Source: Bacteroidota bacterium (GTDB taxonomy: Bacteria; Bacteroidota; Bacteroidia; UBA4408). Taken from it: DNA of 64,000 bases. Position numbers and translations under genes: made by a program. Location of the stretch: positions 10,819-74,818 of the forward strand of contig JAZKHE010000005.1 in NCBI GenBank assembly GCA_040385525.1. The letters run 5' to 3'. The notes below the pieces were generated by a model that was given only the letters and a program-made list of their open reading frames with translations, was not told where the DNA came from and did no database searches. Every line of letters begins with the position of its first letter. Positions within the stretch are counted from its first letter, which is position 1. Positions 1 through 64,000 of this stretch are shown piece by piece.

Positions 1-2
1 AT

Positions 3-2141
3 AATACTTTTGTAGGTAATTTAGCCGGAGGTTTAACATCTATTGTTGGAGACAATAATACTTTTTTAGGTTCTTATGCTGGTTATTCAGGATCGAATAC
101 TGGTTCAACAAATACTTTTTTAGGTTATAATGTTGGTTCTAGCAACACTAGCGGAAGCAATAATACGTATGTTGGAGGCTATTCTGCATACAGCGCTACT
201 TCTGGTAATTTTAACACCGTAGTTGGTAATGATGCAGGTCAGAATTTAACAACAGGAGGAAATAATACATTTGTTGGTTATAACACTGGTTTTACAACTG
301 CAACACAACGAACTAACGCTACAGCCATTGGTTACAATACAACTGTTGATGCTGATAACGCAGTTGTTTTAGGCAATAATGCAAACGTAGGTATTGGAAT
401 AACTACACCAGGTAAATTTGCGGGCTCTACAAGGTATTTAAGTGTTGCAGCTATAACAACAGGTGTTTCTAACGGTACAGCTTCATTAGAATTGATTGGA
501 AATACAGCTTCATACAACACCCTAGCCTCTAAAATAGATTTTTTAGGAATAGTACCAATTTCAAATATAGCATCGCAAAGAGCAAGAATAGAAGCTCTAT
601 CTGGCGCGTCCATAACCTCTGCTGGACAATTAGCTTTTTCGACAAACAACGGAACTAATGCATCTTCAATTTTTGAACGTATGCGAATTACCGAAGCTGG
701 TAGAGTTGGTATTGGAACTACAGCGCCATCAACTGCTTCTTTATTCTCAGTAGGTGCTAGTAGCCAGTTTCAGGTATCATCAATAGGAGATATTGTTAGA
801 ATTAACAATGTACCTACAACTTGGCCAACCACAAATACAGCAGGATTTTTGCAAAACGATGGAACAGGTGCTTTAGCTTGGGGAGCTTTACCTTCTGGGT
901 CTAACGCATGGACAAAAACAGGAACATCAATTTATCAAACTGTATTAACTGATCTAGTTGGTATTGGAACAAGTTCGCCTGGATATAAACTGCATGTTTC
1001 AGATAATTCTGCAAACCCAGCAGTTTTTACAAGACAAGATGGAGCTGGTAACGCAATTCAAGGCAACGCTTATGGAACAGGAGATGGAGTTTATGGTGGG
1101 GCATCAGGAGGAGGTTTCGGTGTAAGGGCTAGAACTACAAGTACGGGAGCAGCTTTATTAGCTGAAGTTCAAGGTGGAGGAACAGGGCCAGCGGCAATTT
1201 TTTCTGGAGGTGCTGTTGGTATTGGAACATCATTGCCAACATTCGACCTGTCATTTAGAGGTAATGCAGCTAGTGATATTGGTATGGTAAGAAACACAGT
1301 TGCTGCAACTGCAGGAAATATACTAAGAATTGAAGCGGGTGGAGCAACATTAGCTTCAACTGATAGAAATGGTGGCGCATTAAATTTAGCTGCTGGTTTA
1401 TCTACGGGTACAGGAACGTCAACAATAAATTTTTTAACCTCTACACCCTCAACATTAACTGGAGCTACTGATAATTTACAATCTACAAAAATGACAATAA
1501 CAGGAGATGGTGATGTTGGTATTGGTGCAACACCAAACGTAAAATTTCATGTAAATGATGCTTCAGGGACAGTTACTGCTGTAAGATTTCAGATTGCAGG
1601 AACTACAAAATTTAGGTTAGATAATAATGGAGGAGTAAGTATTGGTAGCAATGTTGTTCCCCCTGCAAATGGATTGAATTTAGGTGGCGATGCAATTGTG
1701 CCTGCAGCAAACGACTATACTTATGCAGCAGCTAAAACAAAAACAGTAACAATACCTGCTATTGCATTTAATAATGTAAACGCAGCAATTACTTATGACG
1801 CTAATGGAGCCAGAATTTTTTATAATGGAGCCACTCCTGTATACGCTCCGTTAATACTTCCTATTGGTGCAATTATTACTGGTGTAAGGTGGATTATTTT
1901 TGATAACACAGTTGGGCAATCAAATACAGGTGGTTTATATCGTTTAGCTGAGGGCTCTACAACATCAACTTTAATTTCTAGTACCATCTCAGTAGATAAC
2001 GGAGCAGTTAATAATCATGCTGCTGTTCCGAATCACACAGTATTAGTTAATAATGCCTATACTTTAAAATGGACTCCAACTGATAATTCACAAAGTTTAT
2101 ATATGTGCACAATAACTTATACCGTATTACAAGCAGAATAA
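3..2141 (+). CDS. Phage-tail-fibre/YadA-like beta-repeat protein, 5'-truncated at the window edge
   Basis: Frame 3 is open from base 3 (NTFVGNLAGG...DNNTFLGSYAG...NNTYVGGYSA), so the ORF-track start at 492 is internal. Contains YadA-head-like NTxxGxxA repeats, six VGIG-type fibre modules and a C-terminal domain homologous to that of the next gene. Confidence 0.75.
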   Translation, partial: NTFVGNLAGGLTSIVGDNNTFLGSYAGYSGSNTGSTNTFLGYNVGSSNTSGSNNTYVGGYSAYSATSGNFNTVVGNDAGQNLTTGGNNTFVGYNTGFTTATQRTNATAIGYNTTVDADNAVVLGNNANVGIGITTPGKFAGSTRYLSVAAITTGVSNGTASLELIGNTASYNTLASKIDFLGIVPISNIASQRARIEALSGASITSAGQLAFSTNNGTNASSIFERMRITEAGRVGIGTTAPSTASLFSVGASSQFQVSSIGDIVRINNVPTTWPTTNTAGFLQNDGTGALAWGALPSGSNAWTKTGTSIYQTVLTDLVGIGTSSPGYKLHVSDNSANPAVFTRQDGAGNAIQGNAYGTGDGVYGGASGGGFGVRARTTSTGAALLAEVQGGGTGPAAIFSGGAVGIGTSLPTFDLSFRGNAASDIGMVRNTVAATAGNILRIEAGGATLASTDRNGGALNLAAGLSTGTGTSTINFLTSTPSTLTGATDNLQSTKMTITGDGDVGIGATPNVKFHVNDASGTVTAVRFQIAGTTKFRLDNNGGVSIGSNVVPPANGLNLGGDAIVPAANDYTYAAAKTKTVTIPAIAFNNVNAAITYDANGARIFYNGATPVYAPLILPIGAIITGVRWIIFDNTVGQSNTGGLYRLAEGSTTSTLISSTISVDNGAVNNHAAVPNHTVLVNNAYTLKWTPTDNSQSLYMCTITYTVLQAE

Positions 2142-2154
2142 TAAAAAGATAAAA

Positions 2155-5100
2155 ATGAAAAAAATATTTTATTTACTAATCATTGTTCTTTGCTTTGTTA
2201 AAAATACAGAGGCCCAAACCGAGTTAAACTCAACAGGAACTGGCGCTGCTTATGCATTGAGTTATCCTGCTGCGTTTACATATTCGTCGGGTATTACAAT
2301 TACTTTTAAAGCGCATACTGTAAACACTGGTGCGGCAACCCTTAATGTAAATGGTTTAGGAACTAAAGATGTATTTAAAAATGTTTCAAGTTCGTTAGCC
2401 TTTGGCGATATTGCGGCAGGTCAGTTTGTTACTGTTATTTACGATGGCACAAACTTTCAATTAACCACTCCAGTTTCTTCAAGTTCATCTCCATCGTGGG
2501 CTTTAGCTGGTAACACAGGTACTACAGCTGGCACAAACTTTATAGGAACAACGGATGCGGTTGATTTTGTTGCTAAAACAAATAATGTAGAGCGTTTAAG
2601 AATTTTGTCGGGTGGTAATGTGGGTATTGGAACTGGCAGCCCTGCTCCAGGAGCACAATTACATGTTGTTGGTGCTGCAAAAGCAGCAGTGTTAGAAGGT
2701 TCATATTCCAGTACGCTAATTACTTCTTCAATAATTACAGAGATTGTAAATAATGATGTAACCAATAACAACTATAGTTTAATAGGCTTTTCAGACCAAG
2801 GTACTAGTGGAACACCATCTGTAAAAATAGGTTCTCAAACTATTGACCACACAAACGATTATGGCGATTTTGTAGTGGGCACAAGAAGTGCTGTTGGTTT
2901 TACTGAAAAGATGAGGGTTACATCAGCTGGAAATATCGGGGTGGGAATTTCATCTCCAGTTTCGTTATTTACTATAAATAATGCAACTAATTCGCAACTA
3001 AGGTTATCCACAACCGCCTTGGGAAACACTTCGGCAGATGGTATGTTAATTGATTTGAACGGAACTTCGGGAAGTATTAATTTGTACGAAAACTTACCAT
3101 TGAGTTTTGCAACAAATAGTACAACTAAAATGACAATCCTAGCTGCTGGTAACGTTGGTATTGGAACAACAGGTCCTTCAAGTTTATTATCTGTAGGTGC
3201 AAGCAGTCAGTTTCAAGTAAGTGCAACGGGAGATATATTGAGAATTAAAAATTTAGCTTACACATGGCCTTCAACAGCTGTTGCTGGGGCACTTCAAAAC
3301 GATGGGACAGGAAATTTAACTTGGGGTGCTGTTGCGGGTACATTAAGTGGTGGAACGGCTAATAAAGTAACATACTGGACTGGAACAAACACAGTTTCGG
3401 CAAATAGTTTATTTTCTTGGGACAATACCAACGCACGTTTAGGAGTTGGAATAGCAGCGCCATTAAGCACATTGCATTTAGCTAATGCAAGCATACCTAC
3501 TTTCAATATGCAAAGTACGTCTACTTTAACTACTGCTGCATCAACTATTGCGCGCATTAATTTTCACGATTCACAAACTGCAGCATCAGGCCAAGCGTCT
3601 ATTTATTCAATAAGAGATGGCGCATCTGCTGGTGTAACAGATTTACCAACAGCTATTGCATTTTCTACAACCCCTGATGGAGCATCTTCGCCAGTGGAAG
3701 CAATGAGAATAAATAATCAAGGCTTTATAGGAATTGGTTCAACCTACCCACAACAAATTTTTAATCCATTAAGCATTCGTTCAACAGATGTAACAACAAA
3801 TGGTTCATCAGGAACATTTATTGATATTCACAACACAGCTAATGCAAACAATACATTTGCTGGTTTTAGGTTTAGAGCAACCGCTAATAGTGTGCCTTAT
3901 GATGATGAAGCTTTTCAAGCAGGTATATTTTTTAACAGAACAGACGGATTAAATTTTGGTAGAGGGGATATTATTATTGCGTCAAAAGGCACTGCAGATT
4001 ATAATAATGTAAATGCCCTTACTGATGCTAAAATGGTTATTAAAAGTGGTGGTCAAGTTGGTATAGGCGTGTTAAGTCCAATACATGCTTTAGATATTGA
4101 TGGAACAATAAATTTAAGACCAACAAATGGTAGAATTGCATTAAATGGTAATTTTGGTTTACCAGGCTATGTTCTAGTTTCTAACGGTGCAGGAAGTGCA
4201 AATTCATGGGCAGATCCGGCAGCATTGGGCACTAACTATTGGGCAAAAACAGGTGCTTCAGTATATCCAACTTCTATAACAAATAATGTTGCAATTGGAG
4301 CATTATCAGCCATTGCCAAGTTGGATGTTAGAGATATTAGTGTTACTACAACAGGAACTTTACCAGGCAACTTACATGTAATGTCAACTAATCCTCAAGC
4401 AATTGACATTGGAGGATCAATAAGTATAGGAGGTTATTACGATGACGCTGCAACAGGAGCTAGAATGTTTGCTACTATAGAAGCAAGAAAATCGAATTCA
4501 ACAACGGCTAATGCCGCAGGTTATTTGTTGTTTAAAACAAATAGTGGGGCCAGTACTATTGAAAGAATGCGAATTGATGCTGGAGGTAATGTAGGAATAG
4601 GAACTTCGTCTCCAGGAGCAACAAGATTAAATCTTACCATTCCAAATACCGATGCTACAAACCCTATTGGTTTAACAATAAATAATAATTATATCGGATC
4701 TAGTGATAAGTTTGGTATAGATGTAAATGTGGATGGAGCGGGTAGCGGACAAAAATTTGGAATAAGTTCAAGTGTTGTTGGTTTAGCTGCAGATGCAAGC
4801 GCAATTTATGGATACCAAGTGGCAATGACTCCAAACGGAACAGGAATAGCTCATGGTGTTTATTCTGTGCTATCAGCCGTGGGAACTGGAACTCGTTATG
4901 GTTTTTATAATAGCGTAGCGGCAGAAGCAACAAGTGTTAGCACAATATACGGAATTAGAAATATTTTATCAGGAGCTGCTGCAACAAAATATGGTATGTA
5001 TACAAGTGGTGAAGACAGAAATTATTTTAGTGGTAATGTAGGTATTGGTATAACGAATCCTTCATCAAAATTAGAAGTTGTTGGTGATGTTGAAATACCT

Positions 5101-5601
5101 GCTACAAACGATTATAAATACAGTACTCCAAAAACATATTATTATACAATTAGTCCCGGAGAGTTTACAAGTAATTCAGAAATAAATTATTCAATGGGTA
5201 GAGTAGTTGATGCAACTACAGGTTCTGTTACTTATGCCTATTTTGCTAATGGAGTAGCTACTTCTCAAGGTTACGCAACAGCTGGAGTGCACTTGCCAGA
5301 CGGAGCAAAAATTACAAAATTCTCTGCATGGTTGTATAATAATGATTTATCAGTAACAAATATCCCTACTGTATATTTGTTAAGAAGAACTTTAACTTCA
5401 GGAACCTATGGAATTATAGCAAGTTGCTCTTTAGCAACAGTTTCAACGGCAATAACTAGAGTGGATGACAATGCTCCTGCAAATATAATTGTAGATAATT
5501 TAAGCTACCCTTATGTTGTTACTTTTTTAGCAGATCAGGCTAGTTCAACACTACGGCTTTATACAGTGCAAATTGAATACACAGTAGATAATGCGCAGTA
5601 A
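2155..5601 (+). CDS. Secreted phage-tail-fibre-like protein (1148 aa), no T9SS CTD and no S74 chaperone domain
   Basis: Sec signal peptide ending NTEA|Q, nine GNVGIGT-type modules, an N-terminal FKAHTVNTGAATLNVNGLG...IYDGTNF domain and a C-terminal NDYKY...HLPDGAKIT...IEYTV domain. Confidence 0.75.
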   Translation: MKKIFYLLIIVLCFVKNTEAQTELNSTGTGAAYALSYPAAFTYSSGITITFKAHTVNTGAATLNVNGLGTKDVFKNVSSSLAFGDIAAGQFVTVIYDGTNFQLTTPVSSSSSPSWALAGNTGTTAGTNFIGTTDAVDFVAKTNNVERLRILSGGNVGIGTGSPAPGAQLHVVGAAKAAVLEGSYSSTLITSSIITEIVNNDVTNNNYSLIGFSDQGTSGTPSVKIGSQTIDHTNDYGDFVVGTRSAVGFTEKMRVTSAGNIGVGISSPVSLFTINNATNSQLRLSTTALGNTSADGMLIDLNGTSGSINLYENLPLSFATNSTTKMTILAAGNVGIGTTGPSSLLSVGASSQFQVSATGDILRIKNLAYTWPSTAVAGALQNDGTGNLTWGAVAGTLSGGTANKVTYWTGTNTVSANSLFSWDNTNARLGVGIAAPLSTLHLANASIPTFNMQSTSTLTTAASTIARINFHDSQTAASGQASIYSIRDGASAGVTDLPTAIAFSTTPDGASSPVEAMRINNQGFIGIGSTYPQQIFNPLSIRSTDVTTNGSSGTFIDIHNTANANNTFAGFRFRATANSVPYDDEAFQAGIFFNRTDGLNFGRGDIIIASKGTADYNNVNALTDAKMVIKSGGQVGIGVLSPIHALDIDGTINLRPTNGRIALNGNFGLPGYVLVSNGAGSANSWADPAALGTNYWAKTGASVYPTSITNNVAIGALSAIAKLDVRDISVTTTGTLPGNLHVMSTNPQAIDIGGSISIGGYYDDAATGARMFATIEARKSNSTTANAAGYLLFKTNSGASTIERMRIDAGGNVGIGTSSPGATRLNLTIPNTDATNPIGLTINNNYIGSSDKFGIDVNVDGAGSGQKFGISSSVVGLAADASAIYGYQVAMTPNGTGIAHGVYSVLSAVGTGTRYGFYNSVAAEATSVSTIYGIRNILSGAAATKYGMYTSGEDRNYFSGNVGIGITNPSSKLEVVGDVEIPATNDYKYSTPKTYYYTISPGEFTSNSEINYSMGRVVDATTGSVTYAYFANGVATSQGYATAGVHLPDGAKITKFSAWLYNNDLSVTNIPTVYLLRRTLTSGTYGIIASCSLATVSTAITRVDDNAPANIIVDNLSYPYVVTFLADQASSTLRLYTVQIEYTVDNAQ

Positions 5602-5602
5602 T

Positions 5603-6319
5603 ATGAATATATACAAAACACTTTTTTTTATTTCTGTAGCTTTTGTAGCAAAAGCTCAAGTGCAGCTAACACCTGTAGTTGTGGGTAGCACTGGCACTTT
5701 TTCTGAGCCTTCTTTCGGTTCAGTTACATCAACTGTTGGCGAGCCAATTACAACCACATTAAGTGCAAACAACAAACATTTAACACAAGGTTTTAATCAA
5801 CCTAATAACACGCTTAAATTTACAATTACAGGTGTAAACGCAACATGTTTTGGCGGCGAAAATGGCTCTGCTTTTGTAGAAATTACTAGTGGTAAAGAAC
5901 CTTTTACGGTAGAGTGGTTACCAACAAACCAAAAAGCAGATACAGCCATTGGTTTGCGCGAAGGAAAACACGTTGTAGTTGTTACCGATGCTAATGGTCG
6001 TACTAAAAGAGATTCTGTTGAAATTTTAGCCGATTCGCCAGTGCCTTGCGAAATAAAAATCTACTCTGGTTTTTCTCCTAATGGAGATGGAGCAAACGAA
6101 AATTGGGCAATTGATAATATTTTATTATACCCCGATAATTCTGTAAAAATATTTACACGTTGGGGCGAAAAAATTTGGGATGCAACAAATTATGATAATT
6201 CAACTGTAGTTTGGGACGGAAAAAGTAATTTAGGCACAAATTTGCCCGAAGGAACTTATTTTTATATGGTAGAAATTAATAAAACAAAATACGAAGGTTG
6301 GGTACAGCTGAGTAGATAA
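5603..6319 (+). CDS. Small T9SS type-B cargo: TQGFNQP domain, SprB repeat, CHU_C (gliding-motility-associated) CTD
   Basis: Signal peptide ending VAKA|Q. SprB-like VNATCFGGENGSA...YTVEW...VTDANG. CTD motifs GFSPNGDGANENW, IFTRWGEKIW, WDGK and PEGTYFY. ATG at 5603 preferred over 5591 because it follows the upstream stop directly. Confidence 0.85.
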   Translation: MNIYKTLFFISVAFVAKAQVQLTPVVVGSTGTFSEPSFGSVTSTVGEPITTTLSANNKHLTQGFNQPNNTLKFTITGVNATCFGGENGSAFVEITSGKEPFTVEWLPTNQKADTAIGLREGKHVVVVTDANGRTKRDSVEILADSPVPCEIKIYSGFSPNGDGANENWAIDNILLYPDNSVKIFTRWGEKIWDATNYDNSTVVWDGKSNLGTNLPEGTYFYMVEINKTKYEGWVQLSR

Positions 6320-6321
6320 TT

Positions 6322-6434
6322 TAGTGATTAGTAAATAGAGCTTAGAGATTAGTTAATAGTGATTAGAAAAATTAAAAAAAATTAAAATAACACATATAAA
6401 CTTTGTACTCAGTACTTAATACTTTGTACTAAAA
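6322..6434. repeat. Two opposed degenerate heptamer arrays: (TAG-N4)x7 and (ACT-N4)x5
   Basis: 6322-6370 reads tagtgat tagtaaa tagagct tagagat tagttaa tagtgat tagaaaa. 6400-6434 reads actttgt actcagt acttaat actttgt actaaaa. Confidence 0.8.
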
Positions 6435-6439
6435 ATAAA

Positions 6440-7369
6440 ATGAATAAAAATTTAAAATATATACTTTTATTGTGTGCTTTGTTAAGCGCTAACAAAATTT
6501 TGTTGGCTCAGCAAGATGCGCAGTTTACACAATACATGTTTAACCCTTTGGTTTTAAATCCTGCCTATGCAGGAAGTAGAGAAGGTGTTAGCGGAAACAT
6601 GTTGTATCGGGATCAGTGGGCTGCTTTTGACGGTGCGCCAGTTACACAAACATTTAGTATACATTCTCCGTTGCGTAACAACAAAGTAGGTTTAGGATTT
6701 CACGTAATTAACGATCAAATTGGTCCCGTTGGTACAACAGGAGTAAATGGTTCTTACGCTTATCGTTTAAAAATGGGCAAAGGCAAATTAGCTTTGGGTT
6801 TGCGTGCAGGTATTTTTAATTATCGTTTCGATTGGAATAAAATAGAATACAAAGATAAAACAGATGTTTTTGCTGCTGTTTTACCAACGCGCAGGTTTAT
6901 GCCTACATTCGATTTTGGAACGTATTATTACACCGGTAAATTTTATTTGGGAGCAGCTGTTTCACACATCGATCAAGCAACCTATGCAAAAGCAGCTACT
7001 GATGGTAATTATAAAATAAAATTAGCATCGCACATTGTTGTTACGTCGGGATATGCTTGGGTAATAAATAAAAAAGTTACGTTTAAACCTTCTGTAGTTG
7101 TAAAAACATTGGTAAACCAAATCCCTACAATTGATGTAAATGCGGCTGTTTTACTCGACGAAAAATTGTGGTTAGGAGTTGGAGCACGTTCTACTAACGC
7201 GGCTATGATTATTGCGGAATATAACTTAACTAAAAATTTTAGATTTGGTTATTCTTATGATATTTCAATAAATGAATTGCGTTCAGTTAATAAAGGTTCG
7301 CACGAAGTATTTTTAGGATTTGATTTTGAAATTTATAAAACAAGAACATTGTCACCACGCTATTTTTAA
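6440..7369 (+). CDS. PorP/SprF family T9SS outer-membrane protein
   Basis: QQDAQFTQYMFNPLVLNPAYAG start, YRDQWAAFDGAP, and C-terminal GYSYD...GSHEVFLGF. Lies directly downstream of a type-B CTD gene. Confidence 0.93.
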   Translation: MNKNLKYILLLCALLSANKILLAQQDAQFTQYMFNPLVLNPAYAGSREGVSGNMLYRDQWAAFDGAPVTQTFSIHSPLRNNKVGLGFHVINDQIGPVGTTGVNGSYAYRLKMGKGKLALGLRAGIFNYRFDWNKIEYKDKTDVFAAVLPTRRFMPTFDFGTYYYTGKFYLGAAVSHIDQATYAKAATDGNYKIKLASHIVVTSGYAWVINKKVTFKPSVVVKTLVNQIPTIDVNAAVLLDEKLWLGVGARSTNAAMIIAEYNLTKNFRFGYSYDISINELRSVNKGSHEVFLGFDFEIYKTRTLSPRYF

Positions 7370-7388
7370 TAGTTTGGTTTAATTATAT

Positions 7389-10300
7389 ATGAAGTTTAGA
7401 TTTTTTGCAGCTGTTGTTTTTATTTTTTTGTTTACGGGCAAAAGTCTTTTCGCGCAATTAGAAAAAGCGAATTACCATTTCGAGAATTTTCACTACGCTC
7501 AAGCAATTCCACTTTATATAAAGGCAGCTAAAAAAGAAAAAACAAAAATTGTTGCCACGCAAAAATTAGCCGATTGTTACCGAATTTTACACGATTACCG
7601 CAATGCGGAAATGCAATACGCACAAGTAATTAAAAATGGGGGTAATTTACCAATACATCATTTGTATTATGGGCAAATGCTTTTTAACAATGGGCATGTA
7701 AATTCTGCTAAAGAACAATTCGATTTATTTTCTAACGCAAGTGGCGAAGATAAACGCGCGCAAAACTTAATGAGTTCAATCATTATAACTCGTTTGTGGT
7801 CGGTAAAGCAACGAGAGTGCGATATACTTAACGTAAGAGATTTAAATACTTTAGGCGCTGAGTTTTGCGCAATTCCATACAATAAAAATATTGTTTTTGT
7901 TTCTGATAGAGGAACCGATTTAGTAAACTACTCAAAAAGTTCGATTGATGATCGCCCTTATTTGTCAATGTTTTTAGCTGAACGTGGCAAAGGAAAAGAT
8001 AGCGCTAAGTTTAAAAAAATCGAGAATTTTTCTGGAAAAATAAATAACGAGTATCATAACGGTCCGGCCACATTTGTAGAGTCGGGCAAACAAATATTTT
8101 TTACGCGAGTTGACAGAAAAGTATATGCAAAGAATAGTGGCTTAATTAATCGCCCAAGAGTATACTATTCAACAAAAATTAAAGATAGTTGGGATCAAAT
8201 TAGACCTTTGGCTTTCAACAACGATAATTATTCTGTAGCTCATCCTGCAATAAGTTCAGATGGAATGACATTAATTTTTTCATCAGATATGCCAGGTGGG
8301 TTTGGAGGTAAAGATTTGTATATCTGTAAGCTCGAAGGTGCAAACTGGAGTAAACCTGTAAACTTAGGAGCTAAAATTAATTCAGTTCAAGATGAGGTTT
8401 TTCCTTATTTACATAAAAATGGAACTTTATATTTTAGTAGCGATGGACACGTTGGTTTTGGAGGTTTAGACATATACTCGGCGCGTTATATTGATAACGA
8501 ATGGCGAGAAGTTAAAAATTTACAAGAACCAATTAACTCTACTTACGATGATTTTGGAATAAGCTTTTTGTTTAAACACGCTAGCGGATATTTTTCATCT
8601 AACCGCCCAGGGGGAGTTGGTGGCGACGATATTTATTCTTTCGACTTAATAAAAAAACTTCCTAGAATCACAGCTATATCTGGTAAAATATTTAGAAACG
8701 AATTAGACGTTGCTCAAAATTTAGAGATTAAATTAACCGATGAAACAGGTTTAGTTTTAGAAACAACAAAAACAGATAGTTTAGGCGTTTTTAGATTCGA
8801 AAAATTGAATCCAGAAGAAGATTACATCGTTATGTTAGATGCCGATGAGGTTGGAATAAACACAAAAGAAGTAACTCAATTTCATGGTAGATTGTTTTAT
8901 AACGATGATATGCCGGCCAATAAAGCAAAGTTGGTGATTAAAAATAAAGAAGGTGTTTGGGTAAAAGAAATGGAAACAGATCAGGCAGGTTACTTCCGAT
9001 TTGATTATTTAGAGTACGAAAAAAACAATTTAGATACAATTACCGATCCGGATGTAGCCTTTGTTAAAAAAGAACTTTTTAAATATCAGCAACTTACTAC
9101 CGATAATATTATTCCTGATAATTTAAATGAAGAAGAAACCATAGCAAAACTTAAAAAATTATTTAAATACGATGAGTTACTTGCTACTACAACTGCTTTA
9201 AATACAGAAGAAAATGCGGATACAGAATTTTATGTAAAAGGTAATTTTGTTTACAATAAATTGCGTACAGATTCTTTTGCGCTTAACACTTTATCAGAAG
9301 ACGCAACAAAATTCTATTTAAAAAACAAGTTTGTTTACAATAAATTAACTGGTGATTCTTTTGCTTTAAAAACAGAAGAAGAAATTGCCGATAGATTTTA
9401 TGTAAAAGATGGATATAGATATGATAAGTTAAATGGCGATTCGATAGGGTTATCAATGTTGTATACCGATAATGATAAGTTTTATGTTAAAGAAAATTTT
9501 AGATACAATAAATTAACTGGCGATTCAATTTCGTTGGATTTACTTACCGAAGAAGATGTTGATTTTGATGTTAACTCTTATACTTTAAAAATGCGTTTGT
9601 TTACTGGTGCCGATTTTAAAAATATTGCACCGGGAGTAAAAGTAACTATTAAAGATGGCAACGGAGTAGTTTATAAAGAAACACTTACGGATAGTAATGG
9701 CGAATTAAAAGTTAACTTTTTACCAATTAACAGAACTTACGTAATAAAGGTAGATCAAGATAATGATGTAATACAGCAAAACGATAACTATTCTACTTTT
9801 GGTAGAGTTATGAATAGTAATAGCACTAAGTTTCCGATAAAAGGAAAAGAAATTTCGTTTGCAAACATGGCAAATATTTTATTTGCTAATTCAATAACTG
9901 ATGACGAAGGATTTTTTAAACTAAACGGAAAAACAGAAAAACGCAACGCATTAAATCTTATTGCTCATCAGCAAGATTCAATAAATGGTTTGGCGTTAAG
10001 TGACGAAGCGTTGAGAAGAAAGCAAGAACAAATAAAACTTAATAAAATAAATAATACCTCCGATAACTTAAGCGCAGAACAATTAGCCGAAGAAGCATTA
10101 CGTCGTAAAAAAGAAGAAGAACGCATGAAGTTGGTTAAATTAAACAACACAAGCGATAAACTTAATGCATTAGAAATTACAGACGATGATATTTTAAAAA
10201 TATACGGAAATAAAACTGTGCGCGATTTAACTTTTACAACACAAGTTGCGGCTTATAAAATGTCGAAGAATTTTGCTTTCCAAAAAATTCAACAAAAATT

Positions 10301-11060
10301 TGGAACCGTAAAAGAGCAAAAACTAGATGATGGAATTACACGCTTTACAGTACAATCGCACGCAACAATAAACAGTGCAGACTCTGTGCGTCAGTTGTTA
10401 ATTAAAGAAGGCGTAAAAGATGCTTTTGTTACAGCAATTTACAAAGGCAAGCGTTATTTGTTGCGCGATTTAATTGCAATGGGAATTTTTAACTCTACTG
10501 AAGAAGCTTATTTTAGTGCAGTACAAAAAGGAGAAAATAACGTAGCCGAAATTCCTAAAGAAGAAAAAACGGATATAGTAAAACCTATAGAAAACAAAAC
10601 AATTGTCGAAACAAAAACAGAAAACCCTACAACTAACGTTTCGGTTACTGCTGTAGTAGAAGATAAAGTTACAGAAAACAAAACAAAAACTTCAACAGCA
10701 AGTAAAACCAAAGAAGCTGATAAATTAAAATTACCAGCTGATATTGAAAAATTAGTTGATGAGTATGGTGATATTATTACTGATAAAGTAGAATACAGAG
10801 TACAAGTAGGAGCCTTTAAATTAATTACAAGTAGTTATCAATACAAGCGCTTAGAGGAAGTTGGCAGAATCGATAAAAAAGAATACCAAGATGGAATTGT
10901 GCGCTACACAATTGGTCATTGCGAAACTCTGCGAGAAGCCAATAAAATTCGTCGCCAAGTAGTTAAAGTAGGTGTGCAAGATGCCTTTGTGGTTGTGGTG
11001 CAAAAAGGTAACCGCTACACCGTTTACGAAGCCATTCGTAAAGGAATTGTGAAAAAATAG
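7389..11060 (+). CDS. PorE-like periplasmic protein (TPR, PD40 beta-propeller, carboxypeptidase-regulatory-like domains) with repeat insert and two SPOR-like domains
   Basis: N-terminal TPR (ANYHFENFHYAQAIPLY; LADCYRIL). PD40 motifs (HPAISSDG, FSSDMPGGFGGKDLY, GFGGLDIY, SSNRPGGVGGDDIY). C-terminus has TTQVAAY...KDAFVTA and YRVQVGAF...QDAFVVV rather than an OmpA domain. Confidence 0.75.
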   Translation: MKFRFFAAVVFIFLFTGKSLFAQLEKANYHFENFHYAQAIPLYIKAAKKEKTKIVATQKLADCYRILHDYRNAEMQYAQVIKNGGNLPIHHLYYGQMLFNNGHVNSAKEQFDLFSNASGEDKRAQNLMSSIIITRLWSVKQRECDILNVRDLNTLGAEFCAIPYNKNIVFVSDRGTDLVNYSKSSIDDRPYLSMFLAERGKGKDSAKFKKIENFSGKINNEYHNGPATFVESGKQIFFTRVDRKVYAKNSGLINRPRVYYSTKIKDSWDQIRPLAFNNDNYSVAHPAISSDGMTLIFSSDMPGGFGGKDLYICKLEGANWSKPVNLGAKINSVQDEVFPYLHKNGTLYFSSDGHVGFGGLDIYSARYIDNEWREVKNLQEPINSTYDDFGISFLFKHASGYFSSNRPGGVGGDDIYSFDLIKKLPRITAISGKIFRNELDVAQNLEIKLTDETGLVLETTKTDSLGVFRFEKLNPEEDYIVMLDADEVGINTKEVTQFHGRLFYNDDMPANKAKLVIKNKEGVWVKEMETDQAGYFRFDYLEYEKNNLDTITDPDVAFVKKELFKYQQLTTDNIIPDNLNEEETIAKLKKLFKYDELLATTTALNTEENADTEFYVKGNFVYNKLRTDSFALNTLSEDATKFYLKNKFVYNKLTGDSFALKTEEEIADRFYVKDGYRYDKLNGDSIGLSMLYTDNDKFYVKENFRYNKLTGDSISLDLLTEEDVDFDVNSYTLKMRLFTGADFKNIAPGVKVTIKDGNGVVYKETLTDSNGELKVNFLPINRTYVIKVDQDNDVIQQNDNYSTFGRVMNSNSTKFPIKGKEISFANMANILFANSITDDEGFFKLNGKTEKRNALNLIAHQQDSINGLALSDEALRRKQEQIKLNKINNTSDNLSAEQLAEEALRRKKEEERMKLVKLNNTSDKLNALEITDDDILKIYGNKTVRDLTFTTQVAAYKMSKNFAFQKIQQKFGTVKEQKLDDGITRFTVQSHATINSADSVRQLLIKEGVKDAFVTAIYKGKRYLLRDLIAMGIFNSTEEAYFSAVQKGENNVAEIPKEEKTDIVKPIENKTIVETKTENPTTNVSVTAVVEDKVTENKTKTSTASKTKEADKLKLPADIEKLVDEYGDIITDKVEYRVQVGAFKLITSSYQYKRLEEVGRIDKKEYQDGIVRYTIGHCETLREANKIRRQVVKVGVQDAFVVVVQKGNRYTVYEAIRKGIVKK
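8994..9581 (+). repeat. Seven tandem 28-aa (84-bp) intragenic repeats
   Basis: Consensus approximately FxYNKLxxDSxxLxxLxEDxxxFYVKxx, e.g. FVYNKLRTDSFALNTLSEDATKFYLKNK then FVYNKLTGDSFALKTEEEIADRFYVKDG. Confidence 0.8.
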
Positions 11061-11068
11061 TTTATTTT

Positions 11069-11094
11069 AAAAGGAAGCTTAGCTTCCTTTTTTT
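11069..11094 (+). terminator. Intrinsic terminator closing the fibre-T9SS operon
   Basis: AAGGAAGC-tta-GCTTCCTT stem followed by a T run. Confidence 0.8.
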
Positions 11095-11226
11095 ATGTTT
11101 ACTCTATACTGCAAATAGCCTATGTTTCTATGTGGTGAAAAAAATCAATTGTGGTTTTCAAAAATTTTCTTACATTTCAGTATGGAATTTTGATGCTTTT
11201 TGCATCTACCAATAAAACATACCGTA

Positions 11227-14200
11227 ATGAAAAAATTCATTTTATTTTTAGCATGCACTTTAGTTGCTGCTGTTAGCTACAATTTATATAGCAACACAAA
11301 CGAAACAGAACCATATCTGTTTCCTAAAAACAGCACTTATGAGCAAGAGTTTGCTAAATCCGATTCACTTTTAAATATAGGACAAAACCGCAGCGCGCTT
11401 GCCATTGTAAAAGCAATTAAAGAAAAAGCAGTTACAGAAAAAAATAGCGCACAATTTGTAAAATCGGTTTTATATACGCTTAACGCAGAATCGAAATTTG
11501 AAGAAGACAGCTACATCAAAGCCATTACCGATTTAGAAACCGATTGTATAAACGCCCCGTTTCCTGCCAATGCTATTTTGCATAGCATAACTTCCGAAGT
11601 GTATTGGAGATATTATCAAAACAACCGCTGGAAATTTTCGAGCAGAACTAAAACTACTAATTTTGAAAACACAGATATAAGAACTTGGGATTTAGATAAA
11701 ATTGCCGCGCAAAGCACCGAACATCATTTAAAATCTATTTATGTTTCTAAAGACGAATTAAAAAAAATAAACATAGATGATTATCAATTATTGCTTTCTA
11801 ATTTTTACGATTCAAAATCGTTTCGCCCAACATTATACGACTTTATAGCCAACAGAGCGGTTGATTTTTTTGTTAGTACAGAAACCGAATTAACAAAACC
11901 AGCTTATAAATTCGAAATCAACAACGCCGATTATTTTTTGCCTTTCACTGAATTTACAAAACTGAACTTGCAAGCGAAAGATTCATTAGCAATGAAATTT
12001 TTTGCGCTTAAAACCTATCAAGAGTTAATTGCGTTTCACCAAGCAGATGCCGACCCAAAAGCACTGATAGATATTGATTTAAAACGCTTAAATTTTATTT
12101 ATCGCAATTCTGTTTTACCACAAAAAGATAGTTTGTATTTACTTTCTTTACAAAAAATAGAAAATCAGTTTGATAACTCTCCGTATGGTGCAGAAGCTAC
12201 TTTCCAAATTGCAGAATTGTTTTACGAACAAGGTTCAAAATATGTGGCGCAAGAAGGCGATGAAATTATCGTTGATGAAAATCATCCAAAATGGAAAATT
12301 AAAAAAGCCTTAGCTATTTGCGATGATGTAATGAATAAGTTTCCTAAAAGTGATGCCTATGCCATGTGCAATGCTTTAAAATTAAAGGTTTTAAACAAAT
12401 CGGTTTCTATCACTACAGAACAAACCAATGTGGCTAATCAAGATTTTTTAGCGCAGGTTTCTTATAAAAATGTAAGTAAAATATATTTTAGAATTGCTAA
12501 AATTAATTACACAAGAGACAATAAACTAAACAATAAATATTATGGTGAAGAGTTGGTAAAACAATACGCAAAACTTACTCCCGAAAAAGCATGGTCGGTG
12601 GATTTGCCAGCGACAAACGATTTTCAGAATCATAAAATAGAATTGGCAATGCCAGCTTTAAATTATTCGTATTATGTTTTGTTGGCGTCTAATAGTCCCG
12701 ACTTTACTGTTACAGCAGGTAATGCAGTTGGTCACACCACTTTTTGGGTAAGCAATATTTCTTATTTTGAAAGAAGATTAGAAGATGGTTCGGCACAAAT
12801 AAGAATTATGGACAGAACTTCTGGCGCAAATTTAAAAGGCGTTAAATTGCAATTGTGGGAAAATAAATACAACTACACTACTCGTAAATACGAAGATAAT
12901 TCTGCAGGAGTTTTAATTTCTAACGAAGAAGGAATTTGCGAAATAAAAGCAAATCCAAATTATAGAAATTTTAATTTAGAATTTACAAATGGAAATGATA
13001 GATTGTATTCGTCACAAACTTTGTATTTAAACGAGCGAAATCAAAACGAAAAATATTATTCTTACAGAACAACTTTTTTTACGGATAGAGCCATTTACCG
13101 ACCAGGGCAAACCATTTATTTTAAGGGTTTGCTACTTAAAACAAATGGCGAACAAAACGAACTGGTTACCAATACTTCAACTACTGTAACTTTTTATGAT
13201 GTAAACCATCAAAAGGTTTCTTCGCTCGATTTAACAAGTAACGAATACGGAACAATACAAGGAAGTTTCGTTGCTCCAAACGGAGTTTTAAATGGACAAA
13301 TGTATATTACAAATGGTAACGGAACGCAATATTTCTCTGTTGAAGAATATAAGCGTCCAAAATTTGAAGTGGAGTTTTTGCCTTTAACTGGTTCACCAAA
13401 ATTAAACGATTCAATTGCAGTTAAAGGCTTTGCTAAAACCTATGCGGGTGCTGTTGTTGACGGCGCAAAAGTAAAATACAGAGTAGTGCGTAATGCAATT
13501 TTTCCGTATTGGAAATACTACTGGAGAAGCGCACAACCATCATCTCCCGAAATGGAAATTACTAACGGATTTTCAGTTACCAACGAAAAAGGAGAATACA
13601 CTATAACGTTTAAGGCATTACCTGATAATGGAATTAGTGCGACATCAAAACCAACGTATAGTTATACAGTTTATACTGATATTACTGATTGCAATGGAGA
13701 AACACGTAGCGCAACAAAAACAATACGTGTAGGTTATCAAGCTTTGAGTTTATATGTAAATATTGAAAGCGAAATAATAAAACAAAACGAACAAAAATAT
13801 TCAATAACAACCGCTAATTTAAACGGCGATTTTGAACCAGCAAGTGGAACAATTGAATTGTTTTTATTAAAAGAAACAGAAACCGTAAAGCGCAATAAAC
13901 GTTGGGAAAGTTCTGATCAATTTTCTATGACGAATGACGAGTATACAACTAAATTTCCATTTGATATTCGCTCTACAAAAAATGAAAACGCAATAGTAAA
14001 AGATAAAAAAATTGCATCGTATTCATTCAACACAGCTAAAGAGAAGGAAATTTTAATTTCTGAACTTTCAAAAGCTACAGCAGGAAAATATGTGTTAGAA
14101 ATAAAAGCAAAAGATAAATACAATAGTTTAGTTGAAAACGAATTCTATTTTACACTTTTTGATAAAGCAAACAATAAAATTGCCGCTCAATTACCTTTTT

Positions 14201-17200
14201 ATTTTAATATCGTAAATCGTTATGCAGAGCCTGGCGAAATAGTAGACATTATTGTTGGTTCGGCTTACGAAAATGTAAACGCTTTATTTGAAATTGAACA
14301 CAAAGGAAAAATTATTAAAAAAGAATTTATTGCATTAAATAAATCGCAAAAATTAATTCAAATTCCTATTGAAGAACAATTTAGAGGAAATGTTTCAGTG
14401 CATTTTAGTTTTGTAAAACACAATCGCGCTTATGCGCAAAGCGAAGCTATTGTTGTGCCGTACACCAACAAAATGTTAGACATAGAGTTCGAAACCTTTC
14501 GTGATAAATTATTACCCGGACAAACCGAAGAGTGGAAAATAAAAATTAAAGATAAAAAAGGACAAAAAGTGGCAGCCGAATTATTGGCTTCTATGTACGA
14601 TGCTTCGCTAGATGCGTTTAAAGCAAACAATTGGTATTTTAATATTTACAACAGTTATTATTCGCAAGCCAATTGGAATACATCGGCTCATTTTGCAACA
14701 ACAACTGCTACGTTTTGGGGACAAAGTTGGAATCAAAATTATTATTACAATGCGCGTACTTTTTATTATTTAAACTGGTTTGGTTATAATCATTATGGAT
14801 ATTTTAATAATTATTATAAAAGCGAAAGTAAAGTGAGGTCTGCTAATGCTCCTTCTCCATCAGCAAAAACTGGGGCTAAAAAAGCAACAAAAAATGGTGG
14901 AGGAGAATCAGAAGAAGGTGCAAGCGGAATGGCTATGGCAGAAGATATTGCAGAAGCAATGCCAATGGAACAAAGCATTGTGCGCGAAAAAAATGAGGAA
15001 GGAAAAAACGAACCATCTAAACCAAACAAACCCAATGCAGAAGAAGTAAAAGTTAGAACCAATTTAAACGAAACGGCTTTCTTTTATCCGCAATTGCAAA
15101 CCGATGAAAATGGTGCAATCATTTTAAAATTTACTATGCCAGAAGCTTTAACAAAATGGAAGTTAATGACTTTTGCACACACCAAAGATTTAAAATATGG
15201 TTCGGATAATCGTTATGTGGTAACACAAAAAAAATTAATGATTTCGCCTAACGCTCCGCGTTTTTTCCGCGAAGGAGATAAATTTACATTTACCGCGAAG
15301 GTTGATAATTTAAGTGATGCAGATGTAAACGGAACAGCGCAATTATTTTTATTTGATGCCCTTACACAAAAGCCAATAGATGTTTTATTTAAAAACGATA
15401 AAGCACAAATTGCATTTACAGCTAAAAAAGGACAAAGCGCTGGCTTAACTTGGAACATTGAAGTGCCCGAAAACATTCAGGCTGTAACGTATCGTGTAAT
15501 TGCAAAATCTGCTGAGCATAGCGATGGAGAAGAATCTGTTTTGCCAGTACTAACTAATCGCATGTTGGTTACCGAAACTATGCCGATGCCTATTCGCAGC
15601 AATCAAACAAAAACATTTAGTTTTGAAAAATTAGTAAATCAAAGTTATGGTTCAAGCACCCTGCGTAATCATAAACTTACATTAGAATTTACTTCAAATC
15701 CTGCGTGGTACGCTATACAAGCCTTACCTTATCTAATGGAGTATCCTTACGAATGTGCTGAGCAAACCTATAGCAGATATTATGCAAATAGCATTGCTTC
15801 AAATATTGCGAATTCAAATCCAAAAATAAAAGACGTTTTCGATTCGTGGAAAGGAAGTAAAGATGTCTTGCTATCTAACTTAGAAAAAAACCAAGAGCTA
15901 AAAAGTGTGTTGCTCGAAGAAACACCTTGGGTGCTTGATTCGCAAAACGAAAGCGAAAGAAAAAAACGTGTTGGTTTATTATTCGATTTAAATAAAATGA
16001 GTAATGAGTTAACGCGAGCTTTAACTAAATTGCAAAAAATGCAAGCGAGCAATGGCGGTTGGCCCTGGTTTGAAGGCATGCCCGATAACAGATACATTAC
16101 GCAACACATTGTAAGTGGTTTTGGAAAACTAAATAAGTTAGGTGTAAAATCGGTTAGAGAAGACGCCAAAACTTGGGATATGCTGAAAGATGGTGTTCGT
16201 TATTTAGACGATAGAATGCGCGAAGATTACGAATGGATTTTGAAACATGATAAACAAAATATAGAAAAAAATCACATTTCGTATTTTCAAATTCAGTATT
16301 TGTATGCACGAAGTTTTTATATGGATGTGCCTGTACAAAAGCGAAACAAGGAATCCTTTGATTATTATTTTGGACAAGCAAAAAAATATTGGACAAGTCA
16401 AGGAAGATACATGCAAGGAATGTTGGCTATAACGCTTCATCGCTATGAGGAAAAACCAACTGCATTATTAATTATGAAAGCTTTGAAAGAAAATTCTGTT
16501 TCGAGCGATGAAATGGGTATGTATTGGAAAGAAAACTACGATGGTTTTTATTGGTATCAAGCTCCGATAGAATGTCAAGCATTAATGATTGAAGCGTTTG
16601 ATGAAGTTACTAACGATAAAAAAGCGGTAGATGATTTACGAGTTTGGTTATTAAAAAGCAAACAAACACAAAATTGGAAAACTACCAAAGCAACAGCCGA
16701 AGCTTGTTATGCGCTTTTATTAAATGGAACCGATTGGTTAGCGACAGATGTAAATTGTACTATTAAAGTTGGTAATGAAATAGTAAATCCTAACGATGCA
16801 AACGAAGTAAAACCAGAAGCAGGAACTGGCTATTTTAAAACATCGTGGTTGGCTAATCAAATAAAACCAGAAATGGGAAATGTTACCATAACTAAAAATG
16901 GAGAAGGCGTGAGTTGGGGAGCAATGTATTGGCAATATTTTGAACAGTTAGATAAAATTACAACCGCAAAAACTCCGTTGCAATTAACCAAAAAATTATT
17001 TGTAGAACGCAATACAGATAAAGGTCCTGTTATTGAACCTATTGATAAAACGACAATTGTAGTTGGCGATAAAATTAAAGTGCGCATTGAGTTGCGTGTA
17101 GATAGAGATATGGAGTATGTGCACATGAAAGATATGCGTGCAGCAGGTTTTGAACCCGTAAATGTTTTATCGGGTTACAAATACCAAGGAGGTTTAGCCT

Positions 17201-17391
17201 ATTACGAAAGCACAAGAGATGCTGCCACTAACTTTTTTATTCCGTATTTAAGAAAGGGAACGTATGTTTTTGAATACCTCTTGTTTGTTTCCCACAAAGG
17301 AGATTTTTCAAACGGAATAACAAGTATTCAGTGCATGTATGCTCCAGAATTTGCAAGCCATAGCGAAGGTGTAAGAGTTAGGGTGAAATAA
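11227..17391 (+). CDS. Bacterial alpha-2-macroglobulin family protein
   Basis: FFTDRAIYRPGQT (MG2), VEEYKRPKFEV, VRTNLNETAFFYPQL, thioester motif PYECAEQ (CxEQ, 15754-15765), and C-terminal YYESTRDAATNFF...LRKGTYVFEY. ATG at 11227 preferred. Confidence 0.95.
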   Translation: MKKFILFLACTLVAAVSYNLYSNTNETEPYLFPKNSTYEQEFAKSDSLLNIGQNRSALAIVKAIKEKAVTEKNSAQFVKSVLYTLNAESKFEEDSYIKAITDLETDCINAPFPANAILHSITSEVYWRYYQNNRWKFSSRTKTTNFENTDIRTWDLDKIAAQSTEHHLKSIYVSKDELKKINIDDYQLLLSNFYDSKSFRPTLYDFIANRAVDFFVSTETELTKPAYKFEINNADYFLPFTEFTKLNLQAKDSLAMKFFALKTYQELIAFHQADADPKALIDIDLKRLNFIYRNSVLPQKDSLYLLSLQKIENQFDNSPYGAEATFQIAELFYEQGSKYVAQEGDEIIVDENHPKWKIKKALAICDDVMNKFPKSDAYAMCNALKLKVLNKSVSITTEQTNVANQDFLAQVSYKNVSKIYFRIAKINYTRDNKLNNKYYGEELVKQYAKLTPEKAWSVDLPATNDFQNHKIELAMPALNYSYYVLLASNSPDFTVTAGNAVGHTTFWVSNISYFERRLEDGSAQIRIMDRTSGANLKGVKLQLWENKYNYTTRKYEDNSAGVLISNEEGICEIKANPNYRNFNLEFTNGNDRLYSSQTLYLNERNQNEKYYSYRTTFFTDRAIYRPGQTIYFKGLLLKTNGEQNELVTNTSTTVTFYDVNHQKVSSLDLTSNEYGTIQGSFVAPNGVLNGQMYITNGNGTQYFSVEEYKRPKFEVEFLPLTGSPKLNDSIAVKGFAKTYAGAVVDGAKVKYRVVRNAIFPYWKYYWRSAQPSSPEMEITNGFSVTNEKGEYTITFKALPDNGISATSKPTYSYTVYTDITDCNGETRSATKTIRVGYQALSLYVNIESEIIKQNEQKYSITTANLNGDFEPASGTIELFLLKETETVKRNKRWESSDQFSMTNDEYTTKFPFDIRSTKNENAIVKDKKIASYSFNTAKEKEILISELSKATAGKYVLEIKAKDKYNSLVENEFYFTLFDKANNKIAAQLPFYFNIVNRYAEPGEIVDIIVGSAYENVNALFEIEHKGKIIKKEFIALNKSQKLIQIPIEEQFRGNVSVHFSFVKHNRAYAQSEAIVVPYTNKMLDIEFETFRDKLLPGQTEEWKIKIKDKKGQKVAAELLASMYDASLDAFKANNWYFNIYNSYYSQANWNTSAHFATTTATFWGQSWNQNYYYNARTFYYLNWFGYNHYGYFNNYYKSESKVRSANAPSPSAKTGAKKATKNGGGESEEGASGMAMAEDIAEAMPMEQSIVREKNEEGKNEPSKPNKPNAEEVKVRTNLNETAFFYPQLQTDENGAIILKFTMPEALTKWKLMTFAHTKDLKYGSDNRYVVTQKKLMISPNAPRFFREGDKFTFTAKVDNLSDADVNGTAQLFLFDALTQKPIDVLFKNDKAQIAFTAKKGQSAGLTWNIEVPENIQAVTYRVIAKSAEHSDGEESVLPVLTNRMLVTETMPMPIRSNQTKTFSFEKLVNQSYGSSTLRNHKLTLEFTSNPAWYAIQALPYLMEYPYECAEQTYSRYYANSIASNIANSNPKIKDVFDSWKGSKDVLLSNLEKNQELKSVLLEETPWVLDSQNESERKKRVGLLFDLNKMSNELTRALTKLQKMQASNGGWPWFEGMPDNRYITQHIVSGFGKLNKLGVKSVREDAKTWDMLKDGVRYLDDRMREDYEWILKHDKQNIEKNHISYFQIQYLYARSFYMDVPVQKRNKESFDYYFGQAKKYWTSQGRYMQGMLAITLHRYEEKPTALLIMKALKENSVSSDEMGMYWKENYDGFYWYQAPIECQALMIEAFDEVTNDKKAVDDLRVWLLKSKQTQNWKTTKATAEACYALLLNGTDWLATDVNCTIKVGNEIVNPNDANEVKPEAGTGYFKTSWLANQIKPEMGNVTITKNGEGVSWGAMYWQYFEQLDKITTAKTPLQLTKKLFVERNTDKGPVIEPIDKTTIVVGDKIKVRIELRVDRDMEYVHMKDMRAAGFEPVNVLSGYKYQGGLAYYESTRDAATNFFIPYLRKGTYVFEYLLFVSHKGDFSNGITSIQCMYAPEFASHSEGVRVRVK

Positions 17392-17397
17392 TTGATT

Positions 17398-17814
17398 ATG
17401 AAAAAATATTCTTTGTTATTTATTTTAAGTGTTTGTTTTTGTAAAACATATTCACAAAACGTAATTAGTGTTGATACTGTTTCTGCTTTTAGCGATAAAC
17501 AAATTACGAACAAGGTTTTGTTTCACGATTCGTTGGCGAGTAGCTTTTGTATTATTATTAAAGATCAGGTTGCTTTACACAAACACCTGCAGCATGCTGA
17601 GCAGGTGTTTGTTGTTCAGGGCGAAGCAACAATGCTTTTGGGTGATAAGGAATTACAAATAAAACCCAACGATTTAATTTATATTCCTAAAAATACTTGG
17701 CATTCTGTAAAAGTAACTTCAAAAATTCCACTCAAAGTAATTTCTTTTCAAGCACCTTATTTTGATGGGAAAGATAGAGTTTTACCAACATCAAAAAATC
17801 AAGGAAGTTATTAG
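17398..17814 (+). CDS. Secreted cupin-domain protein
   Basis: Signal peptide and cupin motifs HKHLQHAEQVFVVQGEA and LIYIPKNTWHSV. Confidence 0.85.
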   Translation: MKKYSLLFILSVCFCKTYSQNVISVDTVSAFSDKQITNKVLFHDSLASSFCIIIKDQVALHKHLQHAEQVFVVQGEATMLLGDKELQIKPNDLIYIPKNTWHSVKVTSKIPLKVISFQAPYFDGKDRVLPTSKNQGSY

Positions 17815-18263
17815 GTTTTCGATTGAATATCATCAATCGCTTCTTCTATTGTGCCAATGTATTTTATGTTAATGCCATTTAAAATATCAGGACTATATTT
17901 TTTTAATATTTCGTATTTGCCAGCTTCTACGGCTTTTTCAAACCAATCTAAAAGAGGTAAAATTTTGTAATGATTTGTTAGTCCCTTTTTTTTAACCGTT
18001 TGTTTCCAAATGGCAAAGTACCATTCCATGCTTGGCTGATGGAAAGTTCTTAGTTTTTGCTTGTCGAATAAAAAGTATTTTATTTTGTGTTTTTCAATAT
18101 ATTCAGTAGCGGTTAAAAACACTTCTTTAAAATTATCAATAGGAATATATTCTTCGTTTGCTATACAAATTGCGAATTGTAAATCGTCGTTAACATATAA
18201 TGATACAAATTGATTGTTGTATTTGTGTTCAAACTCAAAGCCTTTAATAGTGATGTTTTTCAT
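17811..18263 (-). CDS. Hypothetical protein, possibly STAS/SEC14 (SpoIIAA-like) fold
   Basis: About 150 aa with an alpha/beta pattern (YFLFDKQKLRTF...MEWYFAIW). Starts 4 nt after the stop of a SpoIIE phosphatase gene. Fold call is tentative. Confidence 0.5.
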   Translation of the reverse strand: MKNITIKGFEFEHKYNNQFVSLYVNDDLQFAICIANEEYIPIDNFKEVFLTATEYIEKHKIKYFLFDKQKLRTFHQPSMEWYFAIWKQTVKKKGLTNHYKILPLLDWFEKAVEAGKYEILKKYSPDILNGINIKYIGTIEEAIDDIQSKT

Positions 18264-18267
18264 AATT

Positions 18268-19137
18268 TTATAATTCAATTATCATATATGATAAATCATC
18301 AGTTTGATGATTGTTTTTTTTCCAAGCTAAATGTTCTTTTTCTACAATTTCGTTTATTTCACTTACGCTTTTTTTTGAGCATTGTTTCAAAATACTTATT
18401 AATCTTGCTTTAGAGAATTTCTTGTTTTTTTCGCCTCCAAATTGATCGGTTAATCCATCCGAATATAAAAATAGTTTATCTCCAGTTTTAAAATCAATAG
18501 TGTAGTTGTCAAATTCTGACGATGTGTTTTCGCCAATAGACTTTTTAGTTACTTTTAATTCAGTAATATTATTTTCGGTGTCAATGTGCAACACTTTCCC
18601 TTTTGCAGAACTATAGGTTAATTGTTTTGTTTTTGCAGAGTAATAAAAAATGGTTCCTTCCATGTGCGCTATGGAATTATCATTGTTTCTAAAAGTTGTG
18701 TTTAATTGGTAATTAAGAAGTTTTAATAACACACTCGGACTATTAATTTCCATTGTAGAAGTGAGTTCGTTTATTGATAATGAACCCGCTATACTTAGCA
18801 TTGCAGCAGGCACGCCATGTCCTGTTGAGTCCAACAAACCAAATACAATTCCTTGACTTATGTTTTTTGCAAAAATGGTATCTCCACCAATTCCTATTTG
18901 TTGAATAATTTTGTATGTAGCATCTTTTAAAAATATTTTTAATAAATCTACATTTGGTAATAATGAATTTTGAATAAGTTCAGCAAATTTTATACTCGAA
19001 AAAATATCGTTGTTAGCTGTTGTAAGCTCCGTGTTTTTTTCTTCGAGCAAACGTTTAGTGTCAAGCAAATACCTTGTGGTACTTACAAGCATAGCTTCTT
19101 TGGCCTCTAATTGTTCTTTATAAAATTCTACGTTCAA
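18268..19137 (-). CDS. Cytoplasmic SpoIIE/PP2C family phosphatase with N-terminal coiled coil
   Basis: GGDT, DSTGHGVPAAM, LYSDGLTDQFGG and QTDDLS motifs. Confidence 0.9.
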   Translation of the reverse strand: MNVEFYKEQLEAKEAMLVSTTRYLLDTKRLLEEKNTELTTANNDIFSSIKFAELIQNSLLPNVDLLKIFLKDATYKIIQQIGIGGDTIFAKNISQGIVFGLLDSTGHGVPAAMLSIAGSLSINELTSTMEINSPSVLLKLLNYQLNTTFRNNDNSIAHMEGTIFYYSAKTKQLTYSSAKGKVLHIDTENNITELKVTKKSIGENTSSEFDNYTIDFKTGDKLFLYSDGLTDQFGGEKNKKFSKARLISILKQCSKKSVSEINEIVEKEHLAWKKNNHQTDDLSYMIIEL

Positions 19138-19189
19138 AATAAATTGTATATTTAGCTAAACATAAAATTGATGTTTTTGTTTACTTGCT

Positions 19190-20101
19190 ATGAAAACAAT
19201 ATTAATTACAGGCGGTACAGGTTTAGTTGGTAAAAAGTTAGTGGCTGAACTGCTAGCCAATGGTTATGCGGTTAATTTGCTAACACGCTCTGAAAAGGAA
19301 AATAAAACAAATATCAATTATTTTTTGTGGGATTATAAGAACAATGCAATTGATGAAACTTGTTTTAATAATATTAGTGGAATAATACATTTAGCGGGTG
19401 AGGGAATTGCAGATAAAAATTGGACAGATAAACGCAAACAAGAAATAATTAGCAGTAGAGCTGATACTGCAAAACTCTTGTTGCAAAAAGTAAAAGAAAA
19501 AAATATTCAATTAGATTTTTATATTTCTGCATCTGCAACAGGTTATTATGGCGGCAAAACATTAAATAAAATATTTACAGAAAAAGATTTTTACGCAGTT
19601 GATTTTATGGGTGAGTGTTGCCATTTATGGGAAAAATCAGCCGACGCATTTAGTATGTTTGCTAAACGAATTGTAAAAATTAGAATTGGTGTTGTGTTGG
19701 ATAATGATGGAGGTGCGCTTCCAAAAATTGTTGCTCCTGTGCGTTTAGGTTTAGGTGCCGCTTTGGGTTCTGGGAAACAATTTATGCCGTGGATTCATGT
19801 TAAAGATTTAGTTGAAGTTTTTAGTACGGTCGTTCAAAACGAAAAATACAATGGGGTTTATAACGCTGTTGCTCCTGAGTTTGTAACTAATCATGAGTTT
19901 ACAAAAGCCGCAGCGCATGTATTGCATAAACCGTTTTTTCTGCCTAATGTTCCTGCTTTTTCATTAAAATTAATTTTAGGAGAAATGAGCTGTGTAGTGT
20001 TAGAAGGTAATCGTGTTTCGTCAGAAAAAATTAGTCAAGAAGGGTTTGTTTTTCAGTTTCCAACTATTGATTTGGCTCTAGAAGATTTACTTTTAAAGTA
20101 G
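19190..20101 (+). CDS. TIGR01777 family NAD-dependent epimerase/oxidoreductase
   Basis: ITGGTGLVG, IIHLAGEGIA, SASATGYYG, GSGKQFMPWIHVKDL. Confidence 0.92.
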   Translation: MKTILITGGTGLVGKKLVAELLANGYAVNLLTRSEKENKTNINYFLWDYKNNAIDETCFNNISGIIHLAGEGIADKNWTDKRKQEIISSRADTAKLLLQKVKEKNIQLDFYISASATGYYGGKTLNKIFTEKDFYAVDFMGECCHLWEKSADAFSMFAKRIVKIRIGVVLDNDGGALPKIVAPVRLGLGAALGSGKQFMPWIHVKDLVEVFSTVVQNEKYNGVYNAVAPEFVTNHEFTKAAAHVLHKPFFLPNVPAFSLKLILGEMSCVVLEGNRVSSEKISQEGFVFQFPTIDLALEDLLLK

Positions 20102-20116
20102 ACTCTCTTCTATATT

Positions 20117-20214
20117 TGCGAGGAAGAATAACGAAGCAAACTATCGCGCTCTGCAATTATTAGACCGCTTTGTTCCTCGCAGATAAATTTAAAACTAAGC
20201 ACTAACGACTAATC
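20117..20214. repeat. REP-like inverted repeat plus a short (ACT-N4)x3 array
   Basis: tgcgaggaa (20117-20125) and ttcctcgca (20173-20181) are exact reverse complements, with acgaagcaaact and agaccgctttgt as inner partial arms. actaagc actaacg actaatc at 20194-20214. Confidence 0.6.
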
Positions 20215-20292
20215 TCTTAGGATTCCAAAAGCAAAATATTTACTTTATTTTAAAACTAAAATTTGTTTACTTTGTAAGTATAAATTATTTGT

Positions 20293-21540
20293 ATGAAAAG
20301 AAGAGTTGTAGTTACAGGTTTAGGTGCTTTAACACCAATAGGAAATAACGTTACCGATTACTGGAATAATTTAATTGCAGGAAAAAGTGGCGCAGCAGCA
20401 ATTACAAAATTTGATACTTCAAAGTTTAAAACAAAATTTGCTTGCGAGTTAAAAGATTTTAATCCTTTAGATTTTTTAGAAAGAAGTGAAGCGCGAAAAA
20501 TGGATTTGTTTTCGCAATACGCTGTTATTGCTGCACAACAAGCCATTACAGATGCCGGCTTAGATGTTTCGCCAATTAATAAAGATAATGTTGGAGTTGT
20601 TTGGGGTTCGGGTAACGGCGGAATTTATACTTTTTATGAGCAAATGATGGAGTTTGCAAAAGGCGATGGAACACCAAGATTTAATCCTTTTTTTATTCCT
20701 AAAATTATAGTTGATATTGCTTCGGGTTGGATATCAATAAAGAATGGTTACCGTGGAATAAATCACACAACGGTTTCTGCATGTGCATCTTCTAACACTG
20801 CAATTGCAGATGCGTACAATTATATTTGTTGGAACAAAGCCGATGCAATTATTACGGGTGGCTCTGAGGCTGCAATAAATCCATCAGCTATTGGCGGATT
20901 TAATGCTTGTATGGCATTATCAACAAACAATAACGAACCAACAACTGCAAGCCGACCTTTTGATGTTAAGCGAGATGGGTTTGTGATGGGGGAGGGTGCC
21001 GGAGCGTTAGTTTTAGAAGAATTAGAACATGCAAAAAAGCGCGGTGCAAAAATTTATGCAGAAGTTGTAGGCGAAGGTATGAGTGCCGATGCTTTTCATT
21101 TAACTGCAACACACCCAGAAGGTGCTGGCGCAATTTTAGGAATGACAAAAGCATTAAAAGATGCAGGTATTTCTGCTGATAAAATCGATTATTTAAACGC
21201 GCACGCTACATCAACTCCGCTTGGAGATATTAGTGAATTAAAAGCTACGTATAACGTTTTTGGCGCTAATAAAAATTTAACTGTTGGCGCAACAAAATCT
21301 ATGACTGGCCATTTGTTAGGCGCAGCTGGTGCAATAGAAGCCATAGCAAGTATTTTAGCTGTTAAAAATAATATTATTCCACCAACTATAAATACTTCTG
21401 AACCCGATGCTGCTATACCACAAGGAATGCAAATTAGTTTTGGAAAAGCAATTGAAAAGAAAGTAGATTATGCAATGAGTAATACCTTTGGTTTTGGTGG
21501 ACACAATGCAACAACTATTTTTAAGAAGTTTGAAGAATAG
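20293..21540 (+). CDS. fabF: Beta-ketoacyl-ACP synthase II
   Basis: RRVVVTGLG, catalytic Cys in VSACASS, His in NAHATST and GHLLGAAG, and SNTFGFGGHNA. Not in an acpP-fabF-rnc context. Confidence 0.95.
   Translation: MKRRVVVTGLGALTPIGNNVTDYWNNLIAGKSGAAAITKFDTSKFKTKFACELKDFNPLDFLERSEARKMDLFSQYAVIAAQQAITDAGLDVSPINKDNVGVVWGSGNGGIYTFYEQMMEFAKGDGTPRFNPFFIPKIIVDIASGWISIKNGYRGINHTTVSACASSNTAIADAYNYICWNKADAIITGGSEAAINPSAIGGFNACMALSTNNNEPTTASRPFDVKRDGFVMGEGAGALVLEELEHAKKRGAKIYAEVVGEGMSADAFHLTATHPEGAGAILGMTKALKDAGISADKIDYLNAHATSTPLGDISELKATYNVFGANKNLTVGATKSMTGHLLGAAGAIEAIASILAVKNNIIPPTINTSEPDAAIPQGMQISFGKAIEKKVDYAMSNTFGFGGHNATTIFKKFEE
21486..21540 (+). repeat. Direct repeat copy 1 (fabF 3' end)
   Basis: 55 bp, collinear with 22194-22248 at 48/55 identity. 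Identical 30-bp core acaatgcaacaactatttttaagaagtttg at 21503-21532. Confidence 0.9.
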
Positions 21541-21670
21541 TTTTTTTTAAACGCAAAGTGCACAGTTACTTTTGGCGGAGAAGCGCAAAGATTTTTAAAA
21601 AATTCATTGAGTAAATTTTAATTTGCAAATTTTGACTTTTTTTTGTAACTTGTATAAAATTATTTTAGAA

Positions 21671-21895
21671 ATGACATTAGCTCAAAAAAAAATATTTCTT
21701 GCGCTACGATTGCTTCAAACAGAAAATAAAGAAATTTTAAAAGCTGTTGATTTATTATTTGAACAAGAAAATGAAAACTATGAACTTACTTTGGCTCAAA
21801 AAAACGAGTTAGACAAGCGTTTAAAGTCAATTGAGGATGGAACTGCTAAGTTTTTTACTTGGGAAGAAGCCAAAAAAAGAATTTTAAAGAAATAA
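21671..21895 (+). CDS. Addiction-module antitoxin (TIGR02574/Unstab_antitox-like)
   Basis: LTLAQKNELDKRLKSIEDGTAKFFTWEEAKKRI. Stop abuts the toxin ATG (TAAATG). Confidence 0.8.
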   Translation: MTLAQKKIFLALRLLQTENKEILKAVDLLFEQENENYELTLAQKNELDKRLKSIEDGTAKFFTWEEAKKRILKK

Positions 21896-22186
21896 ATGTA
21901 TCCCGTTATATTTTTAGAAAAAGCAATTGCAGAGCTAGAAGATGCTTTTGTTTATCTTGAGGAAAAAGAAAATAATTTGGGTTTGAAGTTTATTAAGAAA
22001 ACAGAAGAATATCTATCAATAATTCAGAAAAACCCTGCTATTTTTGTTGATGATTATAAAGGAGTAAGACAAGTAAGAATAGTTCCTTTTTCTTATATTT
22101 TGCGATATAAAGTATTTAAAAAATATCTTGCTATAATTCAAATTTATCATAGTAAACAAAATTCAATTAAAAAAAGGAAAGCCTAA
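21896..22186 (+). CDS. RelE/ParE family toxin
   Basis: FLEKAIAELEDAFVYLEEKENNLGLKF...PFSYILRYKV...IIQIYH. Confidence 0.85.
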   Translation: MYPVIFLEKAIAELEDAFVYLEEKENNLGLKFIKKTEEYLSIIQKNPAIFVDDYKGVRQVRIVPFSYILRYKVFKKYLAIIQIYHSKQNSIKKRKA

Positions 22187-22193
22187 ACTCAAT

Positions 22194-22248
22194 CTTTGGT
22201 TTTAGCGAATACAATGCAACAACTATTTTTAAGAAGTTTGTTGAATAA
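22194..22248 (+). repeat. Direct repeat copy 2, degenerate fabF C-terminal remnant
   Basis: Translates FGFSEYNATTIFKKFVE* versus FabF FGFGGHNATTIFKKFEE*. Identical core at 22211-22240. Confidence 0.9.
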
Positions 22249-22318
22249 GGTTAGTGTGCTAATTTAAAATTGTGCTGATGAACTAATTAACAATAGCAAA
22301 ACAAACGGTGAGTGGCTT

Positions 22319-22345
22319 TGTCATGTTGAGTGCAACGAAATATCT
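22319..22345. repeat. REP-like element (TGTCAT..TGAG...ACGAA..ATCT)
   Basis: tgtcatgttgagtgcaacgaaatatct, similar to 53516-53540. Confidence 0.5.
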
Positions 22346-22395
22346 GAGCGTTGGTTTTTGTGTAATTAATTTTTAATATATTTGATTTAGATATT

Positions 22396-24594
22396 ATGCG
22401 TAAAATTAAGATACTCGCTTTTTTATTTTCTTTTATTTGTTGTTTAAATTTTGCAAAAGCGCAAAGTATAAATTTAGCAGAGATGGATACTGCTTTTTGC
22501 CAATGTGTTGAAACATCTAGCTGGAAGGACACAGTCGCTATTTATAATCTCGTTATTAAAAAAGATAATAATTTTAGTAATGTTTTTGATACAGTATTAA
22601 GTAAATGGCAAAAATATAACAAAGATGAAAAATTTTCTGATGTATTTTGGTTAGCATTTAAGGTTATTGTACCCAAAAAATATATAAATTATCCTCTTGT
22701 TTTGCGTACATACTCATCACATTTGATTCCAATGGAATTTTATTTTAATGGTAAAAGAATTAAAGGTATAAGAGGCGTTGTTGGTAATAATATAAAAGAA
22801 GAAAAAACTTTTGAAGCACACCATTATTTTGACAACTCATTTGCTATTTCTTTCGCTAATGAGATTAACTACATTTATGTAAGAGCATCTAATTTTAATG
22901 AAGAAACAATACCGTCAAGTTTTTTTAGTTTTGAAAAGCAATCAACTTTTAATGCTGAATTTAAAAATGAAATTACAGGAGATTACAGTAACTTGATTAT
23001 TGTAGTTTTTCTTGTTTCTGTTTTTTTAATTTATCTTTTACTTTATTTATTTGGATTAAAAGAAAAGAAATACATTTTTGGAGCTCTTTTTTTTCTGTTT
23101 TTTTCTTTTGTTTTTATCCCATCTATTTCACTTTTTTCTACAGGAGTTTTTTCTGGTTTTGGAACCTTTGATTATTTTTTTTTCTCTCTTTTAATAGTCA
23201 TTCCTTTGTTTTTTTTACTTTTCGTTTATTCCTTTTTTAAAAGTGTAGTGAAAAGAAAATGGATTTTTACTATACATAGTATTATGTATCCTTTGGCTAT
23301 TTTATGTGCAATTTCAGTTGTTACAGATTATTTTGAAGAATATAGTGAGTTTGCAGCGGTCTTTATTTTTGGACTTTATTTATTTACTTTTTTTGATGTA
23401 ATTAGAATATTAATAAATCAAATAAAGGCAAGGACACAAAGTGCTGTTGTCATATTATTCGGCTTCATTGTTACTATTTCATTAATGATTACGTATATTA
23501 TATTTTCCTTTTTTTTGAGTGAAATTGAATCACAACTCGTTGACGTTTATATGAGCATAGCTGTTTTAATTATGTTTTTACCAATACCTTTTTCTATATT
23601 AATCGCCTTAATACGAGATTATGTTGGTACAAACAAAGGCTTGGTTTTGCAATTGGCAAAGGTTGAAGAATTAACTGCTTTAACATTAAAGGAGCAAGCA
23701 GAAAAACAACAAATGCTCAGCGAGCAAAATACCATTTTAGAAAAGCAAGTAAATGAACGCACTAAAGAAATTGCAAATCAAAAGCATATTGTTGAAGAAA
23801 TTAACAAAGAAATTACTGATAGCATAAACTATGCTCAAAAAATACAATCAACTTTAATGGCGTCAACTAAATTGTTAAACGACAATTTAAAAAACGAGGA
23901 GTTGGAAAAAGATTATTTAATTTTATATAAACCAAAAGATATTGTAAGTGGTGATTTTTACTGGGCACATAAACATGAAAATAGTTTTGTTTTAATAACA
24001 GCCGATTGTACAGGTCATGGTGTTCCTGGTGCTTTTATGAGTTTGCTATGCGTAAGTTATTTAAACGAAGTAGTAAAAGAACAAAAAACAGTACAACCCA
24101 ATAAAATTTTTGATGCTGTTCGTGCAAAAATTGTTTCAAATTTTACAACTGGAGAAAATAGCGAACGAAAAGATGGTATGGATGCTGTTTGCTGTAAGTT
24201 TAATTTTGATGAAAATATTTTGGAGTATGCAGCAGCCAACAATCCTATAGTATTACTTATTCCTGATGAAAATAACAATTATATTTTAGAAGAAATAAAG
24301 CCTGATAAAATGCCCGTTGGTGTTAATCACGATGGAAATTATTTGCCATTTAATTCAGGCACAAAACTATTAAAAAAAGGCACTATTGTTTATACTTTTA
24401 GTGATGGATATGTTGATCAATTTGGTGGTGAAAGAGGAAAGAAGTTTATGTATAAACAATTAAGAGAATTATTATTGTCGATTGCTAATTTGCCATTAAC
24501 TAAACAAAAAGAAATTTTAGATTCAACAATCGAAAGCTGGAAAGGTAGTTCAGAACAAGTTGATGATATTTTAGTAGTTGCTGTTAAAGTTTAA
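22396..24594 (+). CDS. Membrane sensor (extracellular domain, about 7 TM helices, coiled coil) fused to a SpoIIE/PP2C phosphatase
   Basis: Signal peptide, hydrophobic 7TM region, then DSINYAQKIQ, PKDIVSGDFYW, ADCTGHGVPGAFMS, DGMD, FSDGYVDQFGG and QVDDIL. Confidence 0.9.
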   Translation: MRKIKILAFLFSFICCLNFAKAQSINLAEMDTAFCQCVETSSWKDTVAIYNLVIKKDNNFSNVFDTVLSKWQKYNKDEKFSDVFWLAFKVIVPKKYINYPLVLRTYSSHLIPMEFYFNGKRIKGIRGVVGNNIKEEKTFEAHHYFDNSFAISFANEINYIYVRASNFNEETIPSSFFSFEKQSTFNAEFKNEITGDYSNLIIVVFLVSVFLIYLLLYLFGLKEKKYIFGALFFLFFSFVFIPSISLFSTGVFSGFGTFDYFFFSLLIVIPLFFLLFVYSFFKSVVKRKWIFTIHSIMYPLAILCAISVVTDYFEEYSEFAAVFIFGLYLFTFFDVIRILINQIKARTQSAVVILFGFIVTISLMITYIIFSFFLSEIESQLVDVYMSIAVLIMFLPIPFSILIALIRDYVGTNKGLVLQLAKVEELTALTLKEQAEKQQMLSEQNTILEKQVNERTKEIANQKHIVEEINKEITDSINYAQKIQSTLMASTKLLNDNLKNEELEKDYLILYKPKDIVSGDFYWAHKHENSFVLITADCTGHGVPGAFMSLLCVSYLNEVVKEQKTVQPNKIFDAVRAKIVSNFTTGENSERKDGMDAVCCKFNFDENILEYAAANNPIVLLIPDENNNYILEEIKPDKMPVGVNHDGNYLPFNSGTKLLKKGTIVYTFSDGYVDQFGGERGKKFMYKQLRELLLSIANLPLTKQKEILDSTIESWKGSSEQVDDILVVAVKV

Positions 24595-24617
24595 TTGGCG
24601 AATAATCTAATTTTTAT

Positions 24618-24702
24618 TCTTTGCTCTTAAATCTTGCTTCTTGTATCTCAACACTACTAATCCAAAAACTCATAACTCAACACTCATAATTTATAACTCA
24701 AT
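24618..24702. repeat. Heptamer arrays (TCT-N4)x5 and (ACT-N4)x5 between convergent genes
   Basis: tctttgc tcttaaa tcttgct tcttgta tctcaac (24618-24652) and actcata actcaac actcata atttata actcaat (24668-24702). Confidence 0.75.
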
Positions 24703-25678
24703 ATTCTCTTTCCATTAACTTGTGTGCGAGTCTATCTAGCTCGTATTTGTTTTCGGTTGAAACGTTTACCAACTTTAAATAGTTTAGCGCTATTTCAAAA
24801 TGATTGTTCATTTCTTGCTCAGCTAATTCTCTAACGTTTAGTTCATTGTAGATATTGGTTACGGAAGTAACTTTTTCTTTTGCGTTAAATTCTTTTTTAT
24901 TTATCCAGTTGTTTAGTTCTTTGCTTTGCTCTGCATTACAAAGCTCTATAGCTTTTAATAATAAAAATGTTTTTTTGTTACTTATTATATCGCCACCAAC
25001 TTGTTTACCAACTTTTTCAGCATCGCCAAATACATCTAAAATGTCATCTTGCAATTGAAAAGCAATACCTATGTGCATTCCAAAATGATAAATCCAGTTA
25101 GCGTTTTCTTCGCTGGCATTACCAATGTATGCGCCAATTTTTAATGCGCCACCTAAAAGCACTGCTGTTTTTAAGCGAATCATTTCTATGTAATCATCAA
25201 TTTTAACATGACTTTGTGTTTCAAAATTCATGTCTAATTGTTGTCCTTCGCACACTTCAACAGCGGTTTGAAAAAAGCAATCTAACACTTGTTTTGTGTT
25301 AGTAGTATTTGCCAATAAAAATTGCTGACATGCTTTTACAAACATGGTATCGCCACTTAAAATTGCAATATTGCTATTCCATTTTTCATGAACGGTTTCT
25401 TTACCTCTGCGCAATGGAGCGTTGTCCATTATATCGTCGTGCAACAACGTAAAGTTGTGAAACAGCTCTATTCCTAATGCTGCTGGCACTGCATGTTTTA
25501 CGTTGCCACCAAACATTTCGCAACCTAACAAAACCAAAACAGGACGAATTCTTTTTCCGCCTAATTGCAATGTATACTGAATGGGTTCGTAAAGTTCTAT
25601 TGGTTTTGAAACAATAGAATTTGATAATGAATTAATTTCAATATCTAATAAATGGCGAAGTTCTTTGGCTTTGTACAA
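24698..25678 (-). CDS. Polyprenyl (FPP/GGPP-type) diphosphate synthase
   Basis: GGKRIRP, FHNFTLLHDDIMD (first Asp-rich motif), VCEGQQLDM, IRLKTAVL and AFQLQDDILD. TTG start. Confidence 0.93.
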   Translation of the reverse strand: MYKAKELRHLLDIEINSLSNSIVSKPIELYEPIQYTLQLGGKRIRPVLVLLGCEMFGGNVKHAVPAALGIELFHNFTLLHDDIMDNAPLRRGKETVHEKWNSNIAILSGDTMFVKACQQFLLANTTNTKQVLDCFFQTAVEVCEGQQLDMNFETQSHVKIDDYIEMIRLKTAVLLGGALKIGAYIGNASEENANWIYHFGMHIGIAFQLQDDILDVFGDAEKVGKQVGGDIISNKKTFLLLKAIELCNAEQSKELNNWINKKEFNAKEKVTSVTNIYNELNVRELAEQEMNNHFEIALNYLKLVNVSTENKYELDRLAHKLMEREY

Positions 25679-25710
25679 AATGTGCTTTTATTAATTTAAG
25701 AGTTAAACAA

Positions 25711-26646
25711 TTAAATAATAAAATGGTTGTTGTTTATCACAATTTTTAATCCTTCATCAAGTGGTAAAGGCGCTCTAGGCAACAACTCTTTCATTTTGCT
25801 AATGTCGGGTTTGCGTCTAGTCATATCGCCTTCTTCTAAAGGTGGTAAGTGTACAATTTTAGATTTTGAATTAGTAATCGAAATTATTTTTTTTGCTAAA
25901 TCTAAAATAGTTACTTCGTTTTCTCCACCAATATTTACAACATCGTTTACAAATTTATTTTTGTAAAACGCTTCTAAACAAGCATCAACATTATCGTCAA
26001 CAAAACAAAAAGTACGCGTTTGGCTACCATCGCCATATACTTCTATATCTTCGTTTTTAAGCGCTTTCGATATAAATTTAGAGATAACAAAATCTTTACT
26101 TTGTTTTGGTCCGTAGGTATTAAAAAATCTAAAAATAGTGTACTCTAAACCAAACTCTTGGTGATACGATTTTAAAAATGCTTCGCCAACATTTTTTACA
26201 ATTGCATAAGGTAGTCTTGAGTTTAATGGAGTTGTATCTTCGTTTTGAGGAAACTCTACTGGCTCACCATAAACTTCTGATGACGACGAAAAGAAAACTC
26301 TTTTTACACCGGTGTTTTTTGCGGCAGTTAAAACATGTTTTATTCCGCTAATATCTTCTAAAACCCAAACAGGATTATCAAGTGTTCGTTTTACACCAAC
26401 TAGTGCAGCGTAATGAAAAACATAGTCGAACGAGTGAGCAACAAAAATGCTTGTAATTTCTCGCCAATCGTTTACGTTTGCTTTTATAAAACGAATATTG
26501 TTGTGCGCTGAAGTTGGAATTTTATCGATAGAACCCGTTACTAACTTATCTACAATAACAACAAAATTATCAGGATTGCTCGCTAATTTTTCTGCAACAG
26601 CGCTGGCTATAAAACCCGCACCACCTGTAACTAAAATTTTACTCAT
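25711..26646 (-). CDS. NAD-dependent nucleotide-sugar epimerase/dehydratase (UDP-glucuronate decarboxylase-like)
   Basis: VTGGAGFIAS, SSSSEVYG, YxxxK (YAIVK), RFFNTYGP and GDGSQTRTFCFVDD. Confidence 0.88.
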   Translation of the reverse strand: MSKILVTGGAGFIASAVAEKLASNPDNFVVIVDKLVTGSIDKIPTSAHNNIRFIKANVNDWREITSIFVAHSFDYVFHYAALVGVKRTLDNPVWVLEDISGIKHVLTAAKNTGVKRVFFSSSSEVYGEPVEFPQNEDTTPLNSRLPYAIVKNVGEAFLKSYHQEFGLEYTIFRFFNTYGPKQSKDFVISKFISKALKNEDIEVYGDGSQTRTFCFVDDNVDACLEAFYKNKFVNDVVNIGGENEVTILDLAKKIISITNSKSKIVHLPPLEEGDMTRRKPDISKMKELLPRAPLPLDEGLKIVINNNHFII

Positions 26647-27506
26647 TATTTTATTTGATTAAGTAAGTAATCGCCATAACCACTTTTTAAAAGCGGTGTT
26701 GATATTTCTTTTAATTGTTCTTTGTTTATAAAACCCATTCGGTAAGCAATTTCTTCAATGCAACCAATTTTTAAACCTTGTCTTTCTTCAATTACTTGAA
26801 CAAATTGTCCGGCTTGCATTAACGATGCAAATGTGCCAGTATCTAACCAAGCTGTACCTCTATCTAAAATACCAACTTTTAATTTACCCATCTCTAAATA
26901 CTTTTTATTTACATCAGTAATTTCGTATTCGCCCCGCGGACTAGGTTTTAAATTTTTTGCAATTTCTATTACTGAGTTGTCATAAAAATACAAACCTGGT
27001 ACCGCATAATTTGATTTTGGTTTTACAGGTTTTTCTTCAATAGAAATTACTTTGTTATTGTCGTCAAATTCTACAACTCCATAACGCTCTGGGTCTGATA
27101 CATGGTATGCAAAAACTACGCCGCCATCAGGATTTTGATGTTGTTGTAATAATCTGCCTAAGCCTTGACCATAAAAAATATTATCGCCTAAAACTAGAGC
27201 AACTTTATCGTTACCAATAAATTTTTCTCCAATAACAAATGCTTGTGCTAATCCATTAGGAACTTCTTGCACAGCGTAACTAAAGCTACACCCTAATTTT
27301 TTTCCATCGCCCAAAAGTTTTTCAAAATTTGGTAAATCACTTGGTGTAGAAATAATTAATATTTCTTTTATGCCTGCCATCATTAATAACGATAGCGGAT
27401 AATAAATCATTGGTTTGTCGTAAACTGGCATTAACTGTTTGCTAACCGCTAAAGTTAGAGGGTGTAACCTAGTTCCAGAACCTCCTGCTAAAATTATTCC
27501 TTTCAT
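26646..27506 (-). CDS. rfbA: Glucose-1-phosphate thymidylyltransferase
   Basis: [46 protein letters not shown] and WLDTGT. Confidence 0.97.
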
Positions 27507-27520
27507 AAAAATTGTGTTTA

Positions 27521-29944
27521 TTAAATATTTTCTGAGCCAATTATCTTTTCTGTTTTTTCTATTTCGAGTTTGTCTAAATCAATATCTTCTTCTTCGTCAA
27601 AAATTTCTATCAATGGTTCTTTGGTTAAAGCTTTTGTCATTAATCGTTTTTCTAGCGAAAGCAATATGGAAGGAAGTAATAGTAAGTTAGTAATTAACGA
27701 AACTAAAAGTGTTACCGAAATTAAAATGCCTAAGGCAACAGTTCCTCCAAAACTTGATGCTGCAAAAATAGAGAAACCAAAAAACAAAATTACGTTGGTG
27801 TAAACCATACTTAAACCTGTGCCTTTTATTGCGCCAGAAACTGCACTTGATGCATCGCCAGCTAATTTTTTCTTTAATTGATTTCTATATTCTGCTAAAA
27901 TATAAATGGTACCGTCTGATGCAATTCCAAATGCAATACTAAAAACTAATATGGTAGTTGGTTTTATATAAATATCCATAAAACCCATAATTCCTGCAGT
28001 TATCACTAACGGAATTAAACACGGTAATTTTGATAATACAATTATGGCAACCGATCTAAATAAAACAATACCGATTAATAAAATTAAAAACACTTCAATG
28101 CCTAAACTCACAAATAAGTGATGGAAAAGATAATCGTTTCCTTTTAAAAATCGCACGCTATGTCCCGTAATATCTACAGTATATTCTTTCGGGTCGAAAA
28201 TAGAATCTACTTTTGGTTTTATTTCGCTTAATAGTTGTTTCATTTTTACTGAACCAACATCTTTCATTTGAAAACTTACACGCGTTTTTTGTTTTGTGCT
28301 ATCTAAAAATGCTTTAAACTTATCGTTTGATCCTTCTACGCTTGTTGAATAATCAGAGAGTTTTTTTAACTCTGTACTTCCTGGTAAAATAAAAAATTTA
28401 GGTTTGCCGTCTTTTTCTGCTTGGTAAGCAAACTTCACAAGTCTAACAACTGATAGTGGAGATGTGAAAATATCGCCATATTCGCCAATCATTTTTTCGA
28501 GCGCTTTTATTTTGTATAACGTTTTGGCATTATCTGCAAATACACCGTTTTCTTTTTTTGTATCGATAGAAAATTCAAAAGGAAGCACACCGTTAAAATT
28601 AGCTTCAAAAAATTTTAAGTGTGTGTAAACCGGATCTTTTTTTGGTAAATCATCAACCACAAATCCAATTGGTTTTACCATCCACATGCCAACAAACGAA
28701 ATAATGGTTACGCCAGCAATTGATAAATAAATTGCTCTTCTTTTGTTGTGAACCCAATAATCTATTTTATCTAAAAGTTTATTTATATTTTTTCCGTCTA
28801 AGTGTTTTGTTTGTTTTAACGACGGAACTTTTAAGTAGCTAAAAATAATTGGGATAAAAATTAAAGCAACTGCATTGGTAAGTAAAACGTTTACTCCAGC
28901 AACAATACCAAATTGAACTAACAACTCGCTATTAGTAAAATAAAACACAAAAAAACCTATTGATGTAGTTACGTTTGCCAAAAAGTTAGACATGCCGACT
29001 TTTTCGATAGTACGCGTTAAACCTCTAATTTTGCTACCGTGTACTCTAAGTTCTTCTTGGTATTTATTAATTAAAAATATACAGTTTGGTATACCAATAA
29101 TTATAATTAAAGGCGGAATTAAACCTGTAAGAATTGTTATTTTATAACCAAATAAATACATGGTTCCTAACGACCAAATAACGCCAATAACACAAACAAT
29201 TAGCGACCAAAATACCGCGTTAAACGAACGGAAGAAAATCCACAACGTTATAATTGTTACTAAAAAAGCCAAGCCCATAAACAAGCCCAACTCTCCACTA
29301 ACGTTTCGCATATATTCGCTTCTAATATATGGCAAGCCAGAGTAATGAATTTCTACGTTATTGTTTTTAGCAAACTCATCACCCATTGTTCTAATTTGCT
29401 TAACAATGTCTAATCTATTTTTAGAGTTTAAATCTTTTTTGTTAAACGTAACTGCCATCAAGGTGCAGTTTAACGAGTCGTTGTAAACTATTCCTTTGTA
29501 AAATGGATAAGATAAAATTTGTTTTTTTACACTATCTAATTCTTCTTGCGTTTTTAAGGTGCCGTTTATTAATGGGAAGTAATCTAGCTTTTGAAGCGAA
29601 TCATTTTTTTTAAGACCTAAAATTTTATCAATAGATAAAACGTTTTGAATTCCGCCAACAGTTTTAACTGAGTCGGCTAATCTTTGCCATTCGTTAAAAG
29701 TTTTTAGTTTAAATAAATCATCAGATTTATATCCAATAACCATTACGTTTCCGTCTTCACCAAAAACCTTTTTAAAATCGTTGTAAGCAATTTCTGCTTT
29801 ATCGTCTTCTGGAAGTATTTTTACAAAATCGTAAGAGAGCTGTATTTTAGTTGCAAAAAAACCAAAAACACAAGTTATAATAAATAAAACACTTAAATAA
29901 GCGAATCTGTTTCGTAAAAAATTTCTAGCTAAAATCGACCACAT
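27521..29944 (-). CDS. MMPL/RND family transporter
   Basis: Two repeats of TM plus large periplasmic loop plus 5 TM, with [15 protein letters not shown] and [12 protein letters not shown] at 29944 preferred over TTG at 29965, which overlaps a promoter motif. Confidence 0.88.
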
Positions 29945-29962
29945 AATATCTTTAATCTGCTT

Positions 29963-29970
29963 CAAATATA
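29963..29970 (-). promoter_or_regulatory. Bacteroidota sigma-70-type -7 element for the MMPL-rfbA-epimerase-prenyltransferase run
   Basis: TATATTTG on the minus strand matches TAnnTTTG. Confidence 0.55.
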
Positions 29971-30050
29971 ATATAAACTTATCTTTTTTTCACTAAAATA
30001 TGTGCTTTTAGCGTGTTTTTTTTGAATTGAATTTATACTAAAACTTTTTA

Positions 30051-30058
30051 TAAATTTG
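30051..30058 (+). promoter_or_regulatory. -7 promoter element of prfB
   Basis: TAAATTTG with TTG at 30027-30029, 21 nt upstream. Ends 4 nt before the ATG. Confidence 0.6.
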
Positions 30059-30062
30059 CTAT

Positions 30063-31152
30063 ATGATTACAACCGAACAAATTAAAGACATTTTAGAGCG
30101 CACGCAAGCGCTGAGGGGGCATCTTTGACATTGATGCCAAGCTAAAAGAAATTGCCGAAAACGAAGAAAGGAGTTTAGCTCCCAACTTTTGGGACGACCC
30201 TAAAAAAGCCGAAGAACTTTTAAAACAAATTAAAATTTCTAAAGATTGGACGCAAAAGTACCAACAATTAGTTTCTTCTTCAGATGATTTAGTAACACTT
30301 TTCGACTTTTTTAAAGAAGGCGAAGCTACTGAAGCTGATATAGAAAGCCAGTTTGAGCAAGCAAATACTTTGGTAGAAGAGCTAGAGTTTAAGAATATGC
30401 TAAGCGGCAAAGAAGATTTGCTAAGCGCTGTAATAACTATTAATGCAGGTGCAGGTGGAACCGAAAGTTGCGATTGGGCAGCTATGCTTTTGCGTATGTA
30501 TAAAATGTGGGCCGAAAAACACGGTTACAAAGTAAACGAAGTTGATTATCAAGATGGTGATGTAGCTGGTTTAAAATCGGTTACCATTCAAATTGAAGGC
30601 GATTATGCTTATGGATATTTAAAGGGCGAAAGTGGTGTGCATCGCTTAGTTAGAATTTCTCCTTTTGATTCTAACGCTAAAAGACATACCAGTTTTGCTT
30701 CTGTTTATGCGTATCCTTTAATTGATGATACCATTGAAGTTGAAGTAAACATGAGCGATATTGAGTGGGATACTTTTAGAGCTGGTGGCGCAGGCGGACA
30801 AAATGTAAATAAGGTGGAAACTGCGGTTCGTTTATTCCACAAACCTTCTGGCATTATTATAAAAAATCAAGAAAGTAGGTCTCAACTTCAGAATAAAGAA
30901 AACGCTGTTAAACTATTAAAATCGCAATTGTACGAAATAGAAATGCGTAAGCGTAGAGAAGCTATTAATACAATAGAAAGTTCTAAAAAGAAAATAGAGT
31001 GGGGTTCGCAAATTCGAAACTATGTAATGCATCCTTATAAATTAGTAAAAGATATTCGTACAGATTACGAAACATCAAACGTGCAAGCAATAATGGATGG
31101 CGAATTAGATGATTTTATAAAAGCGTACTTAATGGAATACGGAGATTCTTAA
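30063..31152 (+). CDS. prfB: Peptide chain release factor 2 with programmed +1 frameshift
   Basis: ORF1 [21 protein letters not shown] ends CTT TGA C at 30123-30129. The +1 frame (GAC ATT GAT...FWDDPKKA) is in frame with ORF 30370-31152, which has the SPF and GGQ motifs. Confidence 0.96.
30114..30129 (+). promoter_or_regulatory. prfB +1 frameshift cassette
   Basis: AGGGGG, 3-nt spacer, CTT TGA C: the canonical RF2 autoregulatory site. Confidence 0.95.
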
Positions 31153-31623
31153 CTAATATTTTAAATTGGTAAATTGACCAGAACTTACGGTAACACTATC
31201 TTTTAAGTTTGTACTAAATGCTTTAAAATCGTAAAAACCAGATATTCTTTTAGAGCTTGTATTTATATCTGATATTATAATTTTTCCACTTTTAGAAACA
31301 TATGTTTTTGTAGAAGCACTATCTGTATTGGTTACTAAAACTGCACCCGTAATGCTCGATATTGAAATATTGTAGGTTCCTGTTGCAACTCCTTCAATTG
31401 TTAATGCAATACTTTTTTTAGTGCCAACACCCGATACTGTTATTCTATCTGTAGTAACACTTCCCGCAGGCGCATCGGCAATCCAAGATGCACCAGCAAT
31501 ATCAGCATTCATGGTTCCTACAACGGCTTCTTTCACTTCTTCTTGGTCTTCTTTTGTACAAGAATTTGTTGTTAAGAAAAGTGCTGAAAAGCATAGTGAA
31601 ATTAAAAACAGATTCTTTTTCAT
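31153..31623 (-). CDS. Lipoprotein, DUF6252-like
   Basis: Lipobox TNS|C followed by acidic KEDQEE. MNADIAGASW and GTYNI...SGFYDFKA...SGQFTNLKY pattern. Confidence 0.7.
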   Translation of the reverse strand: MKKNLFLISLCFSALFLTTNSCTKEDQEEVKEAVVGTMNADIAGASWIADAPAGSVTTDRITVSGVGTKKSIALTIEGVATGTYNISISSITGAVLVTNTDSASTKTYVSKSGKIIISDINTSSKRISGFYDFKAFSTNLKDSVTVSSGQFTNLKY

Positions 31624-31650
31624 TTTAAATGTTGTTTAGACAAAATAAAG

Positions 31651-31658
31651 TAAATTTG
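31651..31658 (+). promoter_or_regulatory. -7 promoter element of the arsC-like gene
   Basis: TAAATTTG 21 nt upstream of the ATG at 31680. Confidence 0.5.
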
Positions 31659-31679
31659 GTCACAAACACAAACTTATTT

Positions 31680-32033
31680 ATGATAAAAATATACCACAAC
31701 AATAGATGTTCTAAAAGTAGAGCTGCTTTACAAGCTATTCAACAATCGGGAAATAAGTTTGAGATAATTGATTATTTAAACAACGCGCCCACTTTAGCGG
31801 AACTAAAAAAGTTGATTTCAAATTCTGAATACAACGTAATTGATTTCGTTAGAACAAAAGAAAAGATTTTTGTAGAGAACTACAGAAATCTTTCTTTAAC
31901 AGACAATCAGCTACTTGAAATTTTAGCTAAACATCCAGAACTTTTAGAAAGACCAATTGTGGTTTACAACAAAAAAGTAATTATAGTTCGCGACGAAGAA
32001 AAACTAAAAGAAATTTCTAATTGGCGAATTTAG
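31680..32033 (+). CDS. ArsC/Spx family arsenate reductase-like protein
   Basis: IYHNNRCSKSR and HPELLERPIV. Its 3' end overlaps the convergent PorP gene by 17 bp. Confidence 0.88.
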   Translation: MIKIYHNNRCSKSRAALQAIQQSGNKFEIIDYLNNAPTLAELKKLISNSEYNVIDFVRTKEKIFVENYRNLSLTDNQLLEILAKHPELLERPIVVYNKKVIIVRDEEKLKEISNWRI

Positions 32034-32946
32034 GTTTTACTTTATTCCCTTTTACCAAACTGTAAGACGCAACAATTTCGTGTGTTCCGTTTGAGTGTCT
32101 TCCAATTCGTAATCCTTTAGATACTTTAGCAAAACTCATATCGTAAGCATAACCAACTCTAAAGTTTTTGTTAGCTTGGTACTCTGCCATAACAACGAAC
32201 GCACTACCATTTTTAAAATTACTAAAACGATAAGACAAACCTCCAGTAATTAAATTGTTGTATGTAATTCTGCAATTTAAATCCGTTTGAAGTGGTGCTT
32301 TAGGAGCAAATTTAATTAATGCTGATGGCTTTAAAACCCACTGTGCATCAATATCGTAGTTATAGCCACCATATAAATAAAAATGTCTTTTTAAATTGTA
32401 TAAATTGTGTTTGTCGTAATCTAAAAGTGTTGGAACAGATAAACCTGCGTAATAATCTTTAGCTAAATAAAAAGCACCCAATCCAAACTTTGGAATCCAA
32501 ACACTAGTTTTACTATTGTTAATTATATTATCGTTGTAGTCCCAATAATTACCAGATGATAAATCGTTATTGTAATTGCTAAATCCAGCGGTTGCTCCAA
32601 ACGAAAGCTGATCTTTATTATCAAGTTTTAAATGATAAGAATACGAACCAATAATATCTGTTTGATTTGTTTTTCCAATTCTATCGTTTGCAATTTTTAA
32701 ACCCACACCCATTTTTTCGTCGGGCAAAGCGCCTTCAACTGTTACCGCGTTAGAAACGGGAGCGCCTGCAAAACCAACCCATTGCGAACGATTCATAAAC
32801 GAACCTGTAAAGTATTTGTTTACGCCACCAATTGCTGGATTTATTAAATAAGGAGTAAATAAATACTGACTTACTAAAATTTCTTGTTGTGCATTTACTT
32901 TAGCAATGCTAAATAATAATACAACTAGTATAAAAAGTTTTTTCAT
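32017..32946 (-). CDS. PorP/SprF family T9SS outer-membrane protein
   Basis: QQEILVSQYLFTPYLINPAIGG, RSQWVGFAGAP and VGYAYD...GTHEIVASY. Directly downstream of a type-B CTD giant. Confidence 0.92.
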   Translation of the reverse strand: MKKLFILVVLLFSIAKVNAQQEILVSQYLFTPYLINPAIGGVNKYFTGSFMNRSQWVGFAGAPVSNAVTVEGALPDEKMGVGLKIANDRIGKTNQTDIIGSYSYHLKLDNKDQLSFGATAGFSNYNNDLSSGNYWDYNDNIINNSKTSVWIPKFGLGAFYLAKDYYAGLSVPTLLDYDKHNLYNLKRHFYLYGGYNYDIDAQWVLKPSALIKFAPKAPLQTDLNCRITYNNLITGGLSYRFSNFKNGSAFVVMAEYQANKNFRVGYAYDMSFAKVSKGLRIGRHSNGTHEIVASYSLVKGNKVKPKFAN

Positions 32947-32965
32947 AATTTATATATTCAATTAT

Positions 32966-35900
32966 TTATCGTAAGTCAGTTCTTAATTCAACATAACCTT
33001 TTAATATAATTTCGGTTCCGTCTATTTCTTTTGCTATTGCTACAACAAAGTAAGTTCCGTCTGGTACTTTACCGCTCGATTTTGCAGCTCCATCCCATTC
33101 GTTTTTGTAATCTTTATTGTTGTAAACAACATTACCCCAACGGTTGTAAATTGCAACTTCAGTTCCAGGATAAACTTCAACTCCTCTAATTACAAAGAAA
33201 TCATTTTGTCCATCGCCATTTGGTGTAAACACCGTTGGTAATTCAAGCGCTGGTGGATTTGTTAATACAATGTAAGCAGTATCAATACAATTTATTTCAT
33301 CTACTACAACTACGTGATAGTTGTTTGCAGGAACATCAGCAATGTCTTCTGTAATTGCTTGAGTTGACCAGAAATATTTGTAAGGTGCAAATCCACCTGT
33401 AACTGTTAAATCTATTGAGCCATCACTTAAGTTGTGTTTACTTACATTATATCCACCTTCAAATATCGGACTAGTTAATGTTAAGTTTAACGAATCACCA
33501 ACTGTTATAACAACATCGTCAGATTTAGAAGCACAACCTTTGCTATCTGTAACAGTTACGTTATAGCTACCTGATGCACCAACAATAATACTTTGTGTGC
33601 TTGCGCCAGTGCTCCAAACGTTACCCGTTGTAAAGTTGGTAGATAACGTTAATGTATCGCCAAAACACAACCTGTTTATTTTACTTAAATTAACTAATGG
33701 TTTGTCTGGACTACTTACCGATATTGGTATTAAGTTAGAAGTAGATGTTGTAACTAAACCGCATGATATATAACTAATTTCTAATGAAACAATGTTGCTA
33801 TTAGTTAATGTAGTTGAACTAAAAGTACTTGCATTTGCTCCTGCAACAAGAGCACCATCTATTTTCCAAGCATACGTTACAACTCCTACAGGGTTAATTG
33901 TAGATGTAAAATCAACCACTTGACCAGTGCAAATAGAATTTGTAGAAGCAGTAATTGTTGCACTTATTGGTGTGCCTGCATTCACCGTCATTGTTACAAC
34001 AGCTGATGTTGCTGGTATGTTTCCTACACAAGGATCAGTTGCTGAAATCACACAGAATACTTCATCATTATTTGCTAATGTGTTCGAAGTAAACGTGCTA
34101 TTTGTTCCAACTAATGTTGTATTTAAAAACCATTCGTATGTTAAAGCAGATAAGGTTACGTTTGGTGTAGCCACAAAAGTTACATCTGTATTTTCGCAAA
34201 CTACGTTAGATGGAATTGTAGTAACAACAACCTCAGCAGTTATTGACGGAGTTATTGTCATTGTAAGCGCGTTTGATGTAATAAACGAACTTACACATGT
34301 TGTTGCTATCTGACATGTAATTACATCACCATCTAATATATTATTAAATGTTGGCGATGCACCCATATTAACTCCATTTACTTGCCATTGATATGATGTT
34401 ACTTGCGCAGTAACAGGTAAAATTGCGCTTGTAAACGAAACAGCTTGTGTTGAACAAACATTTGTTCCTGGTAATGCAGTAATAAATATTTGTGGAACCG
34501 CACTAGGTAAAACGGTTGTTACAATTGATGTAGAAACGGTAGTACATGTTCCGTCAAACATCGATACAAATATCTCATCGCCATCAACTAAAGTTGTTGT
34601 GCTAAATGTATTTACTGAACCTGTTGTTAATGTTGTTGCATCGTTTGCTCTAATAAATGTGTAAGTATACGAGCTTACCGCTGGTAAAACGGTAAAGGTA
34701 ACATTGGTTCCATCGCAAATGGTATTGCCTACTGCATCGCTATTTAGCGTTGGAGTAGTTACGCCACTTGGGTTTAAAGCAATTGAAAAAGGATCAGACG
34801 GACAAGCACTTGCATCGGTTAATGTTACCGAGTAGTTTCCTGTTACTAAGCCACTTATACTTTGGTTCGTGCTGCCGTTGTTCCATGCAAAACTAAATGG
34901 TGTGTTTCCACTAACTATTGTTGCGTCTAAAATACCATCGTTACCAAAGCAAGAACTTGGCGGAAAAACTTGTGTAATACTAACCACTGGTGCAGTTTTA
35001 ATAGTAACTGTTAATACGTTTGATGTTACATTTACAGTTGCTGTGCCACAACCCGTGGTTGAAATTGTTAATTGTACAAGGTCGTTATTAAGAAAGCTGT
35101 TGAAAGCAAAACTAGGGTTACTTCCCATATTTGTTCCGTTTACTGCCCATAAATAATCTACCGTAGCACCAACATTTGTAACAGCACTTGAAAAATTAAT
35201 CGTTTCGCCTTCGCAAATTGCCACGCCCACAGCAGAAATTGTTACGCTTGGCGTATTGCTGCTATTTACTATTATGTTAATTGTTGAACTAATTCCTGTA
35301 CAACCAGTTAATGTTGCAATACCAGTAACGCTTATGCTGTGGTTAACAGTCATTGTATCTATTTGTAAAGCAAGAGTAGTGTTTGCTGTGCCAATTGGAT
35401 TTCCGTCCATAAAATAGTTATAGGTATCGGCTCCACCTGGTGTAAAGGTTACTGTTTGTCCAACACAAATTACATTGCCTGCAACATCACTTGTTAATGT
35501 AACTGTTGGTGCTCCAGCATCAGTTATTGATGCAGAAGTTGTAATTGTACATAAATTTCCATCAGTTACAACTACATTGTAAACTCCAGCTACAACTCCT
35601 GTTATACTTGCGTCTGTTTGAGATGGTGTTGAGTTCCAAGAGTAAGTAAAGTTACCATCACCACCGCTAGCAGTAACTAACGCTCCACCTGTTGCAGAAC
35701 CACAAGGTGTAGGGTTAGTAATTGTTGTTATGCTTGCTAGTATTGCTGGGTTAACTGTAATTGTTACATCATCAGTAGAAGCAGAGCATGATCCATTTGT
35801 TATCGACCATCTAAATACATTATTACCAGTTCCTAAACCAGTAACAGGAGTGTTTTGGTTTGTGAAACTTGTAATAAATCCTGCTCCAGAAACTAAAGTC

Positions 35901-38900
35901 CAACTTCCGTTTCCTATAACCGCTGTGTTAGCAGCTAATGTAGCGTTTGTTCCGCAAATTGTTTGGTTTGTTCCAGCATCAGCAGTAGTTGGAGCAGTAT
36001 CTAATGTAATTGTTAATTCGTCTGTATTGTCAGCACAAAGTCCGTTAGAAATTGTCCAACGTAAAACAAGTGGAGCAGCGCTAATAGTAACAGTAGAGCT
36101 AGGATCATTAACACTAGTTATATTTCCATTACCTGCAATAATTGACCAAGTACCAGTTCCAACCGCAGGAGTATTTCCTGCTAAAGTAACCGAACCAATT
36201 GTTTCGCATATATTTTGGTCAGCACCAGCTATTGCTATACTCGGGCCATTATTTGTAATTGTAACATCATCAGTTGTTGGTGGGCAAGTTCCGTTAGAGA
36301 TTGTCCATCTTAAAACATTATCATTTGTACCAATTGCTGTTATTGTTGATGTAGGTGAGTTAGGACTTGTAATAGTTGCTGAACCCGAAACTAAAGTCCA
36401 CACACCTGTGCCAACTACAGCAGTATTTCCAGCTAAAGTAGCGGTTGTTCCGCAAATAGTTTGATTAACACCTGCCTCAGCAATTGTTGGAGGAGTGTCA
36501 ATTGTAATTGTAATTTGATCGCCAGTATCAGGACATAATCCATTAGAGATTGTCCAACTTAATACTAAAGAAGCTCCGCTGATTCCAGTAACAGTAGATG
36601 TGTTTGAGTTAGGAGAAGTTATTGTTCCTGTTCCAGAAACAACTGACCATGTTCCAGTTCCAATTGTAGGATTGTTACCTGCTAAAGTTGTTGTTGTTCC
36701 ACAAATATTGAAATCTGCGCCAGCGTTTGCTAATGTTGGCGAAGGATTAGAAGTAATAGTAACCTCGCTTGCAGAAGTAGCACAAGAGCTATTTCCGATT
36801 GTCCAACGTAAAACGTTTGCACCATTAGCAAGCGCAGAAACAGTAGTCGTTCCTAAATTAGTAGTAGCAAAAGTAGCTGCGCCAGAAACTACCGACCAAG
36901 TTCCAACTCCTGTTGTAGGAATATTACCATCTAAAGTTGCAGTAGTTCCACATATAGTTTGATTGCTTCCAGCAACTGATGTTGATGGTGTAGCATCAAT
37001 TGTTATAGTGACATTATCAGTACTTGCAGGACAAATTCCGCCATCAGAAATTGACCATTGTAAAACAATTGAAGTCCCAGTTATTCCAGTAACTGTTGAG
37101 GTATTAGAGTTTGGAGTAGTAATTGTTCCTGTACCAGAAACTACTGACCAAGTACCTGTGCCAACAGTTGGATTGTTACCCGCTAAAGTTGCAGAACCTA
37201 CTGATTCACAAATATTTAGGTTAGTACCAGCATCTGCAGTAGTTGGTCCATTGCTTGAAATTGTTACTTCACTAGCAGAACTAGCACAAGATCCATTTCC
37301 TATAGTCCAACGTAAAACGTTAGCACCATTATTAAGTGCTGAAACAGTTGTAGTTCCTAAATTGCTATTTGCAAAAGTAGCCGCACCCGAAACCACAGAC
37401 CAAGTTCCAACTCCTGTTGCAGGAATATTTCCGTCTAAAGTGGCAGTTGTTGCACAAACAGCTTGGTTTGTTCCGGCATTAGAAGCAGTTGGAGGAGAAT
37501 CAATAGTAATAGTAATTTGATCTCCGCTATCAGGACATAATCCGTTAGAAATAGTCCAACTCAATACTAAAGAAGCTCCACTAATTCCAGTAACAGTTGA
37601 AGTTTCAGAATTAGGAGAAGTTATTGTTCCAGTTCCAGAAACAACAGACCAAGTTCCAGTTCCAACAATCGCAGTGTTTCCAGCTAAAGTTGTTGTTGTA
37701 GCACAAATATTGAAATCAGTTCCAGCGTTAGCTGTTGTAGGAGCAGGATTTGAAGTAATTGTAACATCGCTAGAAGAAGCAGTACAAGAACCATTTCCGA
37801 TAGTCCAACGTAAAACGTTAGCACCATTATTAAGTGCAGAAATAGTTGTTGTTCCTAAATTATTATTTGCAAAAGTAGCCGCACCCGAAACAATCGACCA
37901 AGTTCCAATACCTGTTGCAGGAATGTTTCCAGCTAAAGTAGTCGTAGTAGCGCAAACTGTTTGATTATTTCCTGCAATTGAAGTTGTAGGCGGAGAATCA
38001 ATTGTAATTGTAATTTGATCGCCAGTATCAGGACATAATCCATTAGAGATTGTCCAACTTAATACTAAAGAAGCTCCGCTGATTCCAGTAACAGTAGATG
38101 TGTTTGAGTTAGGAGAAGTTATTGTTCCTGTTCCAGATATAATTGACCAAGTTCCAGTTCCAATGACTGCAACATTACCTGCCAAAGTTGTTGTAGTGGC
38201 ACAAATATTAAAATCAGTTCCAGCGTTAGCAGTTGTAGGAGCAGGATTAGAAGTTATTGTAACATCGCTAGCAGAACTAGCACAAGAACCGTTTCCAATA
38301 GTCCATCGTAAAACATTAGCACCGTTATTAAGAGCAGAAACAGTTGTTGTTCCTAAATTGCTGTTGGCAAAAGTAGCAGCGCCTGAAACAACAGACCAAG
38401 TTCCAACTCCAGTTGCAGGAATATTTCCATTTAAAGTTGCAGTTGTTGCACAAACAGCTTGGTTTGATCCAGCTATAGAAGTTGTAGGAGGAGAATCAAT
38501 AGTAATTGTAATTTGATCACCAGTATTAGGACATAATCCGTTAGAGATTGTCCAACTCAAAACTAAAGAAGTTCCACTAATTCCAGTAACAGTTGATGTT
38601 TCAGAGTTCGGAGAAGTTATTGTTCCTGTTCCAGAAACAACTGACCAAGTTCCAGTACCAATAACAGCAACGTTACCTGCTAAAGTTGTTGTTGTAGCAC
38701 AAATATTAAAATCAGTACCAGCGTTAGCAGTTGTAGGAGCAGGATTAGAAGTTATTGTAACATCGCTAGCAGAACTAGCACAAGAACCGTTTCCAATAGT
38801 CCATCGTAAAACATTAGCACCGTTATTAAGAGCAGAAACAGTTGTTGTTCCTAAATTGCTGTTGGTAAAAGTAGCAGCGCCTGAAACAACAGACCAAGTT

Positions 38901-41900
38901 CCAACACCTGTTGCAGGAATGTTTCCAGCTAAAGTAGCTGTAGTTCCACAAACAGTTTGGTTAGTGCCAGCGTTAGATGCGGTTGGAGGTGTTGAAGAAA
39001 CTATTGTAACATCATCAGTAGAAGAAGTACAAGGGGCATTAGCAATCGTCCATCTGAATACGTTGTTTCCAACAGATAAAGCAGTAACTCCCGATGTAGG
39101 AGAACTAGGAGTTGTAATAGTTGCTGTTCCAGAAATTACAGACCAAGTTCCAGTTCCAACAACGGCAGTATTACCAGCTAAAGTAGCCGTAATAGCACAA
39201 ACCGTTTGATTAACACCAGCATCAGAAGTTGTTGGTGCAGAATTAATAGTAATAGTAACATCATCAGAAGAAATTGGACAAGATCCATTTCCTATCGACC
39301 ATCTAAATACCACAGAAGCACCTGCAATAGCAGTAACTCCAGAAGTAGCAGAGTTAGCAGAAGTTATAGTAGCTGTACCAGAAACCACCGACCAAGTACC
39401 AACACCCGTAGCAGGTACATTTCCAGCTAAAGTAGCTGTTGTTCCACAAATGCTGAAATCAGTTCCTGCGTTAGCGGTTGTAGACGCGGCAGTTCTTATA
39501 ATTGTAACATCATCAGTAGAAGAAGTACAAGGGGCATTAGCAATCGTCCATCTGAATACGTTGTTTCCAACAGATAAAGCAGTAACTCCCGATGTAGGAG
39601 AACTAGGAGTTGTAATAGTTGCTGTTCCAGAAATTACAGACCAAGTTCCAGTTCCAACAACGGCAGTATTACCAGCTAAAGTAGCCGTAATAGCACAAAC
39701 CGTTTGATTAACACCAGCATCAGAAGTTGTTGGTGCAGAATTAATAGTAATAGTAACATCATCAGAAGAAATTGGACAAGATCCATTTCCTATCGACCAT
39801 CTAAATACCACAGAAGCACCTGCAATAGCAGTAACTCCAGAAGTAGCAGAGTTAGCAGAAGTTATAGTAGCTGTACCAGAAACCACCGACCAAGTACCAA
39901 CACCCGTAGCAGGTACATTTCCAGCTAAAGTAGCTGTTGTTCCACAAATGCTGAAATCAGTTCCTGCGTTAGCGGTTGTAGACGCGGCAGTTCTTATAAT
40001 TGTAACATCATCAGTAGAAGAAGTACAAGGGGCATTAGCAATCGTCCATCTGAATACGTTGTTTCCAACAGATAAAGCAGTAACTCCCGATGTAGGAGAA
40101 CTAGGAGTTGTAATAGTTGCTGTTCCAGAAATTACAGACCAAGTTCCAGTTCCAACAACGGCAGTATTACCAGCTAAAGTAGCCGTAATAGCACAAACCG
40201 TTTGATTAACACCAGCATCAGAAGTTGTTGGTGCAGAATTAATAGTAATAGTAACATCATCAGAAGAAATTGGACAAGATCCATTTCCTATCGACCATCT
40301 AAATACCACAGAAGCACCTGCAATAGCAGTAACTCCAGAAGTAGCAGAGTTAGCAGAAGTTATAGTAGCTGTACCAGAAACCACCGACCAAGTTCCAACG
40401 CCAGTAGCAGGAACATTACCTGCCAGAGTAGCTGTTGTTCCGCAAATACTGAAGTCAGTACCAGCATTAGCCGTAGTAGGCGCGGCAGTTCTTACAATCG
40501 TAACATCATCAGTAGAAGCAGTACAAGGCGCATTTGCAATTGTCCATCTAAATACGTTATTACCAACAGCAAGACCAGTAACATTGGATGTAGGAGAGCT
40601 AGTTGTAGTAACAGATGCACCACCACTAATTACAGTCCAAGTTCCAGTTCCAACAACGGCAGTATTACCAGCTAAAGTAGCCGTAGTAGCACATACACTT
40701 TGGTTTGAACCTGCATCAGAAGTTGTTGGAGCAGAAGTAATGGTTACCGTAACATCATCAGAAGAAATTGGACAAGATCCATTTCCTATTGACCATCTAA
40801 ACACAACAGAAGCACCCGCAATAGCAGTAACTCCAGAAGTAGCAGAGTTAGCAGAAGTTATAGTAGCTGTACCAGAAACCACCGACCAAGTTCCAACGCC
40901 AGTAGCAGGAACATTACCTGCCAGAGTAGCTGTTGTTCCGCAAATACTGAAGTCAGTACCAGCATTAGCCGTAGTAGGCGCGGCAGTTCTTATAATTGTA
41001 ACATCATCAGTAGAAGAAGTACAAGGGGCGTTAGCAATTGTCCATCTAAATACGTTGTTTCCAATAGCAAGACTAGTAACATTTGATGTTGGAGAGCTAG
41101 GAGTAGTAACAGAAGCACCACCACTAATTACAGTCCAAGTTCCAGTTCCAATAACAGCAGTATTACCTGCTAAAGTAGCCGTTGTAGCACAAACCGTTTG
41201 ATTAACACCTGCATCAGAAGTTGTTGGAGCAGGATTAACCGTTAAAGTCATATCATCAGTTGTAGGCGTACAAGTTCCGTTAGAAACAGTCCATCTAAAT
41301 ACAACAGAAGCACCAGCAATACCCGTAACACCAGACGTTCTAAGCGAGGGAGTTGTAATTGTTGCTGTTCCAGAAACTACAGACCAAACACCAGTTCCTG
41401 TTGCAGGAGCTGTAGCGGCTAAAGTTGTTGTTGTTGCACAAATAGTTTGGTCGGGTCCTGCAGCAGCAGCACTAGGTGCAGCAGTTCTTATAATTGTAAC
41501 ATCATCAGTAGAAGAAGTACAAGGTGCATTAGCAATTGTCCATCTAAAAACGTTGTTTCCAACAGATAAAGCAGTAACTCCTGATGTAGGAGAACTAGGA
41601 GTTGTTAGTGTTGAAGTACCTGAAATTCTAGTCCAAGTTCCAGTTCCAATAACAGCAGTATTACCTGCTAAAGTAGCCGTAATAGCACATACAGTTTGGT
41701 TAATACCAGCATCAGAAGTTGTTGGCGCAGGGTTTATTGTAATTGTAACATCATCGGTAGATGAAGTACATGGAGCGTTAGCAATAGTCCAACGCATTAC
41801 TACAGAAGCACCAGCAATACCTGTTAATGTTGAAGTAGGAGAATTAGCACTTGTAATAGTAGCGGTTCCAGAAACTACAGACCAAGTTCCAGTACCTATA

Positions 41901-44869
41901 ACTGCAGTATTACCAGCTAATGTTGTAGTTGTACCACAAATAGTTTGGTCTGTCCCTGCATTAGCAGTTGTTGGAACAGGACTAACTGTTAAAGTCATGT
42001 CATCTGTAGTTGGAGTACAAATTCCGTTAGAAACTGTCCATCTAAAAACAACAGAAGGTCCTGCTATTCCAGTAACGCCAGAAGTTCTAAGAGAAGGTGT
42101 AGTAACAGTTGCAGTTCCCGAAACTACTGACCATGCACCAGTCCCTGTTGCGGGAGCAGTAGCGGCAAGTGTAGCTGTGGTAGCGCAAATTGTTTGATCT
42201 GGCCCAGCAGCAGCAACGCTTGGTGATGCTATCCTTACTATTGTTACGTCATCAGTAGATGAAGTACAAGGTGCATTAGCAATTGTCCATCTAAATACGT
42301 TGTTTCCTATAGATAAAGCAGTAATTCCTGAAGTAGGTGAACTAGGAGTTGTTATTGTTGATGTACCAGAAATTCTTGTCCAAGTTCCAGTTCCAATTAC
42401 AGCAGTGTTACCTGCTAAAGTAGTTGTTGTAGCACAAACAGTTTGATCGCTTCCTGCGTCAGCCACAGTTGGAGCTGAGCTAACTGTTAATGTCATATCA
42501 TCAGTAGTAGGTGTACAACTTCCGTTAGAAACTGTCCATCTAAACACAACCGAAGGTCCAGCAATACCAGTAACACCAGAAGTTCTAAGAGAAGGAGCCG
42601 TAACGGTTGCTGTTCCAGAAACAACAGACCACGCGCCAGTTCCAATTGCAGGAGCTGTAGCGGCAAGTGTAGTTGTGGTAGCACAAATTGTTTGGTCAGG
42701 TCCAGCAGCAGCAGCACTTGGTGATGGCGTAACAGTAAGTGTCATGTCATCAGTAGTAGGCGTACAAGTTCCGTTAGAAACCGTCCATCTAAACACAACC
42801 GAAGCTCCAGCAATACCTGTTACTGTTGATGTATTTGATGAAGGAGTTGTAACTGTTGCTGTTCCAGAAACTACTGACCAAGCGCCAGTTCCAATTGCTG
42901 GTGTAGTAGCAGCTAAAGTTGTCGTTGTTCCACAAATAGTTTGGTCGGATCCAGCAGCCGCAGCGCTAGGAGCCGAAGTTCTAATTATTGTAACATCGTC
43001 AGTAGATGAAGTACAGCCTGGGATTGCAATCGTCCATCTAAATACACTTGTTCCAACGCTAATTGCGGTTATGTTACTAGTTGGGCTGTTTGCAGAAGCA
43101 ATTGTTCCGGTTCCACTAATTCTTGTCCAAGTTCCTGTGCCTATTACCGCTGTATTACCAGCCATTGTAGTTGTTGCAGCACAAATTGTTTGGTTCGGTC
43201 CTGCATCAGAAGTTGTTGGAGGATTATTTCTTGTAATTGTTATATCGTCTGTTGCATCTGGACATAATCCATTAGTTACAGTCCATCTAAAAACAGATGA
43301 ACCAACTGCTATTGCAGTAACGCCAGAGTTTCTTAGGGTTGGTGATGTAATTGTAGCGCTTCCAGAAATTAAAGTCCAGCTACCAGTTCCTATTGCGGGA
43401 GCTGTAGCGTTTAGTGTTGCTGTAGTAGCACAAATAGTTTGATCGGCACCAGCTGCAGATGTTGGCGATGCATTTCTTGTTATACTTACATCGTCTGATG
43501 TTGAAGTACAAGGAGCGTTTGCAATTGTCCATCTAAAAACAGAAGTTCCTACAGCAAGAGCTGTAATTGTTGAAGTTGGGCTATTAGCAGAAGTAATTGT
43601 TCCTGAACCAGAAATTCTTGTCCAAGTACCAGTTCCAACTGCTGCAACGTTTCCTGCTAAAGTAGCAGAAGTTGCACAAACAGCCTGATCAGCACCAGCA
43701 TTTGCTACTGTAGGAGTAGTTGCTCTAAATATTGTTACATCGTCTGTTGAGTTTGGGCAAGGACCTCCGTTAGAAATTGTCCATCTAAAAACATTGTTTC
43801 CTGTTGCTAAACCAGTAACTCCAGAAGTATTGGAGCTAGGTGTTGTTACTGCTCCACCACCAGAAATAACTGTCCAAGTACCGGTTCCTACAGTAGGTGT
43901 GTTTCCTGCTAAAGTAGCTGTTGTGGCACAAATGTTTTGGTTTGGTCCTGCATCTGAAACAGTTGGAGGTGTATTAAAAGTTATGGTTATATCATCTGTA
44001 GAGTCAGTACATGGAGGGTTAGCAATTGTCCATCTAAATACGTTAGCACCAGTTCCTAATGCAGTAACTGTTGTGTTTCTTAGTGCTGCATTTGTAATTG
44101 TTCCTGTGCCTGATACTAATGACCAAGCTCCTGTTCCAACAGTTGGATTGTTTCCTGCTAATGTAGTGTTATTAACACATACTGCTTGATCAGCTCCAGC
44201 GTTTGATGTTGTAGCGGCAGAATTAACTACTAAAGTAACTTGATCTACGTTATCAGTACAACCAGCTTTTGAAAAGGTCCAGTTAAAAACATAGGTTCCG
44301 TTAATAAGGCCAGTTATTGTTGTTGTCGGACTTGTATTGCTTGTTATTGTAGGTACGTTTGGTCCACTTGATAAACTCCAAACTCCTGTTGATGCAGGAA
44401 CGCCTAATCCAGGAGCGGGGTCGTTTCCAGCCATTGTTGCTGTTGTGCTGTTACAAATTGAATTTTGATCTACGCCAGCATCTGGAAACAGAGGCTCAAA
44501 AATATCGATACCTAAACCACCTACAAATAATTGATTTGCTAAAGGACAACCTACTTTTCTTACTCTAATAGTGTACGAACTACTTGGTAAATTGTTGAAC
44601 ACTGCAATTGTGCCTGTTCCTGTAACTGTTGTTACTGGTGTGTTTGGCAAAATTACTGGAGTTCCACTTACATCTAAAAGAGCAAAGGTTAATGTTCCTG
44701 TTAAAGTTACATCAACTGTTATTGTTCCATCATTTGCACCAAAACATGTAATTTCTGTAAAACTAAAAGTGTGGGGTGTAGCTGCACTGGGGCATTGAGC
44801 AAAGGCATTATTACTTGCACCTAAAACTAAAGTAAAAACAACTAGCGAGTAGAGTAATTTTTTTATCAT
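32966..44869 (-). CDS. Giant (3967 aa) T9SS type-B surface adhesin: 35 PKD/Ig-like repeats, SprB and Ig-like domains, CHU_C CTD
   Basis: Signal peptide ending NAFA|Q. Repeats xAGx(D/N)QTxC...GTGxW...FRWxIxNxxC...DDVTI. SprB repeats. [19 protein letters not shown]...YNRWGNVVY...WDG...PDGTYF. Confidence 0.92.
35745..44482 (-). repeat. Array of 35 repeats of about 83 aa (about 249 bp), each with 2 Cys and 2 Trp
   Basis: Counted from the AGx(D/N) motifs in the translation. Repeats 14-29 alternate A/B with a 498-bp period. Confidence 0.88.
39003..40393. repeat. Nucleotide-identical 498-bp tandem repeat, about 2.8 copies
   Basis: attgtaacatcatcagtagaagaag... recurs at 39003, 39501 and 39999. Alternative-frame ORFs at 498-bp offsets translate identically. 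Identity ends at 40393. Confidence 0.88.
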
Positions 44870-44891
44870 ATAGCGAATATCTGTCTATTAA

Positions 44892-45212
44892 TTATTTAAT
44901 ATTAATGTTTTCTTGTTTACCTATAAATAAAGGGTTACAGCCTTTTTCATTTATTCTAACAATATAATTGCCAACTGGTAAATTAGTAAAAGAAATATTG
45001 TTGTGATTAAGCTCAGGTTTAGCGTCAAAATTTAAAAATGGCTGACCATTTTCTACTTTATATAAAACAGCTGCTGTATACTTTGAAACTTGGTTTAAAC
45101 TAATTGTAATAGTATTGTTAATCGAAGATTGTTTTTTTACTTCTGGACACTGCGCATTAGCTTCTAAAAAGGTAAAAACAAATAGTAAAACAAAAATAAA
45201 TCCTGCTTTCAT
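44892..45212 (-). CDS. Small secreted protein, paralog of the adhesin N-terminal domain
   Basis: A|QCP start and FTNLPVGNYIVRINEKGCNPLFIG, versus adhesin A|QCP and [27 protein letters not shown]. Confidence 0.7.
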   Translation of the reverse strand: MKAGFIFVLLFVFTFLEANAQCPEVKKQSSINNTITISLNQVSKYTAAVLYKVENGQPFLNFDAKPELNHNNISFTNLPVGNYIVRINEKGCNPLFIGKQENINIK

Positions 45213-45465
45213 AGGGGTAGCTTATGTTAATTAATTATAAAGTTGCACAAAAATGTTAATAAAAAGTTGATAAACCGAATTATTTTTACGAAATCTTGAA
45301 CAAAAAGTTACCAATACTAAATGTTTTTTAGCTTAGTAGGTGTTTTTAGTTTAAGTGTTTTTTCTTAAACCAAACACTATTGTTAATATAAACTTCTTAT
45401 TATCAGTAGTTTGTAGGTGTAGTTTGAATGTTTTATTAACATTGTGTATTACTTTTTTTTATTAG

Positions 45466-45473
45466 TACCTTTG
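45466..45473 (+). promoter_or_regulatory. -7 promoter element of the DUF6089-uppS-bamA operon
   Basis: TACCTTTG 12 nt upstream of the ATG at 45486. Confidence 0.5.
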
Positions 45474-45485
45474 TTTTAATATTAT

Positions 45486-46448
45486 ATGAAATATAAAAAT
45501 TACAAGTATTTTTTACACTTCTGCCTGATTATCTTGCTGTTGGCTTCGACAAGTGCCTTTGCCCAACGCAAAAAAAAGTTTGAAGCAACTTTTGGATTAG
45601 GCGCGACCAATTTTTATGGAGAATTGGGCGGAGCTAATCAAATAGGTAGAGATTATTTTTACGATTACGATTTAAAAGCTAACAGACCAGTAATAAACCT
45701 AGGCTTAAGATACCAAACCTGTGAGTTTGCAGCTGTTAAAACTAATTTGTTTTATGGACTTTTAAAAGGTTCTGACCAATATACAAAAGAGCAATACCGC
45801 AACAACAGAAACTTAAGTTTTCGCTCTCCAGTTTTTGAGTTTTCTTCTCAAGTTGAAATTTCATTTTTAAAAGATAAAGGCAAAAACTTTTTTAAAGTGC
45901 CTTGGGTGTACGGCAAAAAAGTTGTTAAAGTTAAAAAAGGAAAACGAAATGGTGTTTGGGATTATTACCCTTATGGATTTGTAGGTATAGGTGTTTTTTA
46001 TTTTAATCCAAAGGCGCAATACAATGGTAAATGGACAGCTTTGCAGCCGCTGGGGACCGAAGGACAAGGTTTAAACGGAACTGAAAAATATAAAAAAATT
46101 GGACTATCAATACCTTATGGTGTTGGTTTAAAATATAAGGTTGATAATTTAATTACTGTTTCTTTAGACGTTGGCGTTAGAAAAACATTTACTGATTACA
46201 TTGATGATGTTAGTGGCGATTATTATGATAAAGCGGAACTAAACAGAACTTACGGACCTGTTTCGGCGGCTTTGTCAGACCCATCGCTTGGCGACCATCC
46301 TAATTGGACAGTTACTGGCGAACAACGTGGCGATCCAACCGATAAAGATTCTTATTTATTTGCAGTAGTTTCAGTTAATTATCGTTTCCAAAACTTTAAG
46401 CAATTATACCAAGATTTGTTTAAGAAAAAGCTTAGACCTAAGTTTTAA
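45486..46448 (+). CDS. DUF6089 family outer-membrane beta-barrel protein
   Basis: LGATNFYGELGG, RNNRNLSFRS, ALQPLGTEGQG, RKTFTDYIDDVS and RGDPTDKDSY. Confidence 0.8.
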   Translation: MKYKNYKYFLHFCLIILLLASTSAFAQRKKKFEATFGLGATNFYGELGGANQIGRDYFYDYDLKANRPVINLGLRYQTCEFAAVKTNLFYGLLKGSDQYTKEQYRNNRNLSFRSPVFEFSSQVEISFLKDKGKNFFKVPWVYGKKVVKVKKGKRNGVWDYYPYGFVGIGVFYFNPKAQYNGKWTALQPLGTEGQGLNGTEKYKKIGLSIPYGVGLKYKVDNLITVSLDVGVRKTFTDYIDDVSGDYYDKAELNRTYGPVSAALSDPSLGDHPNWTVTGEQRGDPTDKDSYLFAVVSVNYRFQNFKQLYQDLFKKKLRPKF

Positions 46449-46482
46449 ACAATAAATTTGCGCTCCATTACGTTTTAGGCAA

Positions 46483-47289
46483 ATGCTTGTTTACCAGAAA
46501 AAAGTTTATTTTTCGTTATTATTTTTACTTGGCACTGTTTTTTGCTACGCGCAAAAAAACGAAAAATTTGTACCTTATTCTGAGTTAGGTTTAACGTTGG
46601 GCACAACGTATTATAATGGTGAATTAAATCCTACTATTCAGTTTCCTGTAACTCTACTAAAACCAGCATTCGGATTGAGTTATAGACGAAACACATCTAA
46701 AAGATATGCCTTAGCTTTAACGGCAATTTATGGTAATTTAAAAGCTGATGAAACCCATGCTAATCACGCTTTTTCAACAGTGCGTTCAGCTAGTTTTAAA
46801 ACTATTTTGGTAGATCTTGCTGGCAAAGTAGAGTTCAACTTTTTTCAGTATGAAGTTGGTCACAAACGACATTTTTCTACACCTTTTGTTTTTGTTGGAA
46901 TTGCAGGTTATTACATCAATCCTAAAGTTTCGGTAAGCGGAATTTCGAGTCCCGAATCGTTTAGTGTTTCTCCCGTTCAATTGGCATTTCCATTAGGCAT
47001 TGGTTACAAAGCATCAATTGCTCGCCGTTTATCGTTAACAGTAGAATGCGGTTGGCGAAAAACGTATACTGATTATATTGATGGAATTAGTAAAGTTTAT
47101 CCCGGTGCAGATACTTTAAACACTGCGTTTTCTATTGCAGGAAAACAAAGAGGAAATTCTAAAAATAATGATTGGTTCACCTTTGCGGGTGTTACAATTG
47201 CTTACACAATTTATGATAAAGGAAGTTTATGTCCTGCTTACGATAAAAAACGTCCAATTAAGAGATGGATTGAAGATAAGGTTTATTAA
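46483..47289 (+). CDS. DUF6089 family beta-barrel, PorG-like by position
   Basis: GTTYYNGELN, RKTYTDYIDGIS and RGNSKNNDWF. Immediately upstream of uppS-bamA-skp-skp, where porG sits in Porphyromonas. Confidence 0.75.
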   Translation: MLVYQKKVYFSLLFLLGTVFCYAQKNEKFVPYSELGLTLGTTYYNGELNPTIQFPVTLLKPAFGLSYRRNTSKRYALALTAIYGNLKADETHANHAFSTVRSASFKTILVDLAGKVEFNFFQYEVGHKRHFSTPFVFVGIAGYYINPKVSVSGISSPESFSVSPVQLAFPLGIGYKASIARRLSLTVECGWRKTYTDYIDGISKVYPGADTLNTAFSIAGKQRGNSKNNDWFTFAGVTIAYTIYDKGSLCPAYDKKRPIKRWIEDKVY

Positions 47290-47299
47290 GACTTATTTA

Positions 47300-47307
47300 T
47301 AACTTTG
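47300..47307 (+). promoter_or_regulatory. -7 promoter element of uppS
   Basis: TAACTTTG ending 4 nt before the ATG. Confidence 0.55.
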
Positions 47308-47311
47308 CGCT

Positions 47312-48070
47312 ATGAGTTTTAAAGAAAAAATTGATATTTTAAATTTACCAAAACACGTTGCCATAATAATGGATGGTAATGGAAGATGGGCTCAACAAAA
47401 ATCGGAACAACGTATTTTTGGTCATCAACATGGTGTAGAGTCAGTAAGAGATTGTGTGGAAGCTTGCGCAGAAATTGGAGTAAAATACTTAACGCTTTAT
47501 GCTTTTTCTACCGAAAATTGGAATCGCCCAAAAGAAGAAGTAGATGCTTTAATGGAATTATTAGTTTCTACAATTGCATCAGAAACACCAACTTTAAATA
47601 AAAACAATATTCGTTTATTAGCTATTGGCGATTTAAAATCGTTGCCAGGCAAATGCTACACACAGTTGCAACAAGCTATGCACGAAACTGCAAACAATAC
47701 AAGAACAACTTTGGTGTTAGCATTAAGCTACAGCTCGCGTTGGGAAATAGTTAATGCGGTTAAGCAAATTGCTTTTGAAGTTGAGTCAGGAAGATTATCA
47801 TCTGACGAAATAAATGATAAAATTTTTGAACAACATTTAAATACAGCAGAGTTGGGCATTCCCGACCCAGAGCTATTAATAAGAACAAGTGGCGAGCGAA
47901 GAGTAAGTAATTATTTGTTGTGGCAAATTGCCTATGCAGAAATGTATTTTACAGATGTTTTGTGGCCCGATTTTAGAAAAGAAAATCTTTTTGAAGCTAT
48001 TTACGATTTTCAAAATCGTGAACGAAGATTTGGTTTAACAAGCGAACAAATTAACACACAAAAACAATAG
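47312..48070 (+). CDS. uppS: Undecaprenyl diphosphate synthase (isoprenyl transferase)
   Basis: HVAIIMDGNGRWA, YAFSTENWNRP, IRTSGERRVSNYLLWQ and LWPDF. Confidence 0.97.
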   Translation: MSFKEKIDILNLPKHVAIIMDGNGRWAQQKSEQRIFGHQHGVESVRDCVEACAEIGVKYLTLYAFSTENWNRPKEEVDALMELLVSTIASETPTLNKNNIRLLAIGDLKSLPGKCYTQLQQAMHETANNTRTTLVLALSYSSRWEIVNAVKQIAFEVESGRLSSDEINDKIFEQHLNTAELGIPDPELLIRTSGERRVSNYLLWQIAYAEMYFTDVLWPDFRKENLFEAIYDFQNRERRFGLTSEQINTQKQ

Positions 48071-48082
48071 TATAACTATTTT

Positions 48083-50614
48083 ATGAAAATAAATTGCCTT
48101 AAAATAAGTTTTATACTATGCTTTGTTATTTTTCAAATCACTTTATTTTCGGGTAGTGTTTTTGCGCAAGTAACCATTGGTGGCGATGAGCAAACAATTG
48201 ATTACGCAAACCCAGTAGAATATGAAATAGGTGGAATTGTTGTTGAAGGAACAAACGTTCTTGATAAAAATGTTTTAATCTTGACTTCTGGTTTAACTGT
48301 TGGTGAAAAAATTCCTGTTCCGGGCGAAAAAATAAATAAGGCAATAGAAAATTTATGGGATTTAAATTTATTTTCTAATATTGATATTGTTGCAACAAAA
48401 ATTCAAGGGAAAACAATTTTTTTAAAAATAAAAATTCAGGAGCGACCTCGTTTATCAAGGTTTTCGTTTACAGGTGTAAAAAAATCAGAAGCAGATGATT
48501 TGCGCGAAAAGATAAATTTAACCAAAGGAAAAATTGTAACCGAAAATTTAATTGTTGCTACAAAAAATAAATGTCAGGAGTTTTTTGTTGATAAAGGATA
48601 TTTAAATTGCAAAGTAGATATAGACGAACAGTTAGATTCGTTAAAATCAAACAGCGTAACACTTGTTATTAAAGTAAAAAAGAACAAAAGAATAAAAATA
48701 AACGAAATCCAATTCGAAGGGAACACCGCATTATCAAACGGAAAAATGAAACGTTTGATGAAAGAAACCAAAGAAAAGCATTGGTATAATGTTTTTAAAT
48801 CTTCTAAATTTATTGAAGAAAATTTTACAGACGACAAACTTAAAATAATTGACAAATACAACTCTAAAGGTTTTAGAGATGCTAAAATTGTAATGGATAC
48901 TGTTTATCGTTTTAACGAAGAATTAGTAAACATTAAAATCAAAATTGACGAAGGGAGAAAATTCTATTTTAGAAATATAACGTGGGTAGGAAATGCCAAA
49001 CATTCAACAGAAGAATTAAACCGAATTTTAGGAATTAAAAAAGGGGATGTTTTTAATCAAGCTTTGTTAGACCAACGTTTGTTTATGAGTCAAGATAGTC
49101 GTGATGTAACTTCGCTTTACATGGACGACGGTTATTTGTTTTTTCAGGTAACACCAGTTGAAGTGTTTGTAGAAAACGATTCTATCGATTACGAAATGCG
49201 CATCTACGAGGGCAAGCAAGCCATCATTAACAAAGTAATTGTAATGGGTAATACCAAAACAAACGACAAAGTTATTATGCGCGAAATTAGAACCAAGCCA
49301 GGGCAATTGTTTAGTCGTGCAGATATTATTCGTTCGCAACGAGACCTTTCTCAACTACGGTATTTTAATGCAGAAAAAATGGGTGTAAATCCAAAACCAA
49401 ACCCAGTAGACGGAACGGTAGACATTGAATACACCGTAGAAGAACAACCTTCCGATCAAATTGAACTATCGGGTGGTTGGGGCGCAAACAGAATTGTTGG
49501 CACATTAGGTGTATCGTTTAATAATTTTTCTACAAAAAACTTTTTTAAGAAAAATGCTTGGAAACCTTTACCAGCGGGCGATGGACAAACTATGAGTATT
49601 CGTGCTCAATCAAACGGATTATTTTTTCAATCGTATAATGCAACATTTATTGAACCTTGGTTAGGCGGAAAAAAACCAAATTCGCTTAGCGTAACAGTTT
49701 ATCACACAGTTCAATCTAACGGTGTAAAAAAGAGCACTGGTACTCGCCAGTCCTTAACAACAACAGGTGTTGCGTTAGGTTTAGGCAAACGTTTAAAAGT
49801 GCCCGATGATTATTTTCAATTGTACCAAGAGTTAAATTATCAGCATTTTGTACTAAACAAATTTTCAGGATTTATAAATGATTTTACTGATGGTATTTCT
49901 GATGTGTATAGCTACAAAGTAAACTTAACACGTAGTTCAATAGATGCGCCAATTTACCCAAGAAAAGGTTCTCAAATTAGCGCAACATTACAGCTTACAC
50001 CACCTTATTCATACTTTCGTAAAGATAGTTTAGGAAACGATGTAGATTATGGTGCATGGACAAACCAAGAAAAATACAAATTAGTAGAATACCACAAATG
50101 GAAATTTTCTAGCTCTTGGTTTACTGAGCTTACAAAAAACTTAGTGTTAAACACTAAAGTAGGTTTTGGTATTTTGGGTGGTTACAACAAACAATTAGGG
50201 ATTTCGCCTTTTGAGCGTTTCCGTTTGGGAGGTAGTGGTTTAACAGGTTTTAATTTAACAGGAACCGAAATTATTGCATTAAGAGGTTATGATGATGGCT
50301 CGCTATCTGCCTTTGGTGGTGCAACAACAATTGCAAAATATACAGCAGAGTTACGTTACCCAGTTTCATTAAATCCGCAAGCAACTATTTATGGTTTAGC
50401 TTTTGCAGAGGCAGGAAACTCTTGGAGTTCATTAAAATATTTTAATCCTTATGATGTAAAACGTTCTGCGGGTGTTGGTGTGCGTATATTTTTACCTATG
50501 TTTGGCTTGCTAGGATTGGATTATGGTTGGAGATTTGATGAAGTAGAAAACTATCCAAATATGAAAAAATCGCAGTTCCATTTTACAATTGGTATGAATA
50601 TTGGTGATTTATAA
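48083..50614 (+). CDS. bamA: Outer-membrane protein assembly factor BamA
   Basis: POTRA repeats (GNTKTNDKVIMREI), ELSGGWG, LRGYD, AELRYP, VKRSAGVGVRIFLPMFGLLGLDYG and terminal F. Confidence 0.96.
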   Translation: MKINCLKISFILCFVIFQITLFSGSVFAQVTIGGDEQTIDYANPVEYEIGGIVVEGTNVLDKNVLILTSGLTVGEKIPVPGEKINKAIENLWDLNLFSNIDIVATKIQGKTIFLKIKIQERPRLSRFSFTGVKKSEADDLREKINLTKGKIVTENLIVATKNKCQEFFVDKGYLNCKVDIDEQLDSLKSNSVTLVIKVKKNKRIKINEIQFEGNTALSNGKMKRLMKETKEKHWYNVFKSSKFIEENFTDDKLKIIDKYNSKGFRDAKIVMDTVYRFNEELVNIKIKIDEGRKFYFRNITWVGNAKHSTEELNRILGIKKGDVFNQALLDQRLFMSQDSRDVTSLYMDDGYLFFQVTPVEVFVENDSIDYEMRIYEGKQAIINKVIVMGNTKTNDKVIMREIRTKPGQLFSRADIIRSQRDLSQLRYFNAEKMGVNPKPNPVDGTVDIEYTVEEQPSDQIELSGGWGANRIVGTLGVSFNNFSTKNFFKKNAWKPLPAGDGQTMSIRAQSNGLFFQSYNATFIEPWLGGKKPNSLSVTVYHTVQSNGVKKSTGTRQSLTTTGVALGLGKRLKVPDDYFQLYQELNYQHFVLNKFSGFINDFTDGISDVYSYKVNLTRSSIDAPIYPRKGSQISATLQLTPPYSYFRKDSLGNDVDYGAWTNQEKYKLVEYHKWKFSSSWFTELTKNLVLNTKVGFGILGGYNKQLGISPFERFRLGGSGLTGFNLTGTEIIALRGYDDGSLSAFGGATTIAKYTAELRYPVSLNPQATIYGLAFAEAGNSWSSLKYFNPYDVKRSAGVGVRIFLPMFGLLGLDYGWRFDEVENYPNMKKSQFHFTIGMNIGDL

Positions 50615-50651
50615 ATAATTCGTATTTTAGTAACCTTAAAATTTATATTTT

Positions 50652-51194
50652 ATGAAAAAGTTATTTTTAGTTGCAATAGTTTCTTTAGGTATTTCTAGTT
50701 TTGCTTTTGCGCAAAAATATGCCTTTGTTGATACAGATTATATTTTAAAAAATATTCCTGAATATAATACTGCATTAACTACAGTAGATAATCAATCGGT
50801 TGAATGGCAAAAAGAAATTGAAGTTAAGTACGAAGAAATTGATAAAATGTATCGTGCGTTTCAAGCAGAGCAAATTTTGCTTACCGAAGAAATGAAACGT
50901 AAACGCGAAAACGAAATTATTAATAAAGAAAAAGAAGTAAAAGATTTGCAAAAACAACGTTTTGGAGTTGATGGCGATTTGTTTAAAAAGCGTCAAGAGC
51001 TAATAAAACCAGTGCAAGAAAAAGTGTACAACACCATTAAAATAATTGCAGAAAAACAACAATATCAAGTAATTTTTGATAAATCGAGCGATTTAAGTAT
51101 CTTGTACGCAAATCCAAAGCTTGATAAAAGCGATGCGGTTTTAGTAGAAATGGGATACAAAGTTGCTCCCGCTTCAGGAACAAAAAAGAAATAA
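50652..51194 (+). CDS. skp: OmpH/Skp periplasmic chaperone
   Basis: QKYAFVDTDYIL, coiled coil, and IFDKSSD...LYANPKLDKSD. Confidence 0.92.
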   Translation: MKKLFLVAIVSLGISSFAFAQKYAFVDTDYILKNIPEYNTALTTVDNQSVEWQKEIEVKYEEIDKMYRAFQAEQILLTEEMKRKRENEIINKEKEVKDLQKQRFGVDGDLFKKRQELIKPVQEKVYNTIKIIAEKQQYQVIFDKSSDLSILYANPKLDKSDAVLVEMGYKVAPASGTKKK

Positions 51195-51229
51195 TAACCA
51201 AACAATTAAATTTAAAATAAAACAAAAAA

Positions 51230-51787
51230 ATGAAAAAGATTTTAACCATAGTAGCTGTAGCAGTTTTTGCTTTATCAGGTAATGTGTTTGCACAAAAAAC
51301 AGGACACGTTAACTTAAACGATTTGTTATTGTTAATGCCTGAGCGTAAAAAAGCGGAAGAAGAAATTCAAACTTACGCTAAAGAATTGGATACAAAATTA
51401 CGTTCAATGTCATCAGAATACGAAGCTAAAATACAAGAGTACCAAGCTAAAGAAGCTTTAATGACTGATCCTATTAAACAAGACAAGCAAAAAGAAATTG
51501 CAAGTTTAGAAGATAGAATTAAAGATTTTCAAACTACAGCTCAAGAGTCGTTACAAAAAAAACAAAACGATTTATTAGAGCCAATGGTAGCAAAAGCTAA
51601 AAAAGCAATTGAAGATGTTGCTAAAGAAGCAGGTTACCGCAATGTAATTGATAGCAGCATGGGTGTTATGTTATACAGTAATCCTGATGATGATTTAATG
51701 CCATTGGTTAAGAAAAAATTAAACTTAACAACGCCAACTCCAGCAGCAGGAACAGCTCCAGGAGCTGTTAAGCCAGCAGGAAAATAA
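51230..51787 (+). CDS. skp: OmpH/Skp periplasmic chaperone, second copy
   Basis: QKTGHVNLNDLL, coiled coil, and LLEPM...GYRNVID...DDDLMPLVKKKL. Confidence 0.9.
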   Translation: MKKILTIVAVAVFALSGNVFAQKTGHVNLNDLLLLMPERKKAEEEIQTYAKELDTKLRSMSSEYEAKIQEYQAKEALMTDPIKQDKQKEIASLEDRIKDFQTTAQESLQKKQNDLLEPMVAKAKKAIEDVAKEAGYRNVIDSSMGVMLYSNPDDDLMPLVKKKLNLTTPTPAAGTAPGAVKPAGK

Positions 51788-51810
51788 TTTTAAAAATTAA
51801 AATTAAATAT

Positions 51811-51843
51811 AGCCCTTTCGATTTTCGGAAGGGCTTTTTTTTA
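51811..51843 (+). terminator. Intrinsic terminator after skp-skp
   Basis: agccctttcga-ttt-tcggaagggct stem followed by a T run. Confidence 0.85.
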
Positions 51844-51849
51844 TATTTG
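51842..51849 (+). promoter_or_regulatory. -7 promoter element of murI
   Basis: TATATTTG ending 4 nt before the ATG, directly after the terminator T run. Confidence 0.55.
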
Positions 51850-51853
51850 TAGT

Positions 51854-52687
51854 ATGGCTGAAAATAAAAATAGAGACGCAAAAAATCCCATTGGAATTTT
51901 TGATTCTGGTATTGGAGGATTAACAGTTGCTGCAGCCATACAAAAGCAGTTGCCTAACGAAACCTTAATTTATTTTGGCGATACTGCGCACATGCCTTAT
52001 GGCGACAAATCACAAGAGCTAATACGTTCGTACGCTAGTTCAATAACAAACTTTTTTTTGAAAGAAAAAAATTGCAAAGCAGTTGTAATTGCTTGCAACA
52101 CAGCTTCGGCAGCAGCTTACGAAACTTTGCGCGATTTGTATAAAGGCATAATTCCTGTTATAAATGTTATCGACCCAATGGTAGAAGCCGTTATAAACGA
52201 TGATAATATTACAAAAGTTGGTGTAATTGCCACCAAAGCAACTATAAATTCTGGAGTGTATGCCGAAAAATTTTCGCGCAGAAAACCAGAGCTAAAATAT
52301 GCCGAGTTAGCTACGCCACTTTTAGCGCCCATGATTGAAGAAGGTTTTTATAACAGTAATATTAGCGATGCCGTTTTAGAAAATTATTTGTCGCAAAACG
52401 AATTGCAAGGTATTGATGCTTTGGTTTTGGCGTGTACGCATTATCCGTTAATTAAAGCAGAAATTAATAATTTTTATAACGGAAAAGTAAAAATATTTGA
52501 TTCAGCAGAAGTTGTTGCAAACAAATTAAAATGGGTGCTAGAAAAAGAAAATTTAATGAACGATAAAAAAGAAATTCCTAATTCTTTTTTTGTTTCAGAT
52601 TACACCAAATCGTTTGAAGAAAGCACAAAAATATTTTTTAAAGGAAAAGTACATTTAGAACACATGCCCATTTGGGATAATGAATAA
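51854..52687 (+). CDS. murI: Glutamate racemase
   Basis: IGIFDSGIGGLTV, GDTAHMPYG, IACNTAS and LACTHYP. Confidence 0.97.
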   Translation: MAENKNRDAKNPIGIFDSGIGGLTVAAAIQKQLPNETLIYFGDTAHMPYGDKSQELIRSYASSITNFFLKEKNCKAVVIACNTASAAAYETLRDLYKGIIPVINVIDPMVEAVINDDNITKVGVIATKATINSGVYAEKFSRRKPELKYAELATPLLAPMIEEGFYNSNISDAVLENYLSQNELQGIDALVLACTHYPLIKAEINNFYNGKVKIFDSAEVVANKLKWVLEKENLMNDKKEIPNSFFVSDYTKSFEESTKIFFKGKVHLEHMPIWDNE

Positions 52688-52698
52688 AAAAATAATTT

Positions 52699-52835
52699 AC
52701 CACATAGAGACATAGAAGTATAGAGTTTATGAATAAAGCAGTTTAAAGGTTTTGCATAGTTAAATTGAAACAAAGTTTCAATTCTATGTTTTTCTTTATA
52801 ACTAACAATCATTTCTTGCTATGTGCCTATGTGGT
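52699..52835. repeat. 137-bp intergenic element with 17-bp imperfect terminal inverted repeats (MITE-like)
   Basis: accacatagagacatag (52699-52715) versus ctatgtgcctatgtggt (52819-52835): 15/17 as reverse complements. Confidence 0.65.
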
Positions 52836-52851
52836 GTAAAAAAATAATATT

Positions 52852-53433
52852 ATGAAAAAATTATTACTATTTTGTTTTGTACTTTGTTACAATTTCTCTT
52901 TTTCGCAAACCATTAAAGAAGCTAAACAAGCTTTAGCCGAAGAAAAAGACGAGCGTATTTCTATTTACAAATACGATTATAAACTAACAGATATTGATGG
53001 CAAAACAGTAGACTTAAAAAAGTTTAAAGGACAAAAACTGATGCTTGTAAACACTGCCTCAAAAGATGGCGGAACAACACAGTTGGGTGCAATGCAGCAG
53101 CTTCATAAAAAGTATGGTAAAACGTTAAAAATTATCGCTTTTCCGTGCAACGATTTTGGTAAAGAACCAGCTGAAAACAAAGACATAAAAAAGTTTTATG
53201 AGCAAAGTTATGGCGTTGATTTTTTTGTTCATAGCAAAACAAATTGCAAAGGAAATACCGCGCACGATGTATATAAATATATTTCGAGCAAAACATTAAA
53301 CGGCACTAACGATAATGCAATTGAAACTAACTTTTGCAAAATTTTAATTAACGAAGATGGTAAAATAGATGCCATTCATCCTTCAAAAAAAAATCTAAAC
53401 AGTCAAGAAATTATTAGTTGGATAGAAAAGTAG
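52852..53433 (+). CDS. Secreted glutathione-peroxidase-fold protein lacking catalytic residues
   Basis: DIDGKTVDLKKFKGQKLMLVNTASK, IIAFPCNDFG and NFCKILINEDG match the GPx family, but the peroxidatic Cys position is Asp (GAT, 53065-53067). Confidence 0.82.
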   Translation: MKKLLLFCFVLCYNFSFSQTIKEAKQALAEEKDERISIYKYDYKLTDIDGKTVDLKKFKGQKLMLVNTASKDGGTTQLGAMQQLHKKYGKTLKIIAFPCNDFGKEPAENKDIKKFYEQSYGVDFFVHSKTNCKGNTAHDVYKYISSKTLNGTNDNAIETNFCKILINEDGKIDAIHPSKKNLNSQEIISWIEK

Positions 53434-53508
53434 TACAAAGTATTAAGTCGTAAGTACTAAGTTTTTGGTTTCAGGTTTACAGTTTACGGTTGTTAGTTTT
53501 TGGTCAGT
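53432..53508. repeat. Heptamer array (RGT-N4)x11
   Basis: agtacaa agtatta agtcgta agtacta agttttt ggtttca ggtttac agtttac ggttgtt agttttt ggtcagt. Confidence 0.85.
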
Positions 53509-53515
53509 GTTTTTT

Positions 53516-53540
53516 TGTCATTCTGAGGTACGAAGAATCT
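53516..53540. repeat. REP-like element
   Basis: tgtcattctgaggtacgaagaatct, similar to 22319-22345. Confidence 0.55.
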
Positions 53541-53634
53541 AAACGCCAACAAATTTGAGCGGTACGAAGTAAACGAGAAGAAGAAATAGATTTTTTCTCT
53601 AGACTTATTATTTAGTTTTTAAAATTAATATCCG

Positions 53635-53642
53635 TAAATTTG
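53635..53642 (+). promoter_or_regulatory. -7 promoter element of the second TA pair
   Basis: TAAATTTG 19 nt upstream of the antitoxin ATG. Confidence 0.5.
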
Positions 53643-53661
53643 GGTTAGAAAAAATTAAAAA

Positions 53662-53901
53662 ATGACTACTAACGCACTTCGTAAAAAAGTTATTGAATAT
53701 GTAAGTAATGCTGAACCAAACGTGTTGGAGGCAGTTTACAAAATACTACAAGTAATTGAAGGCGACGACTCAAGTAGTTTAATGACTGAAAGCCAAAAAG
53801 CAGAAGTTGAAAAACGATCTACATTATTAAGAGCAGGTAAACTAAAAACAACTTCTTGGGCTGATGTAAAAAAAAATGCTCACGCCAGTAGAAAAAAATA
53901 A
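53662..53901 (+). CDS. Addiction-module-type antitoxin
   Basis: MTESQKAEVEKR...GKLKTTSWADVKK. TAATG overlap with the toxin. Confidence 0.75.
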   Translation: MTTNALRKKVIEYVSNAEPNVLEAVYKILQVIEGDDSSSLMTESQKAEVEKRSTLLRAGKLKTTSWADVKKNAHASRKK

Positions 53902-54194
53902 TGGCAGTTTATAAAATTTCTTTTGCTACTCTAGCCGAAACAGAAATTATAGATGCTTATAATTTTTATGAAGATAAACAGAAAAACCTTGGTGAGCGTT
54001 TTTTGACGACAATACAAACTTCAATAAACAGCATCAAGCTAAATCCTTTTATTTATCAGCGAAAGTATAAACATTTTAGAGAGGCATTCGTAAAAAAATT
54101 CCCTTACTTCTTAGTTTACGAAATTATTGGAGATACTATTGTGGTTGTATCCGTTTTTCACACAAGCAAAAACCCTAAGTATAAAACCAGCTAA
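53901..54194 (+). CDS. RelE/ParE family toxin
   Basis: AETEIIDAYNFYEDKQKNLGERF...KKFPYFLVYEI...VVSVFHTSKNP. Confidence 0.88.
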   Translation: MAVYKISFATLAETEIIDAYNFYEDKQKNLGERFLTTIQTSINSIKLNPFIYQRKYKHFREAFVKKFPYFLVYEIIGDTIVVVSVFHTSKNPKYKTS

Positions 54195-54274
54195 CAATTT
54201 GCTGTTTTTCTTTCTCACAAAAAACTTAAAAAACTTTCTCTTATAAACTCATTAGCTAACCAACTTATCCACAA

Positions 54275-54340
54275 TCTTAGTTCTTGATTCTTATGTCTTA
54301 AATCTATCCTACTTCTTTCTACCTTGTACTTTCTACTTAC
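54275..54340. repeat. Pyrimidine-rich heptamer array (TCT-N4)x5 plus period-7 TAC units
   Basis: tcttagt tcttgat tcttatg tcttaaa tctatcc, then tac at 54320, 54327 and 54334. Confidence 0.7.
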
Positions 54341-54354
54341 TTAACTAAAAATCT

Positions 54355-54362
54355 TAACTTTG
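54355..54362 (+). promoter_or_regulatory. -7 promoter element of mrp
   Basis: TAACTTTG 17 nt upstream of the ATG. Confidence 0.5.
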
Positions 54363-54379
54363 TAAAAAAATTTGTCAAA

Positions 54380-55477
54380 ATGAGTATTACTAAAGAAGCG
54401 GTTTTAGAAGCATTAAAAAATGTTGACGATCCCGATTTAAAAAAAGATATTGTAACCCTTGGTATGGTGCGCGATTTAGAGGTAAATGGTAAAGATGTAA
54501 CTTTTACGGTTATGCTAACTACACCAGCTTGCCCTATGAAAGAAATGATTCATAAAGCATCGGTAAACGCCGTGTTACATTTTGTTGATAAAGATGCAAA
54601 TGTAAACGTAAAGATGGATGCCGATGTAACTTCGCGCCGTGGCGATAGCCGACCATTGTTACCTAAAGTAAAAAATATTATTGCTATTGCTTCGGGCAAA
54701 GGTGGTGTTGGTAAATCAACAATATCGAGCAATTTAGCGGTTGCATTAGCAAAACAAGGTGCAAAAGTAGGTTTGGTAGATGCCGATATTCACGGGCCAT
54801 CAATACCAATTATGTTTGACGTAGTGCACGAAAAGCCTACCATTAAACAAATTGACGGGCAAAATTTTATTGTCCCTATAGAAAGTTATGGTATAAAATT
54901 ATTATCGATTGGTTTTTTTGCCGACCCAGAGCAAGCTGTGGTTTGGCGCGGACCAATGGCCACCAAAGCATTAACACAAATGTTTAGAGATGCCGATTGG
55001 GGCGACTTAGATTATTTATTAATTGATTTACCTCCTGGAACAGGTGATATTCACTTATCCTTAGTGCAAGCTGTGCCTTTAACCGGTGCTATTGTAGTAA
55101 GCACACCGCAAGAAGTTGCTTTGGCAGATGCTAAAAAAGGAGTTGCAATGTTTCAAATGCCTAACATAAACGTGCCTATTTTAGGTATAGTTGAGAACAT
55201 GGCTTATTTTACGCCGGATGAATTGCCAAACAATAAATACTACATTTTTGGAAAAGATGGTGCAAAAAACTTGGCAGAAAAGCTAAATGTGCCTTTGTTG
55301 GGTCAAATTCCTTTGGTGCAAAGCATAAGAGAGGCTGGCGATGCTGGTCGCCCGGCTGCCATGCAAGATAATACGCCACAAAGCAAAGCTTTTACCGATT
55401 TAGCAAAATCAGTAGCGCAGCAAGTAGCAATAAAAAATGCACAAGGAGCAACCACAGAAAAGATTCCGATGTCGTAA
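54380..55477 (+). CDS. mrp: Mrp/NBP35 (ApbC) Fe-S cluster carrier ATPase with N-terminal DUF59 domain
   Basis: DPDLKKDIVTLGMV, TPACPM, SGKGGVGKST, DADIHGPS, VWRGPM and DLPPGTGD. Confidence 0.95.
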   Translation: MSITKEAVLEALKNVDDPDLKKDIVTLGMVRDLEVNGKDVTFTVMLTTPACPMKEMIHKASVNAVLHFVDKDANVNVKMDADVTSRRGDSRPLLPKVKNIIAIASGKGGVGKSTISSNLAVALAKQGAKVGLVDADIHGPSIPIMFDVVHEKPTIKQIDGQNFIVPIESYGIKLLSIGFFADPEQAVVWRGPMATKALTQMFRDADWGDLDYLLIDLPPGTGDIHLSLVQAVPLTGAIVVSTPQEVALADAKKGVAMFQMPNINVPILGIVENMAYFTPDELPNNKYYIFGKDGAKNLAEKLNVPLLGQIPLVQSIREAGDAGRPAAMQDNTPQSKAFTDLAKSVAQQVAIKNAQGATTEKIPMS

Positions 55478-55516
55478 TTTTTTGTAATTTTGAATAGAAT
55501 TTAAACACATAAAAAA

Positions 55517-55780
55517 ATGGGAGTGATTACCGATCCGGTTATCATCAATAAAATTGAAGAAGCGCTAAAACAATTGCGCCCTTTTTTAGAGGCTGATGGA
55601 GGCGATATGTCGTTAGTAGAAGTTACTAGCGATTACGTAGTAAAAGTTAAATTACATGGTGCTTGCAGTTCGTGCAACATGAGTATGATGACTTTAAAAG
55701 CAGGAGTAGAAGAAGCAGTTAAAAGAGCGGTTCCAGAGGTTGTTTCGGTTGAAGCAGTAAATATGCTAAAACCAGCTTAA
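55517..55780 (+). CDS. NifU/NfuA-type Fe-S carrier
   Basis: LRPFLEADGGD and LHGACSSC. TAATTTTG promoter motif at 55485-55492. Confidence 0.92.
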   Translation: MGVITDPVIINKIEEALKQLRPFLEADGGDMSLVEVTSDYVVKVKLHGACSSCNMSMMTLKAGVEEAVKRAVPEVVSVEAVNMLKPA

Positions 55781-55852
55781 GTTTTTCCGAACTTATTTCA
55801 ATAACTATTGTTCTTATCTAAATTGCAATTTGCTCCATAATCTAATTTACAC

Positions 55853-57694
55853 ATGTCAGTTACAACTGAATTAAAAGACGAGGTAACCATATTATTTGCT
55901 GGTGATTCTGGCGATGGAATACAACTAACAGGAACTCAATTTACCGATACCGCTGCACTTTTTGGCAACGATATAAGCACATTTCCAAACTTTCCTGCCG
56001 AAATTCGTGCCCCGCAAGGCACATTAGCAGGTGTTTCTGGTTTTCAATTACATTTTGGTAGTGTAGAAATTTACACGCCAGGCGATGTTTGCGATGTATT
56101 GGTAATTATGAATGCTGCCGCTTTAAAAGCAAACATAAAAAGCTTAAAACAAGGCGGAATTATTATTGTAAACACCGATGGTTTTGATGCTAAAAATTTA
56201 AAACTAGCGAAATATCCAGATGGCGTCAATCCACTAAACGATAGTTCGTTAGATAAATATAAAGTTTATCAAGTTGATGTGACCAAAATGATTAAAATTG
56301 CTTTGGCAGATAGTGGTTTGGGTACAAAAGAAATAGATCGTTCTAAAAACATGTTTATTCTTGGTTTCTTGTATTGGATGTATAATCGCCCAATGGAAGC
56401 AACTATTGAGTTTATAACAGAGAAATTTAAAAAGCGTCAAGATTTAATTGATGCCAACGTAAAAGCATTAAAAGCAGGTTATAATTTTGGTGATACTACC
56501 GAAACATTTTCAACACGTTTTGAAGTTAAGCCAGCAAAAATTGAAAAAGGAATTTACCGCAACATTATGGGTAATCAGGCAACTGCAATTGGTTTAATTG
56601 CTGCTGCACAACAAGCCAACTTACCTTTGTTTTTTGGAACGTATCCGATTACTCCTGCATCAGATATTTTACACGAACTTGTAAAACATAAAAATTTTGA
56701 AGTAAAAACTTTTCAAGCCGAAGACGAAATTGCAGCAATTTGTTCTACAATTGGTGCCGCTTTTGGCGGAAGTTTAGGTGTTACTTCATCATCAGGACCT
56801 GGTATTGCATTAAAAACAGAAGCTATTGGCTTAGCTTTAATGTTAGAAATTCCTTTAGTAATAATTAACGTTCAGCGTGGTGGCCCATCAACAGGTTTAC
56901 CAACTAAAACAGAGCAAGCCGATTTGTTGCAAGCAATTTACGGACGTAATGGCGAAGCTCCTGTTGCAGTAATTTCTGCAAGCACACCTTCCGATTGTTT
57001 TGATACAATTATTGAAGCCTGTAGAATTGCAGTTGAGCACATGACGCCAGTTTTCTTTTTAAGCGATGGTTTTATTGCAAATGGCGCAGAGCCTTGGAAA
57101 TTCCCTACAGCAGATCAATTACCAAAAATAAATACACATTACGCTAAAGCGGTTGAGGGAGAAAAGTTTTTGCCTTACAAGCGTAACGAAAAATTAGCCC
57201 GCGAATGGGCAATTCCTGGAACTAAAGGATTAGAGCACCGTGTAGGAGGTATTGAAAAAGAAAATGAAACAGGAAACATTTCTTACGATCCAGAAAATCA
57301 CCAATTAATGGTGAATTTACGCGCCGAAAAAATAGCGCGTATTGCAGATTATGTTCCACTTCAAAAAGTAGAAACTGGAGCAGAAAAAGGAAAAGTTTTG
57401 GTGTTAGGTTGGGGTTCAACACATGGATCAATAAAATCGGCGGTTAAAAAATTAACTGCGCAAGGTCATGCCGTATCGCATGCACACGTTCGTTACTTAA
57501 ATCCATTACCAAAAAATTTAAAAGAATTAATGGATGGTTTTGATAAAGTTTTAATTCCAGAAATAAATTCAGGACAACTAATAAAAATAATTCGTGCCAA
57601 CTATTTAATAGATGCGGTTGGTTTAAATAAAGTAAAAGGAATGCCTTTTTCGAGTCAAGAAATAGAAGATAAAGTGTTGGAGCTTTTAAAATAA
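55853..57694 (+). CDS. korA: 2-oxoacid:ferredoxin oxidoreductase alpha subunit (gamma-alpha fusion)
   Basis: FAGDSGDGIQL, FPAEIRAP, YPITPAS, QAEDEIAA and QRGGPSTGLPTKTEQ. Confidence 0.94.
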   Translation: MSVTTELKDEVTILFAGDSGDGIQLTGTQFTDTAALFGNDISTFPNFPAEIRAPQGTLAGVSGFQLHFGSVEIYTPGDVCDVLVIMNAAALKANIKSLKQGGIIIVNTDGFDAKNLKLAKYPDGVNPLNDSSLDKYKVYQVDVTKMIKIALADSGLGTKEIDRSKNMFILGFLYWMYNRPMEATIEFITEKFKKRQDLIDANVKALKAGYNFGDTTETFSTRFEVKPAKIEKGIYRNIMGNQATAIGLIAAAQQANLPLFFGTYPITPASDILHELVKHKNFEVKTFQAEDEIAAICSTIGAAFGGSLGVTSSSGPGIALKTEAIGLALMLEIPLVIINVQRGGPSTGLPTKTEQADLLQAIYGRNGEAPVAVISASTPSDCFDTIIEACRIAVEHMTPVFFLSDGFIANGAEPWKFPTADQLPKINTHYAKAVEGEKFLPYKRNEKLAREWAIPGTKGLEHRVGGIEKENETGNISYDPENHQLMVNLRAEKIARIADYVPLQKVETGAEKGKVLVLGWGSTHGSIKSAVKKLTAQGHAVSHAHVRYLNPLPKNLKELMDGFDKVLIPEINSGQLIKIIRANYLIDAVGLNKVKGMPFSSQEIEDKVLELLK

Positions 57695-57701
57695 TTGAGT
57701 T

Positions 57702-58742
57702 ATGTCAGATACTACAACAAACATAAACGAAGTAAAATTAACGCCTAAAGATTTTACAACCGATCAAGAAGTTAGGTGGTGCCCAGGTTGCGGCGATTAT
57801 TCTATATTAAAGCAAGTGCAAACCGTTATGCCTGATTTAGGTGTAGCAAAAGAAAATATTGTTTTTGTTTCGGGAATTGGATGTTCTTCACGTTTTCCAT
57901 ACTACATGGAAACCTTTGGTATGCATAGTATTCATGGTAGAGCAACTGCTATTGCAAGTGGTTTAAAAGCTTCTCGCCCTGAGTTAAGTGTGTGGATTGT
58001 TACGGGCGATGGAGATTCTCTTTCCATTGGTGGAAATCACTTAATACACTTGTTGCGTCGTAATTTTGATGTAAATATTATGTTGTTTAACAACGAAATT
58101 TACGGATTAACAAAAGGACAATATTCGCCAGCGTCACCCGAAGGACAAATTACAAAAAGTACCCCAATGGGTTCTATCGATCATCCATTTAATCCTTTAG
58201 CTTTGGTAATGGGTGCAGATGCAAGTTTTGTAGCAAGAGCAATGGATAGAGACCCTGTGCAATTGCGCGAAATGATTAAGCGTTCGCACCAACACAAAGG
58301 TTCTTCATTGTTAGAGATTTACCAAAATTGTAATGTTTTTAACGATGGTGCTTTTGAAGTTTTTACTGAAAAAGGAACAAAAAAAATAAATACACTTTTT
58401 GTTGAAAATGGCAAACCACTTGTGTTTGGCGATAATCAAGATAAAGGAATTAAGTTAGATGGATTTAAACCCGTTGTGGTTAATTTAGCTGACGGACATT
58501 CTGCAAACGATTTGTGGATACACGATGAAAGCGATAAGGTAAAAGCAACTTTATTAGTAAACTTTTTTGATAACCCAAATAAACCGAGTGCTTTGCCACG
58601 TCCGTTTGGTGTTTTTTATCAAGAAAACAGAACTTGTTACGAAGAAGCATTGCAAGCGCAAATTAACGAAGCGTTAGCTCAAAAAGGAAAAGGCGATTTA
58701 AATCAATTATTAAGCGGAAAAAACACTTGGGAAGTGGTTTAG
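57702..58742 (+). CDS. korB: 2-oxoacid:ferredoxin oxidoreductase beta subunit
   Basis: WCPGCGD, GIGCSSR, TPP-binding GDGD...NN, and YGLTKGQYSP. Confidence 0.94.
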   Translation: MSDTTTNINEVKLTPKDFTTDQEVRWCPGCGDYSILKQVQTVMPDLGVAKENIVFVSGIGCSSRFPYYMETFGMHSIHGRATAIASGLKASRPELSVWIVTGDGDSLSIGGNHLIHLLRRNFDVNIMLFNNEIYGLTKGQYSPASPEGQITKSTPMGSIDHPFNPLALVMGADASFVARAMDRDPVQLREMIKRSHQHKGSSLLEIYQNCNVFNDGAFEVFTEKGTKKINTLFVENGKPLVFGDNQDKGIKLDGFKPVVVNLADGHSANDLWIHDESDKVKATLLVNFFDNPNKPSALPRPFGVFYQENRTCYEEALQAQINEALAQKGKGDLNQLLSGKNTWEVV

Positions 58743-58752
58743 ATTTGTTAAT

Positions 58753-59301
58753 TTGAAAACAACCAACTACATAATTAGCACGCTTTTATTACTCGCGTTT
58801 GTGTTTAATATTGTTGGCTATGATGTTGTTTTTAGAGTAACGCAATTCCAAATTAAAAAAGAAGTAAAGCGTAAATTAAAAGCTGGTGTTGATAAGCAAA
58901 AACTACACACCATTGTTGTTCCTAAATCTTGGTTGAGCCAAAACAATAAAGATTTTAAAACCATACACGAGCGTGAGTTTGAATACAAGGGCGTGATGTA
59001 TGATGTGGTAACTAAAACCGAGAAAGATGATTTAATTTATTTTAAATGTATAAGCGATAAAGAAGAAACAAAGTTATTTGCGCAATTAGATGAGCATATT
59101 AAAAATCATGTTTCTGCATTTCCACAAACAAAAAATAAAAACCAAAAGCTTTACAAAAAAATTGCTAAAGATTATTTTCCTCCTTCAGTAAAGCAAAATC
59201 TTGTTTCATTTGTAGTAATTACAAAAAAACAAATTCTATTTTCAGAACCTTTAAACAGTCAATTTACAAAGGTTTCTACACCACCACCCGAATTAGTATA
59301 A
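58753..59301 (+). CDS. Hypothetical membrane-anchored protein upstream of a TonB-dependent receptor
   Basis: TTG start, N-terminal TM helix, EFEYKGVMYDVV...YFKCISDKEETKL, and C-terminal STPPPELV. Confidence 0.7.
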   Translation: MKTTNYIISTLLLLAFVFNIVGYDVVFRVTQFQIKKEVKRKLKAGVDKQKLHTIVVPKSWLSQNNKDFKTIHEREFEYKGVMYDVVTKTEKDDLIYFKCISDKEETKLFAQLDEHIKNHVSAFPQTKNKNQKLYKKIAKDYFPPSVKQNLVSFVVITKKQILFSEPLNSQFTKVSTPPPELV

Positions 59302-59365
59302 TTAAACATTACATACTCCTTAATTATTTTAAGGAAGAATAAATTATTAATTATAACTAAGAAAA

Positions 59366-61771
59366 ATGTATAGATATATTTTATTTTTTCTGTGTTTAGC
59401 AATATACAGCAATGCACAGAACGTTAAAGTACTTGATAAAGTTACTTTACAAGCCATACCTTATGCTACGGTTAAAAACAGCAAAAACACTAGTACACAA
59501 ACCAACGAAAAAGGACAAATTAATTTTGTAGGATTTTCTACTGGTGATTCTCTTTTTGTTACTGCTTTGGGTTATCAAAATGCAGCTTTTGTTTGGAATG
59601 GAAAAACAACTGAAACACTAAAAATTTATTTATCAGAAAAAAGTTATTCCATGAGCGAAGTCGTAATTTCTGCTAATAAATTTGATGAGAAACGTAAAGA
59701 TATTCCGCAGCAAATAAATGTGATTAATGCACGCGAAATGGAATTTGCTAACCAACAAAATACTGCCGACTTATTAACTACAACAGGAAATGCTTTTGTA
59801 CAAAAAAGCCAGATGGGTGGAGGAAGTCCTGTTTTGCGTGGTTTTGAAGCGAGTAGAGTTTTAATGGTAATTGATGGCGTACGCATGAATAACGCTATTT
59901 ATCGAGCAGGACATCTACAGAACGTTATGCGTGTGGATAACAACATGTTAGACAAAACAGAAGTTATTTTTGGACCTGGTTCAGTAATGTATGGTAGCGA
60001 TGCTTTGGGTGGCGTTATGCACTTTTACACAAAAAATCCTGTTCTATCTACAGATAGCGGAAAAACAAATGTGGGTGGAAATGCCTATGTACGTTATTCT
60101 TCAGCCAACAACGAAAAAACGGCTCACGCTGATGTAAATGTTGGGTTTAAAAAATTTGGGTCGCTTACATCAATTACTTTTTCTGATTTTGGTGATATGC
60201 GCATGGGCGCAAAACGTAAGTCGGAATATGGAACTTGGGGACAACGTACTTTTTATGTAGAACGCATAAATGGTATAGATTCTACTATAACAAATTCAAA
60301 TCCTGAATTGCAAGTGGGTTCTGCTTATCAGCAATATGATGTGTTGCAAAAGTTTATGTTTAAGCAAAGCGAAAAAGTAAATCATGTTTTAAATTTTCAA
60401 TATTCTGCAACAGGCGATGTTCCTCGCACAGATAGACTTACAGATGTTAGAGGAGGAAAACCTCGTTTTGCAGAATGGTATTATGGTCCTGAAAAAAGAA
60501 TGATGGTTTCTTATGCTTTAAACTTAACCAAAGGTTCTTTTTACGATAGAGGAAAAGTTGTTTTAGCCTATCAAGATATTGAAGAAAGCAGAGTTACTCG
60601 CCAGTATAGAAGAGATACTAAAACTAGCCAAATTGAAAATGTAAAAGTTGCAACTATAAATGTTGATTTTTCTAAAAAAATAAAACAACATGAGTTACGC
60701 TACGGAATTGATGCAGCATACAACGATGTAAATAGTACTGCATTTACACAAAACATTGTAACTGGTTCAGAAAAGCCTGATGCAACTCGCTATGCAGATG
60801 GTGGAGCAAATATGGCTTGGGGCGCAGCTTATTTTACACATGCTTGGGAGATAAGCGAAAAATTAATTTTATCGGAAGGAATACGTTTTTCAACAACGCA
60901 ATTAAATGCAAGTTTTGTTGATAAGACATTTTTTCCGTTTCCATACAATGATGTAAAACAAAGCAATAATGCTGTTAACGGAAACATTGGTTTGGTTTTT
61001 ATGCCCGATAATTCTTGGCGTTTTGCTATTTATGGTTCAAGTGGATTTAGAAGCCCTAACGTTGATGATTTATCAAAAGTATTTGAGTCAAGCCCCGGAA
61101 CGTTAATAGTGCCAAATCCAACCATAAAACCAGAATATACCTATACTGGTGATGTTTCTATTGGAAAAACTTTTGCAGAAAAAGTAAGTATGGAAATTGT
61201 TGGTTATTACACGCATGTAAATAATTTAATGTCGGTAAAACCATTCACATTAAATGGCGCTTCAACAATAGATTTTGCTGGAGTAACCAGTAATGTTGTT
61301 GCAATGCAAAATACCGAAAAAGCATTTGTAACAGGAGCTTCGTATAATTTATCTGCCGAAGTTGCTAAAGGTTGGTTTATAAATGGCGCATATACATTTA
61401 CATATGGAAGATTAAAAACCGACACAGTAAATTATCCTTTAGATCACATTCCGCCTATGTTTGGTAAATTAGGTTTAACATACAAAACAAAACAATTGCG
61501 TATTGAAGCATTTACTTTGTTTAATGGAGGAAAATATTCGCCCGATTACAATTTGTTTGGAGAAGATAATCAAGTGTATTCTCTAAATCCTGTAAAAGGT
61601 TATTCGCCAGCGTGGTACACTATAAATATGAGAGCTGCGTATCAGTTTACTAGTTTATTGCAGGTCCAATTAGCTTTAGAGAATATTATGGATACCTACT
61701 ACAGACAGTTTGCATCGGGCTTTAGCGCATCGGGTAGAAATATTTCTGCAACGCTGAGAGTTAAGTTTTAA
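59366..61771 (+). CDS. TonB-dependent receptor
   Basis: Carboxypeptidase-regulatory-like N-domain, plug (QKSQMGGGSPVLRGFEASRVLMVIDGVRMNN; GPGSVMYGSDALGG), barrel ending NISATLRVKF. Confidence 0.94.
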   Translation: MYRYILFFLCLAIYSNAQNVKVLDKVTLQAIPYATVKNSKNTSTQTNEKGQINFVGFSTGDSLFVTALGYQNAAFVWNGKTTETLKIYLSEKSYSMSEVVISANKFDEKRKDIPQQINVINAREMEFANQQNTADLLTTTGNAFVQKSQMGGGSPVLRGFEASRVLMVIDGVRMNNAIYRAGHLQNVMRVDNNMLDKTEVIFGPGSVMYGSDALGGVMHFYTKNPVLSTDSGKTNVGGNAYVRYSSANNEKTAHADVNVGFKKFGSLTSITFSDFGDMRMGAKRKSEYGTWGQRTFYVERINGIDSTITNSNPELQVGSAYQQYDVLQKFMFKQSEKVNHVLNFQYSATGDVPRTDRLTDVRGGKPRFAEWYYGPEKRMMVSYALNLTKGSFYDRGKVVLAYQDIEESRVTRQYRRDTKTSQIENVKVATINVDFSKKIKQHELRYGIDAAYNDVNSTAFTQNIVTGSEKPDATRYADGGANMAWGAAYFTHAWEISEKLILSEGIRFSTTQLNASFVDKTFFPFPYNDVKQSNNAVNGNIGLVFMPDNSWRFAIYGSSGFRSPNVDDLSKVFESSPGTLIVPNPTIKPEYTYTGDVSIGKTFAEKVSMEIVGYYTHVNNLMSVKPFTLNGASTIDFAGVTSNVVAMQNTEKAFVTGASYNLSAEVAKGWFINGAYTFTYGRLKTDTVNYPLDHIPPMFGKLGLTYKTKQLRIEAFTLFNGGKYSPDYNLFGEDNQVYSLNPVKGYSPAWYTINMRAAYQFTSLLQVQLALENIMDTYYRQFASGFSASGRNISATLRVKF

Positions 61772-61776
61772 TTTGG

Positions 61777-61809
61777 GTTTTCAACAACCAATTTCACTTT
61801 GTTGAAAAC
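61777..61809. terminator. 11-bp inverted repeat after the TonB receptor (terminator or stabilising hairpin)
   Basis: gttttcaacaa and ttgttgaaaac with an 11-nt loop. Confidence 0.5.
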
Positions 61810-61924
61810 TTGAAAGCCATAAAATTTGTATAAACTATTTTAACAAGTACATTTGAAATGAGTTAAATACAATATGTATTTAATGATACATTCTCTCTGT
61901 ATATAAGCTTTAATGCTACAAAAC

Positions 61925-61960
61925 AACCCAACAGTTTTCATGTTTCTGTTGGGTTTTTTG
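61925..61960 (+). terminator. Intrinsic terminator-like hairpin
   Basis: aacccaacag and ctgttgggtt followed by a T run. Confidence 0.6.
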
Positions 61961-62007
61961 TTTTGTAAAATTTGCGTAATTTCAACTAATAATTAATTTA
62001 TGCTGTT

Positions 62008-62859
62008 ATGAGAATAAAACTACTTTTTGTTTTCTTGGCTTTTGTTTTTTTTGCAAAGGCACAAAATTTAAACTTTGGTCCACGCATAGGCGCTAACGTT
62101 ATATATCTTCAAGAAAACGAATTCAAATCGAAAGATTATGCGTTTAGAGCCAATTTTGGAGCTAATGCAGAATATAGTTTTAACGAATATTTTTCGGTAT
62201 CAGCTGATGTTTTATTCTCTCAAAAAAGAAAATTGTATGAAAGTTTTGAAAATCAATCATTAATTAAAGCCTTAAGCAATTCTTTTTTAGGAATTGGATT
62301 GGCAGATTCTTCGTTGTTGGGAGTAGCGCAGTTTTTAAACGATACTGTTTATGGCACAACAAAAGGCTCTGTAAAGCTTAATTATATTGAAATACCATTG
62401 TTGGCTAAATTTAATTATAAAGGAGTTTCTGTTGGAGTTGGCCCTTATTTTTCTTACTTAAATAAAGTACAATCTGTTGAAGTAATGACACAAGAAAGTC
62501 CTTTATTAGATATTGCATTTAACGCATTAGATTCCATTCCTTTTGCTGGGCCTTTTATTAAAACTGCAATTTCTTCGCAGTTTCCTGGTTACGAAACACC
62601 ACAAATTACAGAGAGTACAGATAAATCAAAATACAGAACAGTAGATATGGGTTTTGTAGTTGATTTGAGTTATAGATTCGGTAGTAATTTATATACAGGA
62701 ATGCGTTACACTAGAGGATTAACAGATTACAGATATACACAAAGCGGTAGTAAACAAGTAAATTCGGTTTGGATGTTTAATGTTGGTTATAGTTTTGGTA
62801 AAAAATTTACAAGTAAAACAAAAGGTATTTACGATTTAGAGAAAAAAGCGACAGATTAA
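62008..62859 (+). CDS. PorT-like/porin family outer-membrane beta-barrel protein
   Basis: FGPRIGAN, LNYIEIPLLAKF, VGPYFSYL, DMGFVVDLSYRF and RYTRGLTD. Confidence 0.82.
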   Translation: MRIKLLFVFLAFVFFAKAQNLNFGPRIGANVIYLQENEFKSKDYAFRANFGANAEYSFNEYFSVSADVLFSQKRKLYESFENQSLIKALSNSFLGIGLADSSLLGVAQFLNDTVYGTTKGSVKLNYIEIPLLAKFNYKGVSVGVGPYFSYLNKVQSVEVMTQESPLLDIAFNALDSIPFAGPFIKTAISSQFPGYETPQITESTDKSKYRTVDMGFVVDLSYRFGSNLYTGMRYTRGLTDYRYTQSGSKQVNSVWMFNVGYSFGKKFTSKTKGIYDLEKKATD

Positions 62860-62864
62860 AAATT

Positions 62865-62936
62865 GCTGCCGTAGTTCAATGGATAGAATAGAAGTTTCCT
62901 AAACTTTTGATATAGGTTCGATTCCTATCGGGGGCA
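62865..62936 (+). tRNA. tRNA-Arg (anticodon CCT)
   Basis: D arm GTTC/GAAT, anticodon arm GAAGT-TT CCT AA-ACTTT, T arm ATAGG-TTCGATT-CCTAT. Acceptor GCTGCCG/CGGGGGC has one G:G mismatch. CCA is not encoded. Confidence 0.93.
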
Positions 62937-62939
62937 CAC

Positions 62940-63998
62940 CTAAAACTCAAGGGTAAAGTGTAGTCCTTTTTTATTTTCAAAAGAATATTTACCGTCAATT
63001 TGTTGGCAAAGTGAATCAATTAATTCCATTCCTAACGAATCAAAATTCGTTTTAATATCTTGTATTCCTGGACCATTATCAGTTACAATTAATTTTCTTT
63101 TTCCGTTTTCTGAAAATAAAGAAACGGCTATAATTAATTTTTGACTAGGAATTTTTGCATGCTTGTTTGCGTTTGTAATTAACTCGTTTAAAATTAATCC
63201 ACACGGAATTGCATAGTTAAGTGGTAGTTCAATTTCTTCTGTGTTAATATTAATTTCTGAAAAATCTTTATTGCCCATTGAGCTAGTAATTTCACCAACT
63301 AAATCTTTAATGTAAGTTGAGAAATTTAAAACAGAACTATTGTTTTTTGTAAACACTTTTTGATGAACTAATGCCATAGAAAACACTCTGTTTCTGCATT
63401 CTTCAATTGCATTCTTAACTTCTTCTGAATTTGAATTTTCTTTTTTTAAATTGAGTAAACTCGTAACAATATTCATGTTGTTTTTTACACGATGAAAAAC
63501 TTCCGCAACTAAAACATCTTTTTCTTTAAGCATTTTTGTTATTGTTTTTTCGTGCTTAATACTTTCTGTTGTAATTATTATAATTTCCATTATGCCTGAA
63601 AACAGGCTTAAAATGATGTTAAATATTTTTACTTTAAATAAATTATCCTTTTCAATTTTAAGAACATATAAGTCGTTGCTATAATAATAAACAACTATAA
63701 TTGTTGACACAAGAAATAGAAACAGTATAACAAAAATGTGCGACAGTGTTTCTTTTCTGCCAAACAAGTGAATTACACTTAAGGTCATTGGGAAATAAAA
63801 ATTGATAAAATAACTTTCCGAACCAAGCTGTATGGCAATAACGGTCATCATAATCATACCTATGATATAAAAACCATAAGCGCCATACAAATAACCACGC
63901 GTGCTGTTTAAAAAAATAATTATTGGGGTAGTAATTATGCCCAACAACATTACATTTTGAAAACTATGAATATTAAGCGCAGGAAATAAGAAGAAAGA
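62940..63998 (-). CDS. Membrane sensor histidine kinase (HisKA_2/HWE-type), 5'-truncated at the window edge
   Basis: EVFHRVKNNMNIVTSLL H-box, GLILNELITNANKHA N-box, DNGPG and SLGMELI. The frame stays open upstream of 63950 to the window end. Confidence 0.9.
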   Translation of the reverse strand, partial: SFFLFPALNIHSFQNVMLLGIITTPIIIFLNSTRGYLYGAYGFYIIGMIMMTVIAIQLGSESYFINFYFPMTLSVIHLFGRKETLSHIFVILFLFLVSTIIVVYYYSNDLYVLKIEKDNLFKVKIFNIILSLFSGIMEIIIITTESIKHEKTITKMLKEKDVLVAEVFHRVKNNMNIVTSLLNLKKENSNSEEVKNAIEECRNRVFSMALVHQKVFTKNNSSVLNFSTYIKDLVGEITSSMGNKDFSEININTEEIELPLNYAIPCGLILNELITNANKHAKIPSQKLIIAVSLFSENGKRKLIVTDNGPGIQDIKTNFDSLGMELIDSLCQQIDGKYSFENKKGLHFTLEF

Positions 63999-64000
63999 AA

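What the first reader, a model, noticed from the sequence alone, without database searches (positions are those of the whole stretch)
3..11060. Candidate undescribed system: T9SS-exported, phage-fibre-like surface appendage operon
Seen: five co-oriented genes with short gaps (13, 1, 120 and 19 nt) ending in one terminator: two fibre-like proteins, a 240-aa type-B CTD protein, PorP/SprF and a PorE-like protein. Neither fibre ends in a CTD, and fibre 2 has a Sec signal peptide, so it should reach the periplasm with no known export signal. Established: type-B CTD cargo needs its adjacent cognate PorP/SprF protein (SprB-SprF paradigm), and GNVGIGT-rich sequences resemble trimeric phage fibre shafts. 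Inference: the small CTD protein is an adaptor or anchor that carries or nucleates CTD-less fibre trimers on the surface, giving a domesticated fibre adhesin assembled by the T9SS.
Basis: partly seen in the sequence, partly recalled or inferred. Interest (0 to 1): 0.82.

Follow-up and report, generated by a model that had tools for sequence, protein, structure and literature searches.

The report
T9SS-linked phage-like surface fibre operon
A Bacteroidota operon pairs phage-tail-fibre-like proteins that lack any type IX secretion signal with a tiny secretion-tagged partner, and this pairing recurs in dozens of other genomes, so the small protein probably links the fibres to the secretion and anchoring machinery.

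Summary
There are five co-oriented genes with gaps of 13, 1, 120 and 19 nt and one terminator at 11069-11091. The operon starts at least 8 kb upstream of the window, where two more fibre genes lie.

- **Fibres:** each has a Sec signal peptide, a phage tail-fibre "bead" domain, a GxVGIG shaft homologous to Bdellovibrio MAT fibre Bd3182, and a carbohydrate-binding-module-like jelly-roll tip. No T9SS C-terminal domain (CTD) is detectable by HMM, profile comparison or fold.
- **Small protein (238 aa):** signal peptide, a conserved 50-aa "TQGF" module, one Ig domain and a type B CTD.
- **Downstream genes:** a PorP/SprF gene, then a PorE-like gene that ends in SPOR rather than OmpA.

Synteny holds in both directions.
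- **From fibres:** 14 of 21 Bacteroidota loci with this fibre N-domain carry a TQGF-CTD gene, usually followed by PorP and PorE-like genes.
- **From TQGF genes:** 28 of 42 metagenomic TQGF genes abut a CTD-less fibre gene, against a background of 18/237 (p = 2e-16).

The TQGF family is large (8004 cluster representatives). It is mostly fused to type A CTDs and is absent from viral contigs, whereas the fibre N-domain is common there.

The best reading is that TQGF-CTD proteins couple CTD-less fibres to T9SS export and/or anchoring. Physical binding is inferred, not shown. I found no description of this in the searchable literature.

The parts
3..2141 (+). Fibre 1: the C-terminal 712 of 933 aa. 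It contains YadA-head-like and GxVGIG shaft repeats. The jelly-roll tip domain spans about 1701-2138.
   Evidence: Searches give the full gene in L001 7186-9987, with a signal peptide and the N-domain. One search gives PHROG tail spike and tail fibre hits. The tip aligns with that of fibre 2.
2155..5601 (+). Fibre 2, 1148 aa. It has a signal peptide ending AQ|T, seven GxVGIG shaft motifs and no CTD.
   Evidence: PHROG tail fibre phrog_9942 at 5.6e-32. PDB 8OJN, Bdellovibrio Bd3182, at 1.4e-5. No Pfam or NCBIfam family is found.
2215..2475 (+). Fibre 2 N-domain (residues 21-107), a phage tail-fibre 'bead' module placed directly after the signal peptide.
   Evidence: It is conserved in all three complete paralogues. 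A profile of it hits residues 249-331 of phage Pa193 gp47 tail fibre (PDB 9B45) at E=2e-7. 431 relatives occur in viral contigs.
5131..5598 (+). Fibre 2 C-terminal tip, a jelly-roll beta-sandwich and putative glycan- or ligand-binding head.
   Evidence: The AF2 model has pLDDT of about 90 across the domain. The best Foldseek PDB matches are CBM22, CBM15, CBM16, CBM35, Eph ligand-binding domains and the gingipain K1 adhesin domain. It is unrelated to the CTD protein.
5603..6319 (+). Mini T9SS type B substrate of 238 aa, proposed to be the fibre adaptor or anchor.
   Evidence: CHU_C 7.8e-25 and TIGR04131 6.7e-15. Homologues always sit next to CTD-less fibre genes.
5657..5809 (+). TQGF module (residues 19-69): QV..GS.G....S.GE....T....LTQGF.QP.
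   Evidence: Alignments. 8004 cluster representatives. Low AF2 confidence as a monomer. No PDB relative. None in viral contigs.
5816..6037 (+). Ig-like domain (a single SprB repeat).
   Evidence: Pfam SprB repeat at 1.5e-4. Confident AF2 beta-sandwich. It is absent from the 170-179-aa Flavobacteriales homologues.
6050..6316 (+). Type B C-terminal domain, the T9SS export and targeting signal.
6440..7369 (+). PorP/SprF-family outer-membrane beta-barrel, the presumed cognate shuttle or anchor for the type B CTD.
   Evidence: PF11751 5.9e-77 and TIGR03519 2.3e-79. Its role is inferred from PMC12618676 and PMC9143113.
7389..11060 (+). PorE-like periplasmic tether: TPR, PD40 beta-propeller, CarboxypepD_reg domains, four 28-aa repeats and two C-terminal SPOR-like repeats.
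   Evidence: NF052230 PorE at 2.4e-75 over residues 7-487. SPOR scores 22.9 bits against a cutoff of 21 when 10746-11057 is scanned alone. The internal duplicate matches it at BLASTP 1e-7.
11069..11091 (+). Intrinsic-terminator-like hairpin followed by a T-run. It marks the end of the operon.

Best explanation
This is the 3' two-thirds of an operon that builds static, cell-surface, phage-tail-fibre-like adhesin fibres in a T9SS-bearing Bacteroidota bacterium.

**The fibres.** They are exported to the periplasm by Sec. They are trimeric-fibre homologues of phage tail fibres and Bdellovibrio MAT fibres, with a phage 'bead' domain at the proximal end and a lectin-like jelly-roll tip. They carry no T9SS signal.

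**The small protein.** It has almost no cargo of its own: a 50-aa TQGF module, one Ig spacer and a type B CTD.

**Proposed mechanism.**
1. The TQGF module binds the fibre, most likely at its conserved proximal end. This would resemble the baseplate 'fibre attachment loop' of phage Pa193.
2. The CTD takes the adaptor through the SprA/Sov translocon to its cognate PorP/SprF barrel. The fibre is either bound to the adaptor during transit or captured by it afterwards.
3. The PorE-like protein ties that barrel to peptidoglycan through its SPOR domains, which fixes the fibre base.

**Status of each step.**
- Shown: gene content, domain identities, absence of a CTD in the fibres, and the recurrent fibre/TQGF-CTD gene pairing.
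- Inferred: binding, co-export, trimer state, surface location and adhesin role.
For: 1. **Fibres are Sec-dependent, phage-fibre-like and CTD-less**. None of the 120 best homologues carries a CTD Pfam either.
2. **Synteny starting from the fibre.** The fibre N-domain profile was scanned against 185,579 species genomes.
   - In 14 of 21 evaluable Bacteroidota loci where the domain directly follows a signal peptide, a TQGF-CTD gene lies in the cluster, usually 0-30 nt after the last fibre gene.
   - In 9 of these a PorP gene follows, then a PorE-like gene wherever the contig continues.
   - None of the loci from other phyla has these genes or the signal peptide.
3. **Synteny starting from the adaptor.**
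   - All close homologues of the small protein follow a CTD-less fibre gene.
   - Of 42 evaluable metagenomic TQGF genes, 28 abut a same-strand fibre gene within 300 nt. The background is 18/237 (Fisher p = 2e-16).
   - Tandem [TQGF-CTD, fibre] cassettes occur two or three times in a row in L084, L104 and L111.
4. **The CTD protein has minimal cargo.** Most TQGF proteins are about 160 aa: signal peptide, TQGF and CTD. Of the 142 best, 118 carry a type A CTD. Flavobacteriales type B versions are 170-179 aa.
5. **Origins differ.** The fibre N-domain is abundant in viral contigs (431 relatives). TQGF has none there.
6. **Literature.** Type B CTD cargo needs a cognate PorP/SprF protein. PorP-PorE-like sets are proposed to fix non-mobile cargo to the cell wall, and Fjoh_3952 forms static foci (PMC9143113, PMC12618676). 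The surface anchor of Bdellovibrio MAT fibres is explicitly unknown (PMC10769870).
Against: - No direct evidence of binding. No multimer prediction could be run.
- No fibre-TQGF fusion protein was found among 19 larger TQGF proteins.
- TQGF genes pair with fibres of two different N-terminal classes, so the binding site is undefined.
- One third of TQGF genes have no adjacent fibre gene.
- Some TQGF proteins carry other domains between TQGF and the CTD, so TQGF may have a more general role.
- Five Chitinophagales fibre loci have a PorE-like neighbour but no TQGF or PorP gene.
- The low AF2 confidence for TQGF may only reflect a 10-sequence alignment.
- T9SS export of a hetero-oligomer has, to my knowledge, never been shown.
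Confidence: 0.55

Rival explanations
1. The TQGF-CTD protein is a fibre accessory rather than the anchor. It could be an assembly chaperone or a tip or sheath subunit, analogous to phage Tfa or gp38 proteins, which are encoded next to tail-fibre genes. On this view it merely needs its own export signal.
For: The small gene sits immediately next to the fibre gene, as in phages. Cognate cassettes are repeated in tandem.
Against: Many partner fibres already carry a Peptidase_S74 intramolecular chaperone. TQGF is absent from 2.9 million viral contigs. Its only constant companion is a T9SS CTD.
Confidence: 0.15
2. The fibres carry their own, so far unrecognised, outer-membrane export signal. This could be a new CTD class or another pathway. 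The TQGF-CTD, PorP and PorE-like genes would then be only co-regulated neighbours that make an independent small surface protein.
For: T9SS signals outside types A and B exist (ChiA in F. johnsoniae; from my own knowledge). One third of TQGF genes lack a fibre neighbour. Chitinophagales fibre loci lack a TQGF gene.
Against: Fibre C-termini are highly mosaic: jelly roll, S74, C1q and a 'KVLLR' module. No common C-terminal signal therefore exists. The tip is CBM-like, not Ig-like. Gene pairing is enriched 24-fold.
Confidence: 0.15
3. The fibres stay in the periplasm or at the inner face of the outer membrane. There they would act with the PorE-like peptidoglycan-binding protein as an envelope structure.
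For: The fibre gene's most universal neighbour is a periplasmic TPR-PD40-OmpA or SPOR protein, including loci with no CTD gene. One Bdellovibrio MAT tip binds a peptidoglycan fragment (PDB 8OL4, listed in PMC10769870).
Against: Fibres of 900 to more than 1600 aa with lectin-like or C1q tips and phage receptor-binding architecture are ill-suited to a periplasm that, from general knowledge, is about 25 nm wide. The partner gene carries an export signal.
Confidence: 0.05
4. This is a prophage or tailocin remnant, and the fibres are virion tail fibres.
For: The shaft and N-domain are homologous to phage tail fibres.
Against: Every fibre has a Sec signal peptide with the Bacteroidota AQ cleavage motif. 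No phage genes flank the cluster. Phage copies lack the signal peptide and place the domain internally. The best phage identity is only 26-28%.
Confidence: 0.03

Closest known systems
Type B CTD cargo + PorP/SprF-like + PorE-like gene sets of Flavobacterium johnsoniae (e.g. Fjoh_3952/3951/3950) and the P. gingivalis PG1035-PorP-PorE complex
   Same: The same three-gene logic and order. The type B CTD and PorP families are met above their curated cutoffs. The published model has PorP anchoring the cargo and the PorE-like protein tying it to peptidoglycan, giving static foci (PMC9143113, PMC12618676).
   Different: Here the CTD-bearing 'cargo' is only a 50-aa module plus one Ig domain. The large adhesin-like proteins are separate, CTD-less genes upstream. 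The PorE-like protein has SPOR instead of OmpA_C and is not a lipoprotein.
SprB-SprF gliding adhesin pair
   Same: A type B CTD protein next to its cognate PorP/SprF gene. A canonical example lies in this same window at 32017-44869 on the minus strand: a 3966-aa PKD protein with CHU_C, followed by a PorP/SprF gene.
   Different: SprB-type adhesins carry their own CTD and have no PorE-like partner. They are monomeric repeat proteins, not phage-fibre homologues.
Bdellovibrio bacteriovorus mosaic adhesive trimer (MAT) fibres (Caulton et al. 2024, PMC10769870)
   Same: Signal peptide, then a conserved N-terminal beta-rich domain, a trimeric phage-like shaft and swappable tips of S74 or non-S74 type. 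Fibre 2 shaft residues 314-457 match Bd3182 (PDB 8OJN) at E=1.4e-5.
   Different: Different phylum and no T9SS. The MAT N-domain was not compared by sequence here. The MAT surface anchor is unknown, whereas this locus nominates one genetically.
Phage tail fibres and their baseplate attachment (Pseudomonas phage Pa193 gp47/gp46)
   Same: The N-domain is homologous to the third 'bead' of gp47. The shaft is homologous to cyanophage and pelagiphage fibres. The organisation is mosaic, with the proximal end conserved and the tip variable.
   Different: There is no virion context, and a Sec signal peptide has been added. The proposed attachment partner is a cellular T9SS substrate, not a baseplate protein.
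Aureispira GhpA grappling hooks (T9SS-secreted oligomeric surface appendage; PDB 9FLW and related entries appeared among the fold matches)
   Same: A Bacteroidota surface appendage that depends on the T9SS. This shows the system can deliver parts of large oligomeric structures.
   Different: As far as I recall, GhpA is itself the T9SS substrate. No separate adaptor is known, and it is unrelated to phage fibres.
Tat 'hitchhiker' export and T2SS export of assembled oligomers
   Same: A signal-less subunit is exported while bound to a signal-bearing partner, or as a folded oligomer (PMC9251779).
   Different: Different machines. No such mode has been reported for the T9SS in the literature I could search.

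Membership tests
T9SS type B CTD substrates (TIGR04131 / PF13585 CHU_C) | C-terminal domain scoring above the curated cutoff | tested here: met
   PF13585 scores 87.3 bits (cutoff 27) and TIGR04131 55 bits (cutoff 35), at residues about 155-242 of the 5591 ORF. The AF2 model shows a confident beta-sandwich.
T9SS type B CTD substrates (TIGR04131 / PF13585 CHU_C) | N-terminal Sec signal peptide | tested here: met
   The sequence MNIYKTLFFISVAFVAKA|QVQ has a hydrophobic core and an AxA-Q cleavage site. No signal-peptide predictor was available; this was read from the sequence.
T9SS type B CTD substrates (TIGR04131 / PF13585 CHU_C) | Secretion depends on the T9SS and on a cognate PorP/SprF protein | not testable with these tools
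   Only the adjacency of the porP/sprF gene is shown (120-nt gap, same strand).
PorP/SprF family (TIGR03519 / PF11751) | Full-length match above the curated cutoff | tested here: met
   TIGR03519 scores 266.9 bits (cutoff 90.55) and covers 7-296 of 309 residues. PF11751 scores 259.3 bits.
PorE (NF052230) / CHU_0125 OmpA-like (NF053607) | TPR + beta-propeller + carboxypeptidase-regulatory-like domains | tested here: met
   The models match residues 5-514 at E about 2.5e-75. Pfam also finds PD40 and CarboxypepD_reg.
PorE (NF052230) / CHU_0125 OmpA-like (NF053607) | C-terminal OmpA_C-like peptidoglycan-binding domain, and a whole-protein score above cutoff | tested here: not met
   No OmpA hit. 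The score is 254 bits against cutoffs of 600 and 620. The C-terminus is SPOR-like. All eight homologues tested from other loci do have OmpA.
PorE (NF052230) / CHU_0125 OmpA-like (NF053607) | Lipoprotein signal (P. gingivalis PorE is an outer-membrane-associated lipoprotein, PMC9143113) | tested here: not met
   The signal peptide MKFRFFAAVVFIFLFTGKSLFA|Q contains no cysteine.
T9SS CTD (type A PF18962/TIGR04183 or type B) on the fibres | Recognisable CTD at the fibre C-terminus | tested here: not met
   No hit at E<=0.1 in Pfam or NCBIfam. hhalign of the tip against the CTD protein gives probability 0.3%. The predicted fold is a 155-aa CBM-like jelly roll.
Phage tail fibres / Peptidase_S74 'tail fiber domain-containing' proteins | Shaft homology to phage tail fibres | tested here: met
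   phrog_9942 at 5.6e-32 and phrog_18345 at 8.9e-21. tblastn against cyanophage and pelagiphage fibres gives 26-28% identity.
Phage tail fibres / Peptidase_S74 'tail fiber domain-containing' proteins | C-terminal S74 intramolecular chaperone | tested here: not met
   It is absent from both window fibres. It is present in many homologues and in fibres of sister loci.
Phage tail fibres / Peptidase_S74 'tail fiber domain-containing' proteins | Encoded within a phage or prophage and lacking a secretion signal | tested here: not met
   The fibres have signal peptides. The neighbours are T9SS, alpha-2-macroglobulin and housekeeping genes.
Bdellovibrio MAT fibres | Signal peptide + conserved N-terminal domain + trimeric phage-like shaft + variable tip | tested here: inconclusive
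   The architecture matches, and the shaft is homologous to Bd3182. Homology of the N-terminal domains and the trimeric state were not tested.
Trimeric autotransporter adhesins (YadA-like) | C-terminal YadA-type membrane anchor | tested here: not met
   The only hit is a marginal YadA_head repeat in fibre 1 (26.1 bits, cutoff 25). No anchor domain is found.

The most novel reading that the evidence does not exclude
TQGF-CTD mini-proteins are a widespread, undescribed class of T9SS adaptors comprising thousands of clusters. They would carry CTD-less, pre-assembled phage-derived fibre trimers through the SprA/Sov translocon by piggyback export. They would then fix the fibres to the cell in one of two ways: through the normal type A CTD attachment route, or through PorP/PorE-like complexes tied to peptidoglycan (type B, as here). 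This would be the first adaptor-mediated, hetero-oligomeric secretion mode for the T9SS. It would also offer a general answer to how bacteria display domesticated phage fibres.
Probability: 0.35. Interest if true: 0.85.

Novelty: new variant of a known kind. Interest (0 to 1): 0.72.

Why it matters
- **T9SS substrate rule.** T9SS substrates are defined by their own C-terminal domain. A family of near-cargo-less CTD proteins genetically locked to CTD-less fibres would mean that the current substrate census misses a class of surface proteins, and that the T9SS can serve partners in trans.
- **An open question from Bdellovibrio.** What holds Sec-exported, phage-like adhesive fibres on a Gram-negative surface is explicitly unknown for MAT fibres. 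This locus gives a concrete, testable candidate.
- **An unannotated domain.** TQGF is large and easy to recognise (8004 cluster representatives), yet no Pfam family other than the CTD matched these proteins. A single experiment in a tractable Flavobacterium or Chryseobacterium could annotate thousands of genes.
- **Ecology.** The mosaic fibre tips (CBM-like, C1q, S74) suggest a large, swappable adhesin repertoire in environmental Bacteroidota.

Tried and rejected
- **Cryptic CTD in the fibres: rejected**.
- **Trimeric autotransporter: rejected.** There is only a marginal YadA_head repeat and no anchor.
- **Lipoprotein export: rejected.** There is no lipobox. The only Cys in the fibre 2 signal region follows Leu, and the paralogues have none.
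- **Prophage: rejected**.
- **Rosetta-stone fusions of TQGF to fibres: none found** among 19 longer TQGF proteins. Those carry LRR or other domains plus a type A CTD.
- **PDB relatives of TQGF: only chance-level beta-strand matches**, at E>=0.01.
- **Third homologue search, with the 51-aa TQGF profile: uninformative on architecture.** It returned only proteins of 105 aa or fewer, many probably fragments, and not the query itself. It was replaced by the exhaustive representative search.
It was redone with the closer set A8.
- **Fold search of the small protein: generic tandem-Ig matches only**.
- **Literature searches found nothing relevant** on T9SS with tail fibre, endosialidase chaperone, piggyback or CTD-less cargo.

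Full report
**1. Observation**

The five co-oriented ORFs are where the finding places them:
- Fibre 1: 3..2141.
- Fibre 2: 2155..5601.
- Small CTD protein: 5603..6319.
- PorP/SprF: 6440..7369.
- PorE-like: 7389..11060.

The gaps are 13, 1, 120 and 19 nt. A 10-bp hairpin with a T-run lies 8 nt after the last stop codon, at 11069-11091.

Family assignments:
- The small protein carries a type B CTD: PF13585 87.3 bits and TIGR04131 55 bits, both above cutoff. It also has a weak SprB repeat.
- The next gene is a full-length PorP/SprF member: TIGR03519 267 bits, cutoff 90.55.
- The last gene matches PorE and CHU_0125 models over its first ~500 residues only (254 bits, cutoffs 600 and 620).
- Neither fibre matches any CTD, autotransporter-anchor or other secretion-signal model at E<=0.1.

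**2. The operon is larger than the window shows**

A contig carrying the identical fibre 2 (L001) extends 7.8 kb further upstream. It shows, in order:
- the end of a >1672-aa fibre-like protein;
- a 444-aa NHL beta-propeller with a type A CTD;
- a 1009-aa fibre;
- the full 933-aa fibre 1.

All three complete fibres share two features. The first is a signal peptide ending in A-Q, followed by a conserved ~87-aa N-domain. The second is a conserved C-terminal domain of 150-170 aa. Fibre 1 therefore also has a Sec signal. The window derives from a Bacteroidota MAG (name given by a source).

**3. What the fibres are**

*Shaft.* Fibre 2 has seven GxVGIG motifs.
- It hits PHROG tail-fibre families at 5.6e-32.
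- It matches cyanophage and pelagiphage tail fibres at 26-28% identity.
- It matches PDB 8OJN at 1.4e-5. That entry is residues 632-922 of Bdellovibrio Bd3182, an S74-type 'mosaic adhesive trimer' (PMC10769870).

*N-domain.*
- Its profile hits residues 249-331 of the phage Pa193 tail fibre gp47 (PDB 9B45) at E=2e-7. That region is the third trimeric 'bead' near the baseplate attachment (PMC11042391).
- It has 431 confirmed relatives in IMG/VR viral contigs.

*C-terminal domain.*
- AF2 predicts a jelly-roll sandwich with pLDDT about 90.
- The closest solved folds are carbohydrate-binding modules (CBM22, 15, 16, 35), Eph ligand-binding domains and a gingipain adhesin domain.
- Profile comparison with the CTD protein gives probability 0.3%.

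*Homologues.* They are mosaic. The same N-domain is joined to S74 chaperones, this jelly roll or other tips. None of the 120 best carries a T9SS CTD.

*Conclusion.* These are domesticated, Sec-exported phage-type fibres with a likely ligand-binding tip and no known outer-membrane export signal.

**4. What the small protein is**

Its full-length relatives are rare and share four parts:
- a signal peptide;
- a ~50-aa module with the signature QV..GS.G....S.GE....T....LTQGF.QP, called 'TQGF' here;
- one Ig-like SprB repeat;
- the type B CTD.

AF2 models the Ig and CTD domains confidently. The TQGF stretch scores below pLDDT 50. This could mean that TQGF folds only on a partner. It could equally reflect the 10-sequence alignment.

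An exhaustive profile search gives the wider picture:
- 8004 cluster representatives match at E<=1e-3, and 2778 at E<=1e-10.
- The typical member is ~160 aa, with TQGF at residues ~19-68.
- 118 of the 142 best carry a type A CTD (Por_Secre_tail) and nothing else. Apart from the CTD families, no Pfam family matched more than 10 of the 142.
- Flavobacteriales type B versions are 170-179 aa and lack the Ig domain.

The constant architecture is therefore signal peptide, TQGF, CTD: a T9SS substrate with almost no cargo. TQGF has no relative in 2.9 million viral contigs and none in the PDB.

**5. Synteny, tested in both directions**

*From the fibre.* The N-domain profile was scanned against one genome per species, and the loci were annotated with HMMs built here. 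The loci fall into three classes.
- **Class A: Bacteroidota, with the domain directly after a signal peptide (22 loci, 21 evaluable).**
  - 14 have a TQGF-CTD gene in the cluster, usually 0-30 nt after the last of one or two tandem fibre genes.
  - 9 of these continue with PorP, then a PorE-like gene where the contig allows: L012, L014, L018, L022, L026, L030, L034, L052 and L054.
  - Three Flavobacteriales loci have the CTD gene without an adjacent PorP gene.
  - Five Chitinophagales loci have only a TPR-PD40-OmpA neighbour.
- **Class B: Bacteroidota, with an extra domain before the N-domain.** None has T9SS genes nearby.
- **Class C: other phyla.** There is no signal peptide, the domain is internal, the context is phage-like, and there are no T9SS genes.

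*From the adaptor.*
- The close homologues all sit directly after CTD-less fibre genes and before PorP and PorE-like genes. The fibres here are of the N-domain type or collagen/S74 type.
- A metagenome scan with the TQGF profile returned 79 loci.
- Of 42 evaluable TQGF genes, 28 abut a same-strand fibre gene within 300 nt. The background for other ORFs in the same loci is 18/237 (odds ratio 24, p = 2e-16).
- In the type A class the order is TQGF-CTD then fibre.
- Those fibres start with a second conserved N-terminal class (signal peptide + aPQxFNYQAVARD...) and again have mosaic tips and no CTD.
- The cassette is repeated two or three times in tandem in L084, L104 and L111.
- L052 holds a type A and a type B TQGF gene in one fibre cluster.

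**6. PorP and the PorE-like protein**

Published work supplies the roles.
- Type B cargo needs a cognate PorP/SprF shuttle, and the CTD decides the final location. Fjoh_3952, which has PorP-like and PorE-like neighbours, forms static foci (PMC12618676).
- PorP-like proteins anchor type B cargo, and PorP-PorE-like complexes are proposed to tie non-mobile cargo to the cell wall (PMC9143113).

The window's PorE-like protein keeps the TPR, propeller and carboxypeptidase-regulatory-like domains but departs from PorE in two ways.
- **No lipobox.** It has no lipoprotein cysteine.
- **SPOR in place of OmpA_C.** It ends in two SPOR-like repeats. The last scores 22.9 bits (cutoff 21) when scanned alone. 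The first matches the last at BLASTP 1e-7. All eight homologues examined from other loci end in OmpA.

It is therefore PorE-like, not a PorE orthologue, and appears to have exchanged one peptidoglycan-binding module for another.

**7. Most likely mechanism**

1. Fibres and adaptor enter the periplasm by Sec. This is supported by the sequence.
2. TQGF binds the fibre. This is inferred from gene pairing. The proximal N-terminal end is the best guess for the site, by analogy with phage fibre attachment and the MAT model.
3. The CTD engages the translocon and then the cognate PorP barrel. The PorE-like protein pins the barrel to peptidoglycan. These steps are inferred from the literature on the families.

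Whether the fibre travels with the adaptor (piggyback) or is captured after export cannot be decided here.

My confidence estimates:
- About 0.85 that the fibre and TQGF-CTD genes form a functional unit.
- About 0.55 that the small protein is a physical adaptor or anchor.
- About 0.35 for true co-export.

**8. Points against, and rivals**

Points against:
- There is no binding evidence and no fusion protein.
- TQGF genes pair with two fibre N-terminal classes.
- A third of TQGF genes lack a fibre neighbour.
- Some TQGF proteins carry other domains.
- Chitinophagales fibre loci lack a TQGF gene.

Rivals:
- A Tfa-like accessory role.
- An unrecognised export signal in the fibres, with mere co-regulation of the neighbours.
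- A periplasmic fibre.
- A prophage remnant. The last is effectively excluded by the signal peptides and the context.

**9. Comparison and novelty**

The CTD/PorP/PorE-like triad is known. A canonical SprB/SprF-type pair even lies in the same window (32017-44869). Phage-like Sec-exported fibres are known from Bdellovibrio, where their anchor is unknown.

Three things appear to be new:
- the separation of the adhesin (CTD-less fibre) from the signal (a near-cargo-less TQGF-CTD protein);
- the size of the TQGF family;
- its tight linkage to fibres.

Five literature searches found no description of this. That is only absence from the searchable open-access library. I rate it a new variant of a known kind, of high interest and readily testable.

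Noticed in passing
window 32017-44869 (- strand): A canonical SprB/SprF-like pair. A 3966-aa PKD-repeat protein with a type B CTD (CHU_C 2.2e-24) is followed by a PorP/SprF gene (7.6e-66). No PorE-like gene was noted next to it among the ORFs I scanned.
   Followed up: partly
window 11200-17391 (+): A 2063-aa bacterial alpha-2-macroglobulin (MG2, A2M, bMG10) lies directly after the operon terminator. The same neighbour is present in the source contig L001.
   Followed up: no
window about 9200-9550 (PorE-like residues ~605-720): Four tandem ~28-aa repeats (KFYVKxxFxYNKLTGDSxxL) sit between the carboxypeptidase-regulatory-like domains. Their function is unknown, and I did not look for them in homologues.
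   Followed up: no
window 10086-11057: The PorE-like protein ends in two SPOR-like repeats instead of the OmpA_C domain found in all eight homologues tested. This looks like a swap of one peptidoglycan-binding module for another.
   Followed up: partly
L001 1-2773; also L006 937-3060, L015 2-3469, L024 2192-7837, L037 2-1270, L052 3-2264: Giant fibres in these clusters end in a shared C-terminal module (...G.AG.SIGV.L......KVLL[RK]). It recurs across genera. It was neither modelled nor identified.
   Followed up: no
L001 2817-4151: A 444-aa NHL beta-propeller with a type A CTD is embedded between fibre genes upstream of the window.
   Followed up: partly
L002 5346-9983, L005 7253-9997, L052 7991-9790, and most fibres in L083-L161: A second conserved fibre N-terminal class (signal peptide + aPQxFNYQAVARD...) is often followed by collagen triple-helix repeats and S74, C1q or other tips. 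It is the usual partner of type A TQGF proteins.
   Followed up: partly
L008, L009, L011, L013, L015 (Chitinophagales): The fibre gene (S74 type) is followed directly by a TPR-PD40-OmpA protein, which in L015 also has LysM. No TQGF, CTD or PorP gene is present. This suggests a fibre-PorE-like link that does not need the adaptor locally.
   Followed up: partly
L084, L104, L111: Tandem arrays of two or three [TQGF-type A CTD, fibre] cassettes. They look like a diversifying adhesin repertoire.
   Followed up: no
window 6320-6439: The 120-nt AT-rich spacer before porP contains repeated GATTAG/TAGTGATTAG motifs. An internal promoter or regulatory site was not assessed.
   Followed up: no
L005 5425-7212, L006 2-811; window 22396-24594: SpoIIE-type phosphatase genes (HAMP + SpoIIE) lie just upstream of the fibre clusters in two sister loci. 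One also lies 11 kb downstream in the window. A regulatory link is possible.
   Followed up: no

What the first reader, a model, noticed from the sequence alone, without database searches (positions are those of the whole stretch)
2215..2470. Phage tail-fibre-type N-terminal domain placed behind a Sec signal peptide
Seen: after the signal peptide comes YALSYPAAFTYSSGITITFKAHTVNTGAATLNVNGLGTKDVFKNVSSSLAFGDIAAGQFVTVIYDGTNF. From recall, not search, this pattern (FKAxxxNTGAxTLNVNGLG...GDIxAG...YDG) is typical of prophage tail-fibre or baseplate-proximal domains, which normally lack signal peptides. No capsid, terminase, portal or integrase gene is in the window. Inference: a virion attachment domain co-opted as the base of a cellular fibre.
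Basis: partly seen in the sequence, partly recalled or inferred. Interest (0 to 1): 0.6.

Follow-up and report, generated by a model that had tools for sequence, protein, structure and literature searches.

The report
Phage-fibre bead heading a secreted fibre
A Bacteroidota chromosome encodes long secreted surface fibres whose first module, directly behind the export signal, is a "bead" found in thousands of phage tail fibres; these fibres usually sit next to type IX secretion anchor genes, which points to an untested way of mounting them on the cell.

Summary
**Observation: confirmed.** Window 2215-2470 encodes residues 21-105 of a 1148-aa protein (2155-5601, +). It follows a typical Bacteroidota Sec signal peptide, cleaved ...TEA|Q.

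**The domain (residues 21-125) is a phage tail-fibre module:**
- No Pfam or NCBIfam model matches it.
- It matches tail PHROGs, 33 phage records and 16,613 protein clusters.
- It matches one solved structure, Pa193 tail fibre gp47 residues 246-333 ("bead III"), by profile (E 5e-19) and by fold.

**First reading: partly supported.**
- In phages this is a shaft bead, repeated 2-14 times in the top hits. It is not the baseplate-attachment element.
- Here one copy begins 5 residues after the cleavage site.
- It is the only part conserved collinearly in all 21 relatives tested. Shafts are mosaic and tips differ.
- The 22 such beads form one clade.

**Context is cellular, not phage.**
- Three tandem paralog fibres precede a 242-aa type-B-CTD protein, a PorP/SprF gene and a PorE-like gene.
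- This operon recurs in 10 of 13 loci examined.
- The fibres have no T9SS CTD.

**Best reading:** a MAT-like trimeric surface adhesin whose constant proximal module is the bead, coupled in trans to the T9SS anchor trio. The coupling is inferred, not shown. The same trio also serves fibres with an unrelated N-terminal domain.

Earlier notes of this scan describe the fibre-plus-small-CTD-protein arrangement on other DNA.

The parts
2155..2214 (+). Sec/SPI signal peptide of fibre P0001 (residues 1-20), cleavage predicted after A20, exposing Q21
   Evidence: Sequence features. The hydrophobic core and A|Q junction are conserved in 22 homologues. An N-terminal Gln after cleavage fits the Bacteroidetes Q-rule (PMC5837995).
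2215..2529 (+). Bead domain (residues 21-125): a phage tail-fibre shaft module, single copy, first module of the mature protein
   Evidence: PHROG 27282/4900/28171; phage tblastn hits; 16,613 clusters; PDB 9b45_2 residues 246-333, E 5e-19; AF2 model pLDDT 89; Foldseek against PDB finds only 9b45_2; 59 BFVD hits.
2155..5601 (+). Fibre gene P0001 (1148 aa): signal peptide, bead, mosaic phage-like shaft and a variable C-terminal tip of about 150 aa; no T9SS CTD
   Evidence: Tail-fibre PHROGs 9942 and 18345 on the shaft. Residues 314-457 resemble the Bdellovibrio fibre 8ojn_C. No Pfam CTD hit in the C-terminus even at E<=1. Mosaic conservation.
3..2141 (+). C-terminal 712 aa of paralog fibre P0005 (933 aa; gene starts upstream of the window at L007:10158). 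It has the same signal peptide plus N-terminal bead (57% identity in the domain).
   Evidence: A third paralog, P0004 (1009 aa, 78% identity in the domain), lies at L007:7129-10158.
5591..6319 (+). Small secreted protein P0003 (242 aa): signal peptide, conserved ~55-aa N-terminal domain ending in TQGFxQP, one SprB repeat, T9SS type-B CTD. Its start overlaps the fibre's stop by 11 nt.
   Evidence: Pfam CHU_C 7.8e-25 and SprB; TIGR04131; alignment A3; the same gene follows the fibres in 10 loci.
6440..7369 (+). PorP/SprF-family outer-membrane protein
   Evidence: PF11751 5.9e-77; TIGR03519.
7389..11060 (+). PorE-like protein (TPR/PD40/CRD-like N-terminal half)
   Evidence: NF052230 T9SS_PorE 2.4e-75, below its curated cut-off; PD40 and CarboxypepD_reg.
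11069..11091 (+). Terminator-like hairpin closing the operon
   Evidence: 10-bp stem followed by a T-rich tail, the strongest such site in 1-12000.

Best explanation
P0001 is a chromosomal, Sec-exported fibre of the phage-tail-fibre kind, and is probably trimeric. It is closest in architecture to the Bdellovibrio MAT adhesins: signal peptide, invariant N-terminal beta module, mosaic shaft, variable ligand-binding tip. The flagged domain is a phage tail-fibre shaft 'bead' of the Pa193 gp47 bead III type. In phages it lies in tandem copies between a short virion-attachment segment and the tip. Here the attachment segment is absent, and a single bead starts 5 residues after the signal-peptidase site. 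Because this bead is the only constant module of the family, I infer that it is the cell-proximal end. It would cap or nucleate the trimer and give all paralog fibres one common interface. Through that interface they would be coupled in trans to the operon's small type-B-CTD protein, its PorP/SprF carrier and the PorE-like protein, which would take the CTD-less fibres to the cell surface or hold them there. The variable C-terminal tips would bind different ligands. Shown: domain identity, its phage relatives, the signal peptide, absence of a CTD, the conservation pattern and operon recurrence. Inferred: trimer, surface location, N-terminus proximal, and coupling to the T9SS trio. My odds: about 0.9 for a secreted phage-type fibre with a bead as first module, and about 0.4 for the bead itself being the coupling interface.
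For: - **Domain identity:** PHROG tail families; tail-fibre genes of 33 phage records; profile hit to Pa193 gp47 residues 246-333, E 5e-19; fold hit TMq 0.67, rmsd 2.3 Å; 59 BFVD hits with TMq 0.7-0.79; all 96 sampled bead proteins hit phrog_4900, and their other parts hit many tail-fibre PHROGs.
- **Cellular context:** three tandem paralogs; T9SS genes downstream; housekeeping genes across 17-55 kb.
- **Constant N-terminus:** residues 1-150 align collinearly in 19-21 of 21 relatives, against 1-12 for the rest. Tips differ: S74, Phage_depo_C or other.
- **One lineage:** the 22 such beads form one clade, SH-like 98 in FastTree and SH-aLRT 94 in IQ-TREE.
- **Operon recurrence:** fibre(s), then the small type-B-CTD protein, then PorP/SprF, then PorE-like, in 10 of 13 loci from several families. 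The last upstream fibre gene (in L012 a collagen-like one, not the bead fibre) and the small gene lie between a 14-nt overlap and a 34-nt gap. A single terminator follows the PorE-like gene.
- **Co-occurrence:** all 11 genomes with a strong N-terminal-bead fibre also hold the small protein's N-terminal domain; the background is 210 of 401 genomes.
- **No CTD:** no type A or B CTD in any of the three fibre C-termini at E<=1, while neighbours P0003 and P0006 hit CHU_C and Por_Secre_tail.
- **Precedents:** PorP-PorE-PG1035 (type B) surface complex (PMC9143113); cognate PorP/SprF shuttles (PMC12618676); MAT fibres with a conserved post-signal-peptide N-domain proposed to bind an unknown surface element (PMC10769870).
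Against: - The same small-protein/PorP/PorE trio also follows fibres whose N-terminal domain ('INYQAVARD' type, often followed by DUF7151) shows no detectable similarity to the bead. hhalign aligns only the signal peptides. Both fibre types can share one operon (L008, L012).
- The small protein's N-terminal domain is in 210 of 401 genomes, against 34 of 401 for the bead. The bead is therefore not the universal docking element.
- Three bead-fibre loci (L013, L020, L021) lack the trio nearby.
- Constancy of the N-terminus could simply reflect where recombination swaps modules.
- No trimer, localisation or expression data exist.
- In Pa193 this bead is not the attachment site.
Confidence: 0.5

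Rival explanations
1. The bead is only a structural shaft module that happens to be first. The fibres are secreted adhesins, but export across the outer membrane and anchoring depend on something else: another part of the fibre, another pathway, or release into the medium. The N-terminus is constant only because signal peptide plus first module is the fixed 5' end behind which recombination shuffles cassettes.
For: In phages the bead is a plain repeated shaft unit. The trio serves fibres with an unrelated N-domain. Three loci have bead fibres without an adjacent trio. Shafts are mosaic.
Against: Conservation includes the very first mature residues and extends to about residue 150 in all 21 relatives across several families. 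The bead fibres form one clade tied to the operon. Genes are tightly spaced or overlapping with the small CTD protein. No alternative export signal was found.
Confidence: 0.33
2. The genes are virion or tailocin parts of a prophage or phage remnant, and the 'signal peptide' is a mis-called start or a hydrophobic N-terminal segment with no export role.
For: Whole-protein similarity to tail-fibre PHROGs. One crAss-like phage contig encodes a protein with a signal-peptide-like N-terminus and an N-terminal bead (P0183).
Against: No phage structural, lysis or integration genes lie in the window parts scanned or the upstream flank. Neighbours are T9SS, alpha-2-macroglobulin, FabF, RF2, BamA, Skp and UppS. 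The operon with T9SS genes recurs in 10 loci. Signal peptide plus A|Q is conserved in 22 homologues. The P0183 bead is not in the same clade.
Confidence: 0.04
3. The fibre's variable C-terminal tip is an unrecognised T9SS signal, so the fibres are ordinary cis-signalled T9SS cargo and the small CTD protein is unrelated cargo.
For: T9SS CTDs are divergent, and the fibres lie in a T9SS operon.
Against: C-termini differ completely among family members. Some are self-cleaving S74 chaperones or Phage_depo_C. None hits CTD models at E<=1.
Confidence: 0.05

Closest known systems
Pseudomonas phage Pa193 tail fibre gp47, bead III (PDB 9b45 chain 2; PMC11456595), and PHROGs 4900, 28171 and 27282
   Same: Same domain by profile (E 5e-19) and by fold (Foldseek E 2e-5, TMq 0.67). 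It is a small beta module; in Pa193 three copies from three chains form one bead of a trimeric 'beads-on-a-string' proximal shaft.
   Different: In phages it is internal and usually tandem (2-14 copies in the top hits), and it follows an N-terminal virion-attachment segment. Here it is a single copy directly behind a Sec signal peptide, in a chromosomal T9SS operon.
Bdellovibrio bacteriovorus MAT (mosaic adhesive trimer) fibres (Caulton et al. 2024, PMC10769870)
   Same: Architecture and probably mode of action match: signal peptide, a conserved beta-rich N-terminal domain immediately after it, a trimeric phage-like mosaic shaft, and variable tips with or without S74. P0001 residues 314-457 match the MAT structure 8ojn_C (E 1.4e-5). 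The authors list FCB-group (Bacteroidota) examples in their Supplementary Table S3.
   Different: The MAT N-domain was reported to have no structural homologue in the PDB, and its partner is unknown. Here the N-domain is a phage bead. The one MAT-like fibre from a Pseudobdellovibrionaceae genome that I could test shows no similarity to it (hhalign probability 0.1). HD100 MAT proteins themselves were not tested. No T9SS exists in Bdellovibrio.
Type-B CTD cargo with PorP/SprF carrier and PorE: PG1035-PorP-PorE of P. gingivalis, SprB-SprF of F. johnsoniae (PMC9143113, PMC12618676)
   Same: The downstream trio (small type-B-CTD protein, PorP/SprF, PorE-like) is a paralogous copy of this anchoring unit.
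   Different: In the known cases the adhesin itself carries the CTD. Here the long fibres carry none, and the CTD sits on a separate 242-aa protein.

Membership tests
Phage tail-fibre bead module (Pa193 gp47 bead III / PHROG 4900 type) | Sequence-profile match to the module | tested here: met
   PHROG 27282 7.7e-8 and 4900 1.3e-7; the A1 profile against 9b45_2 gives E 5e-19.
Phage tail-fibre bead module (Pa193 gp47 bead III / PHROG 4900 type) | Same fold | tested here: met
   AF2 model pLDDT 89. The only PDB hit is 9b45_2, TMq 0.67, rmsd 2.3 Å. 59 BFVD hits at E<=1e-3. The Pa193 fibre model was itself an AlphaFold model fitted to density.
Phage tail-fibre bead module (Pa193 gp47 bead III / PHROG 4900 type) | Three chains form one bead (trimer) | not testable with these tools
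   Only a monomer was folded. The one complex job gave no verdict (see Tried and rejected).
Virion tail fibre (phage- or prophage-encoded) | Encoded among phage tail or baseplate genes | tested here: not met
   Neighbours are T9SS, collagen-like, NHL, A2M and housekeeping genes.
Virion tail fibre (phage- or prophage-encoded) | N-terminal virion-attachment segment, no export signal | tested here: not met
   The signal peptide is followed after 5 residues by the bead.
MAT-type cellular fibres (Bdellovibrio) | Signal peptide followed directly by a conserved beta-rich N-terminal domain, then a mosaic trimeric shaft and variable tip (S74 or not) | tested here: met
   S74 is present in relatives P0159, P0160, P0162 and the L008 1749-aa protein. 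Shaft match to 8ojn_C.
MAT-type cellular fibres (Bdellovibrio) | N-terminal domain homologous to the MAT N-domain | tested here: inconclusive
   No similarity to the N-terminus of a Pseudobdellovibrionaceae MAT-like fibre (L029:2578-3327; hhalign probability 0.1). HD100 MAT sequences could not be fetched.
Canonical T9SS cargo | Sec signal peptide | tested here: met
Canonical T9SS cargo | C-terminal type A or type B CTD on the same polypeptide | tested here: not met
   No PF18962, PF13585, TIGR04183 or TIGR04131 hit in P0001, P0004 or P0005, also at E<=1 on the C-terminal ~190 aa. Controls P0003 and P0006 do hit.

The most novel reading that the evidence does not exclude
CTD-less, phage-derived trimeric fibres are exported and mounted on the Bacteroidota cell surface in trans. 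A small protein, consisting of little more than a 55-residue adaptor domain, one SprB repeat and a type-B CTD, grips the fibres' constant N-terminal module (here a phage bead) and carries them through the T9SS to a dedicated PorP/PorE anchor. That would be a cellular counterpart of a phage baseplate socket that accepts interchangeable fibres.
Probability: 0.25. Interest if true: 0.8.

Novelty: new variant of a known kind. Interest (0 to 1): 0.55.

Why it matters
- **A common, unmodelled phage module gets a structural anchor.** The module has 16,613 clusters at 50% identity and no Pfam or NCBIfam model. It can now be tied to Pa193 gp47 bead III.
- **It has a second life in cells.** The same module is the constant head of a cellular fibre family.
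- **MAT-like fibres in Bacteroidota gain a candidate cell-side partner.** For the Bdellovibrio MAT fibres that partner is still unknown. The candidate here is genetically tractable: a small type-B-CTD protein with its own PorP/SprF and PorE-like proteins.
- **If the coupling holds, T9SS can display cargo that has no CTD of its own.** That would change how T9SS secretomes are predicted. It would also explain how Bacteroidota keep swappable adhesin repertoires on one anchor.

Tried and rejected
- **Complex prediction:** three copies of the bead (A2, residues 21-125) with P0003 residues 23-155 gave 'no answer' (score 0.00). This is no evidence either way.
- **P0003 fold:** the AF2 model from a 10-row alignment has pLDDT 42-50 over the N-terminal ~55-aa domain, so nothing can be read from it. 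I ran no fold search on it.
- **Fetching a B. bacteriovorus MAT gene:** I used a 70-aa stretch printed. The MAT N-domain comparison therefore rests on one relative.
- **Common origin of the two N-terminal domain types:** hhalign of bead-type (A2) against 'INYQAVARD'-type (A6) N-termini aligns only the signal peptides, so a common origin is rejected at this sensitivity.
- **Literature:** searches for T9SS together with tail-fibre-like proteins found no description of this arrangement in the held library.
- **Considered and rejected:**
  - Lipoprotein anchoring: there is no lipobox, and paralogs lack the Cys.
  - Prophage origin of the locus.
  - A hidden CTD in the tip.

Full report
**1.
- Window 2155-5601 (+) is a single 1148-aa frame, P0001.
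- Residues 1-20 have a basic n-region, a 12-residue hydrophobic core and a ...TEA|Q junction.
- By HMM and alignment the domain extends to about residue 125 (window 2529).
- In an alignment of 22 homologues the signal peptide, the A|Q junction (Q21 invariant) and the domain are all conserved.
- A glutamine exposed by signal peptidase I is the Bacteroidetes Q-rule (PMC5837995).
- No signal-peptide predictor was on hand, so this part rests on sequence features and conservation.

**2. What the domain is.**
- Pfam and NCBIfam have no model for it.
- PHROGs 27282, 4900 ('tail protein') and 28171 match it, each at an internal position of the profile.
- tblastn finds it in 33 phage records. These include annotated tail-fibre genes of E. 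coli Xuquatrovirus phages, Pseudomonas putida jumbo phages, Pseudomonas aeruginosa phages and Rhizobium phage RR1-B.
- Its position in those proteins varies: about residues 52-139 of 541, 324-390 of 1346 and 278-339 of 532.
- An exhaustive HMMER search of 1.84 billion representatives gives 16,613 clusters at E<=1e-3 and 3,260 at E<=1e-10.
- Every one of the 145 best non-family hits carries 2-14 tandem copies. The first copy starts at median residue 91, and the last quarter of the protein is free of beads. The top list is biased towards multi-copy proteins because scores add up.
- All 96 proteins sampled hit phrog_4900, and their other parts hit many different tail-fibre PHROGs.
- A profile of 140 copies (A1) hits one solved structure: Pseudomonas phage Pa193 tail fibre gp47, residues 246-333, E 5e-19.
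- The AF2 model of residues 21-125 has pLDDT 89. In the PDB it matches only that chain (Foldseek E 2e-5, TMq 0.67, rmsd 2.3 Å). It also matches 59 predicted viral structures at E<=1e-3, with TMq 0.7-0.79.
[quoted passage not shown] The baseplate contact is made by loops 38-52 of bead I (PMC11456595). Our domain is bead III.
It was wrong about the role: this is a shaft bead, not the virion-attachment element.

**3. The context is cellular.**
- The genome holds three copies of the domain, all N-terminal, in three tandem fibre genes: P0004 (1009 aa, 78% identity in the domain), P0005 (933 aa, 57%; its C-terminal 712 aa are window 3-2141) and P0001.
- Upstream lie a collagen-repeat giant protein and an NHL-repeat protein with a type-A CTD.
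- Downstream, in order, lie:
  - P0003 (242 aa: signal peptide, a conserved ~55-aa domain ending in TQGFxQP, one SprB repeat and a type-B CTD);
  - a PorP/SprF protein;
  - a PorE-like protein;
  - the strongest terminator-like hairpin of the region.
- The window from 17 to 55 kb encodes FabF, RF2, BamA, Skp, UppS, sugar-nucleotide enzymes and a second giant type-B adhesin with its own PorP. It encodes no phage genes.

**4. A fibre family defined by this N-terminus.**
- Proteins with signal peptide plus N-terminal bead occur in metagenomes and genomes of the same class.
- In a sample of 401 genomes of the class, 34 hold the bead at E<=1e-5. In the window's own order it is 2 of 27, so the distribution is patchy.
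- Against 21 relatives, only residues 1-150 of P0001 align collinearly in all of them. The shaft is mosaic. The tips differ (Peptidase_S74, Phage_depo_C or others), and the P0001 tip is shared only with its own paralogs.
- In trees of 163 and 97 bead copies, the 22 signal-peptide-proximal beads form one side of a branch (SH-like 98 and SH-aLRT 94). The nearest neighbours are other signal-peptide-bearing proteins (support 88, long branches).
- With about 106 columns these trees resolve little else, and they are unrooted. The direction of transfer is not shown.

**5. The T9SS link.**
- In 10 of 13 loci with such fibres, the order is one to three fibres, then a ~245-aa homologue of P0003, then PorP/SprF, then a PorE-like protein. 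The loci are the window, L008, L009/L010, L012 and L014-L019, from several families.
- The last upstream fibre gene (in L012 a collagen-like one, not the bead fibre) and the small gene lie between a 14-nt overlap and a 34-nt gap.
- L013, L020 and L021 lack the trio nearby.
- None of the three fibres of this genome hits a CTD model, even at E<=1, while P0003 and the NHL protein do.
- Known biology supplies the frame. Type-B CTD proteins bind cognate PorP/SprF proteins, and PG1035-PorP-PorE form a surface complex (PMC9143113, PMC12618676).
- All 11 genomes with a strong N-terminal-bead fibre also hold the P0003 N-terminal domain. The background is 210 of 401 genomes. That tally includes one unpublished genome, G118, on which no specific claim rests. 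The genomes are related, so this is not a formal test.

**6. What limits the 'bead is the dock' idea.**
- Close homologues of the trio in genomes without the bead are preceded by fibres with another N-terminal module: the 'INYQAVARD' type, often followed by DUF7151, sometimes with collagen repeats or a Phage_depo_C tip.
- That module shows no similarity to the bead beyond the signal peptide.
- Both fibre types can share one operon (L008, L012).
- The small protein's N-terminal domain is much more widespread than the bead.
- Either the adaptor accepts several kinds of N-terminal module, or coupling runs through something else.

**7. Comparison with what is known.**
- The closest described system is the Bdellovibrio MAT family. 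It has a signal peptide, a conserved ~130-aa beta-rich domain directly after it, a trimeric phage-like shaft, and variable tips with or without S74.
- The MAT authors propose that the N-domain binds an unidentified surface element, and they list FCB-group examples (PMC10769870).
- The P0001 shaft matches a MAT structure (8ojn_C, E 1.4e-5).
- The N-domain of the one MAT-like relative I could fetch is not similar to the bead. HD100 proteins were not tested.
- The fibre as such is therefore a member of a known kind. Three things are new here:
  - the identity of the constant N-terminal module, a phage shaft bead with a solved relative;
  - its monophyly within this fibre family;
  - its recurrent operon with a T9SS type-B anchor trio.
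- Earlier notes of this scan describe the general pairing of a CTD-less fibre with a small CTD protein on other DNA. My counts agree with them. I found no paper on it in the held library.

**8. Verdict.**
- The most likely mechanism is a secreted, trimeric, MAT-like adhesin whose constant proximal module is a phage bead.
- I put about 0.4 on that module being the interface to the T9SS anchor trio.
- The main rival, at about 0.33, is that the bead is only the first shaft unit and coupling lies elsewhere.

Noticed in passing
L011:10001-13969 (P0183, NCBI contig SDBT01000328.1): A 1322-aa protein with a signal-peptide-like N-terminus ending ...FAQ and a bead at residues 24-129 lies in a crAss-like phage context (crAss_MUZ, GH108 lysozyme, many small ORFs). 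Its bead is not in the clade of the cellular fibres. So a signal-peptide-like N-terminus on a bead fibre also occurs in a Bacteroidota phage.
   Followed up: partly
L031:8020-13912, L032:4110-10015, L008:636-9974, L012:12323-15979 (alignment A6): A second, unrelated constant N-terminal module ('AQAPEKINYQAVARD...', about 120 aa, often followed by DUF7151 or collagen repeats) heads other CTD-less fibres in front of the same small-CTD/PorP/PorE trio.
   Followed up: partly
window 5657-5818 (P0003 residues 23-76; alignment A5): The ~55-aa domain ending in TQGFxQP is found in 210 of 401 sampled genomes of the class, mostly in ORFs of 160-290 aa. AF2 gives it pLDDT 42-50 in the monomer.
   Followed up: partly
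window 2215-2529 and alignment A1: The bead module has no Pfam-A or NCBIfam model although it occurs in 16,613 clusters at 50% identity. Bead-rich proteins give only sub-threshold chance hits such as DUF5800.
   Followed up: yes
window 32017-44869 (-): A 3967-aa protein with PKD-like repeats and a type-B CTD (CHU_C), followed by its own PorP/SprF gene (32017-32946). This is the classical cis arrangement, in the same window as the trans-like one.
   Followed up: no
window 7389-11060 (+): The PorE-like protein gives no OmpA Pfam hit, only a weak SPOR hit at residues 1135-1202 (E 0.007). Its counterparts in L008 and L009 carry OmpA.
   Followed up: no
window 30370-31152 (+): The release-factor ORF matches the PCRF profile only from position 81. 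The N-terminal part must lie upstream in another frame, as expected for the programmed frameshift of prfB.
   Followed up: no
L007:1-5745 and L007:5789-7123 (upstream of the window): A collagen-triple-helix giant protein (more than 1914 aa, runs off the contig end) and an NHL-repeat protein with a type-A CTD lie directly upstream of the three fibre genes.
   Followed up: no

What the first reader, a model, noticed from the sequence alone, without database searches (positions are those of the whole stretch)
21486..22248. Integrase-less TA islet inserted at the 3' end of fabF with a target duplication
Seen: the last 55 bp of fabF reappear 708 bp downstream (48/55, 30 bp identical, still reading ...NATTIFKKF.E*), and only an antitoxin-ParE pair lies between. 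Established: Campbell-type integration into a gene 3' end restores the gene and leaves a duplicated tail; such targets are usually tRNA or tmRNA genes. Inference: fabF is an attB site, and this is either a minimal element mobilised in trans or a larger island eroded to its addiction module.
Basis: partly seen in the sequence, partly recalled or inferred. Interest (0 to 1): 0.65.

Follow-up and report, generated by a model that had tools for sequence, protein, structure and literature searches.

The report
Toxin-antitoxin cassette inserted at fabF end
A 0.6-kb toxin-antitoxin gene pair with no recombinase of its own was inserted at the end of a second fabF gene by a single crossover that duplicated the gene's tail, and a metagenomic relative still shows the unoccupied site, so this is a real but fairly ordinary "insertion with long target duplication".

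Summary
The last 54 nt of a fabF gene (21486-21539) recur at 22194-22247 (48/54, with a 30-nt identical core). Only a PF09720 antitoxin and a ParE-like toxin lie between the copies.

- **The gene:** it is a second fabF paralogue. The acpP-fabF-rnc copy lies on another contig.
- **Relatives with the cassette:** Logan metagenome contigs from two wastewater runs (X3, X4; fabF about 93% identical) carry the same cassette. Their repeat is longer, at 54 nt of tail plus about 64 nt downstream.
- **Empty site:** run X12 has no trace of the cassette. It holds one intact tail that runs straight on to the downstream ispB-like gene.
- **Crossover pattern:** against that empty site, the right repeat is native on its right and diverged on its left, and the left repeat is the reverse. 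This is the signature of one reciprocal crossover with an already diverged copy of the same locus.
- **No recombinase:** none lies in or near the islet, and no larger element shares the core.
- **Other loci:** three more loci in this genome (one carrying an AbiEii gene pair) and a ParE locus in another genus show the same architecture.
- **Closest known class:** "insertion with long target duplication", described for restriction-modification genes.
- **Open question:** whether a site-specific recombinase or homologous recombination made the crossover.

The parts
20293..21540 (+). fabF2: second beta-ketoacyl-ACP synthase II paralogue, intact, ends ...NATTIFKKFEE-TAG
   Evidence: Pfam PF00109 and PF02801. 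The canonical acpP-fabF-rnc copy is at G000:C2, 65% identical.
21486..21540 (+). Left repeat (attL side): the functional fabF tail. The 30-nt identical core is 21503-21532.
21541..21604 (+). Segment X: 64 nt after the fabF stop. In TA-bearing relatives it is also duplicated after the second tail (X'). In the window it has no second copy.
   Evidence: Two distinct X4 contigs cover it, one coming from fabF and one from ParE plus the pseudo-tail. It shows no significant fold (z 0.65).
21605..22193 (+). Unique inserted DNA (589 nt, 25% G+C against 34% for the window): promoter region plus the TA operon
   Evidence: Absent from run X12 at 80% likeness or more. G+C.
21671..21895 (+). Antitoxin, 'putative addiction module component' family. 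A TTG at 21650 is the start used by an automatic gene call.
   Evidence: PF09720 34 bits; TIGR02574 32.5 bits; gene call
21896..22186 (+). ParE/RelE-superfamily toxin, 96 aa. Its start abuts the antitoxin stop.
   Evidence: PF05016 30.5 bits. No close homologue among 5.8 billion proteins by word search. At most 33% identity within the family.
22194..22248 (+). Right repeat (attR side): displaced, non-functional fabF tail (...FGFSEYNATTIFKKFVE-TAA). Core 22211-22240.
22249..24703 (+). Lineage-specific 2455-nt segment (27.7% G+C): a REP-like motif at 22318-22345 and a 7TM-SpoIIE/PP2C gene at 22396-24594. Relatives lack it and have X' plus about 114 nt instead.
   Evidence: The X12 4632-nt contig joins tail+X, then 114 nt, then 24704-29092. 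X3 and X4 contigs also break at 24704. All relatives' alignments stop at 22248.
24698..25678 (-). Polyprenyl synthetase (ispB-like) gene, convergent with fabF2. It is the conserved right flank of the site.
   Evidence: ORF; 93.2% identical in the X12 contig

Best explanation
A small bicistronic type II toxin-antitoxin cassette (own promoter region, PF09720 antitoxin, ParE-like toxin; 589 nt of unique DNA) entered the chromosome by one reciprocal crossover. The crossover was between the 3' end region of fabF2 and an already diverged (homeologous) copy of that same region carried on the incoming DNA. It fell in the roughly 30-nt block where the two partners were identical. It left fabF2 intact and produced direct repeats: 54 nt in the window, and 54 + 64 nt in relatives. 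Those steps are shown.

The following steps are inferred. The cassette encodes no recombinase, so the crossover was made by host functions. The most likely one is RecA-type homologous recombination acting on a circular or 'ends-in' DNA. Such DNA can arise when the islet loops out between its own repeats in a donor cell. The toxin-antitoxin pair then penalises loss by recombination between the repeats, which would explain why so unstable a structure persists across lineages about 7% diverged. In the window's lineage a further 2.45-kb segment with a SpoIIE gene now follows the displaced tail directly.
For: - **Repeat and cargo:**
- **Empty site:** run X12 has zero coverage of 21664-22260 at 80% likeness or more. 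It has a 4632-nt contig (depth 7.3) holding one true-type tail (no listed difference from the window at 21486-21532), then X, 114 nt and the ispB side at 93.2%.
- **Occupied relatives:** X3 and X4 contigs give fabF-tail-X-antitoxin and ParE-pseudo-tail-X' as separate contigs.
- **Reciprocal pattern against the empty site:** X' on the right repeat differs from native X at 2-3 of 64 positions, but the left 19 nt of that repeat differ at 6. X on the left repeat differs at about 9 of 64, while the left 47 nt of its tail differ at 2.
- **Clustered mismatches** in the window's repeat, p about 0.02, and cassette G+C of 25% against 34-37% in the flanks.
- **No recombinase nearby**, and three tyrosine recombinases genome-wide.
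- **Recurrence with unrelated cores:** tails of a Sua5/YrdC gene (AbiEii pair inside), an antiporter gene and a nucleoside phosphorylase gene in the same genome, with exact cores of 30, 45 and 25 nt. A ParE locus in another genus is flanked by a 199-nt duplicated gene tail.
Against: - No excised circle, empty junction within a TA-bearing population, or transfer event was seen. Only assembled contigs were available, many at depth 2-8, and the difference tables were truncated.
- The link from X' to ispB in TA-bearing relatives is inferred from the TA-free contig.
- An identical core with diverged arms is also what a site-specific integrase leaves.
- How the first copy of the tail came to sit on the cassette is unexplained.
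- Both the window's and the relatives' displaced tails end in TAA while the empty site has TAG. This fits one ancient insertion better than repeated movement.
- The window's repeat ends exactly at the stop codon, where the lineage-specific segment begins. One insertion followed by a random replacement does not explain that.
Confidence: 0.55

Rival explanations
1. One reading: the islet is what remains of, or a satellite of, an integrase-encoding integrative element that uses the fabF2 tail as attB. It would be a cis-mobilizable element (CIME) or a mini-element moved in trans by a site-specific recombinase.
For: An identical 30-nt core with diverged arms and a restored gene end is the classical attL/attR picture. 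CIMEs that keep attL and attR but have lost their integration genes are documented (PMC5704250). One non-Xer-sized tyrosine recombinase exists in the genome.
Against: There is no integrase in the 64-kb window. No second locus carries the core in the genome. No element with the tail motif was found in GTDB species genomes, JGI metagenomes or IMG/VR; the eight hits were unrelated. The homology to the target spans about 118 nt and runs 64 nt past the stop codon. The insert has no spare DNA, with 7 nt between the ParE stop and the repeat. Three other loci in the genome show the same architecture with unrelated cores, which one recombinase would not serve.
Confidence: 0.2
2. The insertion created the duplication itself: staggered breaks followed by fill-in, or a replication template switch. 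This is what has been proposed for 'insertion with long target duplication' of restriction-modification genes. The two copies would have been identical at first and have since drifted.
For: The class is documented, with long and variable duplications, no mobility genes, and repeats overlapping gene 3' ends (PMC2853133). Repeat lengths here vary between loci, from 25 to 199 nt.
Against: Drift should affect the whole non-functional right repeat. Yet its X' part is nearly identical to the native empty-site sequence while its left 19 nt are 6/19 different. The left repeat's X part is the diverged one. Mismatches in the window's repeat are clustered around an identical core.
Confidence: 0.15
3. Artefact or purely local event: misassembly, or a tandem duplication of the fabF end.
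For: The only full-length copies (the window and the Logan contig of run X1) probably come from the same sample.
Against: Both junctions are present in contigs from independent studies (X3, X4, X2, X5). The DNA between the repeats is unrelated to the flanks and has 25% G+C. A tandem duplication would repeat the intervening genes.
Confidence: 0.02

Closest known systems
Insertion with long target duplication of restriction-modification gene complexes (Nobusato et al. 2000, as cited in Furuta, Abe and Kobayashi 2010, PMC2853133)
   Same: A small 'addiction'-type gene unit with no transposase or integrase. It is flanked by direct repeats longer than 30 bp that are a duplicated piece of the local target, often overlapping a gene's 3' end. 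An empty-site genome holds one copy. Repeat lengths vary from locus to locus.
   Different: The cargo is a type II toxin-antitoxin pair, not restriction-modification genes, and the host is a Bacteroidota lineage. Here the comparison with the empty site indicates a reciprocal crossover with a pre-diverged copy rather than a fresh duplication. In my limited literature search I found no report of TA cargo in this class.
Cis-mobilizable elements (CIMEs): decayed integrative elements at gene 3' ends (reviewed in PMC5704250)
   Same: [quoted passage not shown] The displaced gene end sits on the far side.
   Different: No parent ICE or IME, cognate integrase or tandem accretion was found. The element is far smaller (0.7 kb) and has no gene remnants.
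Chromosomal type II ParDE/RelBE-like toxin-antitoxin loci acquired horizontally
   Same: The antitoxin-then-toxin order, abutting genes, low G+C, and patchy distribution (9 of 27 family genomes have any homologue).
   Different: Most described chromosomal TA loci are not reported with a duplicated target and a matching empty site.

Membership tests
Insertion with long target duplication (criteria of PMC2853133) | Target duplication longer than 30 bp flanking the insert as direct repeats | tested here: met
   54 nt in the window; about 118 nt in relatives X3 and X4
Insertion with long target duplication (criteria of PMC2853133) | Insert shorter than 20 kb with no mobility genes | tested here: met
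   589 nt unique, holding only the antitoxin and ParE genes
Insertion with long target duplication (criteria of PMC2853133) | An empty-site genome with one copy of the repeated sequence and similarity on both sides | tested here: met
   X12: one tail+X, then the ispB side at 93.2%, and no TA coverage. The fabF side is joined through a 329-nt contig that overlaps by about 20 nt.
Insertion with long target duplication (criteria of PMC2853133) | Cargo is a restriction and a modification gene | tested here: not met
   The cargo is a toxin-antitoxin pair. This is the same mode of insertion with a different class of addiction genes.
CIME / decayed integrative element | Retained attL and attR that include the target gene's end | tested here: met
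CIME / decayed integrative element | Descent from, or mobilisation by, an element with a cognate site-specific recombinase | tested here: inconclusive
   None was found in the window, the genome, GTDB, JGI or IMG/VR. Absence from these collections is not proof.
Type II toxin-antitoxin, ParE/RelE superfamily with PF09720 antitoxin | Toxin matches the family model above its curated cut-off | tested here: met
   PF05016 30.5 bits against a cut-off of 23. No NCBIfam match.
Type II toxin-antitoxin, ParE/RelE superfamily with PF09720 antitoxin | Small antitoxin gene immediately upstream in the same operon | tested here: met
   PF09720 34 bits and TIGR02574 32.5 bits. Its stop at 21895 abuts the toxin ATG at 21896.
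Type II toxin-antitoxin, ParE/RelE superfamily with PF09720 antitoxin | Toxin arrests growth and the antitoxin neutralises it | not testable with these tools
   Needs expression experiments.
Integron gene cassette | attC hairpin at the cassette end and an integron integrase | tested here: not met
   Folds of the repeat regions are no better than shuffles (z 0.55-0.65). There is no Rfam match. The tyrosine recombinases are two of about 305 aa and one of 396 aa, none of them nearby.
Transposon / insertion sequence | Terminal inverted repeats, a short fixed target duplication and a transposase | tested here: not met
   No inverted repeat at the islet's ends and no transposase ORF. The duplication is 54-118 nt.

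The most novel reading that the evidence does not exclude
Addiction modules in this bacterial family spread as recombinase-free cassettes that carry a captured, slightly diverged copy of a host gene's 3' end. They loop out between their flanking repeats, and host homologous recombination re-inserts them at the same gene in related genomes, at the longest identical block (25-45 nt here). The toxin then punishes loss. This would supply the missing mechanism for the 'insertion with long target duplication' seen for restriction-modification genes, and would make it a general way in which selfish gene pairs move.
Probability: 0.3. Interest if true: 0.7.

Novelty: new member of a known kind. Interest (0 to 1): 0.42.

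Why it matters
How chromosomal toxin-antitoxin loci get into genomes without any mobility gene is rarely documented at base-pair level. This locus offers an occupied site, a matching empty site and a variant occupied site in related uncultured bacteria. Their pattern of differences points to a single crossover with a diverged copy of the target. It extends to toxin-antitoxin genes a mode of insertion described for restriction-modification genes, whose mechanism is still unknown. It also suggests a simple testable route: loop-out between the repeats, then homologous re-insertion. The same architecture at three more loci in this genome and in another genus makes a systematic survey worthwhile. 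It is not a new kind of system.

Tried and rejected
- **Same-genus genome for an empty site.** The species collection holds none. The nearest fabF homologue among 5.8 billion proteins is 72% identical.
- **Close ParE relatives and their contexts.** The word search found only the window's own protein. A JGI metagenome scan with ParE peptides found nothing. Exact-protein look-ups returned only the Logan contig of the probable source sample.
- **A larger integrase-bearing element with the same core.** The degenerate tail pattern gave 4 hits in GTDB genomes and 4 in JGI, none with any similarity to the window, and none in IMG/VR. The cassette DNA is absent from the other 26 genomes of the order.
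- **An RNA or terminator role for segment X or the displaced tail.** There is no Rfam match and no terminator-like site. The folds are not better than shuffles.
- **An 'empty' allele of the window's own arrangement (fabF followed directly by the SpoIIE segment) in run X10.** The 203-nt contig carries the pseudo-tail, so it is an occupied site at low depth.
- **Mapping loose-end 30-mers of relatives' contigs onto the genome.** Uninformative.
- **The second ParE pair in the window (53662-54194).** It has no flanking duplication.
- **Synteny of the fabF2 orthologue in another genus.** None.
- **Papers on fabF as an attachment site.** The top-ranked 12 of 203 papers retrieved held no mention of fabF, so none pairing it with attB was seen.

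Full report
**1. The observation**

- The region holds a 415-aa beta-ketoacyl-ACP synthase II gene (20293-21540), then a 74-aa and a 96-aa gene, then a 732-aa gene.
- The repeat finder reports one two-copy direct repeat of 54 nt, at 21486-21539 and 22194-22247. It is 89% identical with 708-nt spacing.
- The central 30-mer occurs exactly twice in the window, against 0 in 100 shuffles. It occurs twice in the whole genome.
- The second copy still reads FGFSEYNATTIFKKFVE-TAA.
- The two genes between the copies are a PF09720/TIGR02574 'addiction module component' antitoxin and a PF05016 ParE-like toxin. Their genes abut, and the ParE stop lies 7 nt before the second repeat.
- One correction: the genome has the usual acpP-fabF-rnc cluster on another contig. 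The window's gene is a second paralogue (65% protein identity), called fabF2 here.

**2. Relatives**

No genome of the same genus is in the species collection. No close fabF2 or ParE homologue is in the protein collection. The JGI contigs hold nothing either. Public runs do hold near relatives as Logan contigs.

- **Relatives with the cassette.** Two wastewater runs (X3, X4) and a biofilm run (X2) hold an organism with fabF2 about 93% identical to the window. It has the same cassette and the same displaced tail.
- **Where the alignments end.** Every alignment from these relatives ends exactly at 22248, the last base of the displaced tail's stop codon.
- **A longer repeat.** In X4, two different contigs cover the 64 nt that follow the fabF2 stop (21541-21604, segment X). 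One arrives from fabF2 and continues into the antitoxin. The other arrives from ParE and the displaced tail. So in these relatives the direct repeat is the tail plus X, about 118 nt, and the unique insert is 21605-22193 (589 nt).

**3. The empty site**

- Run X12 has no coverage at all of 21664-22260, even at 80% likeness.
- It does have a 4632-nt contig at depth 7.3. Its bases 2-124 are one tail plus X. The next 114 nt match nothing in the window. Bases 239-4627 are window 24704-29092 at 93.2% identity.
- The tail in this contig shows no listed difference from the window's functional tail at 21486-21532. It is therefore the true gene end, not the decayed copy.
- The contig starts inside the GFGGHN-coding block, which many organisms in the sample share (depth 80-90). 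That explains the contig break.
- A 329-nt fabF2 contig abuts it with an overlap of about 20 nt.
- This is the unoccupied site: fabF2, its tail, X, 114 nt, then the convergent ispB-like gene.

**4. What kind of event**

I compared the occupied X4 alleles with the X12 empty site.

| Repeat in X4 | Left part vs native | Right part (X or X') vs native |
|---|---|---|
| Right repeat (displaced tail + X') | 6 of the first 19 nt differ | 2-3 of 64 positions differ |
| Left repeat (functional tail + X) | 2 of the first 47 nt differ | about 9 of 64 positions differ, plus the last two codons |

- The two repeats are therefore reciprocal mosaics of a native and a foreign version of the same 118-nt region, joined in the block where the versions are identical.
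- This is what one reciprocal crossover between the chromosome and a diverged copy of the same locus leaves.
- It is not what a fresh fill-in duplication followed by drift would leave, because drift would not spare the X' half of a non-functional copy.
- In the window the seven mismatches are likewise clustered around the 30-nt core (p about 0.02).
- The cassette has 25% G+C, against 34% for the window and 37% for fabF2.

**5. Who made the crossover**

- The cassette has room for nothing but its two genes, and the 64-kb window has no recombinase.
- The genome has three tyrosine recombinases: two Xer-sized and one of 396 aa on another contig.
- The core has no third copy in the genome.
- A degenerate pattern for the tail found only unrelated sequences in GTDB genomes and JGI contigs, and nothing in IMG/VR.
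- The homology between the partners extends well beyond what a gene-restoring attP needs.
- A scan of the genome for isolated direct repeats sitting on gene 3' ends found three more loci of the same build:
  - the tail of a Sua5/YrdC gene, repeated 1348 nt downstream, with an AbiEii toxin gene and a partner gene between the copies;
  - the tail of an antiporter-like gene, repeated 966 nt downstream, with one gene between;
  - the end of a purine nucleoside phosphorylase gene, repeated 1066 nt downstream, with one gene between.
- The exact cores at these loci (30, 45 and 25 nt) share no motif.
- In another genus of the family, a homologous antitoxin-ParE pair is flanked by a 199-nt duplicate of the tail of the convergent downstream gene. 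That repeat also has a well-conserved core and decayed edges. A third genus shows a 34-nt flanking repeat.
- Locus-specific repeats of variable length argue against one site-specific enzyme and for a homology-driven process.
- I therefore favour host homologous recombination on a circular or ends-in DNA. This is inference: an integrase acting in trans is not excluded.

**6. Age and movement**

- The cassette is shared by lineages about 7% apart, so the insertion is old.
- Its coding part is more conserved than its flanks:

| Region | Differences from the window | Source |
|---|---|---|
| 21740-21941 in X3 | 0-1 | |
| 21809-22149 in X4 | 8 in 341 | |
| fabF2 and the ispB side | about 7 per 100 | |

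- Several wastewater runs hold cassette pieces 98-99% identical to the window, alongside fabF pieces about 90% identical.
- One activated-sludge contig puts the cassette behind a different upstream sequence.
- These are hints of later exchange, but they come from short, low-depth contigs that cannot be linked to one organism.
- Against repeated movement: the displaced tails of both lineages end in TAA, while the empty site has TAG.

**7. The window's own peculiarity**

- The window's lineage lacks X' and the 114 nt.
- In their place stands a 2455-nt, 27.7% G+C segment (22249-24703) with a REP-like motif and a 7TM-SpoIIE gene. It runs from the base after the displaced tail's stop codon to the ispB stop codon.
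- No third tail or X copy lies at its far end.
- Contigs from the same study as the source sample share this junction.
- Two histories are possible. The segment replaced the intergenic DNA after the cassette arrived. Or the cassette integrated into an allele that already had the segment, which would explain why the window's repeat stops at the stop codon. I could not decide between them.
- The genome holds 43 SpoIIE-domain matches, against 9-22 in its relatives, so gain of such genes is common here.

**8. Comparison with what is known**

- The closest description is 'insertion with long target duplication'. This means restriction-modification gene units inserted with long, variable target duplications and no mobility genes, some overlapping gene 3' ends. 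They were identified by empty-site comparison, and their mechanism is unknown (PMC2853133).
- The present case meets every structural criterion of that class except the cargo.
- Cis-mobilizable elements (PMC5704250) look alike, but they imply a parent integrative element, for which there is no evidence here.
- It is not an integron cassette or a transposon.

**9. Verdict**

- The reading as a Campbell-type insertion is confirmed by an empty site.
- The reading of fabF as an integrase attachment site is unsupported.
- This is a new member of a known kind. Its interest is moderate. That interest comes from the clean three-allele comparison, the recurrence of the architecture, and the chance to test the mechanism.

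Noticed in passing
G000:C6:291530-292947 (same genome, outside the window): The last ~65 nt of a Sua5/YrdC-family gene (...SGSFKIIRK-TAA) recur 1348 nt downstream, and both copies end at TAA. Between them lie two overlapping minus-strand genes. One is an AbiEii nucleotidyltransferase toxin (PF08843, 31.5 bits). The other is a 169-aa partner with no family match. This is a second recombinase-free TA islet with a duplicated gene tail.
   Followed up: partly
G000:C6:63350-64400 and G000:C4:101633-102730: Two further small inserts, each one gene of unknown family, are bounded by a duplicated gene tail. One is at an antiporter-like gene (45 nt exact, 966-nt spacing). The other is at a purine nucleoside phosphorylase gene (25 nt exact including the stop, 1066-nt spacing).
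   Followed up: partly
L039 (G011:C90) 925-1123 and 1992-2190: In another genus of the family, a homologous antitoxin-ParE pair is flanked by a 199-nt direct repeat (80% identical, with a core of about 115 nt holding 4 mismatches). The functional copy of the repeat is the 3' end of the convergent 392-aa downstream gene.
   Followed up: partly
window 22249-24703: A 2455-nt low-G+C segment with a 7TM-SpoIIE/PP2C gene is present only in the window's lineage. Relatives go from the displaced fabF tail through about 178 nt to the ispB stop. The genome has 43 SpoIIE-domain matches against 9-22 in family relatives.
   Followed up: partly
window 22318-22345: A REP-like motif, TTGTCATGTTGAGTGCAACGAAATATCT, has at least four further copies on other contigs of the genome. 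It has very high k-mer depth in several metagenomes, so it is shared by many organisms.
   Followed up: partly
window 53662-54194: A second PF09720-like antitoxin plus ParE-like pair (28% identical toxin) lies between a glutathione-peroxidase-like gene and an Mrp/ApbC-like gene. It has no flanking duplication.
   Followed up: yes
run X11, contig of 432 nt: An activated-sludge contig joins a copy of 22312-22359 (the REP-like region), 41 unknown nt, and then 21641-21980 (the cassette, 96% identical). The cassette therefore sits behind a different upstream sequence there. This could be another insertion site or a permuted or tandem form.
   Followed up: no

What the first reader, a model, noticed from the sequence alone, without database searches (positions are those of the whole stretch)
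44892..45212. Stand-alone secreted copy of the giant adhesin's N-terminal tip domain encoded just upstream
Seen: the 106-aa protein and the adhesin N-domain both begin A|QCP and share F.NLP...Y.(V/I)R(I/V)...GC...LF(I/V)G with matching Cys positions. The small protein has a signal peptide, no CTD, and ends 22 nt before the adhesin ATG. Inference: a cap, strand-complementing partner or periplasmic chaperone for the tip. It may be a second case in this window of a CTD-less passenger co-exported with a CTD protein.
Basis: partly seen in the sequence, partly recalled or inferred. Interest (0 to 1): 0.62.

Follow-up and report, generated by a model that had tools for sequence, protein, structure and literature searches.

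The report
Mini copy of adhesin tip domain
A small secreted protein encoded just ahead of a giant surface adhesin is a diverged copy of that adhesin's outermost domain. The same gene pair recurs in distant Bacteroidota, which points to an undescribed partner protein for the adhesin tip.

Summary
Window 44892-45212(-) encodes a 106-aa protein with a Sec signal peptide (…ANA|QCP) and one Ig-like domain (AlphaFold pLDDT 91). It is under strong purifying selection (dN/dS about 0.08).

- **Homology.** Its mature part matches the N-terminal domain of the 3967-aa type-B-CTD adhesin that starts 22 nt downstream (profile-profile E 9e-12, full length). That match beats canonical SprB repeats (E 6e-7) and type-A CTDs (66% probability, one hairpin only). 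Each family's HMM finds only the other family in this genome.
- **Survey.** A survey seeded with the adhesin domain found 18 species genomes, mostly Cytophagales, with this N-domain subtype. All 18 have a mini gene ending 2-22 nt before the adhesin start. None of 17 adhesins with a canonical SprB first domain has one.
- **Evolution.** The minis form one clade and co-diverge with their adhesins (r = 0.88).
- **Signals.** The mini has no CTD. It looks like a complete fold, so strand complementation is unlikely.

Function is inferred. Most likely it is a dedicated binding partner of the tip domain, either a periplasmic cap or a co-exported second tip chain. No paper found describes such a component.

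The parts
44892..45212 (-). Mini gene, 106 aa. Signal peptide is codons 1-20 (45153-45212), the mature Ig-like domain is 44895-45152, and the stop is 44892-44894.
   Evidence: ORF and translation. dN/dS 0.06-0.10 at dS 0.8-1.3 against two orthologous contigs. AlphaFold pLDDT 90.9, all-beta.
44870..44891 (-). 22-nt spacer between the mini stop and the adhesin ATG, with no terminator. This implies co-transcription.
   Evidence: Sequence. Terminator scan found none. The spacer is 2-22 nt in the related loci I checked by hand.
44480..44869 (-). Adhesin signal peptide (44798-44869, …AFA|QCP) and its specialised SprB-like N-terminal (distal) domain (about 44480-44797). This domain is the paralog of the mini.
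   Evidence: Pfam SprB repeat hit at residues 34-55. Three Cys in all 23 homologs tabulated.
32966..44869 (-). Giant adhesin, 3967 aa. It has K319L-like PKD/Ig repeats, SprB-type and PKD-like domains, and a type-B CTD (CHU_C, residues 3876-3960 = 32990-33244).
32017..32946 (-). PorP/SprF-family outer-membrane carrier for the type-B CTD adhesin. It has no C-terminal twin-Cys tail.
   Evidence: Pfam PF11751, 222.8 bits. Translation. The twin-Cys motif is described in PMC12635249.
45230..45280 (-). Conserved non-coding block (…GGTTTATCAACTTTTTATTAACATTTTTGTGCAACTTTATAATTAA) about 20-70 nt upstream of the mini ATG. It is probably the operon promoter or leader, which would make the mini the first cistron.
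   Evidence: The block is nearly invariant across four loci, including L015, whose mini protein is only 48% identical. Its function as a promoter is inferred.

Best explanation
**Shown.**
- The 106-aa protein is a real, Sec-exported, single-domain Ig-like protein.
- It arose by one old duplication of the 5' end (signal peptide plus first domain) of a particular lineage of giant SprB-like type-B-CTD adhesins.
- It has been kept ever since as the gene immediately upstream of that adhesin.
- In this window it appears to be the first cistron of a mini - adhesin - PorP/SprF operon.
- It carries no T9SS C-terminal signal.

**Inferred.**
- The mini binds the adhesin's specialised N-terminal (distal) domain in the periplasm. 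The contact would be a heterotypic Ig-Ig contact descended from a homotypic one, so the mini acts as a dedicated cap or partner of the tip.
- Two fates are about equally likely. In one, it leaves with the adhesin through the T9SS translocon as a second chain of the tip, possibly held by a disulfide that uses the invariant Cys next to the mature N-terminus of both proteins. In the other, it stays behind as a periplasmic holdase that keeps the last-exported domain soluble and unpaired.
For: **Homology and specificity.**

**Real gene.** dN/dS is about 0.08. The AlphaFold model is confident.

**Strict linkage.**
- All 5 metagenome contigs found through the mini have the adhesin directly downstream.
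- All 18 GTDB species loci found through the adhesin N-domain (domain E <= 1e-17) have a mini directly upstream, plus L081 with a truncated adhesin.
- None of 17 adhesins with a canonical SprB first domain has one.

**Single origin.** The minis form one clade with 97/93 support, and it groups weakly with the cognate N-domains.

**Co-divergence.** r = 0.88 between mini and N-domain distances, Mantel 0 of 2000.

**Cysteines.** The N-terminal Cys and the post-strand-F Cys are invariant in 25 of 25 minis. There are exactly three Cys in 23 of 23 adhesin N-domains.

**Same compartment.** Both proteins have signal-peptidase-I signal peptides.

**Co-expression.** The promoter-like block upstream of the mini is conserved and there is no terminator before the adhesin.

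**Precedents.** Functional intermolecular disulfides occur in this machinery (SprF-GldK, PMC12635249). Giant T9SS Ig-repeat proteins can form multi-chain assemblies (GhpA heptamer, bioRxiv 10.1101/2024.01.29.577165).
Against:
- The mini is a complete fold and needs no partner to fold.
- Its amino-acid make-up (K/E/N-rich) differs from the T/S/G-rich adhesin domain. That fits a different compartment, or simply a stand-alone soluble protein.
- Most SprB-like adhesins do without a mini, so it is not a general requirement.
- I found no precedent for T9SS export of a CTD-less protein by hitch-hiking.
- Linkage and co-divergence would also arise from simple co-inheritance of neighbouring genes with unrelated functions.
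Confidence: 0.55

Rival explanations
1. The mini has an independent function. It would be a small periplasmic or released Ig-like protein, for example a ligand-binding or decoy protein that competes for the adhesin's receptor or blocks self-binding. It would be co-regulated with the adhesin but would not bind it.
For: - The fold is complete and confidently predicted.
- Its composition and net charge differ from the adhesin domain.
- It diverges about 1.3 times faster than the adhesin domain.
- It has no export signal beyond Sec.
Against: Adjacency is strict and tight (2-22 nt), and the mini co-occurs only with one N-domain subtype across two orders. That is hard to explain without a direct functional link. 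A decoy acting outside the cell would itself need export across the outer membrane.
Confidence: 0.2
2. The mini is a free-standing T9SS type-A CTD-like module. It would be a 'CTD-only' protein recognised by PorV and the translocon on its own.
For: There are weak Por_Secre_tail hits: TIGR04183 at 16-17 bits in 6 of 12 members, and hhalign Prob 66% over the G.Y hairpin.
Against: - The score is below the 23-bit cut-off and far below the weakest of the genome's 89 real CTDs at 30.5 bits.
- The match covers only 35 columns.
- The adhesin N-domain (score 65.7, 86 columns) and SprB repeats (score 39.1) match much better.
- The same hairpin is found in SdrD_B, CarboxypepD_reg and Y_Y_Y domains.
Confidence: 0.04
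3. The mini is a neutral remnant or silent cassette. It would be a leftover 5' duplication, or a recombination donor for varying the tip, with no protein function of its own.
For: It clearly arose by duplication of the adhesin's 5' end.
Against: - dN/dS is 0.06-0.10 with saturating dS.
- The ORF, signal peptide and two Cys are intact in 25 lineages down to 16-22% identity.
- Only about 25% protein identity to the adhesin domain leaves no DNA homology for recombination.
Confidence: 0.02

Closest known systems
SprB repeat domains (Pfam PF13573) of Bacteroidota gliding and surface adhesins
   Same: It is an Ig-like beta-sandwich of about 80-100 aa with the …F.nL.aG.Y.v.v.d..GC… hairpin. The mini profile matches canonical SprB repeats at 92% probability, and the adhesin's own first domain hits PF13573.
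   Different: The mini is a free-standing secreted protein, not a repeat in a giant chain. It lacks the C.G..DG motif and the GG..Y.Y motif, and it does not hit PF13573. It shares with the tip domain an N-terminal Cys next to the signal-peptidase site and a longer middle insert.
The sprCDBF operon and type-B CTD/PorP(SprF) cognate pairs of Flavobacterium johnsoniae (Rhodes et al. 2011 as cited in PMC12635249; PMC12618676; PMC9143113)
   Same: A giant type-B-CTD adhesin is encoded with its own PorP/SprF carrier, and accessory genes sit upstream in the same operon.
   Different: By my recollection SprC and SprD are large proteins unrelated to SprB's domains. Here the accessory protein is a 10-kDa paralog of the adhesin's own distal domain. 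The SprF homolog here lacks the C-terminal twin-Cys that links SprF to GldK.
Periplasmic chaperones and tip subunits of chaperone-usher pili (PapD/FimC; established knowledge)
   Same: An Ig-like protein encoded with an adhesive fibre could pair with an Ig-like fibre domain in the periplasm and cap it.
   Different: There is no PapD-like two-domain architecture and no Pfam hit. Both partners look like complete folds, so donor-strand complementation is not indicated.
GhpA grappling hooks of Aureispira (bioRxiv 10.1101/2024.01.29.577165)
   Same: It is a giant T9SS substrate built of Ig-like domains with PorP and PorE partners and a distal N-terminal binding module. Its chains are held together partly by disulfides.
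   Different: GhpA is a homo-heptamer, and the passages I read mention no separate small tip paralog.

Membership tests
SprB repeat (PF13573) | A match to the Pfam model at the gathering score, including the C-x-G-x-x-(D/N)-G start motif. | tested here: not met
   None of the six minis hits PF13573, while five of six cognate adhesin N-domains do, best E 6e-11. The first Cys and the G..DG motif are deleted or degenerate in the window's mini.
SprB repeat (PF13573) | Remote homology of the whole domain to canonical SprB repeats. | tested here: met
   hhalign of the mini profile against nine canonical repeats gives Prob 92%, E 6e-7, over 52-56 columns.
Paralog of the cognate adhesin's N-terminal domain | A closer and longer match to that domain than to any other domain family, found in both directions. 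| tested here: met
   hhalign score is 65.7 over 86 columns, against 39.1 for SprB repeats and 27.0 for type-A CTDs. HMM hits are reciprocal within the genome. The shared AxA|QCP start is unique to these two ORFs in the genome.
T9SS type-A CTD (TIGR04183 / PF18962) | A score above the curated cut-off, and a position at the C-terminus of a passenger. | tested here: not met
   The score is 16-17 bits against a 23-bit cut-off, and the genome's 89 true CTDs score 30.5-64 bits. There is no passenger domain.
T9SS type-B CTD (CHU_C, PF13585) | A CHU_C domain at the C-terminus. | tested here: not met
   The mini has no hit even at E <= 10. The adhesin has one at 85.8 bits.
Sec/signal-peptidase-I secreted protein following the Bacteroidota Q-rule | An n-h-c signal peptide with AxA followed by Gln at +1. 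| tested here: met
   MKAGFIFVLLFVFTFLEANA|QCP, read by eye. No signal-peptide predictor was available. The site is not a lipobox, because Q rather than G/A/S precedes the Cys. The Q-rule is recalled from established knowledge.
PapD-like periplasmic pilus chaperone | A two-domain Ig architecture matching the PapD-like periplasmic pilus-chaperone Pfam families. | tested here: not met
   The protein has a single 86-aa domain and no such Pfam hit at E <= 10.
Physical partner of the adhesin tip | Direct binding to the N-terminal domain. | not testable with these tools
   No multimer prediction or experiment was available. The only support is genomic linkage and co-divergence.

The most novel reading that the evidence does not exclude
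The mini is a covalent second chain of the adhesin tip. In the periplasm, the invariant Cys next to the mature N-terminus of one protein would attack a donor disulfide in the other. The adhesin domain always has three Cys and the mini has two or three. The disulfide-linked heterodimer would then pass folded through the T9SS translocon, carrying a CTD-less protein to the end of a filament that may be over 100 nm long. There the two paralogous Ig domains together would form the binding site, in an Fv-like arrangement. This would be the first case of hitch-hiking through the T9SS and of a two-chain adhesin tip in Bacteroidota.
Probability: 0.15. Interest if true: 0.85.

Novelty: new variant of a known kind. 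Interest (0 to 1): 0.6.

Why it matters
- **A possible new component.** Giant type-B-CTD adhesins are the working ends of Bacteroidota gliding, attachment and predation. Their known accessory proteins, such as PorP/SprF, PorE and SprC/D, all act at the cell-proximal end. A conserved 10-kDa paralog of the distal domain, always encoded ahead of one adhesin lineage, would be a new component acting at the far end.
- **Questions it makes testable.** It offers a way to ask how the last-exported domain of a 4000-residue filament is handled in the periplasm. It also offers a way to ask whether the T9SS can carry a CTD-less passenger.
- **Annotation.** It defines a small protein family with no Pfam, NCBIfam or PDB relative.
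- **Tractability.** At least one carrier is cultured: Pseudochryseolinea flava SDU1-6.

Tried and rejected
- **Single-sequence searches are too weak.** phmmer and blastp of the genome rank the adhesin about third, at E about 0.08. The case rests on profiles.
- **Searches seeded with the mini found little.** Word-seeded searches of 5.8 billion proteins found only close relatives. Pattern-seeded scans of GTDB genomes and JGI metagenomes with the first six-member mini alignment found nothing. The distant members were found only by searching with the adhesin N-domain and then looking upstream.
- **A wasted search.** A search with the adhesin's first 200 aa returned nothing, probably because truncated ORFs are not in that collection.
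- **Type-A CTD identity rejected**.
- **Lipoprotein rejected.** There is no lipobox.
- **Read-through or frameshift fusion with the adhesin rejected.** The adhesin is in another frame and has its own signal peptide.
- **Silent recombination cassette rejected.** There is no DNA-level similarity and the gene is under strong purifying selection.
- **Fold search uninformative.** Foldseek against the PDB gave only generic Ig V-domain matches (TM about 0.6, E about 3e-3). A PDB sequence search found nothing.
- **No expression data.** No RNA-seq runs exist for this metagenome-assembled genome.
- **Charge complementarity is only a trend.** The adhesin domain is always acidic, and the mini ranges from -4 to +5.

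Full report
**1. What is at the coordinates**

Window 44892-45212 on the minus strand is an ATG-started ORF of 106 codons. Its product is MKAGFIFVLLFVFTFLEANA|QCPEVKK…NLPVGNYIVRINEKGCNPLFIGKQENINIK. By eye it has a typical n-h-c signal peptide with an AxA site followed by Gln. That is the usual form for signal-peptidase-I substrates in Bacteroidota (established knowledge). It is not a lipobox.

The stop codon is followed by 22 nt and then by the ATG (44869) of a 3967-aa protein (32966-44869). That protein carries:
- many K319L-like PKD/Ig repeats;
- SprB-type and PKD-like domains;
- a CHU_C type-B T9SS C-terminal domain at 85.8 bits.

Directly after it lies a PorP/SprF-family gene (32017-32946, 222.8 bits). 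Upstream and divergent are two DUF6089 barrels, uppS and bamA. There is no terminator-like site between the mini and the adhesin.

A block of about 45 nt, some 20-70 nt upstream of the mini ATG, is almost invariant in four loci. One of them (L015) has a mini protein only 48% identical. I read this block as the operon promoter or leader. That is an inference.

**2. Is it a real gene?**

Two metagenome contigs carry orthologs at 83% and 88% identity in the same arrangement. Nei-Gojobori estimates give dN/dS of 0.06-0.10 at dS of 0.8-1.3. This is the same range as the adhesin's own first domain.

AlphaFold2 on a 12-row alignment gives a nine-strand all-beta sandwich with mean pLDDT 90.9. Foldseek against the PDB returns only generic Ig V-type domains (TM about 0.6, E about 3e-3). 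A PDB sequence search finds nothing. Pfam and NCBIfam give no hit above threshold.

**3. Is the resemblance to the adhesin's N-terminal domain more than chance?**

On single sequences the evidence is mixed:
- Smith-Waterman on the two mature domains scores 66, against 24 +/- 4.4 for shuffles.
- A genome-wide blastp or phmmer search places the adhesin only about third, at E about 0.08.
- The reason is that the …L.pG.Y.v.v… hairpin is shared by SprB, SdrD_B, CarboxypepD_reg, Y_Y_Y and type-A CTD domains.

With profiles the picture is clear. All comparisons below use the mini profile with signal peptides removed.

| Mini profile compared with | Probability | E-value | Score | Columns |
|---|---|---|---|---|
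| Cognate adhesin N-domains (six) | 97.4% | 9e-12 | 65.7 | 86 (full length) |
| Canonical SprB repeats (nine) | 92% | 6e-7 | 39.1 | 52-56 |
| Type-A CTDs of this genome (46) | 66% | 5.7e-5 | 27.0 | 35 |

Further support:
- The adhesin-N HMM finds only the adhesin and the mini in the whole genome at E <= 1e-5.
- A broader mini HMM finds the adhesin N-domain as its only other hit (E 4.5e-8).
- AxA|QCP occurs in only these two ORFs of the genome.
- Among 125 pairs of a small ORF upstream of a large ORF, this pair ranks second.

One refinement is needed. The adhesin domain has three Cys (QC, the canonical SprB TC-FGANDG, and GC). The window's mini keeps only the first and the last.

**4. The survey**

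An exhaustive HMMER search of 1.84 billion representative proteins found three further mini-sized homologs, at 49%, 36% and about 31% identity. Each lies 16-20 nt before, or overlaps, a gene that starts with a signal peptide, AQCP and the same kind of domain.

These loci were found through the mini, so I ran the converse. A scan of GTDB species genomes seeded with the adhesin N-domain returned 80 loci. I then searched all ORFs in those loci with mini HMMs. The outcome was bimodal.

| Adhesin first domain | Loci | Loci with a mini upstream |
|---|---|---|
| Strong match to this subtype (domain E <= 1e-17): L040-L055, L058, L059 | 18 | 18 |
| Canonical GG..Y.Y SprB type (E 1e-6 to 1e-10): L019, L021-L036 | 17 | 0 |

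- The 18 positive loci are mostly Cyclobacteriaceae, Ohtaekwangia, Roseivirgaceae and Flammeovirgaceae metagenome-assembled genomes, plus the isolate Pseudochryseolinea flava SDU1-6.
- Their minis are 112-151 codons measured stop to stop and end just before the adhesin start. In the spacers I checked by hand, the gap is 2-22 nt.
- L081 has a mini next to a truncated adhesin start.
- Two further loci (L065, L099) have a weakly mini-like ORF upstream of a divergent adhesin.
- Within the window's own family (27 species) and a 400-genome sample of its class, only this genome has the pair. The module is therefore rare and patchy.

**5. Evolution**

In a maximum-likelihood tree the six minis form one clade (97/93). 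That clade groups, weakly (71/67), with their cognate N-domains rather than with other adhesins' first domains or internal SprB repeats.

Across 23 pairs, the distances between minis and the distances between N-domains correlate at r = 0.88 (Mantel 0 of 2000). The minis diverge about 1.3 times faster.

Across 25 minis, down to 16-22% identity, the invariant residues are:
- the Cys next to the mature N-terminus;
- the Cys after strand F;
- the Tyr of the hairpin, and a Phe.

All 23 cognate N-domains tabulated have exactly three Cys. An A|QC(P) start also occurs in adhesins without minis. It is therefore a hallmark of the first, distal domain of this adhesin class. This shows that the mini derives from the tip domain and not from an internal repeat.

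**6. How it most likely works**

Shown:
- a secreted, complete Ig-like paralog of the tip domain;
- apparently co-transcribed with the adhesin;
- co-inherited with it and restricted to one tip subtype;
- no CTD.

Inferred: it binds that tip domain. Duplicated Ig-like domains commonly keep an ancestral homotypic contact as a heterotypic one (established principle). Both proteins enter the periplasm together.

I put about 0.55 on a direct partner role, split roughly evenly between two fates.

- **Co-exported second chain of the tip.**
  - The cysteine pattern fits this reading: an odd count in the adhesin domain and an invariant N-terminal Cys in both.
  - The same machinery uses a donor-disulfide mechanism to link SprF to GldK (PMC12635249).
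  - Giant T9SS Ig-repeat proteins can form disulfide-stabilised multi-chain structures.
- **Periplasmic holdase that stays behind.**
  - The lack of any CTD fits this reading.
  - I found no report of hitch-hiking through the T9SS.
  - The mini's K/E-rich make-up fits too.

Strand complementation is unlikely because the fold is complete. The adhesin domain itself is modelled less confidently (pLDDT 68, with a disordered loop at residues 49-61). That is compatible with a domain that benefits from a partner, but it proves nothing.

**7. Comparison with what is known**

The locus is an ordinary type-B CTD adhesin plus PorP/SprF pair (PMC9143113, PMC12618676). No PorE-like gene was found among the Pfam-scanned ORFs next to the PorP/SprF gene. 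In F. johnsoniae that arrangement goes with mobile adhesins. However, the SprF homolog here lacks the twin-Cys tail needed for linkage to the gliding track.

The new element is the mini. It is a small protein family absent from Pfam, NCBIfam and the PDB, acting (by inference) at the distal end. I found no paper describing it, but my literature search was limited.

**8. Verdict**

- The 'copy of the tip domain' reading is supported and holds in the other carriers found.
- The function is inferred.
- The module is a new variant within known T9SS adhesin systems.
- Interest is moderate to high, because the module is conserved and specific, and at least one carrier is cultured.

Noticed in passing
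window 2155-11060: This is a second type-B locus. A 1148-aa protein with no Pfam hit (2155-5601) overlaps by 11 nt a 242-aa protein that has its own signal peptide, one SprB-like repeat and a CHU_C CTD (5591-6319). A PorP/SprF gene (6440-7369) follows, then a 1223-aa protein with PD40 and CarboxypepD_reg matches, possibly PorE-like (7389-11060).
   Followed up: partly
window 32017-32946: The PorP/SprF homolog ends …KVKPKFAN and has no C-terminal twin-cysteine motif. In F. johnsoniae SprF that motif forms the disulfide to GldK, so this adhesin may not be coupled covalently to a gliding track.
   Followed up: partly
L040-L059, L065, L099, about 1790-2510 in each locus: In the Cytophagales loci and two other Bacteroidia loci, a conserved ORF of about 185-200 aa lies on the same strand, roughly 60-270 nt upstream of the mini. 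It has an N-terminal membrane helix (FWIWLIVIVITLIARANKKK) and an acidic low-complexity region. It is absent from the window, where DUF6089 genes lie upstream instead.
   Followed up: no
window 45486-47289; also L008, L015, L016: Two tandem DUF6089 outer-membrane barrels lie divergent from the mini. At least one divergent DUF6089-like gene is also present in L008, L015 and L016, but not in the Cytophagales loci.
   Followed up: no
window 30093-31152: The release factor 2 gene is split over two overlapping frames (30093-30410 and 30370-31152 in the ORF list). The Pfam PCRF and RF-1 hits fall in the second frame. This is probably the usual programmed +1 frameshift of prfB.
   Followed up: no
G000 contig C10:15590-18423 (outside the window): This was the only small-upstream/large-downstream ORF pair in the genome that scored higher than the mini/adhesin pair. 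A 201-aa ORF sits 2 nt upstream of a 741-aa type-A-CTD protein (Smith-Waterman score 139). It may be a split gene or a tandem paralog.
   Followed up: no
L019-L036 (class-level relatives): Fourteen of sixteen giant SprB-like adhesins inspected in other families start their mature chain with A|QCP. The other two (L019, L032) deviate slightly, one reading A|QCN. The start is followed by a SprB-type first domain carrying an extra Cys. A Cys at position 2 of the mature protein seems to be a general hallmark of the distal domain of this adhesin class.
   Followed up: partly
window 34000-44000: G+C is 38-43% across the adhesin gene against 30-34% in the flanks. This probably reflects its Thr/Ala/Gly/Ser-rich repeats rather than foreign origin, but I did not test that.
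   Followed up: no
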